Origin: an uncultured Nitrospiraceae bacterium
GTDB lineage: Bacteria > Hydrogenedentota > Hydrogenedentia > Hydrogenedentales > SLHB01
DNA length: 64,000 bases
NCBI GenBank assembly: GCA_964493915.1
Contig: CAZBQH010000425.1
Coordinates: 121-64,120, forward strand
Reading direction: 5' to 3'
A program made the translations under genes and the position numbers. The notes beneath the pieces are model-generated. The model was given only the letters and a program-made list of their open reading frames with translations. It did not search any database and was not told the DNA's origin. Positions 1 through 64,000 of the stretch are shown here, piece by piece (position 1 is the stretch's first letter; each line of letters begins with the position of its first letter).

Positions 1-370
1 ACTACTTCAACCCATTCTGACCCGCTGCCTGTTCGACGCCGCGACCCCGTCTGTTAGGCGTGCAGTACGCACCGGAGCGCGCTGAGCACACGAAAAACCG
101 GGGGTTATGCTTCCAAAGGTCTGCAAAAAAGCGGCATGATGGAGACTTCGAATTCGAAACTAACAAATAGGAACGAGAAGACGCCCTGCCGCCGTCTCCA
201 GAATCTGAGAAGCGCAACTCCCCATCGCGCGCCAGGCCATGAGACCTCCCAGGGTAAGACGCTATTCTGTCCGCCGGGCCTCGCCGGGTTTGCCAAGATG
301 TGTGTCCGAATGGCTATCGGCTGTGGCCGTCCATGGCAGGTCTGCCCCACCACCCCGGCTTTATATCCGG

Positions 371-527
371 TTTCCGTTCGGGACGTCCGGGTTTTAGACC
401 CTGACGTCCTGCCCACGATGTCTCGCGCGACCGCAGTTGTCTTTGCCTCGCCCTTCCCCCTACCAGCTCCTGCAGAGGACTTGCACCCCATAACCACAGC
501 GCCACCCTGGCACGCAGATAGCAAAGG
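371..527. repeat. Copy 1 of a ~160-nt structured repeat. It contains hairpins GGACGTCC-N14-GACGTCC and GTCCT-GCAG-AGGAC. Its second copy is at 2520-2686.
   Basis: Direct comparison of the two regions gives about 85% identity over about 160 nt, and the palindromic stems are conserved in both copies. Confidence 0.6.
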
Positions 528-545
528 GGCCCATATCGGGCCCCT
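525..545 (-). terminator. GC-rich hairpin (AGGGGCCC-N5-GGGCCCCT) immediately downstream of the BNR gene. It is a possible terminator with a weak U-tract.
   Basis: An inverted repeat is visible in the sequence, positioned 40 nt after the stop of the minus-strand CDS. Confidence 0.35.
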
Positions 546-582
546 TTCACAGACAAACCTATCCGTTTGTTATATCGACTTG

Positions 583-2298
583 TTACCTTCGCCTGATGCG
601 ACGCCTCGCCGCAGCGCCCAGCACACCAGCCAGCATCAGCAAACCACCCACGCCTGCGACTGGCAAGCCTTCGGGCTCCTCGTGTTCCGGCCACGTATCC
701 GGGTTGGTCGGGTCGGCGCCTATGTCATACGCGTCGCCCAGTGTAAAGCCCGTCACCGGATCCAAAACGGTCTCTCGGAGGCCACTGATGGTCGGGTCGT
801 AACCGTACTGGTGGTACCAGCTGTTGGGGATGCCGTCGCCGTTGTAGTCCGAATCCGGGTCCTGGTAGGCGTCCACGCCCTCGAGCCCATTGATGACGCC
901 GTCGTCGTCGTTGTCGGCCCCGTAGGGCAGAATGGCATACCAAGCGTTACGGTCGGAATTACTTCCGGGCATTGCCACGGCCGCGTTCTGGTTATACCAA
1001 ACCACCATGGCCTGGCCGTCTCCGCCGAAAGCGATACGGGGCTCGCGGTCCGATGCGACCTCTCCCGGGGTGTCCCCATATTCGTTCACCAGGGCCGCGG
1101 TCCCCCAAGTCTCGCCGTTGTCGTTGGAGAACGCGACAAAGACGTCACGCTCAGCGCTCTCAGCACCCAGATAGTCGGCCTCAGATGACCAAGTGCAAGC
1201 CCAAGTGCCCCCTGCCCCCATACCTGCGGTCTCGGCGGCGCCGCCGTCCCAGAAAGCCAAAGCAGGCCGCAGCGTGTTGGCCGCTGACCCCGTCGACTGG
1301 CTGACCAGCACAGGATCGGACCATGTGGCGCCGTCGTCGGCTGATGTGGCACTGTAGATGTCGGTTTCGGTCGTCCAGACGACCATCCAGGTGTTGTCTA
1401 CACTGTTGTAGCCCACATAGGGGTCCTTGTCAACGACCGTGTCGCCAGCAAAAGTGGTGTTGACGTAAGAGATGTCATTGAAGCCACTGCCGTCCAACAC
1501 CCACGACCGGCATCCGATATCGAGATCGGAACCGGCTGTGCCCGTGAAATCATTCGCCGTTGACCATACAAACATAAACCTCTGGTTGCCGTAGGCCCCA
1601 CTGATTGGCGGGTAGTCTCCCGCGAGATTGGATTCATCGGGAACAAAAGGACCCAGCGCGTCTACTGGATACCAATTCGCCCCATCGTCCTCCGATGCGG
1701 TGTAGCGGACGTCCCTGTCCCCGCCGACTGGGTCTTTGGCCGTATTCCAAACAACGGCCCATATTTCCTGGCCTGGCTGACCGACTACCCGAGGATTGTA
1801 GTCCGTGCCGATTGGGGTGTCGGCCGTCAGATTCACCGGATCCGACCACGTCGCACCGTCGTCCGAGGAAACCACGACGCCTATGTCACGCCGAGCCGAC
1901 TCATCGGTGAAATGGCTACGGGACATCCACGTGAGCACCCAGACGCCGTCCGAGTAGGCGATGTCTGGCTGACCGCCGTTGGCGCGGTTCACATTGGCTT
2001 GGTTGTAGACCTTTGCCATCACTTCAGGACCCCAGGTGGCGCCGTTGTCCGTCGAGGTGCGCGTGATCATGTTGCGCCCACCCCCCTCGGCGCCCTGAGC
2101 CCATGCCGCTATCCATGTCCCAGCCCCATTCGTGGCGACGCTTGGTTCACGGTTCTGGACCGTCACGCCTTCCACAAAGGCATCCAGGTTCAGGTTTACT
2201 GTGCCCAGTACCGGGGGCGGACTGGATTGTGCCCCGGCGGACATGGCGACAAGCATGACTGCCAGGATCATTACGGATGCTAAGTAACTGCGATACAT
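583..2298 (-). CDS. Secreted BNR/Asp-box repeat protein, sialidase- or glycosyl-hydrolase-like, with a Ca-binding D-x-D-x-D-G stretch and a C-terminal PEP-CTERM-like anchor.
   Basis: At least five S-x-D-x-G-x-T-W Asp-box motifs are present (STDNGATWG, SSDDGATWSD, SEDDGANWY, SADDGATWSD, SNDNGETWG). An N-terminal signal peptide reads MYRSYLASVMILAVMLVAMSAGAQS. The C-terminus reads EPEGLPVAGVGGLLMLAGVLGAAARRRIRRR. GGAGGAG lies 8 nt upstream of the ATG at 2298, and the in-frame upstream extension to 2400 has no RBS. Confidence 0.8.
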   Translation of the reverse strand: MYRSYLASVMILAVMLVAMSAGAQSSPPPVLGTVNLNLDAFVEGVTVQNREPSVATNGAGTWIAAWAQGAEGGGRNMITRTSTDNGATWGPEVMAKVYNQANVNRANGGQPDIAYSDGVWVLTWMSRSHFTDESARRDIGVVVSSDDGATWSDPVNLTADTPIGTDYNPRVVGQPGQEIWAVVWNTAKDPVGGDRDVRYTASEDDGANWYPVDALGPFVPDESNLAGDYPPISGAYGNQRFMFVWSTANDFTGTAGSDLDIGCRSWVLDGSGFNDISYVNTTFAGDTVVDKDPYVGYNSVDNTWMVVWTTETDIYSATSADDGATWSDPVLVSQSTGSAANTLRPALAFWDGGAAETAGMGAGGTWACTWSSEADYLGAESAERDVFVAFSNDNGETWGTAALVNEYGDTPGEVASDREPRIAFGGDGQAMVVWYNQNAAVAMPGSNSDRNAWYAILPYGADNDDDGVINGLEGVDAYQDPDSDYNGDGIPNSWYHQYGYDPTISGLRETVLDPVTGFTLGDAYDIGADPTNPDTWPEHEEPEGLPVAGVGGLLMLAGVLGAAARRRIRRR

Positions 2299-2519
2299 TT
2301 TTTTCTCCTCCTCTTGCGTCCACAAAGACCACAAACCTCCGCGCTTCGAGTCGTCCTGCAACTCGGATAGGGTGGGCAACCAGAATACAAGAAATCGCAA
2401 CTAGCTTTCGGAAACAGCTTCACCGAACCCAGAACTACTCTCTGCAGCCGACGACCCGTCACGGTTTATTATCACTATAAGGTAAGGCCCGCGGCAAGTC
2501 AAGGCATATTTTCGGGCAA

Positions 2520-2686
2520 GCTGTGTGCGTTTCTGTTCCGGACGTCCGGGTTTTAGGCCCTGACGTCCTCCCCACGATGTCTCGCGTGACCGCAGTTGTC
2601 TTTGCCTCGCACTTCCCCCTACGAGGTCCTGCAGAGGACTTGCACTTCATAAGAACAGCACCATGCCTGGTACGCAATTGAAAGGG
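2520..2686. repeat. Copy 2 of the ~160-nt structured repeat. It abuts the left att-like direct repeat and lies in the 5' region of the BNR gene.
   Basis: The region aligns to 371-527. Confidence 0.6.
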
Positions 2687-2768
2687 CTTACGATTACTCG
2701 TAAGCCCTTGATATCATTGGTGAACGGGGCGGGGCTCGAACCCGCGGCCACCGGATTAAAAGTTCGAT
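2679..2768. repeat. Left copy of a 90-bp direct repeat (attL/attR-type). It contains the 3' 51 nt of tRNA-Lys(UUU) (2718-2768 on the minus strand, anticodon loop to CCA) plus the terminator hairpin.
   Basis: 89/90 nt are identical to 33177-33265. The tRNA homology stops inside the anticodon stem. Confidence 0.85.
2684..2710 (-). terminator. Perfect hairpin GGGCTTACGA-N-TCGTAAGCCC followed by a T-run on the minus strand. It is a copy of the tRNA-Lys terminator.
   Basis: An inverted repeat plus a U-tract is present. It is identical, except for one loop base, to the hairpin at 33181-33204. Confidence 0.5.
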
Positions 2769-2983
2769 CTTTCGTAACGCAATATACTGCAACCGGTTGC
2801 AACGCAATGATCGGCTCTGCAGGCAGCTGCAATATCCTGCAGCCAATTACCAAAGTGTGTTGTACAAAGTGTTGTACAGACCCGACGGAGGGGCGGTTGT
2901 CGGACAAATATCACGTATTCGCGATGTGGCTCGATTTTGCGGGAAATTATGGGGATTTTCTTGAGACACTATCGCCGTGATTA

Positions 2984-3010
2984 CCGGGGGCGGGATTCGA
3001 ACCTGCGACC
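2984..3010. repeat. A 27-nt motif resembling a tRNA 3' end (reverse complement GGTCGCAGGTTCGAATCCCGCCCCCGG). Its second copy is at 32764-32790.
   Basis: 25/27 nt match between the two copies. It is a T-arm plus acceptor-like sequence. The pair is nested inside the tRNA-Lys direct repeats. Confidence 0.55.
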
Positions 3011-3071
3011 TTATGGGTTATGACCGCGGATGAGTTTTCAGGAACGACAGTGCGCGAATCCAGCAAATCGG

Positions 3072-6041
3072 CTACTTCCCACTCTTTCTGCCGCGCTTCT
3101 TGGTCGCGCGTGCTTTTCTTGGCAACCGGAAGATTTCGAGTTCTGCCTTGGCGAGGAGTTCAGGCCAAAGGTGAACGGCTTCACGATCGTATTTTCGCAC
3201 AGATTCGGGTAGGTTTTCCCAACTCACGATGTAGGGCGAAATCCTGTTCTTAACGCTTTTCTCCCTCCCATAGGTCCAGCCGGAAGCGATGCGTTCCAGT
3301 ACCCAGCGGCCGTGCTCCATCTCAGCCATGCGCTCAATCTCCTTTTTGGTGAACGCGGGATTGTTAGGTGGCAGGCCCGCCGGGCGGATCGCGAAGTTGT
3401 TTGCGCGCAAGATATCCTCGAGGTATTCGATCTGATTACGGTTGAATTCTCGCAGGTCTTCGCGAAGCTTTGCCCACGGCTGCATAACCGGATCGGGATG
3501 GCTGTAGCGCTGCTGATCAAGGAAGTCCTCATGTATTTGCCTGGCTGCAGTCATGACGATTTTCGGCGATAGTGTCGTGGAATCGCCAACGCCAAAATGT
3601 AGGAACGCGCGAACGGTCATGGGGTCTTTGGGCAGGACAAACAGATTGGGTGTCCTATCGGGCGGCCAATCCTGAATAAGCCGCTCGGCTTCGCGGCCGC
3701 TGTTCTTAAGCAAGCCCACCCGCGCGCCCAAGGCCAGTGCAAATCTGTATTCCAGGCCCGCGATGAGTCCGCCGTTGATTCCCAGCAACCGGACATCGGC
3801 GGGTGTGACGCCTGTGGCCAGAAGGTCCAGCCACACCTGAACCGCCTCAGTGGGGCTGAAGAACCGTTTGCTGTCTGTTTTGCGCAGTTCTTTGTATCGG
3901 TCGTCTCGCGTGGCGGTGTTATCTGTTGGCAATTGGGGCGGAAGATAACCGATCGCGTGGATACGGCCTTTGGACTTCTGCGCTATCTCGCCGACCAACC
4001 CGCTGACCCCTTGCTCCGTGCCTCCGGAAATCACCACACCCTCGAAATCGGCGAAGGCCGCATGCAGCAACTCCCGATACGTCTCCATGTTTAATTCGAT
4101 GCACGGGTCGCAACCGCCGGCGACGATGACAAAAGGCCCGTTATGCTGGATAGGTTTCGCAGCTGGGAATGTGACATTTTCCGGCATGGGGATTTCCAGG
4201 AATCGAGAGCGCAAGGCCGCCGCGAGGAATCGCAAGGCGCATTCCAAATCCTGCCGATGGGGTTCATATCCTGCCAACAGGGACGCATCGCAGAGCGCAC
4301 TCACAAGTGCATCCGGCGAACGCGTCTCGCGCACAGCTTGGGCAAAGGTAGCGAGGCTCTCCCATTCCTTGTCGGCGCCAAGCAGTTGCAAGAATCCCGC
4401 GATTCGATACCGCGCGCGGGGCAGGTCGGCCTGGGCTGCAGCCAGTTCGCCGCACCGCCGAATGGCCGTCTGAATCGCAGGCCGCGCAATCGAGACGAAT
4501 TCAGGATCCCTTGCGGTCAGTGCCTTTTGACGAATCACACCGCTGAGCGCCGCCGGATTGCCGGGCTCAGCTTCGAAAGCCTTGAGATAGTGCTTGAGGG
4601 CGCCAAGGTTGCGCCTCTGCTCCGCCAGGGAATCGGCCAGCAGCAGCCTCGGCTCCGCAATGCGCGGAGATATTTGTGCTGCCTCTTCCATTTTCTGCCA
4701 TGCTGCTTTCCGTTTGGCGTCGTTTCTGGCCAGCTTATACATAGCATAACCGCCCAATGCCATAATCATTGGTTTTTTTGATGTATCTATGTTCTTATCT
4801 TTGGCCACTTGGACGACTTCCTGCCAGTCCTCGATCTCCGCTGCCAAGCGGGCGTGGCGCAGCGCCAGATCAAGATCCTTCGGGACGTGCCTGCGGATTA
4901 CGCGCGTCAATTCGATGCACTTGCGCGCGCTGTCGCTGTCCGCGCAGCGCGGCTGATGCGCCTCGTAGAAGGAGATCCCCTCGACCAAACGCTGGAACTC
5001 TTCGTCCGCTGCCTCGAGCAACGCTGCCACGCGGTTGGCCTCACGCTTCCAGTAGTCCGAAATCTCGCATGCCCCTTTGTAGAGCCGGTCGTGGCCGATG
5101 TCCGACCAGGCGTGCTGGGCGATAGTGCGCACTTGAATTTCTGCCTTGAGCCCCATCAATCCGGGCGGGATCTTCACTCCCGCCGGCTTGTTCTTAATGA
5201 TCTGCACGATGTAATGCACCGAGCGATAACCGAACTTGTCGGGACCTAGGCGCGAAAGCATATCCAGGCTGTTAGCTTCGTCAATGTGGAATATCTCGCG
5301 GATAATGCGCTCGACAGCCTCGACTTCGGACGGTAAATGAACGACCACGCGAAGGCCGGCGAGATCGGTCTGTTGATGGACGGGGTCGGTATATTTGTTT
5401 TTCTTGACGGTTTTATCCGCGAAGCTAACCAGCCCCTTGGCTCGGCCCCCGATGGTCGCCAGGGGGAATTGCGGTTTGATGGCCGTTTCGAGAACGCCGA
5501 TCAGAAAGTCCTTCAGCTGTTTGTGCTTCGGCAATGCCCTTACGAAGTCCTTAAGAAATCCGTCGAGTTTCTCGGGTGTTACCAAGGCCTCAGGAGGGCG
5601 CGGCGGTGCCGGTGGCTGTTGCGACTCGATGAATTGTTTGAAGTGGCGGCCCACGCCGCGGAACTGCGGCGAGAAATCAATGTCCTCGAGATCGCTGGGC
5701 GCTACCCACTGAAATTCGTCGTGCTCTTCGCTCAACCGGACCTTGCCCGGCTCCGCCTGCGCCAACATCACCAGGTAGACCACCTGCCGGTCGGGGAGAT
5801 CGGACATGGCGGTCTCAAACGGGCGGATCAGCCGGATGGTCAGGCCGGTTTCTTCGCGTACTTCGCGAGCAAGCGCCACATCGAAACTCTCGTCCGGATC
5901 AATCTTGCCGCCCGGCATTTCCCATTTTCCGGCGTTGTCCTTCGAAGCTGCCGAACGCCGCAGCAGCAGACACCGCCCCTCTGTGTCGAGCAATAGCGCC
6001 TTCAGAGACAACGATTGGGGTTTCGGAGTGATTGTGGACAT
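3072..6041 (-). CDS. A 989-aa multidomain protein made of four parts: an N-terminal Nudix hydrolase, a RelA/SpoT-family nucleotidyltransferase (synthetase-type), an alpha-helical TPR-like repeat region, and a SLOG/LOG-like Rossmannoid domain followed by a C-terminal RyR (Ry) domain.
   Basis: The Nudix box reads GGKIDPDESFDVALAREVREETGL. The RSH synthetase motifs are DLAGLRVVV, GYRSVHYIV and EIQVRTIAQHAWSDIGHDRLYK. The SLOG/LOG-like motifs are VIVAGGCDPC and VVISGGTEQGVSGLVGE. The RyR-like stretch reads EIERMAEMEHGRWVLERIASGWTYG...PYIVSWENLPESVRKYDREAV. Confidence 0.7.
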   Translation of the reverse strand: MSTITPKPQSLSLKALLLDTEGRCLLLRRSAASKDNAGKWEMPGGKIDPDESFDVALAREVREETGLTIRLIRPFETAMSDLPDRQVVYLVMLAQAEPGKVRLSEEHDEFQWVAPSDLEDIDFSPQFRGVGRHFKQFIESQQPPAPPRPPEALVTPEKLDGFLKDFVRALPKHKQLKDFLIGVLETAIKPQFPLATIGGRAKGLVSFADKTVKKNKYTDPVHQQTDLAGLRVVVHLPSEVEAVERIIREIFHIDEANSLDMLSRLGPDKFGYRSVHYIVQIIKNKPAGVKIPPGLMGLKAEIQVRTIAQHAWSDIGHDRLYKGACEISDYWKREANRVAALLEAADEEFQRLVEGISFYEAHQPRCADSDSARKCIELTRVIRRHVPKDLDLALRHARLAAEIEDWQEVVQVAKDKNIDTSKKPMIMALGGYAMYKLARNDAKRKAAWQKMEEAAQISPRIAEPRLLLADSLAEQRRNLGALKHYLKAFEAEPGNPAALSGVIRQKALTARDPEFVSIARPAIQTAIRRCGELAAAQADLPRARYRIAGFLQLLGADKEWESLATFAQAVRETRSPDALVSALCDASLLAGYEPHRQDLECALRFLAAALRSRFLEIPMPENVTFPAAKPIQHNGPFVIVAGGCDPCIELNMETYRELLHAAFADFEGVVISGGTEQGVSGLVGEIAQKSKGRIHAIGYLPPQLPTDNTATRDDRYKELRKTDSKRFFSPTEAVQVWLDLLATGVTPADVRLLGINGGLIAGLEYRFALALGARVGLLKNSGREAERLIQDWPPDRTPNLFVLPKDPMTVRAFLHFGVGDSTTLSPKIVMTAARQIHEDFLDQQRYSHPDPVMQPWAKLREDLREFNRNQIEYLEDILRANNFAIRPAGLPPNNPAFTKKEIERMAEMEHGRWVLERIASGWTYGREKSVKNRISPYIVSWENLPESVRKYDREAVHLWPELLAKAELEIFRLPRKARATKKRGRKSGK

Positions 6042-6553
6042 CAGACTTGCTCCCTAGGTTCCACACCTTACCGGACCGGCGGAAGCGGCAAGGGGTCCTC
6101 CCCCCAAGCTCCGCCTTTGAAAGCTTCCGAAAAAACTGTTCAGGGCCGTGCCGCTTGCGGTTTGCCATTCCGAGGCTCCTTTGTCTGCCGTCGCCGGGTT
6201 GGGACTCTCACAATCCACGGACCAGCTTACAGGGATCAGGGCAGAAGAAGTACCCTAATGCTCCGAATAGTAGCACAGAAGCGTACCCAAATACTGAATT
6301 TCCGAAATCGCTGGATAGCATCCATTCGTGGCGCGCAACGAAAGCCAAGGCGCGCCGTTCCGCGCAAGAGGCTTGCATCCAGTGGGTGAGTGCGCGCCTT
6401 GGCGGAACACGCCTGTCAGCAAGGACTTCGAGCGCGTCACAACCCGCCTACCCGGCGGTCGAGGAATTTGTAGAGACGGTCGGCATGTCCGTATACTCGA
6501 TACTGGCAAGATAAGATTTGCGAAAGGATGCGAGTCTTGAAGAGGTGGAAACC

Positions 6554-8221
6554 ATGGTAAGGCGGCTTGTGAAGAAATGGATGGCACATACTCTTGCGGC
6601 AGTTTGGGCGTTGTTGCTGTTTTCGGCGTGTCCACTCTCGCAGCAGGCAGGGACGGAGTTTGTGACGACAACCGCCGATTGGCTTCCCCAAGATTACGTG
6701 GATAGCCGCGGAATCGTCTCTGTTGCCAATGCGAATGGACGCTTGGTGCTTGAGGCCGACATGAAGGGCCAGGATCCGGAACGCTCGAGCGGGGAGATAT
6801 TGTTGGATCTGCGGTATTATCCGGGCCTTGAAAGCCAGGTTCCGCTGGACCTCAGTGACGAGGCAGTCACGGTGCAGCTTTGGGTTCCCGCCACATTTGC
6901 CGGTCCCACAAACGCACCAAACGGCATACAAGTTTTTGTGAAGGACGCGCAATGGGGCACGTGTTATTCAAAGTGGGTCAATGTAACGCGCGGCGGGAAT
7001 TACCGGATCAGTATGCGTCCTGGCGAGGGGGACGAGAATATCGTTACACCGGGCTTCGGTCCCACCCGAGTGCGGACGCTTGGCGTCAAGTTCGGCATGA
7101 ACGCGCGGAACAGGGATCTATTTTGTGGCACCATTATTGTCACCAGCATCACGATAACGCCTCCGGTGACGTTTTCCCCGCCGCCGGACCTCCCCGCACA
7201 GCCCCCGGCGCCCCTCTCCGCGACCGAACGGTTTGAACTCAGAGAAGATGGATTTTACCGTGAAGGACAACGGCGGTTTCTGGTGGGCGCCAATTGGCAG
7301 CCGATCGCCTATGGCCAGAACTTTGGCGCTACCGCGTGGTTCCCCTTGGGTAACGGCATATCCCGGCGGACAGGGTTTGTCCGCACGAATCTGGATTACG
7401 CCGCGCGGGCCGGCGTCCACGTTGTCCGCGTGGGACTCCTGGACGATGGCCGGGCAGCCCTGGATGCCGACGCGCGCGTGGTTGGGTGTTCCGAGTTGTT
7501 CCGCCAAGATGTGCAAGCGCTGCTGGACATGGCCAGGGACTTGGGATGCCGCATCGAATTCGTCCTGATGGATTACCAGATTGCCGGACAACCGGAGGTG
7601 GTGGATGGCGTTCTTCTACGCGGAAGAAGCCAACTGCTCCACGACGCTGAAACCAGAGCAGCCTTTATCGCCGAGTTTCTGGAACCGTTCCTGGATGATT
7701 TCGGGACCCATCCCGGCCTGTTCGGAATTGACCTCATCAACGAGCCGGAATGGCTGGTGAGCCACACGGATGGGGGCGCTTGGGAAGATGCAGACGACCC
7801 CTCGACCAAACCATCTTCTCCCATACCCGGCGCCGATCTGGCCGCCTTCATCGCCGCCAGCGCTGACACAATCCACGCGCGCGCTCCCCATCTGTTTGTG
7901 ACGGTTGGCGTATCCGCCCCGTTCATCGGCCTGGTCGAGGATGCCGGGCTCGACTATCTCGCCGTCCACCATTACCCCTGGATGGGTGATTTCCCGGACG
8001 CGTTGCCGCCGCTCTCATCGGGCATACCGTGGATGCTCGAGGAATACCCCACCCGATCAACACCCCTGACAGTGACCGAATACCTCGATGGCGCTGTGTC
8101 TGCGGGCGCCGTCGGCGCGATGCTCTGGAACCTGACCCCTGAACTCGATGAATATGCCTTTACCCATGCTGAGAGAAATCCCTTGGTGGAGACCTTGCGG
8201 TACTGGGTCGAAAACCTATAG
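6554..8221 (+). CDS. Secreted lipoprotein-type glycoside hydrolase of clan GH-A (GH5-like). It has an N-terminal beta-sandwich or CBM-like domain.
   Basis: The signal and lipobox read AVWALLLFSAC. The NEP acid/base motif reads DLINEPEW. The nucleophile-like motif reads TVTEYLDG. The RBS GAGGTGG lies before the ATG at 6554. Confidence 0.65.
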   Translation: MVRRLVKKWMAHTLAAVWALLLFSACPLSQQAGTEFVTTTADWLPQDYVDSRGIVSVANANGRLVLEADMKGQDPERSSGEILLDLRYYPGLESQVPLDLSDEAVTVQLWVPATFAGPTNAPNGIQVFVKDAQWGTCYSKWVNVTRGGNYRISMRPGEGDENIVTPGFGPTRVRTLGVKFGMNARNRDLFCGTIIVTSITITPPVTFSPPPDLPAQPPAPLSATERFELREDGFYREGQRRFLVGANWQPIAYGQNFGATAWFPLGNGISRRTGFVRTNLDYAARAGVHVVRVGLLDDGRAALDADARVVGCSELFRQDVQALLDMARDLGCRIEFVLMDYQIAGQPEVVDGVLLRGRSQLLHDAETRAAFIAEFLEPFLDDFGTHPGLFGIDLINEPEWLVSHTDGGAWEDADDPSTKPSSPIPGADLAAFIAASADTIHARAPHLFVTVGVSAPFIGLVEDAGLDYLAVHHYPWMGDFPDALPPLSSGIPWMLEEYPTRSTPLTVTEYLDGAVSAGAVGAMLWNLTPELDEYAFTHAERNPLVETLRYWVENL

Positions 8222-8950
8222 GCCTCGATATTCGGCGCTATAGGCAGAGTCTTCGTCGGGTGGCCGTATTCCAACCGCAATGATGACCACCTCTATCTCC
8301 GAACGCTCCTCATCCTCCACGATGGTACCGATGATGATTCGAGTGTTACGCTCGACGCTTGATGTGACCTGGGCATGGACTTCCGATACTTCGCGCATCA
8401 GCAGGTCGCTCCCACCACGCACACTGATGATGACGCAGAAGGCGCGGGAGATGTCCGTGTGATCGAGGAGCGGGCAGGTCAGGGCGTTTTTGGCGGCGCG
8501 GGTTGCTCGTTCTGCGCCACCAGATACCCCTATACCCATCACGGCGCGGCCGCGTCCCCTCAACATGTTGCAGACATCAGGAATATCCAGGCCTATCAGA
8601 CCGCGGTTGGAAAACGCGTCGGCAACAGCGCGAATGCCTGTGTGAAGCACTTCATCACTCATGTGAAACGCTTCCCCCAGACTCACCCGGCTATCCGTCA
8701 GTTCAGCCACCCGGCCGTCGGGAATCGCAATCAACACATCGGCATGTTCGCCGAGCGCATGCAGGCCGTCAAGTGCTTGGTCCATGCGTGGTTTTCCCTC
8801 AAAGTGGAACGGCAGGGTCGCAAAGGCCATCACGAGCGCGCCAGCAGCAGCAGCTTCTTCGGCGATGACCGGCGAAGCCCCGCTGCCCGTGCCGCCACCC
8901 AGTCCCAGCGCCAGGAACACGATGTCCGCGCCCTGAGTCATGTCACGCAA
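8216..8950 (-). pseudogene. ftsZ: FtsZ-like protein lacking the N-terminal 90 to 100 residues. It begins just before the tubulin signature GGGTGSG. It has a TTG start and sits 17 nt downstream of the NACHT gene stop.
   Basis: The FtsZ core motifs are present: [20 protein letters not shown], a T7-like GLIGLDIPDV, and MGIGVSGG...RA..AA. The reading frame is closed by a stop at 9017-9019, so there is no room for the missing N-terminus. Confidence 0.55.
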
Positions 8951-8966
8951 GCGATCCCGATAGTCC

Positions 8967-11216
8967 TCACACTGTCGACTGACAGCCTGCGGGCTGGCCC
9001 ATGGAACGCTCTTCCCTCAGCCACACCCAGTAGCCGAGGAGTTCGTTCCAGTCGCGCTTTTGCATCAGCAGGAAGCGGTAAATATCCAGTAGGCAGGCGC
9101 GGAGACGGTCGCGGGATTCGGCCTGCCGCAGCAGCCAGGGGAGTTCGTCGGCTTGCCGCGCATCCACGGACCGCGCGGCAAATTCGTCGGCCAGCCGCAG
9201 GCGCAAGGCCCGGGCCGTGCCGGCATCGGGCACGTACCGCCGTTCGACCGCCACGTGCAGGTACTCGTGCGCGAAAGCCAGTACGCCGTCGCGGTCAACC
9301 AGGCCATCCTCCAGCGCGCAGCGCACTGGCGACCAGAGGGCAGCGGGCAGACGTTCCTGTCCGGCGGGTTTCAGCGCCTCCAGCAACTCCGGTTCGGTCA
9401 GGCCGCGGCGGGCGGCCCAGAGCAGCGACAAGGCCTCGCGCACCAGCCCGGGCCAGTCGCGCTCGTAGTCGCGCTCGAAGCGGGTCAGGATCTTGCCTAG
9501 CAAGGCGGGGATGTCGGCGGCCTGGAGATAGTCTGCGATTTGCCGGTCGAGCAATTCGTGGTCGCCCGTGGCGCGCAAGTCGTCGAGCAGGGTCTTGATG
9601 TACAGCGGATTGGAGGCCGCCGCCGCGCCCGCGATCTTCCGCGCGCGGGACTCGGAAAGGCCCTGCGCGAAGTGGGCGAGGTAGCGTGCGATCAGCCGGA
9701 CGCGTTCCTCCGTTGTGAGCGGCTCGACGGTGAGCGCGGGCCAGTCGCGTGGTTGTAGGGCGTCTAATGTGTCGCCGGGCAGGGCGGAGACGACCAGACG
9801 CAGTTCACCGGGCAGGCGATACGGCAGCCAGGCCAGCAGACGACCGCGTTCCCGGTCTTCGAGCTGGTTGAGGGCGTCGAGAACAAGGACCGCCCGGACC
9901 CCTTTCTGCCTGGCCCGTCCGGCGAGGCGGCTGAGGTAGTCGGGAAAGACCTTCACGATTTCCTCCGCCGCGGCGGGAATCTTCTTCTCTTCCTCCTCGA
10001 GCCCGCTCGCGCCGGCGGGATCGTCCGCGCCGCACCAGCGAACAATGGCCACCATCAGCCGGCGCATCAGGGCCAGATGCCCGGCGCTCATCGCGGAACT
10101 GCCGATGTAATGCTGAAACACGAAGTCGTTGGGGTTTACCTGACGCCGGCGCGCCACCCAGTTGGCCAGGAGCGCGGATTTGCCGCCCCCCGACGCGCCC
10201 AGAATGGTCAGACCGCAGCCATCGGCACCGTCGCGGGCAAAGGCGTCCAGCCGGTTGAAGTAGGCGTCGCGCCCGATGTAGAAGGCGGTGCGGCGGCTCT
10301 TCGCGTAGGCTTCGTGGTCGCGGTCTTCGCGAGACCAGTCGTCGGGCGTTTGGTCGGGCGGGAACTCGGCGTCAATGGCGCCCGTGAGATCGGCGAGAAC
10401 GAGGACGGCGAGGGCGTGGGGATGAGCATAGTTCTCGTGCAGGGGGATGCCCTTAACGTCGCAAACCGCCCTCACCTTCTGTTTGAGCGCTTCCTGGCGG
10501 GCGGCACAGGCGGCATCCTCCGCCAGGTAGTCGCCGCCTTGGGACGCGGCGTAGTGCGGGTCGCGAAAATAGAAGAAGGCCCGCCCGGCCATTTCGGGGT
10601 CGTTGAGCACGCCATGATAGATTTCCAGTTCGGTGACGCTGTGTTTGGCGACCTCGCGCTTCAGCCAGTCTTCTTCATCCAGGAGCGCCGGCGTAAAGGC
10701 CTCCGGGCCGGGCGTCCAGCCATAGCGTTCGCCCAGCAGCCCGATGAAGTAGGGACGGCAGCGCTTGATCTCCGCCAGACAGTGGCGCAGCGTTTCCTTC
10801 CGCTGCGACTGTTCTTCGGTGACACCCCAGCGCAGGTCCACCTCGACAAACTCCACCGCCCGCCCACGGCAGACCTTCCGCAGGGCCGGCCAGACGTGGG
10901 CCATGAGTTCGTTGCGATCTTCGATCATGTCGCGAAACGTCGAAGAGACGAAGACGCGGACAACGCGGTCTTTGGCGGAGGACTTGGGGTCCGGATTGGA
11001 AACGCGATCGGCGTCCGGGGGCGCGCTACTCGTGTTCGCCGGGGTCACCTTTTCTTGCCACAGACTCGCGGAGTCGGCATTCCCCGCTGTGCCGGGCGGT
11101 GTGTCGCCTGGCGGACATTGGGCTGAAGCGCTGGCCGGGGCCGGTGCTTCCGAATCATGCTCGGGTTGGTTCTTGTCCGATTTGCCGCTGCCAAACAGTC
11201 GTTTCCACAGGCTCAT
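8967..11216 (-). CDS. STAND (NACHT-type) P-loop NTPase with an N-terminal DUF4062-like domain.
   Basis: The N-terminal motifs are VFVSSTFRDM...DLRWG...FIGLLGERYGW. The Walker A reads ILGASGGGKSALLANW. The long alpha-helical C-terminal region is typical of STAND proteins. Confidence 0.7.
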   Translation of the reverse strand: MSLWKRLFGSGKSDKNQPEHDSEAPAPASASAQCPPGDTPPGTAGNADSASLWQEKVTPANTSSAPPDADRVSNPDPKSSAKDRVVRVFVSSTFRDMIEDRNELMAHVWPALRKVCRGRAVEFVEVDLRWGVTEEQSQRKETLRHCLAEIKRCRPYFIGLLGERYGWTPGPEAFTPALLDEEDWLKREVAKHSVTELEIYHGVLNDPEMAGRAFFYFRDPHYAASQGGDYLAEDAACAARQEALKQKVRAVCDVKGIPLHENYAHPHALAVLVLADLTGAIDAEFPPDQTPDDWSREDRDHEAYAKSRRTAFYIGRDAYFNRLDAFARDGADGCGLTILGASGGGKSALLANWVARRRQVNPNDFVFQHYIGSSAMSAGHLALMRRLMVAIVRWCGADDPAGASGLEEEEKKIPAAAEEIVKVFPDYLSRLAGRARQKGVRAVLVLDALNQLEDRERGRLLAWLPYRLPGELRLVVSALPGDTLDALQPRDWPALTVEPLTTEERVRLIARYLAHFAQGLSESRARKIAGAAAASNPLYIKTLLDDLRATGDHELLDRQIADYLQAADIPALLGKILTRFERDYERDWPGLVREALSLLWAARRGLTEPELLEALKPAGQERLPAALWSPVRCALEDGLVDRDGVLAFAHEYLHVAVERRYVPDAGTARALRLRLADEFAARSVDARQADELPWLLRQAESRDRLRACLLDIYRFLLMQKRDWNELLGYWVWLREERSMGQPAGCQSTV

Positions 11217-11266
11217 GACTTACTCCTTTCCAAACAGCGGATGCGTAGCTCCCGCATATATCGGTG

Positions 11267-11512
11267 CTACAAACGTGATCCCATGACGCCCAGGATGCCC
11301 ACGAAAAAGGGGCGGCACACGTCGATCTGTTCGAGGCAGAGGTCGAGAACGCGGTCGTTCTCGGCCTCCTCGGGCGTAATGCCCCAGCGCAGGTCGATAT
11401 CAAACAGGTGGATGCGGTAGGGCAGCAGCCGTTCGCGCAGCCGCGGAAAGACCCGCTTCACCAGGATATCCCGCTCCGCGTCCATGTCGCGGAACGTCGA
11501 GGAGATAAACAC
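11267..11512 (-). pseudogene. A 5' fragment (about 75 codons) of a third DUF4062-NTPase paralog. It is truncated right after ...CRPFFVGILG.
   Basis: The motifs SSTFRDM...DLRWG...GILG are present. The fragment lies inside the 380-bp repeat at 11287-11666, and the frame terminates after 5 unrelated codons. Confidence 0.65.
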
Positions 11513-11666
11513 CCGTACATCACGCCATCGATGCGATATGGGTCTACTCCATCCCGTGTGTGTTGCTTGCCCTCAGCCCCGTTGCCGCTTGGAAATCAAC
11601 TGCATAGTAGCAGAAGTCGAAGCCAATGGTGAACGAAGAAGTGCAGCGAGGCAACCAGGCATGCGT
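11287..11666. repeat. A 380-bp repeat unit containing the upstream region plus the first 75 codons of a DUF4062 gene. Copy A of two.
   Basis: It aligns to 30740-31119 at about 88% identity, with identical end points. Confidence 0.7.
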
Positions 11667-11727
11667 TAAGGATTCCCGAGGCGCGCCTTTGTGAACTCGT
11701 CGGGTGCCGCTTTGATGCGTCCCCTTT

Positions 11728-12840
11728 TCACGCGGCGCTGTCCAGAAGCGCGTTCATGCACGCCATGGATTCGTCCTCAACCAGTCGAATGGCCCGTATT
11801 GCCTTCTTGTTTCGTGCCACTGTCCCCGCGATCATGTGGAGGCGCCCCACGTTTGCGATAACAGGTTTCCACAGGGGGATGTCCGCTTTCTGTCCGGCTT
11901 GCCACCGTACGGGCGTCATCAGGAAGGTGTTTACATGATGCGACAAACGCTTGTACATCTCGAGGCCGGTCTTTGCCAGACTGCTCATGGCCGCGGCGTC
12001 CATGCCGTCGAGCATGGACAGCAACCGGCTGATGCCCGGGTTGGGATAGATCTCCTTGAAGAACCGGGCCATGTCGTCGGTCAGAAAACGCCGGAGTGTA
12101 CTCAGGTCGCAGCCGAGGGTAAGGTAGACCAGCTCGATGACGTGGCGCAACGAGGGGATGCCGAAGCCTTTGGATACAAGAAAGGCAAACCGCTGGTCGC
12201 TGTGCCATGCGCCTTGGAAAACACACCTTCCCAAGGCGTAGAGAAGCGCATCCACTTCCGCGTTGCCCTCCTCGCAGCGCTTGGCGAGAAGGTTCCGTGC
12301 GTCGTCGCGGAACAGCGAGAGCCTGAGGAAATACCGTTCGCGTCCGTACGTCATGAGGCGGGCAAAGCGTTCATCCAGGAGGGGGTATTCAGGACTGCGG
12401 TATAAATCCTCGGCAATGAGGCTGTACAGATCGTACCAGTCTTGACTGACGCGGGAGACGTAATAGGCGGGCATGCCGAATTCGAGCCGGCGAACGCTGA
12501 AGCTGACATCCCCCTGGCCGATCGTGCGCAGGCTGCTTCTGAGTTTGTCGGGCTGTGCGAGTGAGACCGTCGCCTCTCCATAGAACCCTTGGATACGTAC
12601 TTCCTTGGAAAGCACCTGGTTCGTTGCGTTCAACAGATCCTTCGTGCCGCCCTCCGTAAACAGCGTGTGCCGCAAGGCATCGTACTCGCGCAGGAGGCAG
12701 AAAAGGGACTGCAGGCCTTCGGGATCATACGCCGCCCTGCGGTGCCAAACCCCTGCAGCGTAGTATTTGGAAGGAAACCACGATGCGCCATGCTCGCCGG
12801 TGTCCACCCGGGTTCGTGCACTATGGGCGGCCTTGTCCAT
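11728..12840 (-). CDS. Hypothetical 370-aa protein. It is the last gene of the ClpB-like/MoxR/vWA operon.
   Basis: A long ORF on the same strand lies 20 nt after the vWA gene. I recognised no motifs in it. Confidence 0.5.
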   Translation of the reverse strand: MDKAAHSARTRVDTGEHGASWFPSKYYAAGVWHRRAAYDPEGLQSLFCLLREYDALRHTLFTEGGTKDLLNATNQVLSKEVRIQGFYGEATVSLAQPDKLRSSLRTIGQGDVSFSVRRLEFGMPAYYVSRVSQDWYDLYSLIAEDLYRSPEYPLLDERFARLMTYGRERYFLRLSLFRDDARNLLAKRCEEGNAEVDALLYALGRCVFQGAWHSDQRFAFLVSKGFGIPSLRHVIELVYLTLGCDLSTLRRFLTDDMARFFKEIYPNPGISRLLSMLDGMDAAAMSSLAKTGLEMYKRLSHHVNTFLMTPVRWQAGQKADIPLWKPVIANVGRLHMIAGTVARNKKAIRAIRLVEDESMACMNALLDSAA

Positions 12841-12860
12841 AAAGCCTCCTTTTCTTGTTT

Positions 12861-15026
12861 TTACGCGATATTGCGGCGTTCAGAAACGCAGTTTGCCACG
12901 TAGGACCCAATGACCTGAGCCGCTTCGGCCGCGTTCACGAGGTCGTTGGGCTCGATCACCATCACCGAATCCACGGCGGCCCGTATTTCCTCGGATACCT
13001 TGTCCTCCAGTGCAACCAGTGTAATGTGGAGTCGCTGATTGAATTGGGTTCGCGCAGAATCCAAGACCTCCCGCACTTCCTCGATGGGCGAGCTCTTGGA
13101 AGCGGGGAAGGACTTGTTCCATGAGCAGTCGCTGATAAGAATCAGATACGTTTGTGAACCTCGCGCCAAGGCCTTTGCCTCATCCAGAAGATATGTCAGA
13201 GACAGTGCGTCTGACTGGCGGCCCTGCCCCGAATCCGGCAGGGCGGCGACGGCCCGGACCGCCTCGCTGTGCGAAAACGCCGCTGTTTTTCTGGGGTGAT
13301 ACATCCACTGCACCAGCGGCGCCCCTCCCCGGTTGCCGACCGGGCCGCTGCTGTAAAGTGCCGCAATGATCTCGATCTGCCTGTTTTTGACGCTTTCCAG
13401 CCATGCCGCCACCAGCAGCTTGCACATGCGCATCTGGGAGTCTGTCAATGACGACGAGCCATCCGCGGCGATAAGTAGGAGTGCTTTGCCCGCGGGATCA
13501 CGTTGGGTGGACACGCGGGTCTGGCGGTAGACAGAATCGCTGAATTCCGCTATCGGGAGGCGCCGGGGGTCCATCTGTCCCGATGTGCGCGGGAACTCCA
13601 GTATGAACTCGTCCACCAGGCTCGGGTACAGATTCCGGCGCAGTACGTCGGCGATGGGGAAGGCGTCGTTCCGCAGCATCTGCACTTCGGCCTCGTTCTC
13701 ACTCAGAGCGACGGGCCGGTCAAAGAGTTCGCCCCCGACCTCCTTGCCCCCAAGCTCGCGGGTGATGTTCATCCCCGTTGTCGGCTGCCCCTCGAGAGGG
13801 CCCTTCGCGAAGGGTTTTCGTTCGATGTCTTGGCCAACCAGGTCTTCACGCATATCCTCCCATTGGGCATTCTGCCCGCTGGCCTTGTAGGCCGTTTGGG
13901 TCATGTCTTCGAATGCCTTCTCGGTATCTTTGTCCCGATTGGCCTCTTCGTCGAGGCCCGCCCCAAGATTGGCCACGTCTTCTGGCGTCTGCGAACCGGA
14001 CTGCCTCGAATTCAGCAGATTCTTGAGCACATCCCCGTGAGACGCAGGTTGCGTCAGCGCGGGGGCCCTCGGTTGTCCTAAAGGGGGAATGCAGTCTGAA
14101 TTACATTCCACTTCCTCGTGCTGGGGACCGTATTCGTATCTTTGATGCCCCCGACTGTTGAAGGCGGGCTGACCGGGCCCCTTCTTGGCGGAAGGTTGAG
14201 GCGGCTTGGGGGGCGGTTCGGCGGGCAAAAGAGGCAGTAGAGCGGCCATGATCTTTTTGCCCCAGGATGCATAGGAAGCAAGGGCGGTTTCCCCGTCCGA
14301 CACACCCTCCAATTCGGCATAATCCCTCGAAATGTCGGATAACCAGCGTAGTATTTGCGCCGTCATGGGGTGAAGGCGCATCTCGCTCTGCTCGGGGAGC
14401 ACATCCCCGAACAGCACGGCATGCCGAATCACATCATGGAGGTTCCGGAAGCGCAATGACGACTGTGATACCTGGAAGAGCCGGTAAATCTCCACGCACC
14501 GGAGTTCGGGCGACCTTGTCAGATCCGCCAGAATGGCGCGGTGGGCCAGCGCCAGCGCGACATCATGGCACACCTGCTTATATGCGGGCAGCAGTTTGCC
14601 GTGCCTGTTGGCCTCATCAAGGTCAATAACAGGCGCGATAATCGCTTTGTATATCTCATAAATGAGGCATTCCGTTTCCATGTATATCGTGTGTCCGAGC
14701 GCGGCGCGAGCCGGCCAGGGAAACGAGGTGTAGAAGGCGCTCAACTGGGGCTGCGCACCCTCACCCTTCTCCGGAAAGGCAAACCCGAGGTCGTTCTTGC
14801 GCAGGACGCTCCGCAGGTTCTGGATGGCCTGGTAGAACTTGATCTGCCCCTGTCTCTTGAATGTCCAGGGCGTGTCCTCGCTGAAGGCGCGGTCGATGGA
14901 CGCTCCCGCCCAGGTCTCCTTCGGAAGCACACGGGCGCCATATCTCCCGTGCCCGTAGGTGGAGCACCCGGCGGCCCCGTATCCCCCATACGAGCCATAC
15001 ATCAGGTAATCGTCCTGCATCATCAT
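12861..15026 (-). CDS. A 721-aa protein with a C-terminal von Willebrand factor A (vWA) domain and an uncharacterised N-terminal region of about 450 aa.
   Basis: The MIDAS motif reads LLLIAADGSSSLT. The sequence ILISDCSW is also present. The start codon overlaps the MoxR-like gene stop (ATGA). Confidence 0.65.
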   Translation of the reverse strand: MMMQDDYLMYGSYGGYGAAGCSTYGHGRYGARVLPKETWAGASIDRAFSEDTPWTFKRQGQIKFYQAIQNLRSVLRKNDLGFAFPEKGEGAQPQLSAFYTSFPWPARAALGHTIYMETECLIYEIYKAIIAPVIDLDEANRHGKLLPAYKQVCHDVALALAHRAILADLTRSPELRCVEIYRLFQVSQSSLRFRNLHDVIRHAVLFGDVLPEQSEMRLHPMTAQILRWLSDISRDYAELEGVSDGETALASYASWGKKIMAALLPLLPAEPPPKPPQPSAKKGPGQPAFNSRGHQRYEYGPQHEEVECNSDCIPPLGQPRAPALTQPASHGDVLKNLLNSRQSGSQTPEDVANLGAGLDEEANRDKDTEKAFEDMTQTAYKASGQNAQWEDMREDLVGQDIERKPFAKGPLEGQPTTGMNITRELGGKEVGGELFDRPVALSENEAEVQMLRNDAFPIADVLRRNLYPSLVDEFILEFPRTSGQMDPRRLPIAEFSDSVYRQTRVSTQRDPAGKALLLIAADGSSSLTDSQMRMCKLLVAAWLESVKNRQIEIIAALYSSGPVGNRGGAPLVQWMYHPRKTAAFSHSEAVRAVAALPDSGQGRQSDALSLTYLLDEAKALARGSQTYLILISDCSWNKSFPASKSSPIEEVREVLDSARTQFNQRLHITLVALEDKVSEEIRAAVDSVMVIEPNDLVNAAEAAQVIGSYVANCVSERRNIA

Positions 15027-16099
15027 ACCAAGTCTCCACCCGCAGCGACGGAGTTGGCCGTCTCACGCCGAAATCCGAACACCTCGCAGAAAAGGGCTTG
15101 CGCCGCCTCACGGTCCTCCAGGTTCGCCGACCCGAGAAGTGTCAGGTTTGCGACATCCGGCAGCGGGTAATGCGGGTCGCGGGCGGCCTCCCGGATGAAC
15201 GCGCAATACCCATAGATTGTCGGCGGAGCTAGGCTCAACAGGTTCCCCTGCGCACGTTGCGTGCGCAGCATCCCTCCAAGCTCCACGATATTGAGTACCA
15301 GGCCCTCATCGGTCGCGGGGAGATACTTGGTCTTCATCAGATAACGCAGAATCTCGACTTCTTGTTCTGGGGAGGGGAAGTCAAACGCGATGCTGACCGT
15401 CCAGCGGCGTTTCAGTGCGTCGTCTTGGGTGACGAGGATATGCGTGGACGTTGCATCGGTATGGTAGTTGGAATCGGCGAACCAAGCGACCCCGGCCCCG
15501 CTCACCATGGCGTTGTCAGATATCCGGGTGAATCCCTGCGTCATGAGGTTGAGCAGGCCGCCCTGGATGGCGGCCGTGGACACGCGGCCAATCTCGCGGA
15601 GCCAGATGACGGGATAAACATCATCCAGCACCTTCTTCGACTCCAGGATGGCATTGACGATACAGCTTGGCTCGTCATACGTCTGCCCGTCCCGGATGGC
15701 GCGGCGGTAGTACATCTCCGAGATCGTGTCAAAGACAACCATTTCGACGGGAAACACGCGCAGCGGCTTGTACTTGATGCCCCTCAGCGCGCACAACGCT
15801 TTCCAATTCTCCGGGACATAGGCAAGCGCCTCGAAGAAGCCCGTCTTCGCAGTGCCGGTGTGCCCGTGAATGTGAATCATTTCCGCGTCGGCTATTGCCC
15901 CGGCTATGGATTCCGGGATCCGCTTCGGCAGAACGATGGGCGGGCGGCCCCTGTCTGGCACAAGCGCCACCAGTTCCGAAGGGCCGGCCTTGGCCAGTTG
16001 TTTAGTGTCACGGATATCGTAGATGCTGGGGGCCGTGGAAGCCCGGTTCGCGTCCTGCGCCGCATACGCTTCCGTCTTTGACCGCCGTGCAAATCGCAT
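15023..16099 (-). CDS. MoxR-type AAA+ ATPase of the AAA_5 or CbbQ/NorQ-like type.
   Basis: The Walker A reads IHIHGHTGTAKTGFFEALA. It is about 360 aa, and it is translationally coupled to the downstream vWA gene. Confidence 0.6.
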   Translation of the reverse strand: MRFARRSKTEAYAAQDANRASTAPSIYDIRDTKQLAKAGPSELVALVPDRGRPPIVLPKRIPESIAGAIADAEMIHIHGHTGTAKTGFFEALAYVPENWKALCALRGIKYKPLRVFPVEMVVFDTISEMYYRRAIRDGQTYDEPSCIVNAILESKKVLDDVYPVIWLREIGRVSTAAIQGGLLNLMTQGFTRISDNAMVSGAGVAWFADSNYHTDATSTHILVTQDDALKRRWTVSIAFDFPSPEQEVEILRYLMKTKYLPATDEGLVLNIVELGGMLRTQRAQGNLLSLAPPTIYGYCAFIREAARDPHYPLPDVANLTLLGSANLEDREAAQALFCEVFGFRRETANSVAAGGDLV

Positions 16100-16144
16100 G
16101 GGATTCTCCCTTCTATTCCGCCCGGGTGACGGACGGTGTTGCCA

Positions 16145-18376
16145 TTAGCTTTCCGCGGCGCTCACACTCACGCGCAACCTTCCGTCGAATGCGAGTTCAA
16201 TCCAAGGGACGCCGTCTTTCCTGCTGAATGCCGGGCCGTGCCATGCCTCGACAGCAATCGCGGTTTCGGTGCGGGCCAGCCGGACAAGCCCCCGAGCGCC
16301 GTGGCTCATGGCGCTTGATTCCCACCCCGCCAGCAGGGCATCGGCGGCACCGTTCGCCACCGTGATCCGTGCAGAAGGGCTGCCCAAACGATCCAGCGCG
16401 GTGCGCGCGCTGTCCTCGATTGCCCGATGCACGATGCGCACGCGGGATTCCAGAGAGAGAGGTTCGAATAATACTGGCTCGCCCACGCGGCTTAGAAACG
16501 CACCTGAAACCATTTCTTTGACCGCGCGCTGTACGTCTTTGCTCACATCGGCGTGTACCGGCGCAGGCCCGAAGCCGGTCCGGCGGTATGCCTTCTCATC
16601 TTTGCCGCCGGGCAGGTTCAGCGTGAAGAGAATCGCCAGATTCGAGCATGAGAACATACTGCCTACGGCAGACTGAGCCTCCCCGGTTTCCAATATCTGC
16701 AGGAAGAGGTCGCCCAAAGCGCTCCGCACCGACGGGACTGCATGGTCCAAATCCGCCACTTCGACCACGGCCCCGCGGTGGTGTTTCGCCACCTGTTCGA
16801 GACGCCCCGCCTGGTAACTGCCAACAATTCCGCGGCCGCTTCCCAGAAGTTGCGAAGCCGCCGTATGCGGATCTGGCATGCTCGCAGCATCAATAACCAC
16901 ATACGGAACATCAAGCCACTTCGCCAACAGCGAAAGGGTTTCCGACTTGCCTGTGCCAGGGGTTCCCTGGAGGGCGCCGGTAAACGGTTGGCCCAAGGGC
17001 CGGGTCAGCGTCTCGCGTTTCAGGAGCGCACCGAACTCGTCCAGGGCCCGCTCCTGTCCGAGTACCCGTTCGCGCAGGTAGACTCCCAGTTGAGGGTCGC
17101 AGGCTCCCTGCAGGAAGTGTGCCTGAACCTCGGCGGATCGGTCCTGACTACGCTGTGTCCCGAGCCCCGCGAATGTTTCATGGCATAGACCCAGGCGGGA
17201 TGCGAAGAGGTCTACATCGGGCAAACACCCCCTGCTGCTTTTGGCAACTGCATGTTTGATCAGATGTGGAAGTAGTCGCTTCGCGGTGTTGCCCGGGTGG
17301 CCGGTCAGCGCGTTAAGGATGTCTTCATTTGCTTTGGCCTGAGTCTTGGGGGAGAGCATCGCACCTTCAGCCGCCTCGCGCATCCCGAAAGAGGCAAGCG
17401 CTTCGACCGGTATATCCGGCACCCGCCGGAGAACGGGCATCAAGGGGTCGTTCTTCGCTCCCTGGCCGCCATGGAACAATGTCTGCAGTTCGCTGAACGT
17501 GCCTTCAAACAGGCACGGAGTGCCGGCGCTGTTCAACACCGCAAGAAGACTGGTGGTGGCATTCCCCATTTCGTAAGGGCTCACGGTCAGCCCGAGCGCG
17601 CGCGCCGGCATCACCAGCCGCCCCTCGGTGTTCTGTGCCAATTGCACCAGTTTCTGCGCATCGAGTGAGGGGAGCAGGACTTGCCCAAGAACGATATCCT
17701 TCTGAAGGCAGGCCCCGGCCACCAAGACGATGGCAAGCCGGCGCTCGATATCACATTCGCAGGTAATGCCGATGCACAGCCCCGATTCGAACAAGTCAGC
17801 CGTTTCCGCAGCCCAGTTAGACACTCCGACGGGCACCCCGTCGTCACCGCCGGCCCAGGGCATCACCGGCTTCACGATCCCCTGCATGCCCTTGAATACC
17901 TTGCGCAAGGCGGCCTCGTCGGTCGAGGCTGACCTGGCAGGGCATACGAGAGCCGCCACCTGCCGGATCAAGTCCAATTCGCGGCGCCATTCGGCCAGTT
18001 CCAGAAGACTTGGTATCCCATCCCGCACCAACCGCCTGAGACCCAGCGCGGGCGGAGTTTGCCCTGCCGCCTCTTCCCATCCGAGCATCCAGTGGGCCGA
18101 GAGCTCCGTCACGGATTCCAGTGCCTCGGCAGGTAGTCCTCCAGACCGCAAAGTGAGCGCGCACTCGACGTACACCTCCCCACCCTCGTCGCGTCCTACG
18201 ATAACCTTGATTCCCTCGCGTCCCGCAAACTGAATTTGGCCAGGCTCCACCTCCTTAGTTTCACCCAGGTCAGGCCATGCCTCCCCAACAATACCGGCCA
18301 TGCGTCTCACCAACTGGGCCGGGCTCTGCTTCGTGAATACCTGCCCATTTCCCATGGTCGTGTCGGACGCGCTCAT
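16145..18376 (-). CDS. A 743-aa protein with a C-terminal ClpA/ClpB-type AAA+ (AAA_2, D2-like) domain and a novel N-terminal region of about 430 aa.
   Basis: The stretch GQERALDEFGALLKRE...LQGTPGTGKSETLSLLAKWL...VVIDAASMPDPHTASQLLGSGRGIVGSYQAGRLEQ parallels the Clp D2 sensor and Walker region. Confidence 0.6.
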   Translation of the reverse strand: MSASDTTMGNGQVFTKQSPAQLVRRMAGIVGEAWPDLGETKEVEPGQIQFAGREGIKVIVGRDEGGEVYVECALTLRSGGLPAEALESVTELSAHWMLGWEEAAGQTPPALGLRRLVRDGIPSLLELAEWRRELDLIRQVAALVCPARSASTDEAALRKVFKGMQGIVKPVMPWAGGDDGVPVGVSNWAAETADLFESGLCIGITCECDIERRLAIVLVAGACLQKDIVLGQVLLPSLDAQKLVQLAQNTEGRLVMPARALGLTVSPYEMGNATTSLLAVLNSAGTPCLFEGTFSELQTLFHGGQGAKNDPLMPVLRRVPDIPVEALASFGMREAAEGAMLSPKTQAKANEDILNALTGHPGNTAKRLLPHLIKHAVAKSSRGCLPDVDLFASRLGLCHETFAGLGTQRSQDRSAEVQAHFLQGACDPQLGVYLRERVLGQERALDEFGALLKRETLTRPLGQPFTGALQGTPGTGKSETLSLLAKWLDVPYVVIDAASMPDPHTAASQLLGSGRGIVGSYQAGRLEQVAKHHRGAVVEVADLDHAVPSVRSALGDLFLQILETGEAQSAVGSMFSCSNLAILFTLNLPGGKDEKAYRRTGFGPAPVHADVSKDVQRAVKEMVSGAFLSRVGEPVLFEPLSLESRVRIVHRAIEDSARTALDRLGSPSARITVANGAADALLAGWESSAMSHGARGLVRLARTETAIAVEAWHGPAFSRKDGVPWIELAFDGRLRVSVSAAES

Positions 18377-18413
18377 GACAATCTGCTCCCTTCATGTGGC
18401 CGTCCATGGATAA

Positions 18414-18429
18414 GGCAAGAATCGGGCCA
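18414..18429 (-). promoter_or_regulatory. Putative sigma54 (-24/-12) promoter TGGCCC-GATTC-TTGCC, 38 nt upstream of the ClpB-like gene ATG.
   Basis: GG and GC are spaced exactly as in the TGGCAC-N5-TTGCW consensus. An EBP-like gene is divergently encoded. Confidence 0.4.
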
Positions 18430-18455
18430 GTCTGCGGACACGCAGTAATGCGCTG

Positions 18456-18471
18456 CTAAGCCGTGGCTTAG
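18456..18471. promoter_or_regulatory. A 16-bp perfect palindrome CTAAGCCGTGGCTTAG in the divergent intergenic region. It is a candidate activator or UAS site.
   Basis: It is a perfect inverted repeat seen directly, about 30 bp upstream of the -24 element. Confidence 0.3.
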
Positions 18472-18593
18472 AGATCGGGCAGTCCCGGGAGGCTTTACCG
18501 AGAGCTGGGTTGTTTCAATCGAAATGTTGGGTTAATATTTCAAGAACTCAACACAGTCATCATGAACAACCCTAATACGCAAAGTGGGGGAAT

Positions 18594-20213
18594 ATGCTGG
18601 CAATACGAGTCGATTCCCAGAACGAAACCCTGGTTGAAGTGCATGACGGCGATCCGGGCCGGCTTCGCGAAGTGCTCTGCGAGCCCAAGTGCGCTCATGT
18701 GCTGTCTAACGAATGGATAGACGAGGTGTTGCGGGCTGCATTCCCGAAGAAGCGGTGCTATACAAAGAACAAGAACAAGGGATTCGCCAGTTGCATTGAT
18801 CTGAATGCCGGCGGTATACAGGCGGTTCGCACGAGCTACAGGTCCGAGAGACGCCTGCTCAGTCAAGGTTTGCGGCCATTGCTGAGGCAGATTCCCGAAG
18901 AAGCGGACACGTCGATTCTGGCAGGCGTTCCCGATGCGTTGTTCGAGCAGATGGCGCAGCGCCTCGACGATGGAGAGCATCCGGACCGCATGTGCGAATC
19001 TCGCACAAACCTTAAGAGAACCCTCCTCGACCTGCTGCCGGACATCAAGCCGCCTGCAAATATCCACCTGGAGGATCTCTTTCGCGGCCACTCGATCGAC
19101 GCGAAAACTGTTCGAAAGCTCATCACCATCACAGCCCGCGCGGACATGCCCGTACTGGTTCTTGGACCGACCGGCACGGGCAAGGGCATCGTCGCTCGAG
19201 CTATCCATGATTGCAGTAAGCGTTCGGGAGACTTCATCACGGTTAACTGCGCCGCGATACCTCCACCCCTGTTCGAATCGGAAGTCTTTGGCTATGTTTC
19301 GGGAGCGTTTACGAACGCGCTCAAAGCAGGCAAGAAAGGAGCTTGGGCTCGCGCCAACAATGGAACGCTGTTTCTCGATGAGATTGCTGATCTCCCCATC
19401 GAGTGCCAGCCCAAAATACTCCATGCGCTCGAGGCAGAGCGCATCCTGCCCGTAGGTGCGACCGAAGAAGTCTCTGTGTCGGCCCGGATTATCGCCGCAA
19501 CCAGCCGGAACCTGTTTCGTCTCGTTGAACAAGGTCTGTTCCGCGAAGACCTGTTTCACCGGCTTCGACGAACCACGATCAACACGCCGCCCATCGAAAC
19601 TGAAGGCAAAGAGCTGCGCAAAATCATCGCTCTTATGTGGGCCGACCTGTCTGAGAAAACCAAGTGCCCTCTCAGTCCCCAAGTCATAGATATGCTCGCC
19701 GAGCAGCGTTGGGCAGGACACTTCCGCGACCTGAAGGGGTTCCTCGAAGGACTCGATGCAACCTGGCCCGGCCAAACCATAACCCCGACGCACGTGAAGG
19801 CGCTCATGCACCACCGCGGACCGACGCCTATGCCTGAACCCGAGGATGGCGCCAACACCCGCCTCGCCCGCGAGATTCGCCGCATCGAGCGCCAGCATCA
19901 TCTGAACCGCACCGCCGAAATCCTGCATGCCGTTCAGAATGCCGTGGCCGTGCTGACTCGCAAGAACAGCCTCCTCCCCCCGGACCTCGAAAGCGTCATC
20001 ACGCACCGCCTGGTCGAATTGGACCTCATGCTCCATACGCCCCTACGGTTCGGAAACGGAAACGTGTATGAAGCTGTGGCCGCCGTGCGCAACAGCCTGG
20101 CGGAACTGTGCAGCCTCCTTGGGCAGGACGCTACACAAGCCCGCACCCATGCCCGGCGCCGCACCGTCCCGGTCATCAAAAAAGCCCTTGCAGTCCTCTT
20201 CGGCGCGACGTGA
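18594..20213 (+). CDS. A sigma54-interaction-domain AAA+ protein (bacterial enhancer-binding-protein-like). It has an unknown N-terminal domain and no recognisable C-terminal HTH.
   Basis: The Walker A reads VLVLGPTGTGKG. A GAFTNA (GAFTGA-like) motif is present. The stretches ANNGTLFLDEIADLPIECQPKILHALE, ARIIAATSRNL and GLFREDLFHRL are also present. The RBS GTGGGGGA lies before the ATG. Confidence 0.65.
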   Translation: MLAIRVDSQNETLVEVHDGDPGRLREVLCEPKCAHVLSNEWIDEVLRAAFPKKRCYTKNKNKGFASCIDLNAGGIQAVRTSYRSERRLLSQGLRPLLRQIPEEADTSILAGVPDALFEQMAQRLDDGEHPDRMCESRTNLKRTLLDLLPDIKPPANIHLEDLFRGHSIDAKTVRKLITITARADMPVLVLGPTGTGKGIVARAIHDCSKRSGDFITVNCAAIPPPLFESEVFGYVSGAFTNALKAGKKGAWARANNGTLFLDEIADLPIECQPKILHALEAERILPVGATEEVSVSARIIAATSRNLFRLVEQGLFREDLFHRLRRTTINTPPIETEGKELRKIIALMWADLSEKTKCPLSPQVIDMLAEQRWAGHFRDLKGFLEGLDATWPGQTITPTHVKALMHHRGPTPMPEPEDGANTRLAREIRRIERQHHLNRTAEILHAVQNAVAVLTRKNSLLPPDLESVITHRLVELDLMLHTPLRFGNGNVYEAVAAVRNSLAELCSLLGQDATQARTHARRRTVPVIKKALAVLFGAT

Positions 20214-20459
20214 GCACAAAGACCTGTACAACATCGCCACTGAAAACCGCGTATGCGAAACGTTTGCCTGGCAAGACGGTTGAAGCACGCTGCCTCAGGA
20301 GTCCCGTCGGCCTACCCCGCATACCGGACGATGCCGTAGGCCTATTGGGGTTACCCCAGTGTTGCGCGGGGGAACACATCGCCATAGGCAGCCTCAAGTG
20401 CTCAAACGCCGGTTTATACCCCTAATCCGGCAATTGTGGAAGCCACTTGGAATGTGAAC

Positions 20460-21803
20460 CTAACCTTCCGTCAATTGCATCACATGAAGGACACCCCATC
20501 TCTCTTTCACATAGAGACATCCATCCCACGCCGCACCAAAATCGCCGGGCTGGAAAAAGCCGCCTCCCGTGGGGAAGTGGGCAATGCAATGCTGGTGTTC
20601 TTCTACGGCTACATCGCCATCCCTACATGGCTTTACCGAGATATTCCATGTTCTTGAGTGGGGATTGACGAGCTTCCTTGATTCAGTATCCCAAGTGCCA
20701 AATCGTATGGACGATGCGGTACGCCAGAATTCTTTCTGACGGTCTGAATCTATCAAAGGCGCCTCATTGCTGTTAAGAGCCCAAACACGGACATAGCCCT
20801 CCCAACAGCCCGTGGCTATCCGTCCATTGGGAAGGGCAACCAATACATCCACAATATCAGGATGCCTGAAGATGTGTTCGAGTTGCCCGGATGTGGCGTT
20901 CCAAACATAGACGCAATTACTCCAAGCAGCAACCACCCGTCCCCCCATCAAGATAAGCGCCCTTACGTCTCCGTCTTCTTCGTGAAGCGTCATCTGTTGG
21001 GCTGTAGCCCGGCTCTGCATGATGAGACGCATTTTGCTCACCCCTTTGTCCGTCTTACCACAGCATTCAGCAAAAACACGGCCGCCATTTGGCAGAGTAA
21101 GGGGGTCTACAGACGGATCTGCAAAGGAGCAGTTCGGCTTCGCCTTGTCTCGGAGATGCTCCGGGAGTTCCACGACACTTGTTACGTCTTCAGGCGTCCC
21201 AAAGCGCTCGATATGCCATCGAAGCACGCGGCCATCTTTTGCGGCCGAGATGAAGCATTTGGCAGATTCCGACAAAAGAAATGTTACGGCATCATTGTGA
21301 CCCTTCACCGATGCAAGCGACAGCAATGAAGTTGCATCCCACAGGCGAACAGTGCCATCGCCTCCAGCCGAAATTAGGTAATTCTCAATCACCAAAAGCC
21401 CGGTAGCATCGGCCCCATGTCCAGGCTGCAAAACAGTGCTGCGTGGCGCACCCAGTCTACAAGTATATGGATAAAGTGAACGTACCCAAATGAAGCCGGG
21501 CATTATATATCCCTTGGCTTCCCGCCATTGCCCAAGAATCGCTGAAAGCTTTATGCATTCCTGCTCCCATGGTGGAGTGCTCTTATCGCCATCGCTCACC
21601 TTGTAATACTCTGCCGCCTCCGGACAGTCATACCACCAGCAGGAATTCCACATGCACTGGAAGAGCGTAGTCGGATGGCGGTCGATGAAGTAGATGTCGC
21701 GGCGGATGGCTTCTGCGAGCAGGCCCAGCATGCGGTGCTTCGGATGCTCAACGGGCATCGCCGCCACGGCGTCATGGAAGTCTTGTGCGAGGGAGAAGAT
21801 CAT
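20460..21803 (-). CDS. WD40 repeat protein of about 447 aa. Its N-terminal domain of about 90 aa is homologous to that of the 864-aa WD40 protein.
   Basis: GDGTVRLWD-type WD repeats are present. The GGAGGGAG RBS favours the ATG at 21803 (MIFSLAQDF...), and this start aligns to MILALLQDL of the upstream gene. Confidence 0.6.
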   Translation of the reverse strand: MIFSLAQDFHDAVAAMPVEHPKHRMLGLLAEAIRRDIYFIDRHPTTLFQCMWNSCWWYDCPEAAEYYKVSDGDKSTPPWEQECIKLSAILGQWREAKGYIMPGFIWVRSLYPYTCRLGAPRSTVLQPGHGADATGLLVIENYLISAGGDGTVRLWDATSLLSLASVKGHNDAVTFLLSESAKCFISAAKDGRVLRWHIERFGTPEDVTSVVELPEHLRDKAKPNCSFADPSVDPLTLPNGGRVFAECCGKTDKGVSKMRLIMQSRATAQQMTLHEEDGDVRALILMGGRVVAAWSNCVYVWNATSGQLEHIFRHPDIVDVLVALPNGRIATGCWEGYVRVWALNSNEAPLIDSDRQKEFWRTASSIRFGTWDTESRKLVNPHSRTWNISVKPCRDGDVAVEEHQHCIAHFPTGGGFFQPGDFGAAWDGCLYVKERWGVLHVMQLTEG

Positions 21804-21837
21804 GCAGCACGCTCCCTCCGAAATTTGCATACGTAAT

Positions 21838-24432
21838 TCATTTGTGGTCTTCTACGAGATGACGATCGAGCCACAGATTATTGACGTCAGGGCTTTCCAA
21901 CAGACCACAGAGATTCAACACAAAACGCCTGGCGTGAGCATCATCGCCCTCAGCACGAATCACAAGCTTCGTGCCTTGACCCGCAGCAAGGACGAGCACA
22001 GCCATCATGTCGGTGGCATCGGTTGCGTCAGATGCAGCAACGTCAGGTCTCCGGAGGGTCACAGCGTGCCCGAACCTTATGGTTTCACGCCCCACGACAT
22101 TCGCGAGAATGGCATCGAGTCCTGTCTCGACACCGACGGTTACGGTCGCAGTGGTTTCGCCGTTGCCTTGCTTTAGAGGGCATGAGAGTCCTGCGGTCAC
22201 CCATGTCAATCGTCTTTGCGCACCATGTGCTACGCGTTGGTCTCTATCTTCGACAAAGCATTTCAGCAAAGACGGATCGTGAATGGCACCTATCGCGATT
22301 GAGCGCAGATGCAAACAATCTTCATCCCCGATCAACCCTATGAGCTTGGCATAGATCTCACGGCGTTGATCTTCGTCGAGCGTAGACGCTTCTGCCGTAG
22401 TAGTTAGTGACTTCAGACGATCCGCTGCCGCGACGCGTATATGAATAGGCGTGCCTGCGGATTCGATCAGTTCGAACAGATGGTTAATGTCATCGCTGTG
22501 CAGAACACCGTCCCTTTCTCTCAAACGGGAAAGGACCTCTTCTTCTTGCAGGCGAAGTTGCGCTGGAGGGATACGATGTCCTCCATCAATGTTGTCCACG
22601 GCGAAGAACGCCACGCCGCCGCCCAAACAACCAACGGCAAGAACGCCACCATTCTCGGATAACTTGCAGCAACTTGGCGTGTGTTCAAGAACGTGCGAGG
22701 CGAGCGGCAGTGCCGCTTGGCAATCCCAGAGCATCACGGCTTTGTCTATCCCTACAGACATTGCATATTGGCCATCAGCGGATATCGAACAATTAGTTAC
22801 GGGGCCAGTATGTCCAACAACTGTTCTAACCGAAGGAGCGACGCTGGCGAAATCGACAAATGCAATCTTGCCTTGCGAATCCCCAATAATGCCTTGATGC
22901 GCGTTCATGCTTAATGCACAAGGGAGCGACGTACAAATATTCAACTCTAGACCAAAATGCCCCGTATACGCGTTATCTACACACAGCCACCGCATACTGT
23001 CCATTTGTTGCTGCCAAACGATTTCGCCCCAATGATTCTCGGCCCGCAAATCGAAGAGCATAGCCACTCCTTTGTAGCAATCTACTGCCAGCAAAGCACT
23101 GTGCGCAGAAAAGGCCGCAATATCGATACCCCAGGGAAGAGAATGATCAACTATCTGATAAATTTCTTGTGCTTCCTGAAAATCATTGCGACCGAATTGC
23201 TCTAAATATGAGGATATATCGACAATCCAACAATCAAATTTACGCCCCCAATACTTCCCTAATACATAACCTGTATATTTCGAAGCACAGAGAGGTATTA
23301 ACCACGTCTGAAAGTCCTTTTCAAGAACTCGAGGATTTTCGGATATTGGATGCCATGCTATGTCTTTGGTTCTGCCAGTTGAAATATCGAGCATTTGAAC
23401 GAATTTCTTGCATTGCACAAGTGCTTGATTTTGTGATGGGAGGTATTCCAAAAATGGCCCAATTTCTGAGTACCTTCCTAAAGCCGATTTGTGTACCAAG
23501 CACGCTTCGTCCAGATTCCAGACAATGCATTCACTATTCAAATCTAAGGAAATGCATCTTCTTCCCTCGTAGTCCAAGTCAATAGATCTGACTCTAGTCG
23601 AATGACCTTCGATAGATGGCGCATTGCTTTTTACGAGCTTTGCTGCATCCCAGACTGCAATCTCTCCAGACTTGGATGCTGTAGCAAAGCGCGTTCCGGG
23701 GCCTAATTGGATTAAGGACGTTATTGATAAATCGTGGGGTCGCCATCCGCAGTAGAAGGGTTTCACTATTTCAATAGAGCGACCTCTTATATCAATCTCG
23801 ATGTGAAAATCGTTGCCGATGCTTAAAGCATCGATGCCTGATGTGCCCTTCTTGCCCTCAAAGTATATTTGTTTGTTGTTAAGTGTAACACAGAAGGTCT
23901 CGGGTAATAGCAAGATAGAGCCAAACCAAGTCAATTCTTTATCATCCCTAGTTTGCGTTTGCCTTATCGTCTCTTGTCTTGTGTCCGGAACGACAAAGTC
24001 ACAATGCAGAATCTTGCCAGACGTAAGTTTCCATAGTAAGGTCTTCTTCTCTGCTGTTACGGCCAAAAGAATGTCTTCTTCTGGAGCATATGCCAAAGCT
24101 ACGTCCTGGCCACTAGACTCAATGTGAAAGACCCAATCCGGTGTTTGGTTAGCTCCAGAGGAAAGGGGAACATGTATACAGCGCAACCAGGGTTTTCCCT
24201 GATCTGATTCCCATGCAGTGAGTAACTGGTGCAACTGATCGCTAGCATCTGCTCCATGACGCGACACCAAATCGGCATAAAGAATTCCAAAAAAACACCA
24301 TGGATATTCTATTATTCGGGGTGCAACCCGTCGAACTGCTCGGGTAATCTCCCTAATGGCTACGTAACTCGTATTAGCAGATGGCATCGCATCCAAGGCA
24401 TTATTTAAGTCCTGCAAGAGTGCTAAGATCAT
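21838..24432 (-). CDS. An 864-aa WD40 or beta-propeller protein with a shared N-terminal domain, HEAT-like helices and a C-terminal HPr-like domain in which the active-site His is replaced by Asp.
   Basis: WD-like repeats are present. The C-terminal stretch TVGVETGLDAILANVV...VAASDATDATDMMAVLVLAAGQGTKLVIRAEGDDAHA...LCGLLE aligns to HPr (GLHTRPAAQFV...[29 protein letters not shown]). The start overlaps the NACHT gene stop (ATGA). GC is lower than in neighbouring genes. Confidence 0.55.
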   Translation of the reverse strand: MILALLQDLNNALDAMPSANTSYVAIREITRAVRRVAPRIIEYPWCFFGILYADLVSRHGADASDQLHQLLTAWESDQGKPWLRCIHVPLSSGANQTPDWVFHIESSGQDVALAYAPEEDILLAVTAEKKTLLWKLTSGKILHCDFVVPDTRQETIRQTQTRDDKELTWFGSILLLPETFCVTLNNKQIYFEGKKGTSGIDALSIGNDFHIEIDIRGRSIEIVKPFYCGWRPHDLSITSLIQLGPGTRFATASKSGEIAVWDAAKLVKSNAPSIEGHSTRVRSIDLDYEGRRCISLDLNSECIVWNLDEACLVHKSALGRYSEIGPFLEYLPSQNQALVQCKKFVQMLDISTGRTKDIAWHPISENPRVLEKDFQTWLIPLCASKYTGYVLGKYWGRKFDCWIVDISSYLEQFGRNDFQEAQEIYQIVDHSLPWGIDIAAFSAHSALLAVDCYKGVAMLFDLRAENHWGEIVWQQQMDSMRWLCVDNAYTGHFGLELNICTSLPCALSMNAHQGIIGDSQGKIAFVDFASVAPSVRTVVGHTGPVTNCSISADGQYAMSVGIDKAVMLWDCQAALPLASHVLEHTPSCCKLSENGGVLAVGCLGGGVAFFAVDNIDGGHRIPPAQLRLQEEEVLSRLRERDGVLHSDDINHLFELIESAGTPIHIRVAAADRLKSLTTTAEASTLDEDQRREIYAKLIGLIGDEDCLHLRSIAIGAIHDPSLLKCFVEDRDQRVAHGAQRRLTWVTAGLSCPLKQGNGETTATVTVGVETGLDAILANVVGRETIRFGHAVTLRRPDVAASDATDATDMMAVLVLAAGQGTKLVIRAEGDDAHARRFVLNLCGLLESPDVNNLWLDRHLVEDHK

Positions 24433-27035
24433 TGCCTGTTTACCTCATGTACGGAAAACAATCCGGAGAAGTTGCCCTCCGAGGAGTTCGGGTCAGCCTC
24501 GGCTTTGGCTTCGAGAAACTGCCAGTCGGTGAGGAGATCAGCGACAACGTCCCAGTACTTGGACTTCGGGTCGAAATTGCCGCCCAGCTTGGCGGCTTCC
24601 AGGCGATGGTACGGCAGCTCGACGACTTTGCGAATGTTGGCTGGGCGTGGTGTCTGGGGCAAGCGTTTGGCGCGGGCGCGCTGGGCTTCGAGGGATTCAG
24701 CCCAGTAGTCGAGCGTGTGAAAGTAATCGCCAAGGCGGTCGTGGGCCGCAAGTTTGGCCGCTTTCTCTCTTAGATAGCGTGTTGTGACGGCTTTCCCGAC
24801 CTGGCGGTGATAGAAGTTCATGACGACGGTGCCGTCCGCGCGCCGCTCCGTCATGTAGGGTTTCATGTCGGCGTAGAGCCGCGACCAGACGACGATAGGC
24901 AGCCGGTCGATTTCTTGTGGTGATTCGGGGTTGCGTGCGAAGTAGTCGTTCATGACGGCCTTCTCGCGAGAGAGAACATCCAAGATCTCATCCTCAGTGA
25001 GTCCGTTCTTGGCGGCGGCGACATTGCTGAGGGCTCGTTCGACAAGCAGCCTTCCGTGCTGCCGGGGTAGTTCAAGCCGCTGCAGCATGTCGGCAAGTAT
25101 GCCTTCGATTCCTTTATGCAAACCCGATACTCCATCGGCAGTGCAAGGCAGTCCGTCCCATGATCGCCAGAGGCGGGCTTCCTCGAACGCGATCTTGAGA
25201 TAAAGTGGGCGGCCATCCTCGTTGAACTTGGTTAGTACATCATTCTCTTGAGCCTTTTGTAAGGTCCTGTTGACTTCGTCAAGCCAGCTCTTAAGCAATT
25301 CTTTGCCGTCCTCAGGGGCGAGACACCCGATTCTTGCAAGCGACTTTGGCCAGATTTGCCGAGCGATGCTGAAAGGATCATTCACTGCGGTCTTCGACAC
25401 CTCAGTCTTTGGTTGCTCTTTTCCAAGCATCGAAAGGATCGGCTTGACACCCGACCAGATTTTCTGATCGATTCTGAAAGGGCCATTTACGGCGGTTTTC
25501 GACTCCTCTGTCTTTAATTGCTCCTCTTCAAGCACCGAGAGGATCAGCTTGACACCCGATGCAAGCTGCCGCGGCAGCCAGTCGAGCATTTGGGCGTTGT
25601 CGGTGGGACTAAGTTGGTCAAGGGCATCGAGAAAGACCACTGTGGGGCCCGGTTTTGCGCCTTCCTCACCCTGCACAGGGCCTGAAAGGCGTTCGCGAAA
25701 GGCTTCGATCAGTTCATTCATGTCTATGGGAGGAGAATCAATACCCAACTGTCGGCACAGGCTTCGCAGGAGGTTGCCCAGATCAGCCGATTGCGGAGTC
25801 GCCCCAATAAAGCGCGCAACCGCCTGATCTGGGGCAGTGAGCGTCAGCCATGCCCGGGCCATCAGTGCTGTCTTGCCCGTGCCGGAAACGCCGTGGATGA
25901 CGAGGGGGAGTTGGTCGGCCCCATTGGCGAGGTACTTCTTGATTCTGTTGAGTTGCTTGCGCCTGCCGATAAAGTGCCGGCTTCGCTCAGTAGCGAACTC
26001 GCGATGCGCATCAACCTCTCGCTCCAGTTCGGGATGTTGCTGAAAAGCCCGCAATTCCATGTCAATGATGTCCTGCAAATCCCTCAAAACCTCGTCGCAA
26101 AGTTGCGACAGATCCGGCTCATTGTGGAGATCCATCGCCCGTGAGCGTGACCGGTCCCGCGTCTCAACCCGATTCCAGTCCGCGGCATATTTGAAAATGT
26201 GTTCAGGCGGCAACCTTAAGCCTATCTGCTCTTTCAATGCCTGCAAATCGTCCTTATCCTTCCCCGTATCGATGAAGGTGCTGGCCGGCCCGTTTTCTGG
26301 TGCGCCCGTAATCTCCCGGAAATAGGCAAAGACGTGTTTCTCCGCCTCGCTCGCCTGGAATGCGCCATGTTCGATTTCCTGATGCGTGGCCGACTGCTCA
26401 TAGTCTGTGCGGCGCGGATCATCCATGGACCAGCCCAGGGCATTGATAGCATCGCGCAAGAAGCCACCCATTGCCGACTCAATGTCCTGCCAATCTTGTG
26501 CTTCGGCTTCTTTCATGCGCTGCATGTCTTCGGCGGACACGTTTTCGGGGAAAAAGATGGTGCGCGGCTGCAGGACGTACTCCTCGGGCACCGCATTCCG
26601 GTCTTTGCGGTACCAGCCTATCCGCTGTTCGATGATGTTTTCGCACCACGCCACTGGTGTATCTTCTCCTGCCAACAGCGCCCGCCCAGCCTCCGGCACA
26701 ATATCGAGAAGCGACTCGAACTCGTTCGCCGGAATCCGTGCCGGCAGCGGCCGCCATCCATAGCGTTCGCCCAGTAGAATGATGAAGTTCGGACGCGGCG
26801 ACATTTCCTGGCATCGCGCCAGTTCCTGGAAACAGATATTCATTGTCTGCTGGTCCAGAGCCGCCTCGGTGCTCACGCCCCAGCGCAGGTCAATTGCCTG
26901 AAAGCGAGCCCCATGCTCCTGGCAGTACTTCCGCAGCGCTGGAAACACATGTTGCTGAAGCGCGTTCCGCTCGGCTTTCAAGTCGCTGAACGTCGAGCTC
27001 ACAAACACCCTGAAAATCAGGTCTCGCCTTGCCAT
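24429..27035 (-). CDS. An 868-aa STAND (NACHT-type) NTPase with an N-terminal DUF4062-like domain. It is upstream of, and coupled to, the WD40 genes.
   Basis: The N-terminal motifs are VFVSSTFSDLKAERNAL...IDLRWGV...IILLGERYGW. The Walker A reads LVIHGVSGTGKTALMARAW. A winged-helix-like tail is present. Confidence 0.7.
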   Translation of the reverse strand: MARRDLIFRVFVSSTFSDLKAERNALQQHVFPALRKYCQEHGARFQAIDLRWGVSTEAALDQQTMNICFQELARCQEMSPRPNFIILLGERYGWRPLPARIPANEFESLLDIVPEAGRALLAGEDTPVAWCENIIEQRIGWYRKDRNAVPEEYVLQPRTIFFPENVSAEDMQRMKEAEAQDWQDIESAMGGFLRDAINALGWSMDDPRRTDYEQSATHQEIEHGAFQASEAEKHVFAYFREITGAPENGPASTFIDTGKDKDDLQALKEQIGLRLPPEHIFKYAADWNRVETRDRSRSRAMDLHNEPDLSQLCDEVLRDLQDIIDMELRAFQQHPELEREVDAHREFATERSRHFIGRRKQLNRIKKYLANGADQLPLVIHGVSGTGKTALMARAWLTLTAPDQAVARFIGATPQSADLGNLLRSLCRQLGIDSPPIDMNELIEAFRERLSGPVQGEEGAKPGPTVVFLDALDQLSPTDNAQMLDWLPRQLASGVKLILSVLEEEQLKTEESKTAVNGPFRIDQKIWSGVKPILSMLGKEQPKTEVSKTAVNDPFSIARQIWPKSLARIGCLAPEDGKELLKSWLDEVNRTLQKAQENDVLTKFNEDGRPLYLKIAFEEARLWRSWDGLPCTADGVSGLHKGIEGILADMLQRLELPRQHGRLLVERALSNVAAAKNGLTEDEILDVLSREKAVMNDYFARNPESPQEIDRLPIVVWSRLYADMKPYMTERRADGTVVMNFYHRQVGKAVTTRYLREKAAKLAAHDRLGDYFHTLDYWAESLEAQRARAKRLPQTPRPANIRKVVELPYHRLEAAKLGGNFDPKSKYWDVVADLLTDWQFLEAKAEADPNSSEGNFSGLFSVHEVNRQ
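25351..25559. repeat. A tandem duplication (2 x about 104 bp) inside the NACHT CDS. It encodes a 35-aa repeat (LSVLEEEQLKTEESKTAVNGPFRIDQKIW and LSMLGKEQPKTEVSKTAVNDPFSIARQIW).
   Basis: Adjacent copies of about 80% identity are visible in the DNA and in the protein. Confidence 0.6.
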
Positions 27036-27367
27036 ATCCCTTATACCTCATTGACGCGCTTTGTACGGCGCCCTGTTTACACCACTCTATTGTAACGAAC
27101 TTCTCTTCCCATCCGTACGTGGGCTGTCCTCAGCGATTCCGCAGGCCTTTTAGGAAGTGCCTGTTTCAGTGGGGAGTTTTGGCATTTTCGCTTGTGTCAG
27201 CTTCGCAGAGGTGTTTTCTCCCCGTTTTTTCTTGCGCATGGAGGAGTTGCGGGTGGTTCAGTGGGGCGTCTGGGAGCCCGGTGGGCAGCGGGAGGGACGG
27301 AGGCGCCCTCTGCCAGGGATTTGGCGTGAGACAGAGGGCTCGGGAAGGATTCGAGACCCGGGCGTGG

Positions 27368-28480
27368 TTATCCGGGGCGTAGGAGCGCCGCGTAGAATTC
27401 CGCTTGTAACTGGCGGGAGAAGTATTTGGCAGTGTGGCGTTGGCGTAGCGCTGGCTTCAATCCGCGTTCGAGCCAGACATGAAAGACATTGTAGGCCAGG
27501 AACACCAAGAGCAGAATCGCGGTGATAGCGTTGGTGTTGAGGTGGTAGACGTGGTCGGCATGCCAATCGTGGACCAATTCGTTGAACCCTTCGTTTTCGA
27601 TGCCCCAACGTCCGTGTCCGATGCGCACGATGGTGTGGGTGAGGGCCTTGGCTTTGGAGAGGCTGGTTGCCCAGAGCCATTCACTACGCTGTTCCTCGCC
27701 GTCTTTGGTCAGTTGGCGGCGGACAGTGCACGTTTCTTGGGAGCGAACAACACGGACTGGCGCGTCCATCTGCGTCCATGAAGTGAAGCCTTCGATGTCG
27801 TGGCAACGGCATTGTTTGCCGTGGTATTCAAATTGCATCGGCGGGCCGTCTTCGAATTCCATCAATGCCCGGAAGTCCTGGATAAGCGCCCGGTTCTCGT
27901 TCTTGAGCACGGCGATGAAGTCTTTGTTGCTGCCAAGGATCAACCGGCACAGGCGGGGGTCGAGATAGAGGGCGTCTCCGGCCACGACGTTGAAGGCCCG
28001 CGGGCTGTTTTCGAGCAGGCGCAGGAAGAGGCGCTCGGCGGTGGCGATCTCGCCTTCGCCGGGACGCGGCATTTCCAGATCCAGCAGGACATGCCCCGTG
28101 GGGCCCATCAGGTAGGCCGCCACGTAACGGAGATAGTACTGGGTGCGGACCTCGTCTTTACACTCCACTTGGCGGGAAAGGACTCCCTCACAGCATTGAC
28201 GGTAGCTTGTCCACATTTCATGCCCGTCGAAGATAAGGACACGCAGGCCTCCGGGAAAGGACGGCAGGGTTTTCTTGCGCTTGCGCCGCCGATGGTAAGC
28301 GGAAAGCGCCGCACGAAGCTCGTTCAGGTTCAATAGCGCCGCCACTTCGCCCAAGCGGTCCGCGCTGGGCAACTCACCGCCCATCCACTTTTGCCATCGT
28401 GTGCCCAAAGTCCCCTTGCCGCCCAAAGCATCCTCTATGGCGTTGAGGCTTCCTATGCGTGCCGTCACCGCGAGGAACAA
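27368..28480 (-). CDS. DDE transposase (IS4/IS701/ISAs1-like superfamily).
   Basis: The C-terminal stretch GHGRWGIENEGFNELVHDWHADHVYH is typical of DDE_Tnp_1-like transposases. It is about 370 aa. Confidence 0.55.
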   Translation of the reverse strand: MFLAVTARIGSLNAIEDALGGKGTLGTRWQKWMGGELPSADRLGEVAALLNLNELRAALSAYHRRRKRKKTLPSFPGGLRVLIFDGHEMWTSYRQCCEGVLSRQVECKDEVRTQYYLRYVAAYLMGPTGHVLLDLEMPRPGEGEIATAERLFLRLLENSPRAFNVVAGDALYLDPRLCRLILGSNKDFIAVLKNENRALIQDFRALMEFEDGPPMQFEYHGKQCRCHDIEGFTSWTQMDAPVRVVRSQETCTVRRQLTKDGEEQRSEWLWATSLSKAKALTHTIVRIGHGRWGIENEGFNELVHDWHADHVYHLNTNAITAILLLVFLAYNVFHVWLERGLKPALRQRHTAKYFSRQLQAEFYAALLRPG

Positions 28481-28589
28481 TCCCGCTATTATCCGGATGG
28501 TGGGAATGAGCGGATACTGGCGTTGGTCCGTGACCTCTTGAAGGTCTTCCCGCAGGCCATAGATCTTGTCCGCATACTTGAAGAAGCGG

Positions 28590-29015
28590 CTAAGAATCGT
28601 CCTTTTCCTTTCGTCGCTTCAGTTCGTTCCACGCCCCCTCGGAAACCTGCTCCAAGAGGTCGGTGGCCATGTGGTAGTTCTCCACCCACGCACGGACTTC
28701 CTCTTCCATGGCCGATGGCACAAAGACCTGACGCTTTTTCCCCTTGACACTGGACACCAGATAAACTGCGCGGTGCCGCTCGCCCTGAGTGCAGCGGCAG
28801 CCTTTCTTGCCGCACGTGACATGGCGAACACTAAGCGTGGCGTGGATGAGCGTCTTCCCGCCAGCGAGTTGGGCGAGGCGCGAGCGCAGTTTGCGTTCCT
28901 GGACCGACATTTTGCCGCGGTGCATGAGGCCTCCTTTCTTGTATCTGTATACAATACAAGATTGCGGCCCAAAAGTCACCCCATTTGTGAATGCGACTCT
29001 GCTCGATACGGCCAA
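28590..29015 (-). CDS. A small Cys-rich protein (141 aa) commonly partnered with transposases. It is a paralog of the ORF at 29120-29467.
   Basis: CGKKGCRCTQGERHRAVYLV...VFVP is present. The pattern K-L-x2-R-L-A...RYVP...YH...RKE is shared with the 115-aa ORF. Confidence 0.45.
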   Translation of the reverse strand: MAVSSRVAFTNGVTFGPQSCIVYRYKKGGLMHRGKMSVQERKLRSRLAQLAGGKTLIHATLSVRHVTCGKKGCRCTQGERHRAVYLVSSVKGKKRQVFVPSAMEEEVRAWVENYHMATDLLEQVSEGAWNELKRRKEKDDS

Positions 29016-29119
29016 ACTGTGCCAACCTCAGTAAACAAAGCACCTTAGGAATGCGAATTTGACACCTTGCGGAATCGCTGAGCTGTCCTCTACCCCAGGG
29101 CAAACACATCTAATAGTGC

Positions 29120-29467
29120 TTAGGAGTCGGTTTTCCTGTCTTGGGCCTTCTGGTCATTGTGGGGGGCATTCGGCTTGTTGGGCTTGGCTTGCTTTGGATA
29201 GACTCGCTTGCGTTCCTTGCGCGTCTGTTTGACGACCTCGTCGGCGTATTGCTCGGCCAGCTTGACGAATTGGTGGTAACCGTCAATGGCCTGCTTGAGG
29301 AACTCCGTTTCGTTGGCGGGCACATAGCGCACCACATTGCGGCCGTCCCGCCACGTCTGATGGTTGTAGTGGGGACTGCCGCCCATCCGGCATAGCTTGC
29401 CTCGCTCCATCCGTTCAATCTTCGCCATCCGTTCCAGCAATCGCTGCATCTTCTTGGTCTGTTTCAT
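29120..29467 (-). CDS. A small transposase-associated protein paralog (115 aa).
   Basis: LCRMGGSPHYNHQTWRDGRNVVRYVP...YHQFV is homologous to the 141-aa ORF. Confidence 0.4.
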   Translation of the reverse strand: MKQTKKMQRLLERMAKIERMERGKLCRMGGSPHYNHQTWRDGRNVVRYVPANETEFLKQAIDGYHQFVKLAEQYADEVVKQTRKERKRVYPKQAKPNKPNAPHNDQKAQDRKTDS

Positions 29468-29469
29468 GG

Positions 29470-30739
29470 ACGCGAGTATATAGGAACCTATATAATCGCG
29501 TCAACGCAAACCATACGAGGAGACGGCCATGAGTAAAGAGAAACCATCCCCGCGAGAAGCCAAGACCCTGATCGCGTGTTTCGAGAAAGTGCCCGAGCCG
29601 CGCGTGGAGCGAACCCGGCGGCACAAGCTGGTCGACATCCTTGTTATCGGACTGTGTTCGCAGCTGACCAATGGACAGGGCTTCAACGACATGGTCGTGT
29701 TCGCAAAGGCCAAGAAGGAGTGGTTGGAAACCTTCCTGGAACTGCCTCACGGCATTCCTTGCCGCGATACCTTCAACCGGGTCTTTTCCGCCATCGACCC
29801 GCACGCCTTTCTGGAGTGTTTCGTGCAATGGGTCCAAGGCATCTGTCCGAATCTAGGCGACGAGGTGGTCGCCATCGACGGAAAGGCCCTGCGCCGCGCC
29901 CTAAACGAGGGAGAAAAAATCCCGTATATTGTCAGCGCGTGGGCATCGGAAAACGGCTTGGTCTTGGGGCAGGTCAAGGTGGACGACAAGTCCAATGAGA
30001 TTACGGCCATCCCCGAACTCCTGCGCGTGCTGCAACTCAAGGGATGCATCGTGACCCTGGATGCGATGGGGTGCCAGAAAGAGATCGCCGCCGACATCGT
30101 CGGCCAGCATGCCGACTACGTCCTGGCCCTCAAGGGCAATCATGCCAACGTCCACGATGAAGTCCGGGAGTTCTTCGACGACGCGGTCCCACCGTGTGTA
30201 ACCCAATGCGCCGACACCGCGGACCAAGCCAAGATGGAGTTCTTCCAAACCATCGAAAAAAGCCATGGGCGCATCGAGACCCGGCGCTATTGGCAATCCA
30301 CCGACCTGGCTTGGTTCCAAGACCAACCCCTCTGGAAGAACCTGCGTAGTCTCGGCATGGTCGAGTCCATTCGTAACATCAAGGGAAAGAATACCATTGA
30401 ACGCCGCTACTTCCTCTCCAGCCTGCCCCTGGAAGCCCAAGGACTCGCCAGGGCCATCCGCGGCCACTGGGGCGTCGAAAACTCGCTACACTGGAGTCTC
30501 GACGTGACCTTCCGCGAAGACGACAGCCGCGCAAGAACACGATACGCCGCCCAGAACCTTGCAATCCTCAGAAGAATTGCCCTCAACCTCGTCAAGAAAG
30601 ACAACTCGAAAAAATGCTCGCTCAGACAGAAGAAGATCTACGCCGCACTCGATTCGGCATTCCTTCAACATCTACTGGGATTTTAGATGCGTTTGCCCTG
30701 TCCTCTACCCATGAGCTCGGGAAACAATGTCGTTGCAAT
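29470..30739. mobile_element. An ISAs1-family insertion sequence with approximate bounds. It is inserted into and truncates a DUF4062-NTPase gene.
   Basis: The transposase gene has short flanks. The truncated target fragment starts at 30740. Confidence 0.5.
29529..30686 (+). CDS. ISAs1-family transposase (H-repeat-associated type).
   Basis: GHWGVENSLHWSLDVTFREDDSRAR is the hallmark ISAs1 motif. It is 385 aa. Confidence 0.8.
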   Translation: MSKEKPSPREAKTLIACFEKVPEPRVERTRRHKLVDILVIGLCSQLTNGQGFNDMVVFAKAKKEWLETFLELPHGIPCRDTFNRVFSAIDPHAFLECFVQWVQGICPNLGDEVVAIDGKALRRALNEGEKIPYIVSAWASENGLVLGQVKVDDKSNEITAIPELLRVLQLKGCIVTLDAMGCQKEIAADIVGQHADYVLALKGNHANVHDEVREFFDDAVPPCVTQCADTADQAKMEFFQTIEKSHGRIETRRYWQSTDLAWFQDQPLWKNLRSLGMVESIRNIKGKNTIERRYFLSSLPLEAQGLARAIRGHWGVENSLHWSLDVTFREDDSRARTRYAAQNLAILRRIALNLVKKDNSKKCSLRQKKIYAALDSAFLQHLLGF

Positions 30740-30992
30740 CGCCCAGGATGCCCAGGAAAAAGGGGCGGCACACGTCGATCTGTTCGAGGCAGAGGTCGAG
30801 GACGCGGTCGTTCTCGGCTTCCTCGGGCGTGATGCCCCAGTGGAGGTCCATATCAATCAGGTGGATGCGATAGGGCAGCAGGCACTCGCGCAGCCGCAGA
30901 AAGACCCGCTTCATCAAGATGTCCCTCTCTGCGTCCATATCGCGGAAGGTGGACGAAATAAACACCCGTACATCACGCCATCGAGGCGACAT
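30705..30992 (-). pseudogene. A 5' fragment of a DUF4062-NTPase paralog (copy B). It is truncated after ...CRPFFLGILG next to the ISAs1 element.
   Basis: It is about 90% identical to the fragment at 11267-11512 and has the same breakpoint. Confidence 0.65.
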
Positions 30993-31119
30993 GGGTCTCC
31001 TCCATCCCGTGTGTGTTGCTTGCCCTCAACCGCGGAGTTGACTGGAACTCAGCCGCATAGTAGAAGAAGTCGAAGCCAATGGTAAACTATGCAGTACAAT
31101 GAGGTAATCAGGCATGCGT
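30740..31119. repeat. The 380-bp repeat unit, copy B.
   Basis: It aligns to 11287-11666. Confidence 0.7.
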
Positions 31120-31173
31120 CACGGCTGCGAGAACCTCGCATCCGTCAAGGAAGACGAACACACTGCCGATGTC

Positions 31174-32046
31174 TCACTTTTCGTTGACTGGATCCCAGCG
31201 GCCTTTCGCAAAGCGCCAAGTCATCGCAAAGGAGGGCTCATCTTGATGCGCCGCAAGCAACGGTGGCCCAAGGAAATTGCGTACTTTACCGAGTACGACA
31301 GCGAAATCATCGCTCGCCGAATCCTCGATAGCGCTTCGTTTGAGGAAGCCTTTCCAGAGCCGTTTGCGGTCCTCGTCCTCGGCAAAGGAGTTCTCAAGGG
31401 AAAGGGGCAATTCTGACGGAACGGGTGTTCTGCGCCGGTGAAAGGTGGCGTGGATTGCTCGGCATAGGGTCTGGCCGTCATAGTCGAAACCGTTGGCGAG
31501 GGTCCAGATGTCGTGCAGCTTCTCCGCGAGGACCGTCTCGCGCGAGTATGCCCGGATACGGGGCGTGGGCAGCGCGTCAAGCAACGGCGTATAGTCGAGC
31601 AACTGGGCTTCGGGAGTCACTACGTCCCCGAAGCCCACGTCGATTTGCATCGGGATGCGCGCTTGCGCCAAGTGTGCCGTGAGCTTTATGCGTTGGCCAC
31701 CGTACTCCTGGTCCAGCCGGATTTCCTCGACGGTCATGGCAGTCTCATCGAAGGACAGACCGTCAGGCTCGACCTGGGTTCTGCATATGGTCTCGAAGGC
31801 CCGGCGCAGTGCTTCGGGTGATGCATCGCCGCAGCCGAGGAGGTCCAGGTCGCGCGTGGGGCGATGGGGCTTGTCGGTCCAAAGAGCGAAAAGGCGGGCG
31901 CCTTTGAGTACAAAACGGTCGGCGTACTCAGAGCAAGTGAGCCGGTATAGCAGGCGTTCGGTCGCAAATGCCGTCAGGATGAGATTGAAGTCGCGCTTCT
32001 CGCGCTGGGCCAGATTGTATAGGCGGTCGCGGACAGACGCCGCCAT
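31174..32046 (-). CDS. abiEii: AbiEii-type nucleotidyltransferase toxin (DUF1814 family).
   Basis: It lies downstream of an AbiEi-like gene and is about 290 aa. The start MAASVRDRLYNLAQ is assigned, because the long upstream in-frame extension overlaps abiEi out of frame. Confidence 0.55.
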   Translation of the reverse strand: MAASVRDRLYNLAQREKRDFNLILTAFATERLLYRLTCSEYADRFVLKGARLFALWTDKPHRPTRDLDLLGCGDASPEALRRAFETICRTQVEPDGLSFDETAMTVEEIRLDQEYGGQRIKLTAHLAQARIPMQIDVGFGDVVTPEAQLLDYTPLLDALPTPRIRAYSRETVLAEKLHDIWTLANGFDYDGQTLCRAIHATFHRRRTPVPSELPLSLENSFAEDEDRKRLWKGFLKRSAIEDSASDDFAVVLGKVRNFLGPPLLAAHQDEPSFAMTWRFAKGRWDPVNEK

Positions 32047-32063
32047 GTCCTTTGGCTTCTTCT

Positions 32064-32681
32064 TCAAAGGAAGAGCTCCAGGTAGGGGCGCATGATGCGG
32101 GCAACGCGGCAGATATGGGCAAAATGGTCGAGTTCTTGAACGGTGGCCTTGCGTTGCTTGATGGCGTCTCGAAGCGCTTCCACGGCCACGTCGCGGCCTA
32201 TCTTGTTGCGGTATTTGAAGCAATCGGCAACAGTCTTGGAGGGATTCGTCATGTGAACCGTGACGCCCTCGAGGATGTGGTCTGCGACACCCTGCGTCAG
32301 CGCCTGACCGGAGAAGCGAACAACCCGTAGGGGAATCTCCGGTATCTGTGGCGGCCGCGCCTTGGGATGAACGGCAACCCACGTCTCCGAAGGCAGCTGC
32401 GTGGTCAGCTCGTGGAATCGAAGAGCGGAAAGGAGACAAACGACGGCGTCCGGAGCGCGCTTACCTATGAGGGCAAGGCTGTGGTTTTCCGTTGGCGGGT
32501 TGTCCGGATGGACATAGAGCCCCCTTCCTACCCGGCGAAGCTGGCCGGTGCGAGAGAGAAGATAGGCGTAGCGCCTGGGAATGCCCTGCTTCTCCAGGTC
32601 GCGCGGGCGAAGAACGCCTTGCTCTTTCGCGAGAGCCAGTGTCTTTTCCACGTGGGATTGCTGCGGTCTCATTGCGTTCAA
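32064..32681 (-). CDS. abiEi: AbiEi-type antitoxin or transcriptional regulator.
   Basis: It is about 200 aa, has an N-terminal wHTH-like region and sits immediately upstream of the AbiEii-like gene with an 18-nt gap. Confidence 0.5.
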   Translation of the reverse strand: MNAMRPQQSHVEKTLALAKEQGVLRPRDLEKQGIPRRYAYLLSRTGQLRRVGRGLYVHPDNPPTENHSLALIGKRAPDAVVCLLSALRFHELTTQLPSETWVAVHPKARPPQIPEIPLRVVRFSGQALTQGVADHILEGVTVHMTNPSKTVADCFKYRNKIGRDVAVEALRDAIKQRKATVQELDHFAHICRVARIMRPYLELFL

Positions 32682-32763
32682 ACCGTTGGCAAATGTAACC
32701 TATTAACCAACACTTTGTACCATAAGTTTAACGAAGAATGCAAACTTGATCTGCGGCAGTGTA

Positions 32764-32790
32764 GCGGGGGCGGGATTCGAACCCGCGACC
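32764..32790. repeat. The tRNA-3'-end-like 27-mer, right copy (reverse complement GGTCGCGGGTTCGAATCCCGCCCCCGC).
   Basis: It matches 2984-3010. The flanking 90 nt contain an 8-bp stem hairpin but no canonical cloverleaf. Confidence 0.55.
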
Positions 32791-33176
32791 TGTCAATCGG
32801 TCAGTTTCAGACGCTCCTCCGTAGGTGCAAATACAGTCTGAAATACGCGCCGCTCTTTCTGTGGCAGAGGTATGTCTTACCATAGTCCGTGTCTCAAGGC
32901 AATTGAGGTCCTTCGACGCGCGATGGCGTGGCGCGGCGATATCGCAGCAACTCCAAACGTTGATTCCGGAAGTCACTGCCCAACGCGCACCCTGCGCCAC
33001 CCGTGGCGAACGCCCGGCGGAGAATCCGATGCTCGCAGTTAAAGCTTGATCTGAACAAGGTATTCTGGAAAAAGAATTTGCAGCGTCTGAGAAAGCCGGC
33101 CCTTCCCTATCCTCTTGCAATACGCTGCAACCTGTTGCAGCGCGTATACGGCAGTCCGTTGTACAGCGGCCAAAAA

Positions 33177-33265
33177 GAAAGGGCTTACGAGTACTCGTAA
33201 GCCCTTGATATCATTGGTGAACGGGGCGGGGCTCGAACCCGCGGCCACCGGATTAAAAGTCCGAT
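33177..33265. repeat. Right copy of the 90-bp direct repeat. It overlaps the 3' half of the intact tRNA-Lys and its terminator.
   Basis: It is identical to 2679-2768 except for one base. Confidence 0.85.
33181..33204 (-). terminator. Rho-independent terminator of tRNA-Lys (GGGCTTACGAGTACTCGTAAGCCC plus TTTCTTTTT).
   Basis: A perfect 10-bp stem is followed by a T-run on the minus strand. Confidence 0.6.
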
Positions 33266-33290
33266 GCTCTACCACCTGAGCTACCCGTCC
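33215..33290 (-). tRNA. tRNA-Lys (anticodon UUU) with an encoded CCA.
   Basis: The hand-folded sequence is GGACGGGTAGCTCAGGTGGTAGAGCATCGGACTTTTAATCCGGTGGCCGCGGGTTCGAGCCCCGCCCCGTTCACCA. The acceptor, D, anticodon (loop CTTTTAA) and T arms are all consistent. Confidence 0.85.
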
Positions 33291-33780
33291 TGAATCTGTA
33301 AAGAGGCACAAATCGAACGGCACAAGACAGGGAACCTATCCTTTTTGATGGTAGCCAAGGGCGGCCGGTAAAGTCAAACCTGCTTCATTTGATTCTGTCA
33401 ACGCAAAGTAGAAATGTCCGCTCCAATACTGGGGACTGGCGCCATGCATCGAGGTCTGTTACCCGTCACGGTTTGCCGACGGGGCTGCTCCCGCAAAGTA
33501 ACTGGGAATCGGGTTCGGCAAGAGGCTTCGCAGCGGCATGGCGTGACGCCGGCGCAACGCAGAGAAGCAGGGCCAGCTGCTCCGCAAGGTCCAGGATTAC
33601 CGGTAGGCCGGAGAAAAACACACGAACGTCCCCCAGAGACAATCGCCGCCGAGGGCGCGGCGCCGCTGGCGCCGAAGGCGCGGTATGATTACAGTCCCCA
33701 CAGCCCGCACAAGGGCTGTGACCTTGAGGCCGTCTTCAGCCATCAGGAGACGTGCAAGGCCGCTGACGGCTGCGTCATCG

Positions 33781-34011
33781 TCAAGCCGTCTGAACGTCAG
33801 GTCGCCTTGGCGCACGCAGGGCTGATGGTCCAGTTTTGGAGATACTTTGCCCGGGGGTGAAAGACGCGCCCAATCCGGCCTTCTCGACGGCTTCGGTCAT
33901 TTCGAGGGCCTCGGCGCTGTTCATGGCGAGAGGTTTTTTGGAGAAGACCATCTTACCCGCCTTTGCTGCCGCCAAGGTGATGTCGAAGCGGGTGTTGTTT
34001 GGACTGGCCAT
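33781..34011 (-). pseudogene. An internal fragment of a Gfo/Idh/MocA-family oxidoreductase.
   Basis: [38 protein letters not shown] matches the conserved A-G-K-H-V-x-C-E-K-P region. Only about 50 homologous residues are present. Confidence 0.45.
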
Positions 34012-34213
34012 GTCGACGAGATCGATGTCCGGCCGCTGGACAAGGGCGCACCAATCCGTCTCGGTGGTTTACCGAGCCCCTTGGGGGGCCTTCCGGTCCC
34101 GTGGAGAAGTCTCTGAATTGACGGGGTCTTAGGGTGCTCATGGTATGTGACAAAACGCCGCAAAGAGTGTAAAGTATTCGAAACGAGCTAAGCGTGGGCA
34201 TTACAAAGGAGGA

Positions 34214-35050
34214 TTGGCCATGCGTTGCACACGAGCTTTGTCGGTCATGTTGGTTGTGGGGTTGGCCGCGTACGCGGTGCCGGCCGCTTGGGCAACGATT
34301 CACTTGGGGATTGAGGCTGATTTTGAGGGGAAGCCTGTAGACCAGCCCATCGGCACAGGCGGCGCTGCCGTGGGGGAGCCGGTCGAGATCGTTCAGTCCA
34401 CGGAGGCGATAGTCCGCGACACCCCTATGCCGAGCCGCTGTCTCGAGATGTCGGATATTGACGAGTACTTCGCAGGCGGCGCTGCTTTCGAGTTTCTGAA
34501 CAGCGCCGAGTACGCGAGCGGTGTGGTGAAGATAGGGATGGACCTGTGGTTCGAGGGACTCGAAGACTACTTCGTGTACGTTCGAGAGCATGGAACGGCG
34601 GCCGAAGTGTTTGCCAACGTACGTTTCTGTGCAGGCGGGATCGTGCTGGCCGAAGACGCGGACACCCCTACCGGGCAAGTTGTAGGCACGTACGAGGCGG
34701 GGCAGGTCGTCAAGGTCGTCATCGAGATCGACCTTGACAACGGCGTGTGGCATTTGGATCTGGACGGTACGCGGGTCCTCGCAAATGAACCCCACGGGGT
34801 GACTGATCGAGGCGTTGGCCAGGTGATCATCGGCGTAGGGCATGACGAGGACCTTGACGGAAAGGTCAACCTGGACAACCTCGTCGTGACCTGGGACGAC
34901 AGGCGACCCGCTTGCGGCGCAGTGCCTGGCATTCCGAAGCCGGCAGACGGAGGCTATATTCTCCCGCTGGGCCTGGCTTTGTGTGTTATTGCTCTGGCAG
35001 GCGTCGTGATGCGTTGGTCGGTCAAGCCGGCGTCGCGGGATGCTTTCTAA
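34214..35050 (+). CDS. Secreted protein with a C-terminal hydrophobic anchor that may be PEP-CTERM-like.
   Basis: A signal peptide MAMRCTRALSVMLVVGLAAYAVPAAWA is present. The C-terminus reads PKPADGGYILPLGLALCVIALAGVVMRW. Confidence 0.5.
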   Translation: MAMRCTRALSVMLVVGLAAYAVPAAWATIHLGIEADFEGKPVDQPIGTGGAAVGEPVEIVQSTEAIVRDTPMPSRCLEMSDIDEYFAGGAAFEFLNSAEYASGVVKIGMDLWFEGLEDYFVYVREHGTAAEVFANVRFCAGGIVLAEDADTPTGQVVGTYEAGQVVKVVIEIDLDNGVWHLDLDGTRVLANEPHGVTDRGVGQVIIGVGHDEDLDGKVNLDNLVVTWDDRRPACGAVPGIPKPADGGYILPLGLALCVIALAGVVMRWSVKPASRDAF

Positions 35051-35087
35051 GGACGTCAGGCGCGCAGAATCCGGGGTATCTTAGCAT

Positions 35088-35999
35088 TCAGCGGTTGAGT
35101 GCCGCAGCCATGGCCCGGGCAATGGCCCGGACGTGTTCGGGTCCTGAGCCGCAGCAGCCGCCGATAAACCGTGCACCGGCGACGAGCAACTCGTCGACTA
35201 CTCCGGCGAAGACCTCCGGAGTGGCTCGATAGACCGTGTTGCCTTGGGCGTCCAACTCTGCTCTGCCGGCGTTGCCCTTGACCCAAAGGGGCAAGTCAAT
35301 GCCGCAGGAGGCAAACTGCTCTGCAATAGCCACAAAGGTCGTAATGCCTGCGCCGCAGTTAGCGCCGACAAAGGCAGCCCCGCTGTCTCTGGCGAAAGCG
35401 CAGACCTGCGGAATACTCACGCCCATCATGGTAAAGTCGTTGTGTTCTCCAGAGTCGAAGGTGAAGGACACGCCGACCGGCACATCGGATGCGCGGAGAC
35501 AGCCGCGCAGCGTCGCTTCAGCTTCAACGAGATCGCTTTGCGTTTCGATAACGATGGCGTCTACGCCGCCCTCGGCGAGGGCCGCCGCCTGTTCCGCTGC
35601 TGATTCCTCGACTTCTTCGGGCGCGACGTCGCCCATCATGACAACCTTCCCGCAGGGGCCGATTGAACCGAAGACATAGGTTTTCCCTGCAGAGGCGCGC
35701 TTCGAGATCTCGGCGCCGGCTGTAGAAAGGGCAGCAGCTTTGTCAGCGAGACCGTGTCTTGTCAAGGCGATCCGGTTGCTGTTGAACGTGTTGGTAAGGA
35801 TGATCTGGGCGCCGGCGTCGACGTAACGCTTGGCCACTGTAAAGACCTTGTCGGGCTCGTCGAGATTCCACGTGTCGCACATCTCACCGGGCTCGGCGCC
35901 GTATTTCAGCATCTCGGTGCCCCAAGCCCCGTCGGTACACAGGGGCGGCAGTTCTTTCAGGTTGTCTCTTGTAAGTTTCACGTTCGGGTCGAATTCCAT
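35088..35999 (-). CDS. Homocysteine S-methyltransferase family protein.
   Basis: The GGCCGSGP motif is present, and the length and pattern match the Hcy-binding (S-methyl_trans) domain. Confidence 0.65.
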   Translation of the reverse strand: MEFDPNVKLTRDNLKELPPLCTDGAWGTEMLKYGAEPGEMCDTWNLDEPDKVFTVAKRYVDAGAQIILTNTFNSNRIALTRHGLADKAAALSTAGAEISKRASAGKTYVFGSIGPCGKVVMMGDVAPEEVEESAAEQAAALAEGGVDAIVIETQSDLVEAEATLRGCLRASDVPVGVSFTFDSGEHNDFTMMGVSIPQVCAFARDSGAAFVGANCGAGITTFVAIAEQFASCGIDLPLWVKGNAGRAELDAQGNTVYRATPEVFAGVVDELLVAGARFIGGCCGSGPEHVRAIARAMAAALNR

Positions 36000-36177
36000 G
36001 GGGCTGTTCTCCTTTCCTCAAGAATGTGTCCGCAGATGACGCAGATGAAGGCAGATAAAGAATTGAGGAGGCGCGAAAGCTGAAGGTTGCTTTCACTGGG
36101 GCTCATTCTTCATTCCTGAAACCTTCTTTGCGATAGTCTGCGCAATTTGTGGATGATGTCTTACCCCTCTTTTCCAG

Positions 36178-37206
36178 TCAGCCCTCCGCGAGGAGGGAGT
36201 TAACTTTAGCCAGCACTTCGAAGGCGTCGGCAACGTAGAGGACATCGGCCTTGCCATGGGCCCAGCCGCAGTTCGGGTCGAGATTGATGGCGCGGCGTTC
36301 GTTGACGAAGCGCCAGCCTACGACATGGGGCTCCTCGCCGTGGCAGCACGTGGCCAGTCCTTTTGGATGACGCGGCGTCGATCCGGTCTGCCCTACTTGG
36401 TTGAGATGGGTCATGAACGGCAGGACCGCTTGGCCCTCACTAGTCAGGTCCACCATGGACTTGCTCCCTCCGAGGGACGCCTTGGTATGGCCGAGGAAAT
36501 CGAGGATGAGCTCAGCCGCCTTGTCTACGTGGGCTTGGCCGTCCGCCTGTTTCTTAGTCCAACCGGCGCCGGCCACGAGGAGGAGCTCCGCCTCGGGGCG
36601 AATGGTTTGTGTACCCGTGTCCGGGGTCTGGAACCCCTGGACGCGCGTCCGTGCGGACGCGGGAAGCGCGACGCGTGCCAGCTCGACGTTCACCTCAGCC
36701 GACTCGCCTTGCCACGGCGCATACGTGCCTGGGTCAATGGCCAGCAGCCACGGCCGCTGCTGGCGCTGGATGCTCGCAAGCATGCGTTGGCGGTAGTACC
36801 AGCGCGACGCTGCCACCCGGTTGTTTTCCGCGCCTACTCTGGTGATGTGCAGGTCCGCGGCCCCGCCCAGACGATGGCCGACGCCTGCCAGCACCCGGTT
36901 GACCCGCGACGTGCCCGGCGCGACAACGATCGTCGCTTCTGCTGCTCTGCATAAGGCTTCCGCCGCTGCCGCGTCCGCAGCGTAGCGCGCCTCAGCGAAG
37001 TCAGGGCCAGCGACGCCGAGGATGCGTTGCGCGCCGCAATGAGCTATCGATTCTGCAGCCGGCCGGACGTTTTCTCCGATGAGTGCGGCTGTCATCGCGC
37101 CGCCTGCAGCACCCTGCAGTTCCTTTGCGGCGCCCAAGGCTTCGAGAGCCGGTTTGGGCAGTTTGCCGTCTGCTTCCGTATATGCCAGAAAGAGGATCGT
37201 TTCCAT
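36178..37206 (-). CDS. etfA: Electron transfer flavoprotein alpha subunit.
   Basis: The C-terminal FAD-binding region reads AINLDPNCGWAHGKADVLYVADAFEVL. It is adjacent to etfB. Confidence 0.75.
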   Translation of the reverse strand: METILFLAYTEADGKLPKPALEALGAAKELQGAAGGAMTAALIGENVRPAAESIAHCGAQRILGVAGPDFAEARYAADAAAAEALCRAAEATIVVAPGTSRVNRVLAGVGHRLGGAADLHITRVGAENNRVAASRWYYRQRMLASIQRQQRPWLLAIDPGTYAPWQGESAEVNVELARVALPASARTRVQGFQTPDTGTQTIRPEAELLLVAGAGWTKKQADGQAHVDKAAELILDFLGHTKASLGGSKSMVDLTSEGQAVLPFMTHLNQVGQTGSTPRHPKGLATCCHGEEPHVVGWRFVNERRAINLDPNCGWAHGKADVLYVADAFEVLAKVNSLLAEG

Positions 37207-37265
37207 AGTTCACATCCTTGCCGGTTGTTGTGGGCCGCCGCAAAACGGCCGTTTTTCTGCCGCGC

Positions 37266-38078
37266 TCAGGCTTTCCTGATCCACTCGACGATATCGCGGG
37301 CCATCTCGTCGGAAGTGGCGTCTTTTTCGATGCGCGTCTCGCGCCGCTGTTTGGGGAGCTCGACGCTCAGGAAAGTCAGGTCCGAGCCGTCGGCTTTGGC
37401 GGGACGCGCCTTCTGCAAGGCCGGCATGACGGTCCGCATGTTGATCATGCCCACTTGAGGGTTGTTGGGCGGCTCGGGCAGGTTCCCCGTGGCCCAGCCA
37501 AGGACGGCAGGGGGACCCACGCACAGCGAGACCTGGTGGCGCCCCCCCTCGACGCGTTCGAGTATGCGCAAGCTGCCGTCGCTCTGGACGGTCAGCTCGT
37601 CTACGCCTTGGAATTGATCGACAATACCGAGACGTTCGCCGACTATCTGGAGGGTCGCGCCGGCGCCGCGCGAGGCCGATTCCCAGCCTCCGAACAGCAG
37701 TACGCGGGCCATATCGAGCCCGGGAATGGCCTGGATGGCTTCGGCGAGGACCGCGGCTACGCCGGCCGCGTCGGTGAACCCGCTGGACGGTCCATCTATG
37801 GCGACCAACTCGAAAGGCGCTTTCTGGGCGATGGTCATCATTACTTGCTGGAGCTTGGCTTTGGGCGCCATCGAGACGAGGTAGACCTTGCTGTTGGGCA
37901 TGTTTTTGGCCGCGTTCGCCGCCTCGAAGAGAGCGTGGCTTGCCCACGGGTCGAGCACGGCCGGCAACATCATCTCATTTTTAAGCGTTGGGCCTTGAGG
38001 GCCTGTTACAGGCTCGAGGGTCTGAAGGGGGTCCGGCACAATCCCGGCGCATACCACAATCTGATATCCATCGCTCAT
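37266..38078 (-). CDS. etfB: Electron transfer flavoprotein beta subunit.
   Basis: EtfB-like sequence of about 270 aa lies upstream of etfA. Confidence 0.7.
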   Translation of the reverse strand: MSDGYQIVVCAGIVPDPLQTLEPVTGPQGPTLKNEMMLPAVLDPWASHALFEAANAAKNMPNSKVYLVSMAPKAKLQQVMMTIAQKAPFELVAIDGPSSGFTDAAGVAAVLAEAIQAIPGLDMARVLLFGGWESASRGAGATLQIVGERLGIVDQFQGVDELTVQSDGSLRILERVEGGRHQVSLCVGPPAVLGWATGNLPEPPNNPQVGMINMRTVMPALQKARPAKADGSDLTFLSVELPKQRRETRIEKDATSDEMARDIVEWIRKA

Positions 38079-38467
38079 CAGAAATACCTCTCGTTCTTCG
38101 TGAATCTCGCCGCCTTGGATAGAATGCCGATTATACGGATCCTGCTCCCGCTATCCAAAGCCGGAGCATAATGGAGAAAACCGTCTGCAGATTGCGCAGT
38201 TCGATGCAGATAGGAAGGGAAGACGCATGTCGAGAACAGAAGAGACAAATAGCTGTCAGGCAAGGCATGGGCCTGCGCGTCAACGCCCGGACTCTCGGGG
38301 AACGCACCTTCCCGGCGGCGACGCCATCCGGTATCTTAACACCCAGCATTTCCTCAATGTGCATCCCTCTGCGTGATCTGCAGACGAACGGTCCCCTTGA
38401 CGCGTCCAACAGTATGCGCTAGATTTTCGTTCTGGCGGGGAACGACTCACTAAAGGAGGAGGGAGCC

Positions 38468-39859
38468 GTGGAATATCGCGTCGAGCGCGACAGCATGGGC
38501 GAGATGCGCGTGCCGAGTCAAGTCTATTACGGGTGCCAGACGGCTCGCTCGCTCGTAAACTTCAATATCGGAGAGGAGCGCATCCCGCGCGAGGTCATCC
38601 GCGCCCTGGGCCTGCTCAAGAAGGCCGCTGCTCTGGCTAACAACGAGTTGGGTTTGTTGTCTGACAGTCTGTGCAAAGTCATCTGCCAGGCCGCCGACGA
38701 AGTGATCGAGGGAAAGCTGGACGGCCATTTCCCGCTCTCAGTGTGGCAGACGGGAAGCGGAACGCAGACCAACATGAATGTGAACGAGGTGATTGCAAAC
38801 CGCGCCATCGAGCTGCTCGGGGGCCAACTCGGGAGCAAAACGCCCGTCCATCCCAATGACCACGTCAACATGTCGCAGTCGTCAAACGACGTATTTCCCA
38901 CCGCTATGAACATTGCGGCGGTCGTGCAAATCCAACAGGCGCTCCTTCCGGCCATGCGAAAACTGCGCGATGCGCTGGCGCAAAAAGCCGGAGCGTTCGC
39001 CGACATCATCAAAATCGGGCGGACGCACCTCATGGATGCGGTGCCGCTAACGCTCGGACAGGAGTTCTCGGGCTATGCGCAGCAGATGACGAACGGCATC
39101 GAGCGGGTTCAGTTGGTCCTTCCCAAGCTTAAGGAACTGGCCGTCGGCGGCACGGCGGTCGGGACGGGGCTCAATACGAAAGAAGGCTATGCCGATCTTG
39201 CGGCGGCGAAGATCAACGAGCTAACCGGTCTTGATTTCGTGTCCGCTCCAAACAAATTCGAGGCCTTAGCGGCGCATGATGCCGTCGTTATGGCGTCGGG
39301 CGCGCTCAAGACTGTCGCATGCAGCCTGATGAAGATCGCCAACGACATCCGTTGGCTCGCGAGCGGGCCCCGCTGCGGTCTGGGCGAAATCGCTCTGCCC
39401 GAAAACGAGCCGGGATCGTCGATCATGCCGGGCAAGGTGAACCCTACCCAGTGCGAGGCCGCGACGATGGCCGCTGCTCAGGTCATCGGCAACGACACGA
39501 CGATAGCCGTCGCAGGAGCGTCGGGCAACTTCGAACTTAACGTATTCAAGCCGGTCATTATCTACAATCTGCTCCAGTCGATTCGTCTCATTGCAGACGT
39601 GTGCAGATCTTTCACCGATTACTGCGTCGCCGGCATTACGGCCAACCGTCAGCGGATCGAGAAGCTTCTCCACGAATCGCTCATGCTCGTCACCGCGCTC
39701 AACCAGAAGATCGGCTATGACAAGGCTGCCGAGATCGCGAAGGCCGCTCACGCCAATGGAACCACGCTCAAAGAAGAGGCACTGAAGAGCGGGTACCTTA
39801 CGGCGGGTGAATTCGATGCCGCGACGGACCCGGGAAAGATGATTGGGCCGTCGAAATAG
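38468..39859 (+). CDS. fumC: Class II fumarate hydratase.
   Basis: The [16 protein letters not shown] signature of the fumarase/aspartase family is present. It is 463 aa. Confidence 0.85.
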
Positions 39860-40092
39860 CAGGGAACGGCATTGTTCAGGGCGGAAAATGGCGTATCGGA
39901 ACTTGGCATGGCCGTCATTGCGCCGTTGGGGTCGTCATCATGAGGAGGGAGTATGACACGTCCGCTTTGCATTCTCGCAGCGGCTCTCAATCTTCGCGGA
40001 GTGGCGAAGCACGAACGCTCGAACGCTGCGGCCAAGCTGTACGGATCCCTGTGTTGGGATCATAGCTTCAGCAACTGGGCGGTCCCTGTATC

Positions 40093-40821
40093 ATGAAGGT
40101 CCACCTTGTCGAGGGAGAAGGAGGCTGTCGCTACGCAGTCGAACACGACTGCGTAGCGGTGATTATAGATGCGCTGCGTGCCAGCGTAACCGCTGCGATG
40201 TTGTTCGACGCGGGTTGTGCAGGAATTATCGTCGTGAGCGAGGTCGAGCAGGCCTTTGCCTTGCGCAAGGCATACCCCGAGGCCTTGCTCTTCGGCGAGC
40301 GCGGCGGGTTCGCACCGGACGGCTTTGACTTCGGCAACAGTCCGCGCAATGTGTCCGCGGCGCGGGGCCGGTGCGTGATTCTCACCACGACGACAGGGGC
40401 GGGCCGTACAGTGCAAAGCTGGGGCGCGCGAGCGGTGTACGTTGGGTCGACCGTCAATATGAGCGCGTTGGCCGCAGCGGCCGTCTCACACGGCCGTGAC
40501 GTCGTGCTTGTGCCGGCCGGTCTGATGGGCGACCCCGGGTTTGATGCGCAAGAGGACTGGGTTGCGGCTTGCGCGATAGCCGGGAAGCTTGGTCTGCCGA
40601 TCGGGCAGGGGGCCGGCCGTTTCGGTTACTGGCGCCGCCGGATCCGGCAAGAAGGGATCCCTGCGCTTTTTGTTACTGCGCCCCACGCGGCGAAACTCGA
40701 TGCGGCGGGATTCAGCGCAGATGTCGCCTATTGCGCCGAGACGGACTTGACAGACGCAGTTCCCGTGGCTGTGGAACGGAGCGGACCAGGGGTCGTTCTG
40801 CGCGACGTCAGGCGCCTTTGA
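40093..40821 (+). CDS. 2-phosphosulfolactate phosphatase (ComB) family protein.
   Basis: The motifs VVIDALRAS, LFGERGG, GFDFGNSP and VILTTTTG match the pattern of this family. Confidence 0.5.
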   Translation: MKVHLVEGEGGCRYAVEHDCVAVIIDALRASVTAAMLFDAGCAGIIVVSEVEQAFALRKAYPEALLFGERGGFAPDGFDFGNSPRNVSAARGRCVILTTTTGAGRTVQSWGARAVYVGSTVNMSALAAAAVSHGRDVVLVPAGLMGDPGFDAQEDWVAACAIAGKLGLPIGQGAGRFGYWRRRIRQEGIPALFVTAPHAAKLDAAGFSADVAYCAETDLTDAVPVAVERSGPGVVLRDVRRL

Positions 40822-42841
40822 GCCGTTTTTGGGCGATCGCGCGGCGTACCCGCTGCACCCCAGGATCGTTGCTTGGCGCCCCCAGGATCCCTCCCTTGCC
40901 GTCGGCGATGCCGATTACCCGGGTGGGATGGCGTACGCTGTCGACGATAACGTCGCCTTTCCGCCCGATAAGCCCGCCGGCCACCACGCTGACTCCGTCC
41001 CATGCCTCGCGGCCCATATGTTGTTCAACGAGCTTTCTCATGCCAATCAGTTCGAGGGCGGAAGCAGCCAGGCTTGGGCGCATGTCCACGCGCACCACGC
41101 GGACTCCGCGCACTTCTGCAGCAGGCGTCGCATCGGGTTCCAGCGAGCCGATCCCGCCGTCATAGAGCAACGCCCCGCTCGCCATGCGCGCCACAAGATC
41201 CGGCCCAACGCAGGGACGCCGGGGCGAAAGCGAGACGAGTGCGTCGACGTCCGCGACGGCTTCATCCAAACGTGCAAAGGCGATCCGGCCGGGACCGGTG
41301 CGGGCGTCAAGTTTGTACGCATCCTTTTCGAGCTCGGCGTCGAGCCGGACCAGCGCCCCCGCTTCAGCGAACGACAAGGCTGCACGGACGGCTAACGGCG
41401 GCACGCCGGTGAGCGCCACCTTGCGTCCGTCAACTGTTCCTCCCAGCAGAATGGCAACGTGACTGACTGTTGCTCTGGCCCACATCTCATGGTCCAGATA
41501 ACGCAACAAGCGGGTCCGTGTAAGGGCGTTCTCCGGAACCTCGTGACCGCCGGCATCGAGCAGGACATAGTCGATCAGCCCGTCGGCGGCGCGCAATACG
41601 TTTTCGAGCAGATCTGCCTCGGCCAGCATGATGTTTGTCATGGCGCAGCCGTAGTTGGTGTCGCAGAACGGGGATACGCGCGTCATTTCGTAAGGCGTGA
41701 CGACCACGTTGAGAACCGACGGATAGCCCGATTTGCAGGCCTTCTCCCGCAGCTCGAGGATGCGTGCGCGGACTTGTTCGTCGAAGCAGGCAGGGGTCTC
41801 GGCAGTTGTCGCGGCGATATCCACGCGCACCCCCTGGCGGGGCTCATCGGCCGCGATTTGGGCCGCCAGTTCCTCGATGAGCGCGGCGGGGGCCTCGACC
41901 TGGTCGTGTTCCCCGAGCCGCAGGATGAGGTCGCGCGGGTCAATGCCGAATCCTGTGGCGGCCTTCATAATGCGTGCCAGGAATGAGGAGTGGAACTTCG
42001 CGCGTCCCGCGGTGATCCCGATCGGCGTGTGTCGCGCTTCGCGCAGCAACGGCCTGATAAACGCCTCGCTGATATCGAGCAGTCCATTGACGTCGAGACC
42101 TGGCAGCAGACCCCGCTTTTGCAGGATGGCTGCCAGGACTTCGGTCACGGCGTTGCCCTCCGAGCGGCCCATGCCCTGCAGGGAAGCGTCAAGCACCGAA
42201 GCGCCTGCTGAGAGGGCCTCGAGCGTATTGGCTACGGCCATGCATAGATTGTCGTGGCCATGGAAACCCAAGGCGGCGGTGCAACGGCTGCGCCCTTCAT
42301 GAAGGTAGGAGCGGACGTCCTCCGGCAACATCCCGCCGGCGCTGTCCACAAGGCAGACGACATCTGCGCCGCAGGAGGCGGCCTCGCGGGCCTTTTCCGC
42401 CCATGCCTTGGGGGGCAGGGCATAGGATTTCATGAGGTTGCTCCACACCCTAAAGCCTAGCTTCTTGGCAAGGGCAATGAAGGGCGCCCCTTGCTCCAAC
42501 TCCGTGACATTCGTGCCAATGCGCACGAATCCCATGCCGCAATCGCGGGCCATGCGCAGGTCGTCTTCCGCGGCAATTCCAGGGATGAAAAACGTGCCAA
42601 AACGGGCCTTGCGCAATACGCCGGCGGCCGCTTTGAGATAAGCGGCGTCGGGCGCCGGTTGGTCGCCTTTGCCGGCACGGGCGCCTCCAAGTCCAACACC
42701 GTGGCCAATTTCGATCAGGCGGATGCCCGCCGACTCGAGCGCCGAGGCGATGAGAGCGGTGTCTTCGGGTGTGAACTGGAAATCGATTGCGTACGATCCA
42801 TCGCGCAGGGTCGTGTCGAGAATCTGAACTGTGTGTTCCAT
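40808..42841 (-). CDS. HMGL-like (pyruvate carboxyltransferase or 4-hydroxy-2-oxovalerate aldolase-type) TIM-barrel domain fused to an uncharacterised C-terminal domain of about 330 aa.
   Basis: The N-terminus ILDTTLRDGSYAIDFQFT is DmpG-like. The C-terminal half is unassigned. Confidence 0.55.
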   Translation of the reverse strand: MEHTVQILDTTLRDGSYAIDFQFTPEDTALIASALESAGIRLIEIGHGVGLGGARAGKGDQPAPDAAYLKAAAGVLRKARFGTFFIPGIAAEDDLRMARDCGMGFVRIGTNVTELEQGAPFIALAKKLGFRVWSNLMKSYALPPKAWAEKAREAASCGADVVCLVDSAGGMLPEDVRSYLHEGRSRCTAALGFHGHDNLCMAVANTLEALSAGASVLDASLQGMGRSEGNAVTEVLAAILQKRGLLPGLDVNGLLDISEAFIRPLLREARHTPIGITAGRAKFHSSFLARIMKAATGFGIDPRDLILRLGEHDQVEAPAALIEELAAQIAADEPRQGVRVDIAATTAETPACFDEQVRARILELREKACKSGYPSVLNVVVTPYEMTRVSPFCDTNYGCAMTNIMLAEADLLENVLRAADGLIDYVLLDAGGHEVPENALTRTRLLRYLDHEMWARATVSHVAILLGGTVDGRKVALTGVPPLAVRAALSFAEAGALVRLDAELEKDAYKLDARTGPGRIAFARLDEAVADVDALVSLSPRRPCVGPDLVARMASGALLYDGGIGSLEPDATPAAEVRGVRVVRVDMRPSLAASALELIGMRKLVEQHMGREAWDGVSVVAGGLIGRKGDVIVDSVRHPTRVIGIADGKGGILGAPSNDPGVQRVRRAIAQKRLKGA

Positions 42842-43022
42842 GGCTGAGGGATCTTACACTAACCATGCCGAGAGACCCAATACCTTGACCTTGCGCCGAC
42901 AAAGCTAGGGAATCTTCCATGAAGGCGAAACGTTGACAGAAGAACTGGAGTTTTTATAAGATGTTGGCTTGCTTTGGGTTGGGATGATCAGTCAGAGGTG
43001 TCTGAAGGAGGAATCCAACACA

Positions 43023-43388
43023 ATGTTTGAGGTTGTGGTGTTGATGATTCTATCGCAGCAACCCCCTGTACCTGTTGCGGAAGGCGTCGCTTCGTATTAC
43101 ACGGTTGCAAGCAGCAGTACGCTGACGGCTTCGGGCGAGCGGCTGCATGATAACGAGTTAACCTGTGCGCTCCCAAAGGGCGAGTTCGGCAATTACTACC
43201 TGGTTGTTGCGGAGAATGGGCGCTCGGTCGTTGTCCGTTGTAACGATAGGGGGCCCTATGTAAAACGGCGGGTTATCGACCTGTCGCGCGCGGCCATGAG
43301 AAAACTCAGTGCAACGGCGGGTACGCTGAAGGTTAAGATCTACCACCTGGGTCATGAACGGCCGCCAAACATGGCTTATCGGGACTAA
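43023..43388 (+). CDS. rlpA: RlpA-like double-psi beta-barrel lipoprotein.
   Basis: GVASYYT...TASGE...NGRSVVVRCNDRGPYVKRRVIDLSRAAMRKL is present. Confidence 0.65.
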   Translation: MFEVVVLMILSQQPPVPVAEGVASYYTVASSSTLTASGERLHDNELTCALPKGEFGNYYLVVAENGRSVVVRCNDRGPYVKRRVIDLSRAAMRKLSATAGTLKVKIYHLGHERPPNMAYRD

Positions 43389-43459
43389 GGCCCAGGACGG
43401 CATTTACGGGCGGCGCCGGTTTTTCAGCGCCGCCCGTGCTCTGTTGCTCTAAGAGTTCG

Positions 43460-45925
43460 TCAATAGGCCGGAGGCTCGATCCGCTTTACGAAGGGGCGAT
43501 CGGCAATCCGTTCGAGGTCCTCGACGCGGACCCGAGCGAGGACCCGTTTGCTGGATCGGGCATGAGAGACGATTTTCACCCCTAGCGCACGCAGCTCATC
43601 GAGCCGCTCTTCCGAGTCGTCCTCAAGAGTGATGAAGACCTCGACCATGCCGTCGCGCACTCTCACGCGGCCTTCCGTGTAGCTTCCCTTAACGACCTTC
43701 GCGGCTAAGCCGCGGAGCGCCGGATGCAGTTTTCCTGCCTCTTTGTCGTCCGTCGAACTGGAACTGAGTTCCGGCGCGGGGGCCTCTTCGTCTTTGGAAG
43801 CCTGTGGCGGAGCGAACTGGCGGCTTTCCAGACTTTCGACAGCCGCCACGCCTCTTGCCTGCTGCTGCATGGCTTGCGGCGCCGCCATCGCTTTTCCAGC
43901 AGCTAGGCGGCCCATTACGGCGCCGCCCATGAAAGCGACAGCGTCGGTTTCATGGCCAAACACGCCCTCGTAGCTCACGCCGTCCGGCATCTCGACCGGG
44001 ACTTCGACTCGCTTGGTCTTGCCATTCTCGTTGATGATCTTTTCCTCGACCGCAACGAAGCTGGTGTATTGCGTGACCAGCCCGAACTCGATCCCGAGCT
44101 GCGTAACGGCCTTCTTGATGTCAGGGTCGGGTTTGCCCTGTTGGGCGCCGAGCCAGTCGCGCTCCATCAACCATGCGACGCGCTCGCGCGCCCATAACGG
44201 GGCCAGCACGTCATGTTCCGGCTCATCAGCCGGGAGCGACACCTCCACCTGCCTCTCGAAAAGGCCATGGGGCGTGTTGCCTCGCACCGTGATCACGCCC
44301 TCCGCTGCGTGGGCATAGCGCCCTTTCAACACCAGCGGATTTGCCGCGAAGAGGTCCGGCATCGCGCCTGGGTCAGGAAACACCTCCTCGACAGGCAGCC
44401 CGCCGAAGTCCACGCTGATATCGGTCAGGATGGGGCTTTGGATGCGTTCATGAAACCGTTTCGCCGCTGCGTCTGCGCCGGACTCGAGCGAGACGATCTC
44501 CGCATGCCCGCGGCCGGTCCGGGCCATGCCTTCGATAAGGAAACGGTTTACGCTGTTGCCGATGCCGAAGGAGAAGACGCGGGCAGTGCCTGCGTTTTTC
44601 TGAATCGCATCGAGGATGGCCATGTCGTTGCCGATGTAGCCGTCCGTCATGAAGCAGACGATGCGCAGGCGCTGGGGGTCCGGGGCGCCTCCCAAGGCTG
44701 CGTGGATGGCCGGCATCATCTGCGTGCCGCCGCTGCCCTCGAGCTTGTCCAAGTAATCCAGGGCTTTCCGGCGGTTCTTGTCGGTGTTGGGAACGGCGTC
44801 CGGGAACGCATAGCCGAGTCCGCCAGAAAACGAGACGAGGTTGAAGGTGTCTTGTGGATTCATGCCCTCAATGCAGAGCCGCATGGTCTTTTTCGCCTTT
44901 TCGATGGGAAAACCGCGCATTGAACCGCTGCAGTCGATGACGAAGATCATCTCTTTGGGCGCAATGCCATCCGGCGCGACCCGCGCAGGCGGCTGCATGA
45001 TCAATGTGAAGAAACCGCCTTTTTCGGCCTTATGCGTTAACACGGCGTCTACGATCGTGTTGCTTGCCACGGCGTAGTGGAGCACAAAATCGCGGTTAGG
45101 GATGGTCGCCTTGTCCGTAAGCTGTGCAATAGCCGTTGTGTCGCTGGGACGTTCGATGTCCACCTCGTGAAGATCCGATTCGATGCTTTGGATGGGCGCC
45201 CCGGCATCAATGCGCACGGCTAACGACACATCATGGCCCGCACGCGTGCCCTCAGGCGTGACAGGCGGGGTGATGCGGCCTGCGTCCGGCACTTCGTCCG
45301 TGCCGCCACGCTCGGGAGCGGGGGCAATCATGGGCCCGACAGGCTTCTGCGAGTCCGGCGTTCCCGGTATAAAGCGCGGGCCGACGACCATAGGGAATGA
45401 GAAGGCATATTCCCCCTCTTCGTACTTGAGGTACTCAACATAAGAGATGGTGATCGAGATGCTGTCGCCGGGCATGATATTTGCCACCGACTGTGTGAAG
45501 ATATTGGGGCGCTCCTGGTCGAGCAGGCTGGCGGCCTTGCCCGCTTCGCGCGCGGCCTCGTAGATGCGCCTGGCCTCCTCACGTTCCTTCACAACGCCCT
45601 TTATCGTGCGATCGCCGATTTTCATCAGCATCGCGTCTACGGCGGCGCGTTCGGACAGGGGAAACGTGTAGATGGCCTCGATGGGCTCGAGGAACGGGTT
45701 GTCGAACTGCTGGGTCAGGGTGACGCGCGCGATAAAACCCGCAATATCGACCTCGACGCTTGTGTGTTTGAGGGGGCACTCCCCAACAGGCTGCATGTCC
45801 TTATCAAGGGCAAGCAGCCTGCCGGCCGCGGCGTCTTGAGCCCAAGCGGGCGCAGGGCCGTACGCCAGCATCACAACCAATGCGTAAGCCGCCGTCGCTA
45901 AGATCAACCATTTCACCAATCGCAT
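43460..45925 (-). CDS. Secreted protein containing VIT and vWA domains.
   Basis: A signal peptide is present. The vWA MIDAS motif reads FVIDCSGSM. The GGAGGG RBS favours the second ATG. Confidence 0.65.
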   Translation of the reverse strand: MRLVKWLILATAAYALVVMLAYGPAPAWAQDAAAGRLLALDKDMQPVGECPLKHTSVEVDIAGFIARVTLTQQFDNPFLEPIEAIYTFPLSERAAVDAMLMKIGDRTIKGVVKEREEARRIYEAAREAGKAASLLDQERPNIFTQSVANIMPGDSISITISYVEYLKYEEGEYAFSFPMVVGPRFIPGTPDSQKPVGPMIAPAPERGGTDEVPDAGRITPPVTPEGTRAGHDVSLAVRIDAGAPIQSIESDLHEVDIERPSDTTAIAQLTDKATIPNRDFVLHYAVASNTIVDAVLTHKAEKGGFFTLIMQPPARVAPDGIAPKEMIFVIDCSGSMRGFPIEKAKKTMRLCIEGMNPQDTFNLVSFSGGLGYAFPDAVPNTDKNRRKALDYLDKLEGSGGTQMMPAIHAALGGAPDPQRLRIVCFMTDGYIGNDMAILDAIQKNAGTARVFSFGIGNSVNRFLIEGMARTGRGHAEIVSLESGADAAAKRFHERIQSPILTDISVDFGGLPVEEVFPDPGAMPDLFAANPLVLKGRYAHAAEGVITVRGNTPHGLFERQVEVSLPADEPEHDVLAPLWARERVAWLMERDWLGAQQGKPDPDIKKAVTQLGIEFGLVTQYTSFVAVEEKIINENGKTKRVEVPVEMPDGVSYEGVFGHETDAVAFMGGAVMGRLAAGKAMAAPQAMQQQARGVAAVESLESRQFAPPQASKDEEAPAPELSSSSTDDKEAGKLHPALRGLAAKVVKGSYTEGRVRVRDGMVEVFITLEDDSEERLDELRALGVKIVSHARSSKRVLARVRVEDLERIADRPFVKRIEPPAY

Positions 45926-46132
45926 CGTTTTTCCCTCCAGTTTCACTTGATTCTCGCCACGTTGCGTTACTTCAGACACCAAGCTCGACCGTTTGTTCGC
46001 ACTTGCGCCTTATGCGAAGTCCAGTCATATTGATGGGACGTCAGAGGAAAACAACGAGGCGGCCGTTTTGTTGTTGCCCTCCGGGGAAAGGCTTGGTAAC
46101 ATGGCGACGATAGGGTAAGAGAGGAGAGAGAC

Positions 46133-46885
46133 ATGCTCAAACGGCTGGCGGTATTGGGGAACGACGAAGCATTCCACGAGACCGTGGAACGGACCGCCCA
46201 AGATACGGAGCTCCAGATTTTTCGGATGCGGCGGGGCGATGATGTGCCGCGCGCAGCGGCGGCGCTATTGGCCCCGGAAAGCGAGACGGAATGGGCGGTG
46301 CAGGGGGCTTTGGTACTGGCTGCGCGACAGGAAGAGCTGCTCTTTCTGTTGGGTGAGGCCATTGATTGTCGGGAAGCTTCGATTACAGGCGCCGCGCACC
46401 GCGTCGTAGACCATGCTTCGCGCTTCTCCATTCACCTTAACCTCACATCGAAAGAGCAGTTGACCCTCGAGCGGGCCGCCTTGGTGCGCAATATCGGCAA
46501 GTTGCGCATTCCCAACGACATCCTGCTCAAAAAAGACGTCTTGAGCTATGATGAGTGGGCGCTTATCCGCTCGTTCCCCGCTTTGGGCGCCGAGTTTGTT
46601 TTGACCACCGATTGCCTCAGCGACACCGCTGAAGTCGTGCGCCGCTTCCACGAGTGCTACGACGGGACGGGTTACCCGGACGGGATCGAGGGGGAGTTCA
46701 TCCCTTATTTGGCCCGCGCGCTGAAGATTGTGGACGCATACTGCGCCATGACTACGCCCCGCGCCTACCGGCCCGCACAGTACACTCACGAGGATGCTGT
46801 GGCGTACCTCGAGCAAGAGAAGGGGACGCACTTCGATCCAGAGTTGGTAGATGCCTTTGTCGAGGGCCAGATAGGCGCTGCCTGA
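46133..46885 (+). CDS. HD-GYP-like domain protein with degenerate catalytic residues.
   Basis: FHECYDGTGYPDG is present, but the LHDIGK motif reads LVRNIGK and HHE reads FHE. Confidence 0.6.
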   Translation: MLKRLAVLGNDEAFHETVERTAQDTELQIFRMRRGDDVPRAAAALLAPESETEWAVQGALVLAARQEELLFLLGEAIDCREASITGAAHRVVDHASRFSIHLNLTSKEQLTLERAALVRNIGKLRIPNDILLKKDVLSYDEWALIRSFPALGAEFVLTTDCLSDTAEVVRRFHECYDGTGYPDGIEGEFIPYLARALKIVDAYCAMTTPRAYRPAQYTHEDAVAYLEQEKGTHFDPELVDAFVEGQIGAA

Positions 46886-46914
46886 GCGCCGCGCTCGGGG
46901 GGAGCGCATCTGTT

Positions 46915-48456
46915 TCAGGCCTTGATCTCTTTGCGGGTTCGGGCGCTGAGCAGTTTGATGTCGTGAATGTGGAAATCTGAGACGGACTCGATGGTGATCT
47001 CGCGGTCGAAGCGTCGCGCGACCTCCTCGAGCAGGTCCTTGTTCTCGTTGCGCAAGCGCCTCGCTACGTCGGAATGAACCTGAAGGATGACCCGCTTTTC
47101 CTTTGACTGACAGAACATGCTCCGCAGCCGGCGCAGCGTCTCGAAGGTCATGGTAGTCACACTGCGGACCAGGCCGCTCCCATCGCAGTAAGGGCACGGT
47201 TGCGAGAGTGCTTTCAGGAGGTTGTGCTTGACGCGTTTGCGGGTCATCTCGATCATGCCCAACTCGCTGATCTCGGAGATGGTGGTCTTGGCGCGGTCCT
47301 GTTTTAGCGCCTCCTGCAGGGTTTTGATGAGCTGCTTGCGGTTGCGTTCATATTCCATGTCGATGAAGTCAATGACGATGATGCCGCCCAAATCGCGCAG
47401 ACGGACCTGCCGGGCAATCTCCGCGGCCGCCTCGAGATTGGTCTTGAGCACTGTTTCCTCCAGATGCGTCTTGCCGGTGAATTTCCCGGTATTGACGTCG
47501 ATAGCAACAAGGGCTTCGGTTTGGTCAATGCAGATGTGTCCGCCGCTCTTGAGGAAGACTGTTCGCTGAAGGGCCTTTTGGATCTCTTGCTCTATCTCGA
47601 ATCGTTCGAAAACGGGCCGTTTGCCTTGGTACAGCTTGCATCGCCTTTTGAGATTGGGCGCGAACGTATCCAGAAAGTTAAGGATGCGGCTGTATTCCGA
47701 GTTGCTGTCGATGGTGAGTTTGGACACGTCGTTGGTGAACGAATCCCGGACGACGCGGAGGATGGGGCCGAGGTCTTCGTGAAGGAGGGACGGCGCTTTC
47801 GCGCTCTCCATCTTGTTCTTGATCCTCTGCCAGACTTTGGTCAGATAGCGCACGTCGGCCTCGAAATCGGGCTTGCGGCGTCCTTCCCCGGCGGTCCGCA
47901 CAATGCAGCCCAACCCGGGGGGCCGAACCTCCTGCAAACAACGCTTAAGCCGTTCCCGCTCGCGATCGCTGTCGATTTTACGCGAGACGCCCAGGTGCGA
48001 GACGGTCGGCATAAACACCAGATACCGCCCTGGCAGCGTGACGTAGTTGGTCAAGCGGACGCCTTTCGCGCCCATCGTGTCCTTCGCGACCTGAACCATA
48101 ATGGACTGGTTTTTCTTGAGGATCTGCTCGATGCGAACAGGCTTGCCGTGACGCCCTTTGGTCCGCGGTTTTACGGTCCCTTCTTCGAACACGAAATCGC
48201 CCGTGCCTTCCGTGCCTGCGATGTCGGACACATAAAGAAAGCCGTTTTTCTCGAAACCGATGTCGACAAAAGCAGCTTGAATGCCGGGGACAACCGAGTC
48301 CACAAGGCCTTTATAGATGTTTCCGACGAGGCTCCGGCTTTCCTGGCGTTCGATGTGAAGCTCGATAGGACGCTTGTTTTCGATCAGCGCAACACGCGTT
48401 TCCAAAGGTTCTACATTGACAATGAATTCCTTCGTCACGGTTTGAGATCCCTCCAC
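46915..48456 (-). CDS. rng: Ribonuclease G of the RNase E/G family.
   Basis: An N-terminal S1 domain plus an RNase E/G catalytic core give 513 aa. Confidence 0.8.
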   Translation of the reverse strand: MEGSQTVTKEFIVNVEPLETRVALIENKRPIELHIERQESRSLVGNIYKGLVDSVVPGIQAAFVDIGFEKNGFLYVSDIAGTEGTGDFVFEEGTVKPRTKGRHGKPVRIEQILKKNQSIMVQVAKDTMGAKGVRLTNYVTLPGRYLVFMPTVSHLGVSRKIDSDRERERLKRCLQEVRPPGLGCIVRTAGEGRRKPDFEADVRYLTKVWQRIKNKMESAKAPSLLHEDLGPILRVVRDSFTNDVSKLTIDSNSEYSRILNFLDTFAPNLKRRCKLYQGKRPVFERFEIEQEIQKALQRTVFLKSGGHICIDQTEALVAIDVNTGKFTGKTHLEETVLKTNLEAAAEIARQVRLRDLGGIIVIDFIDMEYERNRKQLIKTLQEALKQDRAKTTISEISELGMIEMTRKRVKHNLLKALSQPCPYCDGSGLVRSVTTMTFETLRRLRSMFCQSKEKRVILQVHSDVARRLRNENKDLLEEVARRFDREITIESVSDFHIHDIKLLSARTRKEIKA

Positions 48457-49178
48457 CCACCGGGCAGCGCCGGCTGGACGAGACGGACATACACCCGCTC
48501 GACCTGCAGCTGGGCAATCTGCTTATCCGTCAGCCCGAAGATGCTTGCGACGACTTCGTTTGGCTTCGGCGTGCCTTGAGCTAGGCGTTCAATGCGCATC
48601 ACGACCTTTCTACCGTTGCATTCCATACGGGGAACGCTTACCTTGAGATCAAGGACTCGTTCCCGCCCTTTGCGGGTCTGAATTAGAGGCCACTGGGTTG
48701 CTTCTAAAAAGGCCTGAACCTTTCCAGGGTCAAGTGCTTCCTCAATAGCGTAGCAGAAACTTGCAACCGCCGCCATGAGATGGGGAGTCCATGGGGGCAT
48801 TCGCCGCTGCCACAACAACGCGAGCCCTTCAGGAAGGCAAGGGATCAGACGCTGGGCGAAGGCGGTAGCGGTTATTGGTTGGCCCACTTCGAAGTCTACC
48901 CACTCGCAACGGCTCAAGTGTCCTGGCGTAAGGGGCGGTCCTGGCGTGATAGCGGCCCGATGGGCCTGACCGGTCCGCTCGACGGGCACGCCCGAACGGT
49001 CTACGACATCGTGGAGCAACTCGACATAGTCTCTGTGCGTAATCCACCGCAATGCCTCGCCGCGCCCGAGCTTGACCCGCATTATGCCCATGGGCGGCGC
49101 CTTGGAAGGGCGGAACAGGGTCCCAGGCCCATTGCCCCTATGCTTCGCCCAGTCATCCATGTCAGCACGACTGGCCAA
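48435..49178 (-). CDS. DUF2344 or TIGR03936-like (radical-SAM-linked) protein.
   Basis: MRVKLGRGEALRWITHRDYVELLHDVVDRSGVPVERT...PGPPL matches the pattern of this family. It is in conserved synteny between rodA and rng. Confidence 0.5.
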   Translation of the reverse strand: MASRADMDDWAKHRGNGPGTLFRPSKAPPMGIMRVKLGRGEALRWITHRDYVELLHDVVDRSGVPVERTGQAHRAAITPGPPLTPGHLSRCEWVDFEVGQPITATAFAQRLIPCLPEGLALLWQRRMPPWTPHLMAAVASFCYAIEEALDPGKVQAFLEATQWPLIQTRKGRERVLDLKVSVPRMECNGRKVVMRIERLAQGTPKPNEVVASIFGLTDKQIAQLQVERVYVRLVQPALPGGWRDLKP

Positions 49179-49232
49179 GGCTTTTGGGACGTTTGCGGCG
49201 TCTTCTTCGAGACTTTTCCGGCTGGTTTTGGC

Positions 49233-50375
49233 CTAGGCAAAGTAAATGCCCCGTTTGATGTGGGCATTGAGCATCAGCCCGATACAGATCATCGTGGTCA
49301 TGTAAAAGGACCCACCGTAGCTCATAAAAGGCAGCGGGATGCCCGTAACGGGCATGATCCCAATCGTGATGGCCACGTTGAGGAAGACGTGAAATGCTAG
49401 AATGGCCACGCAGCCCGAGACGATCAACTTGCCAGACATGTCTGGGCAGTCGCGCGCGATGGAAAGACCGCGCAGCAGCAAGAGGGCGAACAGCCCAATC
49501 ACCACTACCGCGCCGACAAATCCCTCCTCCTCGGCCAGCAATGCGAAAATGAAGTCGGTGTGGTGCTGGGGAAGGTAACTGAGATGGGTCTGGGTGCCTT
49601 CTGTGAACCCTTTGCCCCACATCTGTCCGCTGCCCACGGTAATCTTCGTCTGAATGATGTGAAGCCCTGATCCCGTCGGGTCTGCGTTGGGGTCCGCAAA
49701 TGAGATGAAGCGCTGTTTTTGGTAGTCCTCGAGATGATCCCAGCCCACGGCAGCGCAGGCCGCTCCTGCTATAAGGACCAAGACGAGATGCCGGCGCTTG
49801 CAGCCCGCTACGTAAAGCATGGCGAAAATAATGGGCGCCAGCGAGGCTGCCGTGCCCAAGCTGGGCTCAATGAGGATCAGTACGCCCGGGACGGCTGCGA
49901 TAGCAAATGCGAGCAGAAAGAAGAATAGACGGGTTATCCGCTTCTCAATATGCATCAGGTACCAAGTAAGTGAAAGGATAAGGACCGGCTTGCTGAACTC
50001 CGAAGGCTGAAGCCGGAAAGGACCCACCCACATCCAACGCTGACCGCCTCCTGCGGCGTGGCCGTGGAACTCGACCCAGACGAGCAGCCCAATCACGATG
50101 CAGTAAAAGATCGGCGCCAGCGACACGAGAAAACGGTAGTCGACGCAAACGATAAGCGCTGCAAGCACGCCCCCGCCTAGTAGCCAGATGGACTGTTTCG
50201 CCCAATAGGGGAAATCGGCTGCCGAGCTTTGTCCGGCGCTATACAGGGTGAACAGTCCAATTACGGCGAGCGCCAATGTCAGTGAAAGCAACACCCAATC
50301 GATCCGCAGAATGTTGCGGTAGTCGATGACCCCGATATGGGAATCCATCATGTCGCGGTTCTTGGCTACCGCCAT
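49233..50375 (-). CDS. rodA: SEDS-family peptidoglycan polymerase RodA.
   Basis: It is a multi-pass membrane protein with FtsW/RodA motifs, and it lies downstream of mrdA. Confidence 0.8.
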   Translation of the reverse strand: MAVAKNRDMMDSHIGVIDYRNILRIDWVLLSLTLALAVIGLFTLYSAGQSSAADFPYWAKQSIWLLGGGVLAALIVCVDYRFLVSLAPIFYCIVIGLLVWVEFHGHAAGGGQRWMWVGPFRLQPSEFSKPVLILSLTWYLMHIEKRITRLFFFLLAFAIAAVPGVLILIEPSLGTAASLAPIIFAMLYVAGCKRRHLVLVLIAGAACAAVGWDHLEDYQKQRFISFADPNADPTGSGLHIIQTKITVGSGQMWGKGFTEGTQTHLSYLPQHHTDFIFALLAEEEGFVGAVVVIGLFALLLLRGLSIARDCPDMSGKLIVSGCVAILAFHVFLNVAITIGIMPVTGIPLPFMSYGGSFYMTTMICIGLMLNAHIKRGIYFA

Positions 50376-52318
50376 CAGGACGACTCCTCTCGCTTAGCCA
50401 CCTGAACATGATCGGCCCGTTGCCTGTAGAAGAACTCGATGATTTGCTTAGCGCGCGGCGCCGCCGCCGTGCTGCCGTGAAGCCCATGCTCGATAATGAT
50501 GCTGATCGCGATGGGAGGCTCCTCGCCGGGTACGCCGGCAATGAACAAAGCATTGTCTCTGTACAGGTAGGGTATGTCCTCCTCGTTCTCATAATGCTCG
50601 TACTTGCTTCGAGGCACCACTTGGGCCGTGCCGGTTTTGCCCATGACGACCATGCCTTCGATCTTGGCGTAGCGCCCTGTGCCGCTCGGGTAGTCTTCTT
50701 TTTCGACGCATTTGCGCATGCCTTTCTGGAGAATCTCGAGGGTCCGGTCGCTAAGAACTCGTTTGGGCTTATGCCGGCCGCGGCGGGCTTGGTCGACATA
50801 GGGCAGGACACGGTATCCCCCGTTGATCACCGTCGCCATCATGACGGCATTCTGCAGGGGCGTAGTCCCCGTTTCGCCTTGGCCAATGGACAGGTTAAGC
50901 GTGTTGCCGTCGTACCACTGCCATTCCCAGGGATTGTCGGGATAGCGCTCCTTCATTTGCTCCTTCTTCCACTCGCGCGAGGGGACCAAGCCGGCCTCTT
51001 CGCCCGGCAGATCGATGCCCGTGGGAACGCCCAGGCCCATTCTGTCGGCCCATTCCTTGATGGTGTCGACGCCGAGGAGAAGCCCCACATTGTAAAAAAA
51101 CACGTCGCACGAGTAAGCGAGCGCATCGACGACGTTAGTGGCGCCGTGACCTCCCTTTTTCCAGCATCCCCATCTGCGCGATCCCAAGGTGTAAGACCCG
51201 TGGCAAGTGAACGACGTCTTTTCGCTGATCTTGCCTTCTTCGAGAGCCGCTGCAGCCAGCATGACTTTGAACACCGAGCCCGGAGCGTACTTCGCTTGAT
51301 AAGAGCGGTTCGAAAGCGGGGCGAGTCGGCTGGTCAACACATCGGTGCGACTGTGGCTGGGGGCGACAAAGATGTTCGGATCGTAGCCGGGCGAGCTTGC
51401 CAAGGCAAGCACCTCGCCTGTCTTCGCCTCGATCACAGCGATCGCGCCTATCTCCCCTTCGAGAAGGTTCTCGCAGAAGGCCTGAAGCTCAACGTCGATG
51501 GTCAAGTATATGGGCGTCCCCGGTTCGGGATCGCGCCGCTGCTCGACATCGAGCTTCCGGCCGTAGCTGTCCATTGCGATAATGGGCTTGCCGTATTCGT
51601 TCGTCCGGAGTTCAGGCCGGCGGTCCGTTCGATAGACGACTACCACCATGCCGCCGTCCTCGCCGCGCAACGTTTCCTCGTGGAGGGATTCGAGCCCTGC
51701 TTTGCCGATGTAGTCGCCGAGGCGGTAGCCTTGCTCATAGAGCGCTTGCTTCTCCTCCTCGCTCATGCCGCGCGTGAAGGCCTCGCCGATATAGCCCAGG
51801 AGCTGGCCGGCGACTTTGCCGTAGTTGTAGCGTCGTTGGGGCCGAACGACTTCCATAACGCCTGGCAAAAGGTAGGTGTATTCGCCGACGCGGGCCAGCT
51901 CGGTTTTCGAGGCGTCCCGTTTGACCATCACTTGCTTATAGGGCGTGCGTTTCAGCGCCGCGATCTCTTTCAGAATCTCCTGGCCGTTCACGTCCAGAAG
52001 CCGCTCGAGGCGGCGACAGACCTCCTCGCGCCGCGCCTCGGGGCACTCGGCCGGAATCAGAACAAGATCGCAGGTGGCCCGGTTGTCGGCCAGCACGATC
52101 GTGTCGTCGCGTCCGTATATCATGCCCCGTGGCGCCTTGAGCCGCTGCGGGTGGAGTCGATTCTCCTCAGCCTGTTTCGCATACTCGTTTCCATCGATGA
52201 TTTGCAGGTGCCAGAGGCGCAGAACCAGCACGCTGAATGCCAGTAGAATGGCGAATGCGAGCCATGTCACCCTCTTTTCGGCTCCTTCATGGCGCTGTTT
52301 GTCCGGCTTGGCTATCAT
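50375..52318 (-). CDS. mrdA: Penicillin-binding protein 2 (elongasome transpeptidase).
   Basis: The SVFK, SCD and KTGTAQ active-site motifs are present. It is 647 aa. Confidence 0.85.
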   Translation of the reverse strand: MIAKPDKQRHEGAEKRVTWLAFAILLAFSVLVLRLWHLQIIDGNEYAKQAEENRLHPQRLKAPRGMIYGRDDTIVLADNRATCDLVLIPAECPEARREEVCRRLERLLDVNGQEILKEIAALKRTPYKQVMVKRDASKTELARVGEYTYLLPGVMEVVRPQRRYNYGKVAGQLLGYIGEAFTRGMSEEEKQALYEQGYRLGDYIGKAGLESLHEETLRGEDGGMVVVVYRTDRRPELRTNEYGKPIIAMDSYGRKLDVEQRRDPEPGTPIYLTIDVELQAFCENLLEGEIGAIAVIEAKTGEVLALASSPGYDPNIFVAPSHSRTDVLTSRLAPLSNRSYQAKYAPGSVFKVMLAAAALEEGKISEKTSFTCHGSYTLGSRRWGCWKKGGHGATNVVDALAYSCDVFFYNVGLLLGVDTIKEWADRMGLGVPTGIDLPGEEAGLVPSREWKKEQMKERYPDNPWEWQWYDGNTLNLSIGQGETGTTPLQNAVMMATVINGGYRVLPYVDQARRGRHKPKRVLSDRTLEILQKGMRKCVEKEDYPSGTGRYAKIEGMVVMGKTGTAQVVPRSKYEHYENEEDIPYLYRDNALFIAGVPGEEPPIAISIIIEHGLHGSTAAAPRAKQIIEFFYRQRADHVQVAKREESS

Positions 52319-52840
52319 CTAAGACGCGCCTCCCGCAATGGGATTGGTCCGCCGCAAAGCGCGATCGAGCACGAAGAAGACCACTGGCGTCGCCAGCCCT
52401 GTGTAGAATGCGCCCGGAACGACCTTGGCAGCAATCATTTGCAGCGCGCTCATGCTCGGCATTTGTATGTACTGGATCAGGGTATAGAGCAGGCCGTGGG
52501 CAAGGGCCGCAACAAAAACCGCGCCGGCTTTGACCGCAGGGTGTTCCGTTACCAGCCGGGTGGACATACGGCCTACGAGGTAGCCTGCCAGCACGTTGCA
52601 GAATACGTGATGGCCCAGCACGCCATTGCTGGCGATGTCTTGAAAAACACCCCCGAGCGCCCCCGTAAACATGGCGCGTTCCTCACCTTCCGCAATTCCG
52701 AAGTAGACGACGAGAATTAAAGTCAGATCCGGCAGAACGCCCGCCACGCGCAGAGCCTCCGGCCAAGTCGTTTGGACCAAGGCGGCGAGCATTACGACGG
52801 CCGCCCAAAGTAGGTTCTTGCGCATCAGTTCACCTCGCAC
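52319..52840 (-). CDS. mreD: Rod shape-determining protein MreD.
   Basis: It is a small polytopic membrane protein lying between mreC and mrdA. Confidence 0.65.
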   Translation of the reverse strand: MRGELMRKNLLWAAVVMLAALVQTTWPEALRVAGVLPDLTLILVVYFGIAEGEERAMFTGALGGVFQDIASNGVLGHHVFCNVLAGYLVGRMSTRLVTEHPAVKAGAVFVAALAHGLLYTLIQYIQMPSMSALQMIAAKVVPGAFYTGLATPVVFFVLDRALRRTNPIAGGAS

Positions 52841-52843
52841 AAG

Positions 52844-53767
52844 CTAGGGTGCATAGCGTTGTTGAATGGGGCGATCATCCGGCATTTCCGGCGCCACGGA
52901 GATCTCGGCGCCCGGAGCGTCCGCCGTACCGGACAGGGCCTCGGCGGCGTCTTGGGCTTGTGTCACCAAGAACACTTCATCCAACCGTGTGAAATCCACG
53001 GCTGGTTCGATGACAGCCAGTTTCAGGAGGGAGCCCGTGTCTTTCACGGCGACGACCTTGCCAATGGGATATCCGGCGGGAAAGATGCTCTCTCCGCTGG
53101 TGACGACCTCGTCGCCTTGGCGGATGTCGTCTTTCAGGTCGATGTTTTGCATCGTGCAGATGTGACTGCCCGATAGGCCGCTCCCTTGCACCTTGCCGCG
53201 GACCCGGTTGCGCCTGACCATTGCGCTGATAGTGCACTCGGCGCGGTGCAGCGTCATCACTTGGGACACAAGCGGTTCCACTTCGGTGACTACGCCCGCC
53301 ACGCCTTGCTCCGTAATGGCGCACATAAAGGGGCTCACGCCGTGCAGGGATCCCCGGTCGATGACCAGAACTCCTTTTGATCGGGCAATGATCTCGACAG
53401 GCTTCAGCACCAGCCGCGGTTGGCTTCGCTCGAAGTCAAGCATGCGGCGCAGACGCTCGTTTTCGGCCATGAGCTCCGTACGTTCTGCGATGTGAGGCAA
53501 GAAGGCCGCAATCTGACGGTTCAGACGTTCCATCTCCTCGCGCGATGCATCATAGTCGACAACAAGGCCCAGGGCATAGTCGGCCGCTTCGCCGGCTGTC
53601 GTGAAGGTCTTCCAGAAAGGGTAAGCAACAATGGAGACCGCCGTGCTCAAGAGGCGCCGGATCGCCAGGGCTTTGGCGCCCGACGCGAGCGACCCGAGCG
53701 ACAGCACGAGAAGAACGACCAGGATGATCGTGGGACGATGCTCACCTATCCGCCGCACCAGTGCCAA
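52844..53767 (-). CDS. mreC: Rod shape-determining protein MreC.
   Basis: An N-terminal TM segment, a coiled coil and an MreC beta domain are present. Confidence 0.75.
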   Translation of the reverse strand: MALVRRIGEHRPTIILVVLLVLSLGSLASGAKALAIRRLLSTAVSIVAYPFWKTFTTAGEAADYALGLVVDYDASREEMERLNRQIAAFLPHIAERTELMAENERLRRMLDFERSQPRLVLKPVEIIARSKGVLVIDRGSLHGVSPFMCAITEQGVAGVVTEVEPLVSQVMTLHRAECTISAMVRRNRVRGKVQGSGLSGSHICTMQNIDLKDDIRQGDEVVTSGESIFPAGYPIGKVVAVKDTGSLLKLAVIEPAVDFTRLDEVFLVTQAQDAAEALSGTADAPGAEISVAPEMPDDRPIQQRYAP

Positions 53768-53770
53768 GGA

Positions 53771-54817
<1,047 letters not shown>

Positions 54818-55107
54818 TTAAGATAGAACTCCCCGCCCAAACCTGCTAAACTAGCTAAATTGTCTATTGACAATCGCTTAAGGCATCTACCCTTGGAACC
54901 GGACACATTATATCAAAATCGCCCTGCAATTGAAAGACCGCCGGCTCCTTGGCGTCAAGAGCTAAAAGAGTCGAGACACCCGTCGCGGAACGAATGGTCA
55001 CAGCAACGATTTATTGAGGTTTCTCCCACGCAGAGGCCCGTTTTTCGTATCGTTGAGAGCCTTTTCTCAGGCCACAGACAATGGTCGGGCCTAGATGGTT
55101 CTTGCCC

Positions 55108-55740
55108 TCATTTGTTCGGCCAAGGCCGGAAGCTGCGGCCTCGAAGATATGCTACGGCTAGGATCGCGCCTGCAAAATCAGCGACGAGGTCCAGCGCGGT
55201 GTTGAGATAACCGCCCACCCCCGTCTCCGGAATCAACACCGTAGCCAGAAACTCGACGATCTCATTCAAAGCCCCGACCCCCAGCCCGGCCATGAGGACC
55301 ACGATCGACAAAGCGGTCCATCGCTCGAGGTCCGGGCGAAGCAAAGGACTCATGACGTGAAACATAAGAAGTGTGGCCACCCCAAAACCGACCATGTGGA
55401 CCACCTGATCATAGCGCAGAATCGGCAGTGTGTTGGATAGAGGGACAAGCATGACTCCGTAGAGAACGCCTTCGCCCACGGGGATGCCGCCGCCGCACAT
55501 GTGCAGAACAGCCCAAAGAACCAGCCCCCAGATGACGGGAAGAGGGTAGCGGAGTCGCCCGTTGGTCAGCGCAATAACGAAGGCGAAGAAGACGATCACG
55601 CCCACATACATTAAGAACTCATAGTTCCGCTGCACCGCGAAGTAAGTTGTGAACGCAACAAGTGCACACAATAACGTCGTGAGGGGCGCAATATGCTTTC
55701 GCTCGAAATGGACCGCGGACCATCTCTCCTGTCGTATGGC
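55108..55740 (-). CDS. DUF2238-like integral membrane protein. Its start is uncertain, and the M-start ORF up to 55884 overlaps the upstream gene.
   Basis: Multiple TM helices and YDQVVHMVGFG are present. Confidence 0.45.
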   Translation of the reverse strand, partial: AIRQERWSAVHFERKHIAPLTTLLCALVAFTTYFAVQRNYEFLMYVGVIVFFAFVIALTNGRLRYPLPVIWGLVLWAVLHMCGGGIPVGEGVLYGVMLVPLSNTLPILRYDQVVHMVGFGVATLLMFHVMSPLLRPDLERWTALSIVVLMAGLGVGALNEIVEFLATVLIPETGVGGYLNTALDLVADFAGAILAVAYLRGRSFRPWPNK

Positions 55741-55742
55741 GT

Positions 55743-57464
55743 TCAGCTTTTTTCCCCATCTGTCAGAACGGCTATCGACGCCCAGTAACCGGCCTCGCAC
55801 ATCCAGCCGGAGGGTTCGTTGAGCAGCTCGAGCGTGACGGTGCGTCCGGCGTAAGGGGCGAGGTCTACGAGGGCTACCAGCCACCCGTCGCGGACAGTAT
55901 CCGGTCCGACGGTCATCCTCTCAATTTCTTGACTGTCGACCTTCACGACAAAGGTCCAGTCGCCTTCAGGGTGATGGCTGACGACCGCTCGCAACGCCGC
56001 CTTAGCGCCTTCAGGAATACGAAGCTGCCGGGTCAATCTGCAAGCCGTCGAGGGATCTCGCGGGTGCGTCACAAGGACTTTCTGGTGGCCGCGGAAGGTC
56101 TCGCGGAGCCCGGGATCCATATCCCATCCGCATTTGCTGATGGTCCAACCGGGGGCAAACGCAGCAATGGCTTCCGAGAGATCCACGGAACCATCCGGCG
56201 TTGCCTTAGGGACGGCAAGCTGCGCCATCTCCGCTTGGGTATAGCGTGTGCCTGCGGGAGGCCCCGGGTCCCAGCATTGTTCGAGGGACAAAGGCTTGGC
56301 CGTAGCCACGGGGATCACGAAAACCTCGCGGCCTTGTGCGTCTTTAGCGATCTTTCCTCCGGCCTGCTTGACAGCCTGACGCGCCAGCGCCTCGCAGACT
56401 TTGACGAGCTTGGTGAAATTGTAGTCCGTATGGAGAAACTCGCGCTCGGCATCGAGGGTGGCGGTGTAACGCGAGGGCATGTTCGAGAATCCGATGGTTG
56501 TGCAAAGGATCCCAGCGGCGCTCGACGGATTACAGTCGGAATCCTGACCGCATCGCGTCGAGACGGCGATGGTCTTTTCGATGTCTCTTTCGCCGTACAA
56601 CAGGCCCATGACGATGTATGCGCCGTTGAGTTTGGCGTCAATATTAAATGCTGATTCGGGGCCGCTGCATGAAAAACGCCGGTAGTCAGGGTTCAGATGG
56701 TACTTCTTGTTGACCACTTCCCAGGTTCTGGTCCAGTCGTCAGGGAATTGCGCGTGCCAGGCGAGTACATCACTGATGCACTCATGGTACTGGCTTCCCC
56801 TTGGGATGCATGCAAGCCCGGCGCGGACGATCGCCTCGACGCTGGTCTCGAAAAAGGCCTCGGCATACATCCCGCCGACGAACTGACCCCCGTAGAGACC
56901 GTCGCCGTAGTTCATGAGCCGCCCGAAGGTCTCGCCGAGCCGGATGGCAAGATTGGGAAGCCCGGGTGCAATCAGCCCGGAGAAGTCGGCCTCGATTTGA
57001 TAGTCGATGTCGTCTGCATGATGGTTGAATTGTGGATGGCCCGAGTCGGGCGGAGCTATGCCCGTGCGCAGATTGGTGCGTCCTGCGTCATTGGCGTGCC
57101 AGAGCGGGTAGCGGCTGTTGGCGAAATCCAGACCCGCCTCGCGCGACGACGCGGCAAGGCCATAGCGCTCGAGGGTCTCGAGGAAGGTCATCTCGACGTA
57201 AAGATCGTCCTGCTGGAACTGGTTCACCATCTCGGGCGTCCAGTCCGGCATTTCCTCGGCGCTCAGCATTCGGCCCTGGGCCTTGAACTCGGTTGGACCG
57301 CCCCAACCGACACCCACCATCTGGCCGGCCCATCCCCCCTTCATTTTGTCAACATAAACATCTACAAGAATGGAACGCGTGTTTGTTTTCTGTTGTGCTG
57401 TTGCGTCAACAAGCTCCATGCCAAGGCCGAGCAGCCCAAGCGCCAAAGCAACTGTCCGCATCAC
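55743..57464 (-). CDS. Secreted ADP-ribosylglycohydrolase family protein.
   Basis: A signal peptide is present. GGWAGQMVGVGWGGPTEF, YGDGLYGGQFV and CGQDSDCN match the motifs of this family. Confidence 0.6.
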   Translation of the reverse strand: MMRTVALALGLLGLGMELVDATAQQKTNTRSILVDVYVDKMKGGWAGQMVGVGWGGPTEFKAQGRMLSAEEMPDWTPEMVNQFQQDDLYVEMTFLETLERYGLAASSREAGLDFANSRYPLWHANDAGRTNLRTGIAPPDSGHPQFNHHADDIDYQIEADFSGLIAPGLPNLAIRLGETFGRLMNYGDGLYGGQFVGGMYAEAFFETSVEAIVRAGLACIPRGSQYHECISDVLAWHAQFPDDWTRTWEVVNKKYHLNPDYRRFSCSGPESAFNIDAKLNGAYIVMGLLYGERDIEKTIAVSTRCGQDSDCNPSSAAGILCTTIGFSNMPSRYTATLDAEREFLHTDYNFTKLVKVCEALARQAVKQAGGKIAKDAQGREVFVIPVATAKPLSLEQCWDPGPPAGTRYTQAEMAQLAVPKATPDGSVDLSEAIAAFAPGWTISKCGWDMDPGLRETFRGHQKVLVTHPRDPSTACRLTRQLRIPEGAKAALRAVVSHHPEGDWTFVVKVDSQEIERMTVGPDTVRDGWLVALVDLAPYAGRTVTLELLNEPSGWMCEAGYWASIAVLTDGEKS

Positions 57465-58283
57465 CCCTCTCCCTGTTGCCTGCCCTCTTTGCGGCGCTTA
57501 GCATACTCCACTGGGAGGGGGCTCGCTACGCAACAAACAAGCTCCCTCGAGGGAAAGCTGCTTCTAGCACCGGAACTAAGTGCTTTCTGCCTGCAAACGC
57601 TTTAGCAACGAGGCGAGCAACCCTTCCTCACTGCGCAATTGGTCGTGCCACTCGGGGTTTCTCGTGCGGCGCGTCTCTATGCGCATGTCCGACAGGGCTT
57701 GCTCAACCAAACGTGCCAGCTCGTTCCGTTCTTCGTCCGTTATTTCCAGCTTCATGGTAGGGCTCCTTTTCGTGTTCCACGCCCTAGCCGCTCTTCTGTC
57801 ATACCGGCATTTCTGGAACCAACAAACTCGGCAAAGCAATTCCCGCAGGCTCGGCTTTACACTACGCTTCGATCTAGGAAGGCCCCCTTCCGTGCACGAT
57901 TCAGACGTGAGAGAAGGGGGCCGACCTTCCAACTTGCATCAGTCGCTAAGAACGGCTCAGCACCCTAACAAGTTCCACTCTTTGCGCATTTGAGCGGGGT
58001 CGTGCAATCCACATCAAAGGGATTGCCCGTACTCAAAACGCATTTCAGATACGCGAGATACGGGTCCATCTGAGCCGGGCGCGGTGTAGTCACCGCTTTC
58101 ACATGTTTCATAGCCTCTGCCTCCTTTTGTTGTCCCCTCCAGACCACGATTTGTGGTATTAAACAAGATCCTGTCAGTTTTGTCAATTGCTTGTTAAGAC
58201 TGCCTCGATACCCCAGACAGTCTCCATGCGGTATACTTGCACTTGCTGCCAGGACGCACTACGAAACAGAAAGGAACACAACT

Positions 58284-59519
58284 ATGCCCGAATTGAGCTT
58301 CTTCAATCAGCCCATAAAGGTCCTATTTGCTGCTGTCATCACTCTTTTATGCGCTGTCGGCGTTACGTCTGCCCTGGCGGACGACGTGCCGCCCTTTGGC
58401 CGATTCGTGGATCGGACGCGGCTTTGGGAACAAGTCAACGGCGATCTGCTGCACAGTTTCTACAACATGTACAACCTGGATATTGTGCCGGACCCAAGCG
58501 ACGCCGAGTATCCTTTCAAAGGGTGGTTCTTCGGGTGGTCTGTTGAAGGATGCAACCCCGGCTATCCCGGTTGCGATGCCATCTTCGCGGCGCGAGCGCC
58601 CAAGCTCTCTGGGCCGTGGGAGGTCTACTCGGGTGAAGAGGACGGCCGGGTTCTATGGGATAGAACCATGACGCCGTCGAAATGGGTACCCGTGGTGACG
58701 GCCCAGGGCGCCTACTACAATAGCTGGCACAATGGCGATCCGTCGGTCGTCCGCATGAAGGATATGTACTACATGGCCTACAGCGCTACGGGCCATAACA
58801 AAGACGGCATCCTCCATGGCCAACCAGGAGATGCCGATTCGGACATCAGTTGCGTCATGGGAGCGACCTCGAGAGACGGCGTCCATTGGACGGCCACGAA
58901 TGAACCGCTCCTCATCGAGCCCTCGAACATAGGCGGCGCGCCGCCGAAACCCGGCGCTTACGGCCATCCCAAAGGGAACTACCACCGCCCCTCGCTGATG
59001 TATGAGGAAGGCGTATGGAAGATCTGGTTCGACTGCATCGTCCATGGGAAGCCCATGATGACGATTTACGCGGAAAACCACGGCGATTTCGGAAAAGGGG
59101 AGGATTGGAAGATCCTTCGCGGCATGGAGAACCCCTGCATCATCGAGTATCCCAATCCTGACGTAGTCAAAGTGGACGACATATACTTTGCCTTCGGCGA
59201 CCCAGGCGGATACGGCCAAGGCTGGGCAGGGCGTAAGACCCTCGAGGCAGTCTCGCTGAACGGCAAAGACTGGGCGCTGCTGGGATATATGGAACCAGAC
59301 CCCGACGTCCAGGCCAATCATGTTCCTGAGGGGTTTGTCTGGCGCGAGAACACCAAAACGTGGCTGTACGTGAATTACGGCGGGCAAGTCCCCGGCGACT
59401 ACCGCTACGAGCGCATCCGGATGAAACGCCGTGAGATCACCGCCGCCGACCTGCAACGCTATCGTGACCTTTGCAAAGAGGCTTCGGGCCCGGTTCCCTA
59501 CGAACCGCGGCCGGAGTAG
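58284..59519 (+). CDS. Secreted beta-propeller glycoside hydrolase-like protein of the GH43/GH130/GH117-fold superfamily.
   Basis: A signal peptide is present. The RBS AAGGA lies before the ATG at 58284. The family assignment is tentative. Confidence 0.45.
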   Translation: MPELSFFNQPIKVLFAAVITLLCAVGVTSALADDVPPFGRFVDRTRLWEQVNGDLLHSFYNMYNLDIVPDPSDAEYPFKGWFFGWSVEGCNPGYPGCDAIFAARAPKLSGPWEVYSGEEDGRVLWDRTMTPSKWVPVVTAQGAYYNSWHNGDPSVVRMKDMYYMAYSATGHNKDGILHGQPGDADSDISCVMGATSRDGVHWTATNEPLLIEPSNIGGAPPKPGAYGHPKGNYHRPSLMYEEGVWKIWFDCIVHGKPMMTIYAENHGDFGKGEDWKILRGMENPCIIEYPNPDVVKVDDIYFAFGDPGGYGQGWAGRKTLEAVSLNGKDWALLGYMEPDPDVQANHVPEGFVWRENTKTWLYVNYGGQVPGDYRYERIRMKRREITAADLQRYRDLCKEASGPVPYEPRPE

Positions 59520-59570
59520 CGCTCATTCGGATTTCGCAACCATCATCTGTCTTAGCTGGCGTTCGCCGGG

Positions 59571-62500
59571 TCAGTCCAGGCGCAGCTCGCAATCGAGCGC
59601 CATGTCAGCCTCGACCAGGATCTCCGCCTCAGGACGCACCACAATCGCTTGGCCGGCTTGGCCAAACGCGGCGGAAATCTCTTTCCCGCCATAGCGAAGC
59701 GAGACGCCTTTTACATCGGCGCCGCCAGGCAAGGCGAATATCAACTCTTGTACAGGAAGACGGCCATAGGAGAGTTCGAAGCGGCATGATTGCACGCCAT
59801 TGCTGCGCTTCTGGCGGAAGATCCCCCAGCCTTCCGCTGTCGTGAAGAAGGAGGCGTGATCCTCGGGCCGCCACACGGGCTGGAAGCCGATGCGCCGCCT
59901 TGGTCCGTCGTAGATGAAGCCTTGGCTGGCGAGCAACAGCGACCAGACGCTCATGGCGCGCGCGTAATACTTGCCGGCTTCATCGTCGCCGAAGGGGTTG
60001 CCGCTGTAGCCCCATGAGGCATAATCTGACTCCGTGAGGCCAGTGCGGAGGCGGCCGTCGTACCGGTCGGCTACCGCTTTAGCTACCATGTAACCTTCCT
60101 TGAGCAGTCCATGCTGCACCATGTTCGCGGCTGCCGCGTACTCGAATCCCGTCATGACCTCGTCGGCGTAACGGGTATGGGGCGTAGGCCGCCGCCTGTC
60201 GGGCCAGACGATCATCTGCATTCCCGCATCCGGATCGGCCACGAATTTGCGCGGGACCTGGTCGACCCCGGCAAAGTTGTCGCGGAAGTTGTACTTGAGA
60301 AGGGAGCGCAAGGCGGATTGCACGCGGTCGAGCGGGTATAACGGGGGGAGGTCGAGCTGTTTCACCCACCACTCGCCCAGCACCTGGTCAATGCCGCAGC
60401 CGCTGGCGTAATCTTCGAGCAAATCAGGACCAGGCAGGTGGATGTAGAATTCACCGTTCCACAACGCTGTGTTCTGTTTCTCCTCGCCCGAGCGCCGGAT
60501 GCGCGCATAGCGAGCTCCGGCTTCGACATCCTTTTCGATAAGGGCCATCTGTTCGCACGCTGACAACGCGGCGAGGTAGAGGGACCCCAGCCAGGAACTG
60601 CAACCGCCCATCTCGCCGTCCAGTGTGTTGTGCTGCGGTCCTTCGAGCAGGCCGTCTTCGTCGGGGTCGTGGGTACGAATCAGGTAGTCCATGGCACGCT
60701 GTATATGGGGCCAATGTTCCTCGAGCCAGGCACCGTCTGAACTGGACAAATGTTCGCGGTAAGCGCCCAGAATGTCGCCGCACTGGCCGTCAACTGCCGT
60801 GCCGGTACTTGGCTGGCGCATCGGGATTGAGCCGTTCTCGCGTTGGAAGCCAAAGCCCTGCTCACGCATGCGCCGCCCGATCTCGGGAAACAGCCGTGCG
60901 TGTGCCTGGGCGTAATGCCAGACATGGTTGCAGTTGCCAGGACAACAGCCCATCGACCGGGAACAGCCCTCCCACCCGCCGAAGTAGCCGTCCTTGGCCC
61001 AGTAAACCGTTGGCGTACGTAGAATAGCCACCTGGGAGCTTACGCGGTCCAGAAGCCACTGGGGCAGATTGCTCGCATAGAACGTATCGTGATAGAGGCG
61101 CGTGAGCCGGGTCAGCTCGGGCAAGCGGTCACGCAGATCGCGGACTACGCCCGCCGCATCCGGCCACCAGTTCGCGTACATCACGCCCTCGCCCGCCCAA
61201 CGTCCGCCCGGCTCGTTCGGGAAATGCCAGGCCACGGCGAAGACGGTCGTGCGTTCCGCGCCGACTTCGAGTTTGAAAGACGCCGACAGCGCTCCGTCGA
61301 CGGTCTCGCCTTCGAGCGTTGGACCGGCCTCTCGTATGTTGGCAAGGGCGCCCGAACCGGCAAACGTCTTCGCCAGCTCCTCGACGGTATCCCAAGATGC
61401 GGCATAGGTCGCATCGTCGGCAAACACGGCCAGCGCCATGGTTCCTGCTCCGAGCATGTCGGCCCGTTTGTCGCTGGTCATCTCGATAAAGCAGAGCCCG
61501 CCCTCGGTAACGACGCGATTGCGGTTCCCGCCGTAGTCCCGATGGCGCCGTGCCTCGACCGCGTCGTTGCCTGTGAAACCTGCCGCATTCTGTTGCGCGG
61601 CAAGGAGGCTGACGTCGACAGGTTCGGGTCCTTCATTGCGGACCCTCACGCTGAAAATGGCGCACGGAATGCCGGAATCCCTGGCGTCAAGCGGGATGAG
61701 CGGCGAGAAGACCTCGAGTTGAACCGCGACCGACAGCGCGTCGTCAATGAAATCGTACCAGCCGAAAGGGTATTCGCCGCGGAACGTTAGGGCCTTCATG
61801 GGTACAAAAGGACCCACAGCCTCGGTTTGCAGAACACGCACGACCGGTTCGCCCGACGCGGTTAGCGCGCGAATCGCCATGAAACTGTGCGGGACGACTG
61901 CCTGGGTGTGGTTGTTAAAGATCTGCCAAACGGCGCGTTTACCTTGTCCGTCCATCTGGATGCAGCCTGCGCCTATCCCGCCGACAGGCAGCCGGATCGC
62001 CCCGAGGTGTTCGCCTTCGTAGATGCGTGTCTCGCCTCGATCAACCAGCGCGGGGTCGTTCAATCGGCGCTCGACAGCCTTTTGATGGCGGGCTTGGCGT
62101 TCCTTATCCTTCTGCGCTTCGGCCGTAAGGAGGTTTTCCGCAGCGGCGGCCGCTCGCGCGCGCCGCTCGCTCCAGCCGGCTGCGTCGACAAGAGCTGCGA
62201 TGGTCTCCGCGGGCAATGCGCGGTCGTAGAATGCGAGTTCGTCAAGGGCGCAGGGGCACTGCTCTTCGCCTTGCGGCGTGGACGCGCCGAGAACCAGCGG
62301 CTGGTTGTTAAACGCGAGGTTAAAAGAGCCGCCGCCTGACAACGGGCGCCGCGCGCCGTCCACGTAGACCTCCAACTCATAGCGGGACGACGCGACCGCG
62401 ACATGATGCCAGCGGCCTACTTCAAATGGCCCCTCGGGCAACGCGGCCCAACGTACCGATATCCCGTTCCATACAGCCAAGGCGCCTCGGTCGGCGCGCA

Positions 62501-62903
62501 CGTGGATGCTGAAGCGCGTTTTGTTTTCGACGTCGCGTTTGGCGACCAGGCAGGGGTTGTAGCCGTCGGTAGGGGCCTCAAGCAACTGGAAAAAGAACGT
62601 TACTGTGGTCTCGTGCGTGTCGAGGATCGGCGTGGGTCCCATGGTCACGTAGCGGCCGGAATCGAGCGCTAAAGCGTTGCCCGACACGGGTCCCTCGATG
62701 TATCGGATCGCGCCGCCAGACGCCGTGCCGTCGATCCCGCCGACGGCGTCGACAAGCGTTCCGTCGAACGGCCAATATGCCGCCAATCCCGCTTCGGCCC
62801 GGACTCCTTGAGCGTATGTCATATCTCCTCCTGCTTCCTCGGCGCCTGCAGCGCATGCGACGGCTAACACGATTATCCAAGTGCTGCTCTTACGACTGCA
62901 CAT
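59571..62903 (-). CDS. LamG/ConA-like domain fused to a GH116-family glycoside hydrolase (GBA2-type beta-glucosidase fold).
   Basis: A signal peptide is present. RLPVGGIGAGCIQMDGQG is a GH116 N-domain motif. It is 1110 aa. Confidence 0.6.
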   Translation of the reverse strand: MCSRKSSTWIIVLAVACAAGAEEAGGDMTYAQGVRAEAGLAAYWPFDGTLVDAVGGIDGTASGGAIRYIEGPVSGNALALDSGRYVTMGPTPILDTHETTVTFFFQLLEAPTDGYNPCLVAKRDVENKTRFSIHVRADRGALAVWNGISVRWAALPEGPFEVGRWHHVAVASSRYELEVYVDGARRPLSGGGSFNLAFNNQPLVLGASTPQGEEQCPCALDELAFYDRALPAETIAALVDAAGWSERRARAAAAAENLLTAEAQKDKERQARHQKAVERRLNDPALVDRGETRIYEGEHLGAIRLPVGGIGAGCIQMDGQGKRAVWQIFNNHTQAVVPHSFMAIRALTASGEPVVRVLQTEAVGPFVPMKALTFRGEYPFGWYDFIDDALSVAVQLEVFSPLIPLDARDSGIPCAIFSVRVRNEGPEPVDVSLLAAQQNAAGFTGNDAVEARRHRDYGGNRNRVVTEGGLCFIEMTSDKRADMLGAGTMALAVFADDATYAASWDTVEELAKTFAGSGALANIREAGPTLEGETVDGALSASFKLEVGAERTTVFAVAWHFPNEPGGRWAGEGVMYANWWPDAAGVVRDLRDRLPELTRLTRLYHDTFYASNLPQWLLDRVSSQVAILRTPTVYWAKDGYFGGWEGCSRSMGCCPGNCNHVWHYAQAHARLFPEIGRRMREQGFGFQRENGSIPMRQPSTGTAVDGQCGDILGAYREHLSSSDGAWLEEHWPHIQRAMDYLIRTHDPDEDGLLEGPQHNTLDGEMGGCSSWLGSLYLAALSACEQMALIEKDVEAGARYARIRRSGEEKQNTALWNGEFYIHLPGPDLLEDYASGCGIDQVLGEWWVKQLDLPPLYPLDRVQSALRSLLKYNFRDNFAGVDQVPRKFVADPDAGMQMIVWPDRRRPTPHTRYADEVMTGFEYAAAANMVQHGLLKEGYMVAKAVADRYDGRLRTGLTESDYASWGYSGNPFGDDEAGKYYARAMSVWSLLLASQGFIYDGPRRRIGFQPVWRPEDHASFFTTAEGWGIFRQKRSNGVQSCRFELSYGRLPVQELIFALPGGADVKGVSLRYGGKEISAAFGQAGQAIVVRPEAEILVEADMALDCELRLD

Positions 62904-62998
62904 TGATCTTCCTCCGGGGCCTTCTGTTTCTGAAGAGCATAGACTTGCAGAGGCGCATTCGGTTTCCAGCCAGGCGCTCCCTGCATCATCGGGAAACG

Positions 62999-64000
62999 CT
63001 AAGACTCGCCACGGGTGCGGCCGGAGAGCAGAATAACGTCCCGCAGGCCCTGCTCGTTGTGGGCGGCTAACCAGCGCTGCTCGAAGCCTTCATCCTGAAC
63101 TATCTGCGCGATCGCCGCCAAGGCGCGCAGGTGGAAGTTTCGCTCGTCGCGCGAACCAACGAGGACGAAGACCGTTTTCACTTCCGGTGCATCTTCTGAG
63201 AATTGTATCCCTTTGTGGGCACGGACTATGAGCAGGTCAAAACGCGAGGCCCCTTCCACGACCACGTGGGGGATGGCGAGCGAGGGGGTAAGCAGCGTGC
63301 TGCTTTCCTCCTCGCGAGCCCTGAGCACCCGCGCCAGGTGTTCCTTCTCCATCCCGAGTCGGGGGGCCAGGTGTTCGGCAGCCAGATCAAACAAGGCGAA
63401 CTTGTCGATGGAGGACTCGATGTCGAGCACCACCGCCGTCTCCACCAGGCGGTCGAAGCGGTCCACGACGATGTCGTCGCGATCGCGGATGACTTGCTTC
63501 AGCTCCGCCTCGAGCGAGCCTGTGACCAATTGGCGGTCGGTAAGCCGGGCAATGAGATGGAGCAGCGCGAACTCTTGTTTTGCCCGGCCTCTGCCGAAAA
63601 ACCAGAACCCCAGAAACGCGAGCAATATCAGTGCGGCGCTGATGAAATAGGCCTCGATGCCTAGTTTGGCCATGGCGAAGCCCATGCCCAGAACGCCTGC
63701 AATCTGAAGCCACGGATAGAGGGGCGTCTTGAAAGATGGACGGTAGTTTTGCAGCTCGCTTTCCCGCAAAACAATGACGGCGATACATGACAGCATGTAG
63801 GTAAGCATGAGTACGCAAGAGGCCGTCTCGACAAGGATGTCCAGATCAAGCAAAAGACTCAGCAGGATCAGGACGCCCGTCGCCATAATGGCAACGAAGG
63901 GGGTATGAAACCGCTGGCCGATCTTCGAGAGCGGGGCGGGCAGCAGTTTGTCCCGGCTCAAGGCGAGGAGATATCGGGAGGCAGCCATAATGCCCGCGTT
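62999..64000 (-). CDS. A C-terminal portion of an APC-type permease fused to a PTS EIIA-2 (EIIA-Ntr-like) regulatory domain. Its 5' end lies beyond the window.
   Basis: TM helices are followed by LAIPHVVVEG...VLVGSRDERNFHLRALAAIAQIV. Confidence 0.55.
   Translation of the reverse strand, partial: NAGIMAASRYLLALSRDKLLPAPLSKIGQRFHTPFVAIMATGVLILLSLLLDLDILVETASCVLMLTYMLSCIAVIVLRESELQNYRPSFKTPLYPWLQIAGVLGMGFAMAKLGIEAYFISAALILLAFLGFWFFGRGRAKQEFALLHLIARLTDRQLVTGSLEAELKQVIRDRDDIVVDRFDRLVETAVVLDIESSIDKFALFDLAAEHLAPRLGMEKEHLARVLRAREEESSTLLTPSLAIPHVVVEGASRFDLLIVRAHKGIQFSEDAPEVKTVFVLVGSRDERNFHLRALAAIAQIVQDEGFEQRWLAAHNEQGLRDVILLSGRTRGES

Follow-up and report, generated by a model that had tools for sequence, protein, structure and literature searches.

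A three-gene operon (genes A, B and C) in the window, the whole 64,000-nucleotide stretch of DNA that was analysed, probably encodes a split NLR-like (STAND) immune receptor for defence, with alternative sensors encoded by separate genes. Its sensor binding, trigger, NADase activity and role in defence are presumed from the domain content and comparative genomics described below.

Gene layout and the presumed effector-switch protein

According to the ORF calls and their translation, all three genes lie on the minus strand in the operon order A-B-C. The N-terminal domain that is common to B and C is designated ND.

24429..27035, minus strand: gene A, 868 aa; DUF4062 (TIR-like NADase-type), NACHT/STAND NTPase and NWD1-type winged helix
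24429..24432, minus strand: ATGA overlap of the stop of A and the start of B, read from the sequence; translational coupling
21838..24432, minus strand: gene B, 864 aa; divergent ND, WD40 propeller region, helical (HEAT-like) region and HPr-like domain
20460..21803, minus strand: gene C, 447 aa; canonical ND and WD40 propeller

The three ORF lengths and the overlap of A and B agreed with the original prediction. The distance of 7 nt between B and C given there applies only to an upstream ATG at position 21830, from which the mechanical ORF call yields 456 aa. From the ATG at position 21803, where the conserved domain begins and which is preceded by GGAGG 11 nt upstream, C has 447 aa and the gap is 34 nt. 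The lower GC content that had been claimed for both WD40 genes was pronounced in B (48.2%, and 44.2% in residues 1-480) and mild in C (53.5%), compared with 57.1% in A and 59.2% in the window.

The following features were located in A:

26751..27011, minus strand: DUF4062/TIR-like domain, presumed effector (Pfam, phmmer)
25521..25973, minus strand: P-loop NTPase core, residues 355-505 (AAA_16, AAA_22, NPHP3_N and NACHT matches)
25350..25559, minus strand: in-frame 105-bp tandem duplication in the NTPase domain (Tandem Repeats Finder; 2 copies, 81% identical)
24762..25115, minus strand: NWD1-like winged helix, residues 641-758 (Pfam HTH_NWD1, 34.8 bits, cut-off 27)

The Pfam DUF4062 match covered residues 9-95 of A and profile positions 1-67 of 82 (45.1 bits, cut-off 24.7). 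In phmmer the domain aligned with the TIR-like domain of TEP1 (PDB 11gz, E = 3e-12), and this alignment stopped at residue 103 of A. DUF4062 has been shown experimentally to be a TIR-like NADase that is used in phage defence; the purified human proteins NWD1, NWD2 and NPHP3, which have the architecture of A, exhibited no NADase activity in vitro, while TEP1 was active (bioRxiv 10.64898/2026.05.01.722283). The conserved catalytic Glu of these enzymes is E97 in KpSwz and E1008 in TEP1. E105 and E220 of A are family-invariant in the alignment consensus and are candidates for the catalytic Glu.

The NTPase core has a STAND P-loop, with GVSGTGKT as Walker A and VVFLDALDQ as Walker B motif in the translation. 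Pfam AAA_16 matched residues 355-497 (47.1 bits, cut-off 32.6), and the NACHT model, with 21.7 bits, stayed under its cut-off of 26.7. According to the alignment consensus, the tandem duplication coincides with a site at which the homologues differ in length, and the profile matches overlap at positions 490-527; these 35 duplicated residues within the NTPase domain might impair A. After the winged helix the protein continues for about 110 residues and then ends, with the conserved motif LTDWQFLEAKAEADP at its C-terminus, and no WD40 or TPR repeat sensor was found on its own chain. A has more than 1,700 homologues, of which the nearest are 45-64% identical, about 780-870 aa long and likewise repeat-free. 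Identity to fused DUF4062-NACHT-WD40 forms was 38-47%.

The shared N-terminal domain and the split between NTPase and sensors

ND is a conserved domain of about 85-120 residues with which each sensor protein starts.

24181..24432, minus strand: divergent ND of B, residues 1-84 (iterated profile, six-frame scan)
21450-21803, minus strand: canonical ND of C, residues 1-118 (seed profile, six-frame scan)

The proposed homology of the two N-termini held in profile searches. BLASTP aligned B and C from residue 1 of both proteins (15/52 identities, E = 2e-4). A seed profile of canonical partners gave 231.9 bits with C and 8.8 bits with B, and after four profile iterations over related loci the ND of B reached 53.7 bits (E = 8e-15). 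A full-length homologue of B, P0128 (35% identity, E = 7e-163), has an N-terminus of intermediate form, which bridges the B form and the canonical ND.

The same domain occurs in fused relatives of about 1,450-1,900 aa, where it immediately follows the NACHT module, directly after '...FLEAKAE', and comes after the motif '...LTDWQFLEAKAEA' (for example in P0094 and P0076). In nine fused genome loci it was located at about residues 764-1007. ND is thus the linker that precedes the WD repeats of the fused proteins, as had been suspected, and its position right after the NACHT module confirmed that the operon represents a fissioned STAND protein. WD40 matches were found by Pfam in both B and C. The description of B as a WD40/HEAT protein was correct as to WD40, while no HEAT family matched B in Pfam at E <= 0.1; the HEAT part is based on the look of the sequence and on HEAT_2 matches in other partner proteins.

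The same ATGA junction was present in 12 of 80 species-level genomes, the loci with a -4 overlap including L005, L006, L007, L009, L011, L012, L014, L015, L054, L069 and L077. In about 17 further genomes of this set the split occurred approximately 20-40 residues further on. Among metagenome loci, 22 of the 28 measurable junctions had a -4 overlap. The split NTPases end 1-2 residues past the end of the family profile, and the partner begins at residue 1 of ND. On an independent contig (L088) the C-terminus of a NACHT protein is followed by the B-like P0128 and then by a canonical ND gene, which is the order A-B-C.

Tandem arrays of 2-6 ND-sensor genes were found at many loci (four genes in L012, 5-6 in L077 and two in L015), and 26 of 79 metagenome loci contained 2-4 ND genes. 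Identities were 51-69% for the NTPase and 54-68% for ND, while the sensor regions could be aligned only locally, with 24-37% identity. The junction, the arrays, the conserved ND and the hypervariable sensors all support the earlier suggestion that one NTPase may be served by alternative sensors. Many uncultivated bacteria have the same layout, with a split receptor and several sensors. Short ORFs consisting only of ND were also detected (134 aa in L007, and 52-91 aa in L005, L137, L140 and L143); most of them look like truncated remnants at the ends of arrays. No ND was found on viral contigs.

The HPr-like domain of B and the genomic neighbourhood

21898..22158, minus strand: HPr-like domain of B, about residues 759-845 (Pfam PTS-HPr, hhalign, AF2, Foldseek, alignments)

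The HPr fold predicted at the C-terminus of B, an open-faced sandwich of the order beta-alpha-beta-beta-alpha-beta-alpha, was supported by structure modelling. Pfam PTS-HPr matched residues 761-834 with 36.4 bits (cut-off 23, E = 5.4e-9), and hhalign gave E = 7e-6. The AF2 model, computed from a 7-sequence alignment, had a pLDDT of 86.9 and a pTM of 0.81, and the top 39 PDB matches in Foldseek were all HPr, Crh or NPr structures (best TM 0.81-0.88, rmsd 1.5-1.9 Å). The domain is added past the point where the canonical partners end, as a non-canonical integrated domain with homology to a host protein, in the sense of the plant NLR-ID concept. Behind it comes NNLWLDRH, the tail motif of the subfamily.

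The alignments confirmed that Asp replaces the phospho-accepting His (GLDAIL versus GLHARP), with Arg17 changed to Ile and Pro18 to Leu in addition to His15 to Asp. Ser46 was also replaced by Asp in the phmmer, hhalign, MAFFT and BLASTP alignments; it is kept in all six relatives of the domain, and most members of the subfamily keep the 'KSIM' motif of Ser46, which serves for recognition by HPr kinase in canonical HPr. As His15, Arg17 and Ser46 are all missing, the domain of B cannot be a phosphocarrier. The idea of a phosphomimetic at the His position found no support, the closest relatives having Gly or Ala there and not an acidic residue. Most likely the domain is an extra protein-binding or regulatory module.

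Crh, the HPr paralogue of Bacillus with Gln in place of His15, has the same fold, and Crh structures were among the top sequence and fold matches. However, Crh keeps Ser46 and Arg17, where B has Asp and Ile, and the domain of B is part of a WD40 sensor protein and has the conserved tail motif in addition. None of the 80 genome loci had an HPr-like domain in its NACHT/ND operon, and none of the 79 ND metagenome loci had one; the sole other match in the genome set was in L012, where it is encoded by a gene of its own on the other strand. A second operon type, which also encodes RelA/SpoT-SLOG and RyR proteins, contains related HPr-like copies that lack the His.

Near the operon are AbiEi/AbiEii, two IS elements, tRNA-Lys and a second DUF4062 STAND gene, and its context is a mobile defence island. 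A sigma-54 activator gene adjoins the operon, and another is present near L005; related loci adjoin TIR_2 and TCAD9/TPR-S genes. PADLOC-DB 2.0 (2023; Avs, bNACHT and others) contained no convincing model match for the three proteins: A matched only PDC-M16A (E = 0.017), B had no match, and C matched HEAT-ARM_XIII (E = 5e-6) over its WD stretch.

Proposed mechanism, alternatives and related systems

In the split receptor, A would combine the effector, a DUF4062/TIR-like NAD+ hydrolase domain, with the molecular switch, the NACHT NTPase and winged helix, and B and C would be two alternative WD40 sensor subunits. ND would dock non-covalently on the C-terminal helices of A and thereby rebuild the receptor, the ATGA coupling favouring co-synthesis of A and its partner. 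Binding of a trigger, most likely a phage protein, to the sensor would lift autoinhibition; A would then oligomerise via its NACHT domain and bring the TIR-like domains together, so that NAD+ would be consumed and the infection aborted. Because the sensors would dock on A through ND, a single NTPase/effector chassis could be armed with several interchangeable specificities. A more far-reaching 'chassis plus cartridges' version, in which a TIR-like/NACHT core is armed in trans by arrays of exchangeable WD40 sensor subunits via ND and some cartridges carry integrated decoys, seems rather unlikely. In this operon the decoy would be an HPr mimic that cannot be phosphorylated and has Asp in the place of Ser46; it would bait phage proteins directed at HPr or carbon-catabolite signalling.

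B and C could instead be negative regulators, antitoxin-like guards whose ND docking holds the NADase of A off until their loss, degradation or titration activates it. A toxin and its inhibitor could likewise be translationally coupled and occur strictly together, and the short ND-only ORFs could be minimal caps. This explanation is nevertheless unlikely, since the same propellers hold the canonical STAND sensor position in fused relatives, hypervariable propellers on a conserved dock are more in keeping with the recognition of varied targets than with uniform inhibition, and most ND-only ORFs resemble the array-end remnants mentioned above.

It is less probable still that the operon encodes a housekeeping or metabolic signalling STAND, tied by the HPr-like domain to PTS or carbon status, rather than a defence system. 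The presence of an HPr-type domain in B, the 'KSIM' motif kept by most of the subfamily, the sigma-54 activator genes beside the operon and near L005, and a 2026 Nature survey in which TEP1 and NPHP3 relatives are classed as non-immune STANDs are in line with such a function. However, the HPr-like add-on is so rare, being absent from the operons of the 80 genome and 79 metagenome loci, that it cannot define the function of the system, and in B both phosphorylation sites are lacking. The operon lies in a mobile defence island, and paralogue arrays and hypervariable sensors are hallmarks of conflict systems.

A pseudogene artefact, by which a frameshift split a once-fused gene and B is a decaying insertion, would agree with a break in the middle of a domain that fused relatives have in one piece and with the anomalous GC and divergent ND of B, but it is very improbable and effectively refuted by conservation: the identical ATG-start, -4-overlap junction is kept across phyla, C is preceded by a Shine-Dalgarno sequence of its own and begins at the same residue of ND, 3-4 independent assemblies carry all three ORFs intact and with identical sequence, and the full-length homologue of B occurs in the same gene order.

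The proposed split receptor shares the TIR-like domain, NACHT, NWD1-type winged helix, ND linker and WD40 with single-chain DUF4062-NACHT-WD40 proteins of the NWD1/NWD2/TEP1 type (P0094, P0076). Unlike them, it is divided inside the linker, with the NTPase and the sensors encoded by different genes; it has more than one sensor per NTPase, and one of its sensors carries an HPr-like domain. In the NAIP-NLRC4 inflammasome and in plant sensor/helper NLR pairs, several alternative sensors also feed one executor, but each of these sensors is a full NLR that has an NTPase domain itself, whereas those described here have none and are predicted to act in trans to make the receptor whole. Type I restriction-modification systems have a comparable layout, with one core and interchangeable tandem HsdS specificity subunits that share a docking part, and with truncated spares at array ends. 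The analogy is limited to this layout; proteins and chemistry are unrelated, and no invertase or shufflon was seen at the operon.

The logic proposed for the split receptor, with an N-terminal effector, a central STAND NTPase, a C-terminal repeat sensor and ligand-induced oligomerisation, is that of Apaf-1, Avs and bNACHT receptors. These receptors are, however, single polypeptides that are seldom found in conserved operons (Kibby et al. preprint), and A had no match among the Avs and bNACHT models of PADLOC. Swarozyc and Evangelion have a DUF4062 TIR-like domain like that of A, which was shown to deplete NAD+ in phage defence, but they are single-gene systems in which DUF4062 is combined with a helical stalk or auxiliary region, without NACHT or WD40 partners.

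In the general view, a STAND/NLR receptor is one polypeptide chain that covalently joins sensor, switch and effector. If the split receptor is real, a conserved natural split with a docking domain and sensor arrays would allow sensor specificity to be multiplexed or exchanged while switch and effector stay untouched. It would also provide a minimal, testable system for the control of a NACHT switch by a sensor in trans, suggest a route to engineer receptor specificity, and bear on the eukaryotic NWD1/TEP1 clade and its triggers. The HPr-like module would be a rare recruitment of a core-metabolism signalling fold to conflict systems. Should 'chassis plus cartridges' with its decoy prove true, it would be a prokaryotic counterpart of NAIP/NLRC4-type sensor multiplexing and of plant NLR-ID decoys.

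Gene layout and domains of A, B and C

The best-supported reading of the three minus-strand genes A, B and C is that of a split NLR-like receptor. Their positions and base composition, together with the GC content of the window, were as follows.

Genes A, B and C in the window
24429-27035, minus strand: A, ORF of 868 aa; GC 57.1%, GC3 0.67
21838-24432, minus strand: B, ORF of 864 aa; GC 48.2% (44.2% for residues 1-480), GC3 0.46
20460-21830, minus strand: C, mechanical ORF; chosen start ATG 21803, 447 aa; GC 53.5%, GC3 0.56
Whole window: GC 59.2%

The original prediction, made from the sequence alone, described a DUF4062-NACHT NTPase coupled to two WD40 proteins; the observation was confirmed, and its interpretation as a divided STAND receptor was supported. 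The stop codon of A overlaps with the start codon of B in the sequence ATGA. The second ATG of the C ORF (21803) coincides with the first residue of the conserved N-terminal domain and has a GGAGG 11 nt upstream; C is therefore 447 aa long. This length agreed with the prediction, but the predicted distance of 7 nt from B did not, since ATG 21803 sits 34 nt past the stop of B. Identical A, B and C proteins were present on contigs of several independent metagenome assemblies, so that sequencing error is no issue. Predicted promoters and terminators were no more frequent in the operon than expected by chance.

Pfam models placed DUF4062 at residues 9-95 of A, a P-loop NTPase at 355-505 and a winged helix of the NWD1 type at 641-758. 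The AAA_16 model exceeded its cut-off and the NACHT model stayed just under its own; Walker A (GVSGTGKT) and Walker B (VVFLDALDQ) motifs were both present. The DUF4062 part resembled the solved TIR-like domain of human TEP1 (E = 3e-12), and two 2026 preprints, one of them bioRxiv 10.64898/2026.05.01.722283, show DUF4062 to be a TIR-like NAD+ hydrolase serving phage defence. The NTPase domain of A also contained an in-frame 105-bp tandem duplication (25350-25559, minus strand), giving two 35-residue copies with 81% identity at the DNA level; homologues vary in length at this site.

B and C were both identified as WD40 proteins by Pfam, and B residues 761-834 matched PTS-HPr over the curated cut-off (E = 5e-9). 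The earlier designation of B as a WD40/HEAT protein is supported by analogy, as the propeller of other partner proteins (those encoded beside an A-type NTPase) is followed by C-terminal HEAT_2 or TPR repeats, but no HEAT model was significant in B itself. PADLOC gave no convincing model for A, B or C.

The common N-terminal domain and the fission of fused receptors

B and C aligned with each other from residue 1 (E = 2e-4) over a common N-terminal domain, the putative docking domain ND, and the genes around the closest homologues of A were decisive for this assignment. There, the NTPase gene (about 810-850 aa) ended in '...LTDWQFLEAKAEA..' in each case and overlapped by 4 nt with a partner gene, whose product started with 'MIF[DE]L..DF.D....MP..HP...L.LL.EAIRRD.HFI.RHPTTLFQC.WN.CWWYDCPEAA'. 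With the seed profile, C scored as a canonical ND (231.9 bits) and B as a divergent one (8.8 bits); after four profile iterations over ORFs of related loci, the ND of B reached 53.7 bits (E = 8e-15). The B homologue P0128, which begins with 'MIFELAQDIQDTVAKMPREHEKH...', is visibly halfway between B and the canonical ND.

In single-chain relatives the ND was internal and directly followed a FLEAKAE motif. The sequence around this point was '...LEAKAEGGMTFDLGMDFAG...RHPDTLFQCLWNRVWWYDCPDAA' in the fused protein P0094 and '...GGGHLIFELADDL...' in the fused protein P0076, and the ND lay at about residues 764-1007 in nine fused genome loci. The initial guess that the ND is the linker preceding the WD repeats of fused NWD-type proteins was therefore correct.

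Conservation of the split was determined in 80 species-level genomes encoding relatives of A. The junction was identical in 12 of them: A ended no more than 1-2 residues from the profile end, the genes overlapped by 4 nt (-4), and the ND started at partner residue 1. About 17 further genomes encoded stand-alone NTPases that reached roughly 40-150 residues past the profile end (mostly 37-44), and in their partners the ND match began about 10-25 profile positions in. The longer NTPases and the later ND start point to at least two independent fission points. The remaining genomes carried WD40, TPR or HEAT repeats on the NTPase chain itself.

Several loci carried more than one ND gene. A Victivallales genome (L012) had four in succession, a Planctomycetota MAG (L077) five or six, and a Hydrogenedentota MAG (L015) two large ones; at L006 and L007 the NTPase gene was flanked by partners on both sides. 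An ND-seeded scan of metagenomes recovered 79 loci, many on short contigs. The ND stood at the ORF start in 63 of the 79, a split-to-fused ratio that is biased, as Met is the first residue in one of the two search patterns. Despite the short contigs, two to four tandem ND genes were present in 26 loci, and the distance from NACHT stop to ND start, measurable in 28 cases, was -4 nt in 22. A scan of viral contigs yielded no ND. The possibility that the split is a frameshift or a pseudogene was rejected because the junction is conserved.

Identities amounted to 51-69% for the NTPase and 54-68% for the ND, and the propeller parts could be aligned only locally, at 24-37%. Short ORFs consisting of an ND only, or of just its first part, were found inside arrays or at their ends, often overlapping the preceding gene by 4 nt. 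They measured 134 aa in L007, 36 aa in L089 and 52-91 aa elsewhere, and look like footprints of cassette turnover or replacement by recombination within the ND.

ND-only short ORFs in related loci
L007, 12619-13023
L005, 14342-14608
L137, 10322-10480
L140, 2339-2539
L143, 3865-4065

The HPr-like domain of B

All nine PDB sequence matches of the HPr-like region were HPr or Crh, and hhalign against five textbook HPr/Crh sequences gave E = 7e-6 over 67 columns. An AF2 model from the single sequence was uninformative (pLDDT 36.7); with a 7-row alignment of relatives from the exhaustive search described below, pLDDT rose to 86.9 and pTM to 0.81, with strands and helices in the order of HPr. In a Foldseek search of the PDB the top 39 matches were HPr, Crh or NPr without exception, the best of them with TM-scores per target of 0.81-0.88 and an rmsd of 1.5-1.9 Å.

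The active centre of B is gone, with Asp for His15, Ile for Arg17 and Leu for Pro18, and every alignment method used placed an Asp at the regulatory Ser46. The domain cannot transfer phosphate; it may serve as a bait, regulator or adaptor.

A word-indexed search with full-length B returned B itself and generic WD40 proteins and missed P0128, while the same type of search with the 245 C-terminal residues (620-864) returned nothing, not even B. Only an exhaustive scan of residues 620-864 against 1.84 billion representatives recovered relatives, six other proteins in all, so that calling B an orphan from the indexed search alone would be wrong. P0128 (880 aa) was a full-length homologue of B with 35% identity (E = 7e-163), and on its contig L088 the genes were arranged as in the window, with a NACHT C-terminus first, then a B-like gene and an overlapping canonical ND gene. 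P0130 was a stand-alone HPr-like protein of 110 aa without His15; in its operon (L089, 2-3216, and likewise L090 and L091) it came, coupled by ATGA, after the genes for a canonical ND-WD40 protein and a 329-aa membrane protein, and in L089 a 36-aa ND remnant followed. A further member of the subfamily, an HPr-like domain fused to a receiver-like domain, was encoded beside the split NACHT locus of L012 (Victivallales MAG OY787460.1). Its operon (29-7599, minus strand) is divergent from the NACHT locus with its four ND sensor genes and also encodes a RyR-domain protein of 944 aa and a RelA/SpoT-TPR-SLOG protein of 732 aa.

His15 was absent from all six relatives, which had Gly, Ala, Cys or Tyr in its place, and all six kept Ser46 in a 'DAKSIM'-type motif; the L012 protein is His-less as well. 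The Asp at position 15, originally proposed to be a phosphomimetic, is thus not a conserved one, and a selected phosphomimetic was rejected on the residues of the relatives; Asp46 is peculiar to B. After the last helix all relatives, again including the L012 protein, had the tail motif '..N(L).(L/F)D(R/K)F'.

P0131 (L092, 183-3563), a further HPr-like gene without the His, stood on a low-GC contig beside genes for a P-loop protein and a regular WD40 protein of 352 aa without ND. An IMG/VR viral contig (L175, 6001-6321, plus strand) encoded a 106-aa HPr with canonical His15-x-Arg-Pro and Ser46 motifs, so that phage-borne HPr exists; it did not have the tail motif of the B subfamily.

The HPr-like addition is rare: it was missing from every NACHT/ND operon in the 80 genome loci, where the separate L012 gene was the sole other match, and from all 79 ND metagenome loci. 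It was therefore rejected as a defining part of the system. A metagenome scan with the B-family alignment gave no confirmed match.

Genomic context and proposed mode of action

The low GC of the sensor genes fits a more frequent horizontal exchange of sensors than of the chassis; the B-like gene of L088 likewise had a GC content under that of its neighbours. The A-B-C operon stands in a mobile, defence-rich stretch.

Other features of the window
33215-33290, minus strand: tRNA-Lys, upstream of A
31174-32681, minus strand: complete AbiEi/AbiEii pair, upstream of A
29529-30686, plus strand, and 27368-28480, minus strand: two IS (DDE) transposase genes, upstream of A
30705-30992 and 11267-11512, minus strand: short ORFs of 95 and 81 aa
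11728-18376, minus strand: four-gene block (370, 721, 358 and 743 aa)
8967-11216, minus strand: second, distantly related DUF4062-AAA_16 STAND gene, 24% identity to A
8216-8950, minus strand: N-terminally truncated FtsZ/tubulin-like ORF
3072-6041, minus strand: 989-aa protein

The second STAND gene ends just where an NPHP3-type TPR region starts, is followed by the FtsZ/tubulin-like ORF, and may be another truncated or split STAND. The 95- and 81-aa ORFs are closely similar, each confined to the N-terminal portion of a third DUF4062 domain. One of them abuts the IS transposase beside AbiEii, which suggests that an IS element disrupted or duplicated another DUF4062 gene. The first three genes of the four-gene block had no Pfam or PADLOC match, and the 743-aa gene combined an AAA_2 domain of the ClpB type with a weak match to PDC-M37B of PADLOC; the block may be an uncharacterised system. 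The 989-aa protein matched the PADLOC candidate families PDC-S07 (E = 8e-22) and PDC-S33 (E = 3e-14).

Neither a NACHT gene split from arrays of ND-type sensors nor a STAND system with an HPr-like domain was described in the full-text literature searched, which included the two DUF4062 preprints, a 2020 eLife survey of conflict systems, a bNACHT preprint and a 2026 survey of STAND proteins; coverage was incomplete, so that an earlier description is possible. In the 2026 survey 'split proteins' are named only in a methods note on Avs7/Dsr1.

At the genomic level, a physical complex of A with its sensors is strongly supported by the pattern of fusion and fission, by translational coupling and by co-conservation. 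As to binding, trigger and enzymology, we infer that A would act as effector and switch, and that B and C would be alternative sensors docking through the ND. Activation would follow the logic of Apaf-1, Avs or TEP1: on ligand binding the NACHT domains would oligomerise, the TIR-like domains would cluster and NAD+ would be lost. The finding extends beyond one locus and is a widespread architecture.
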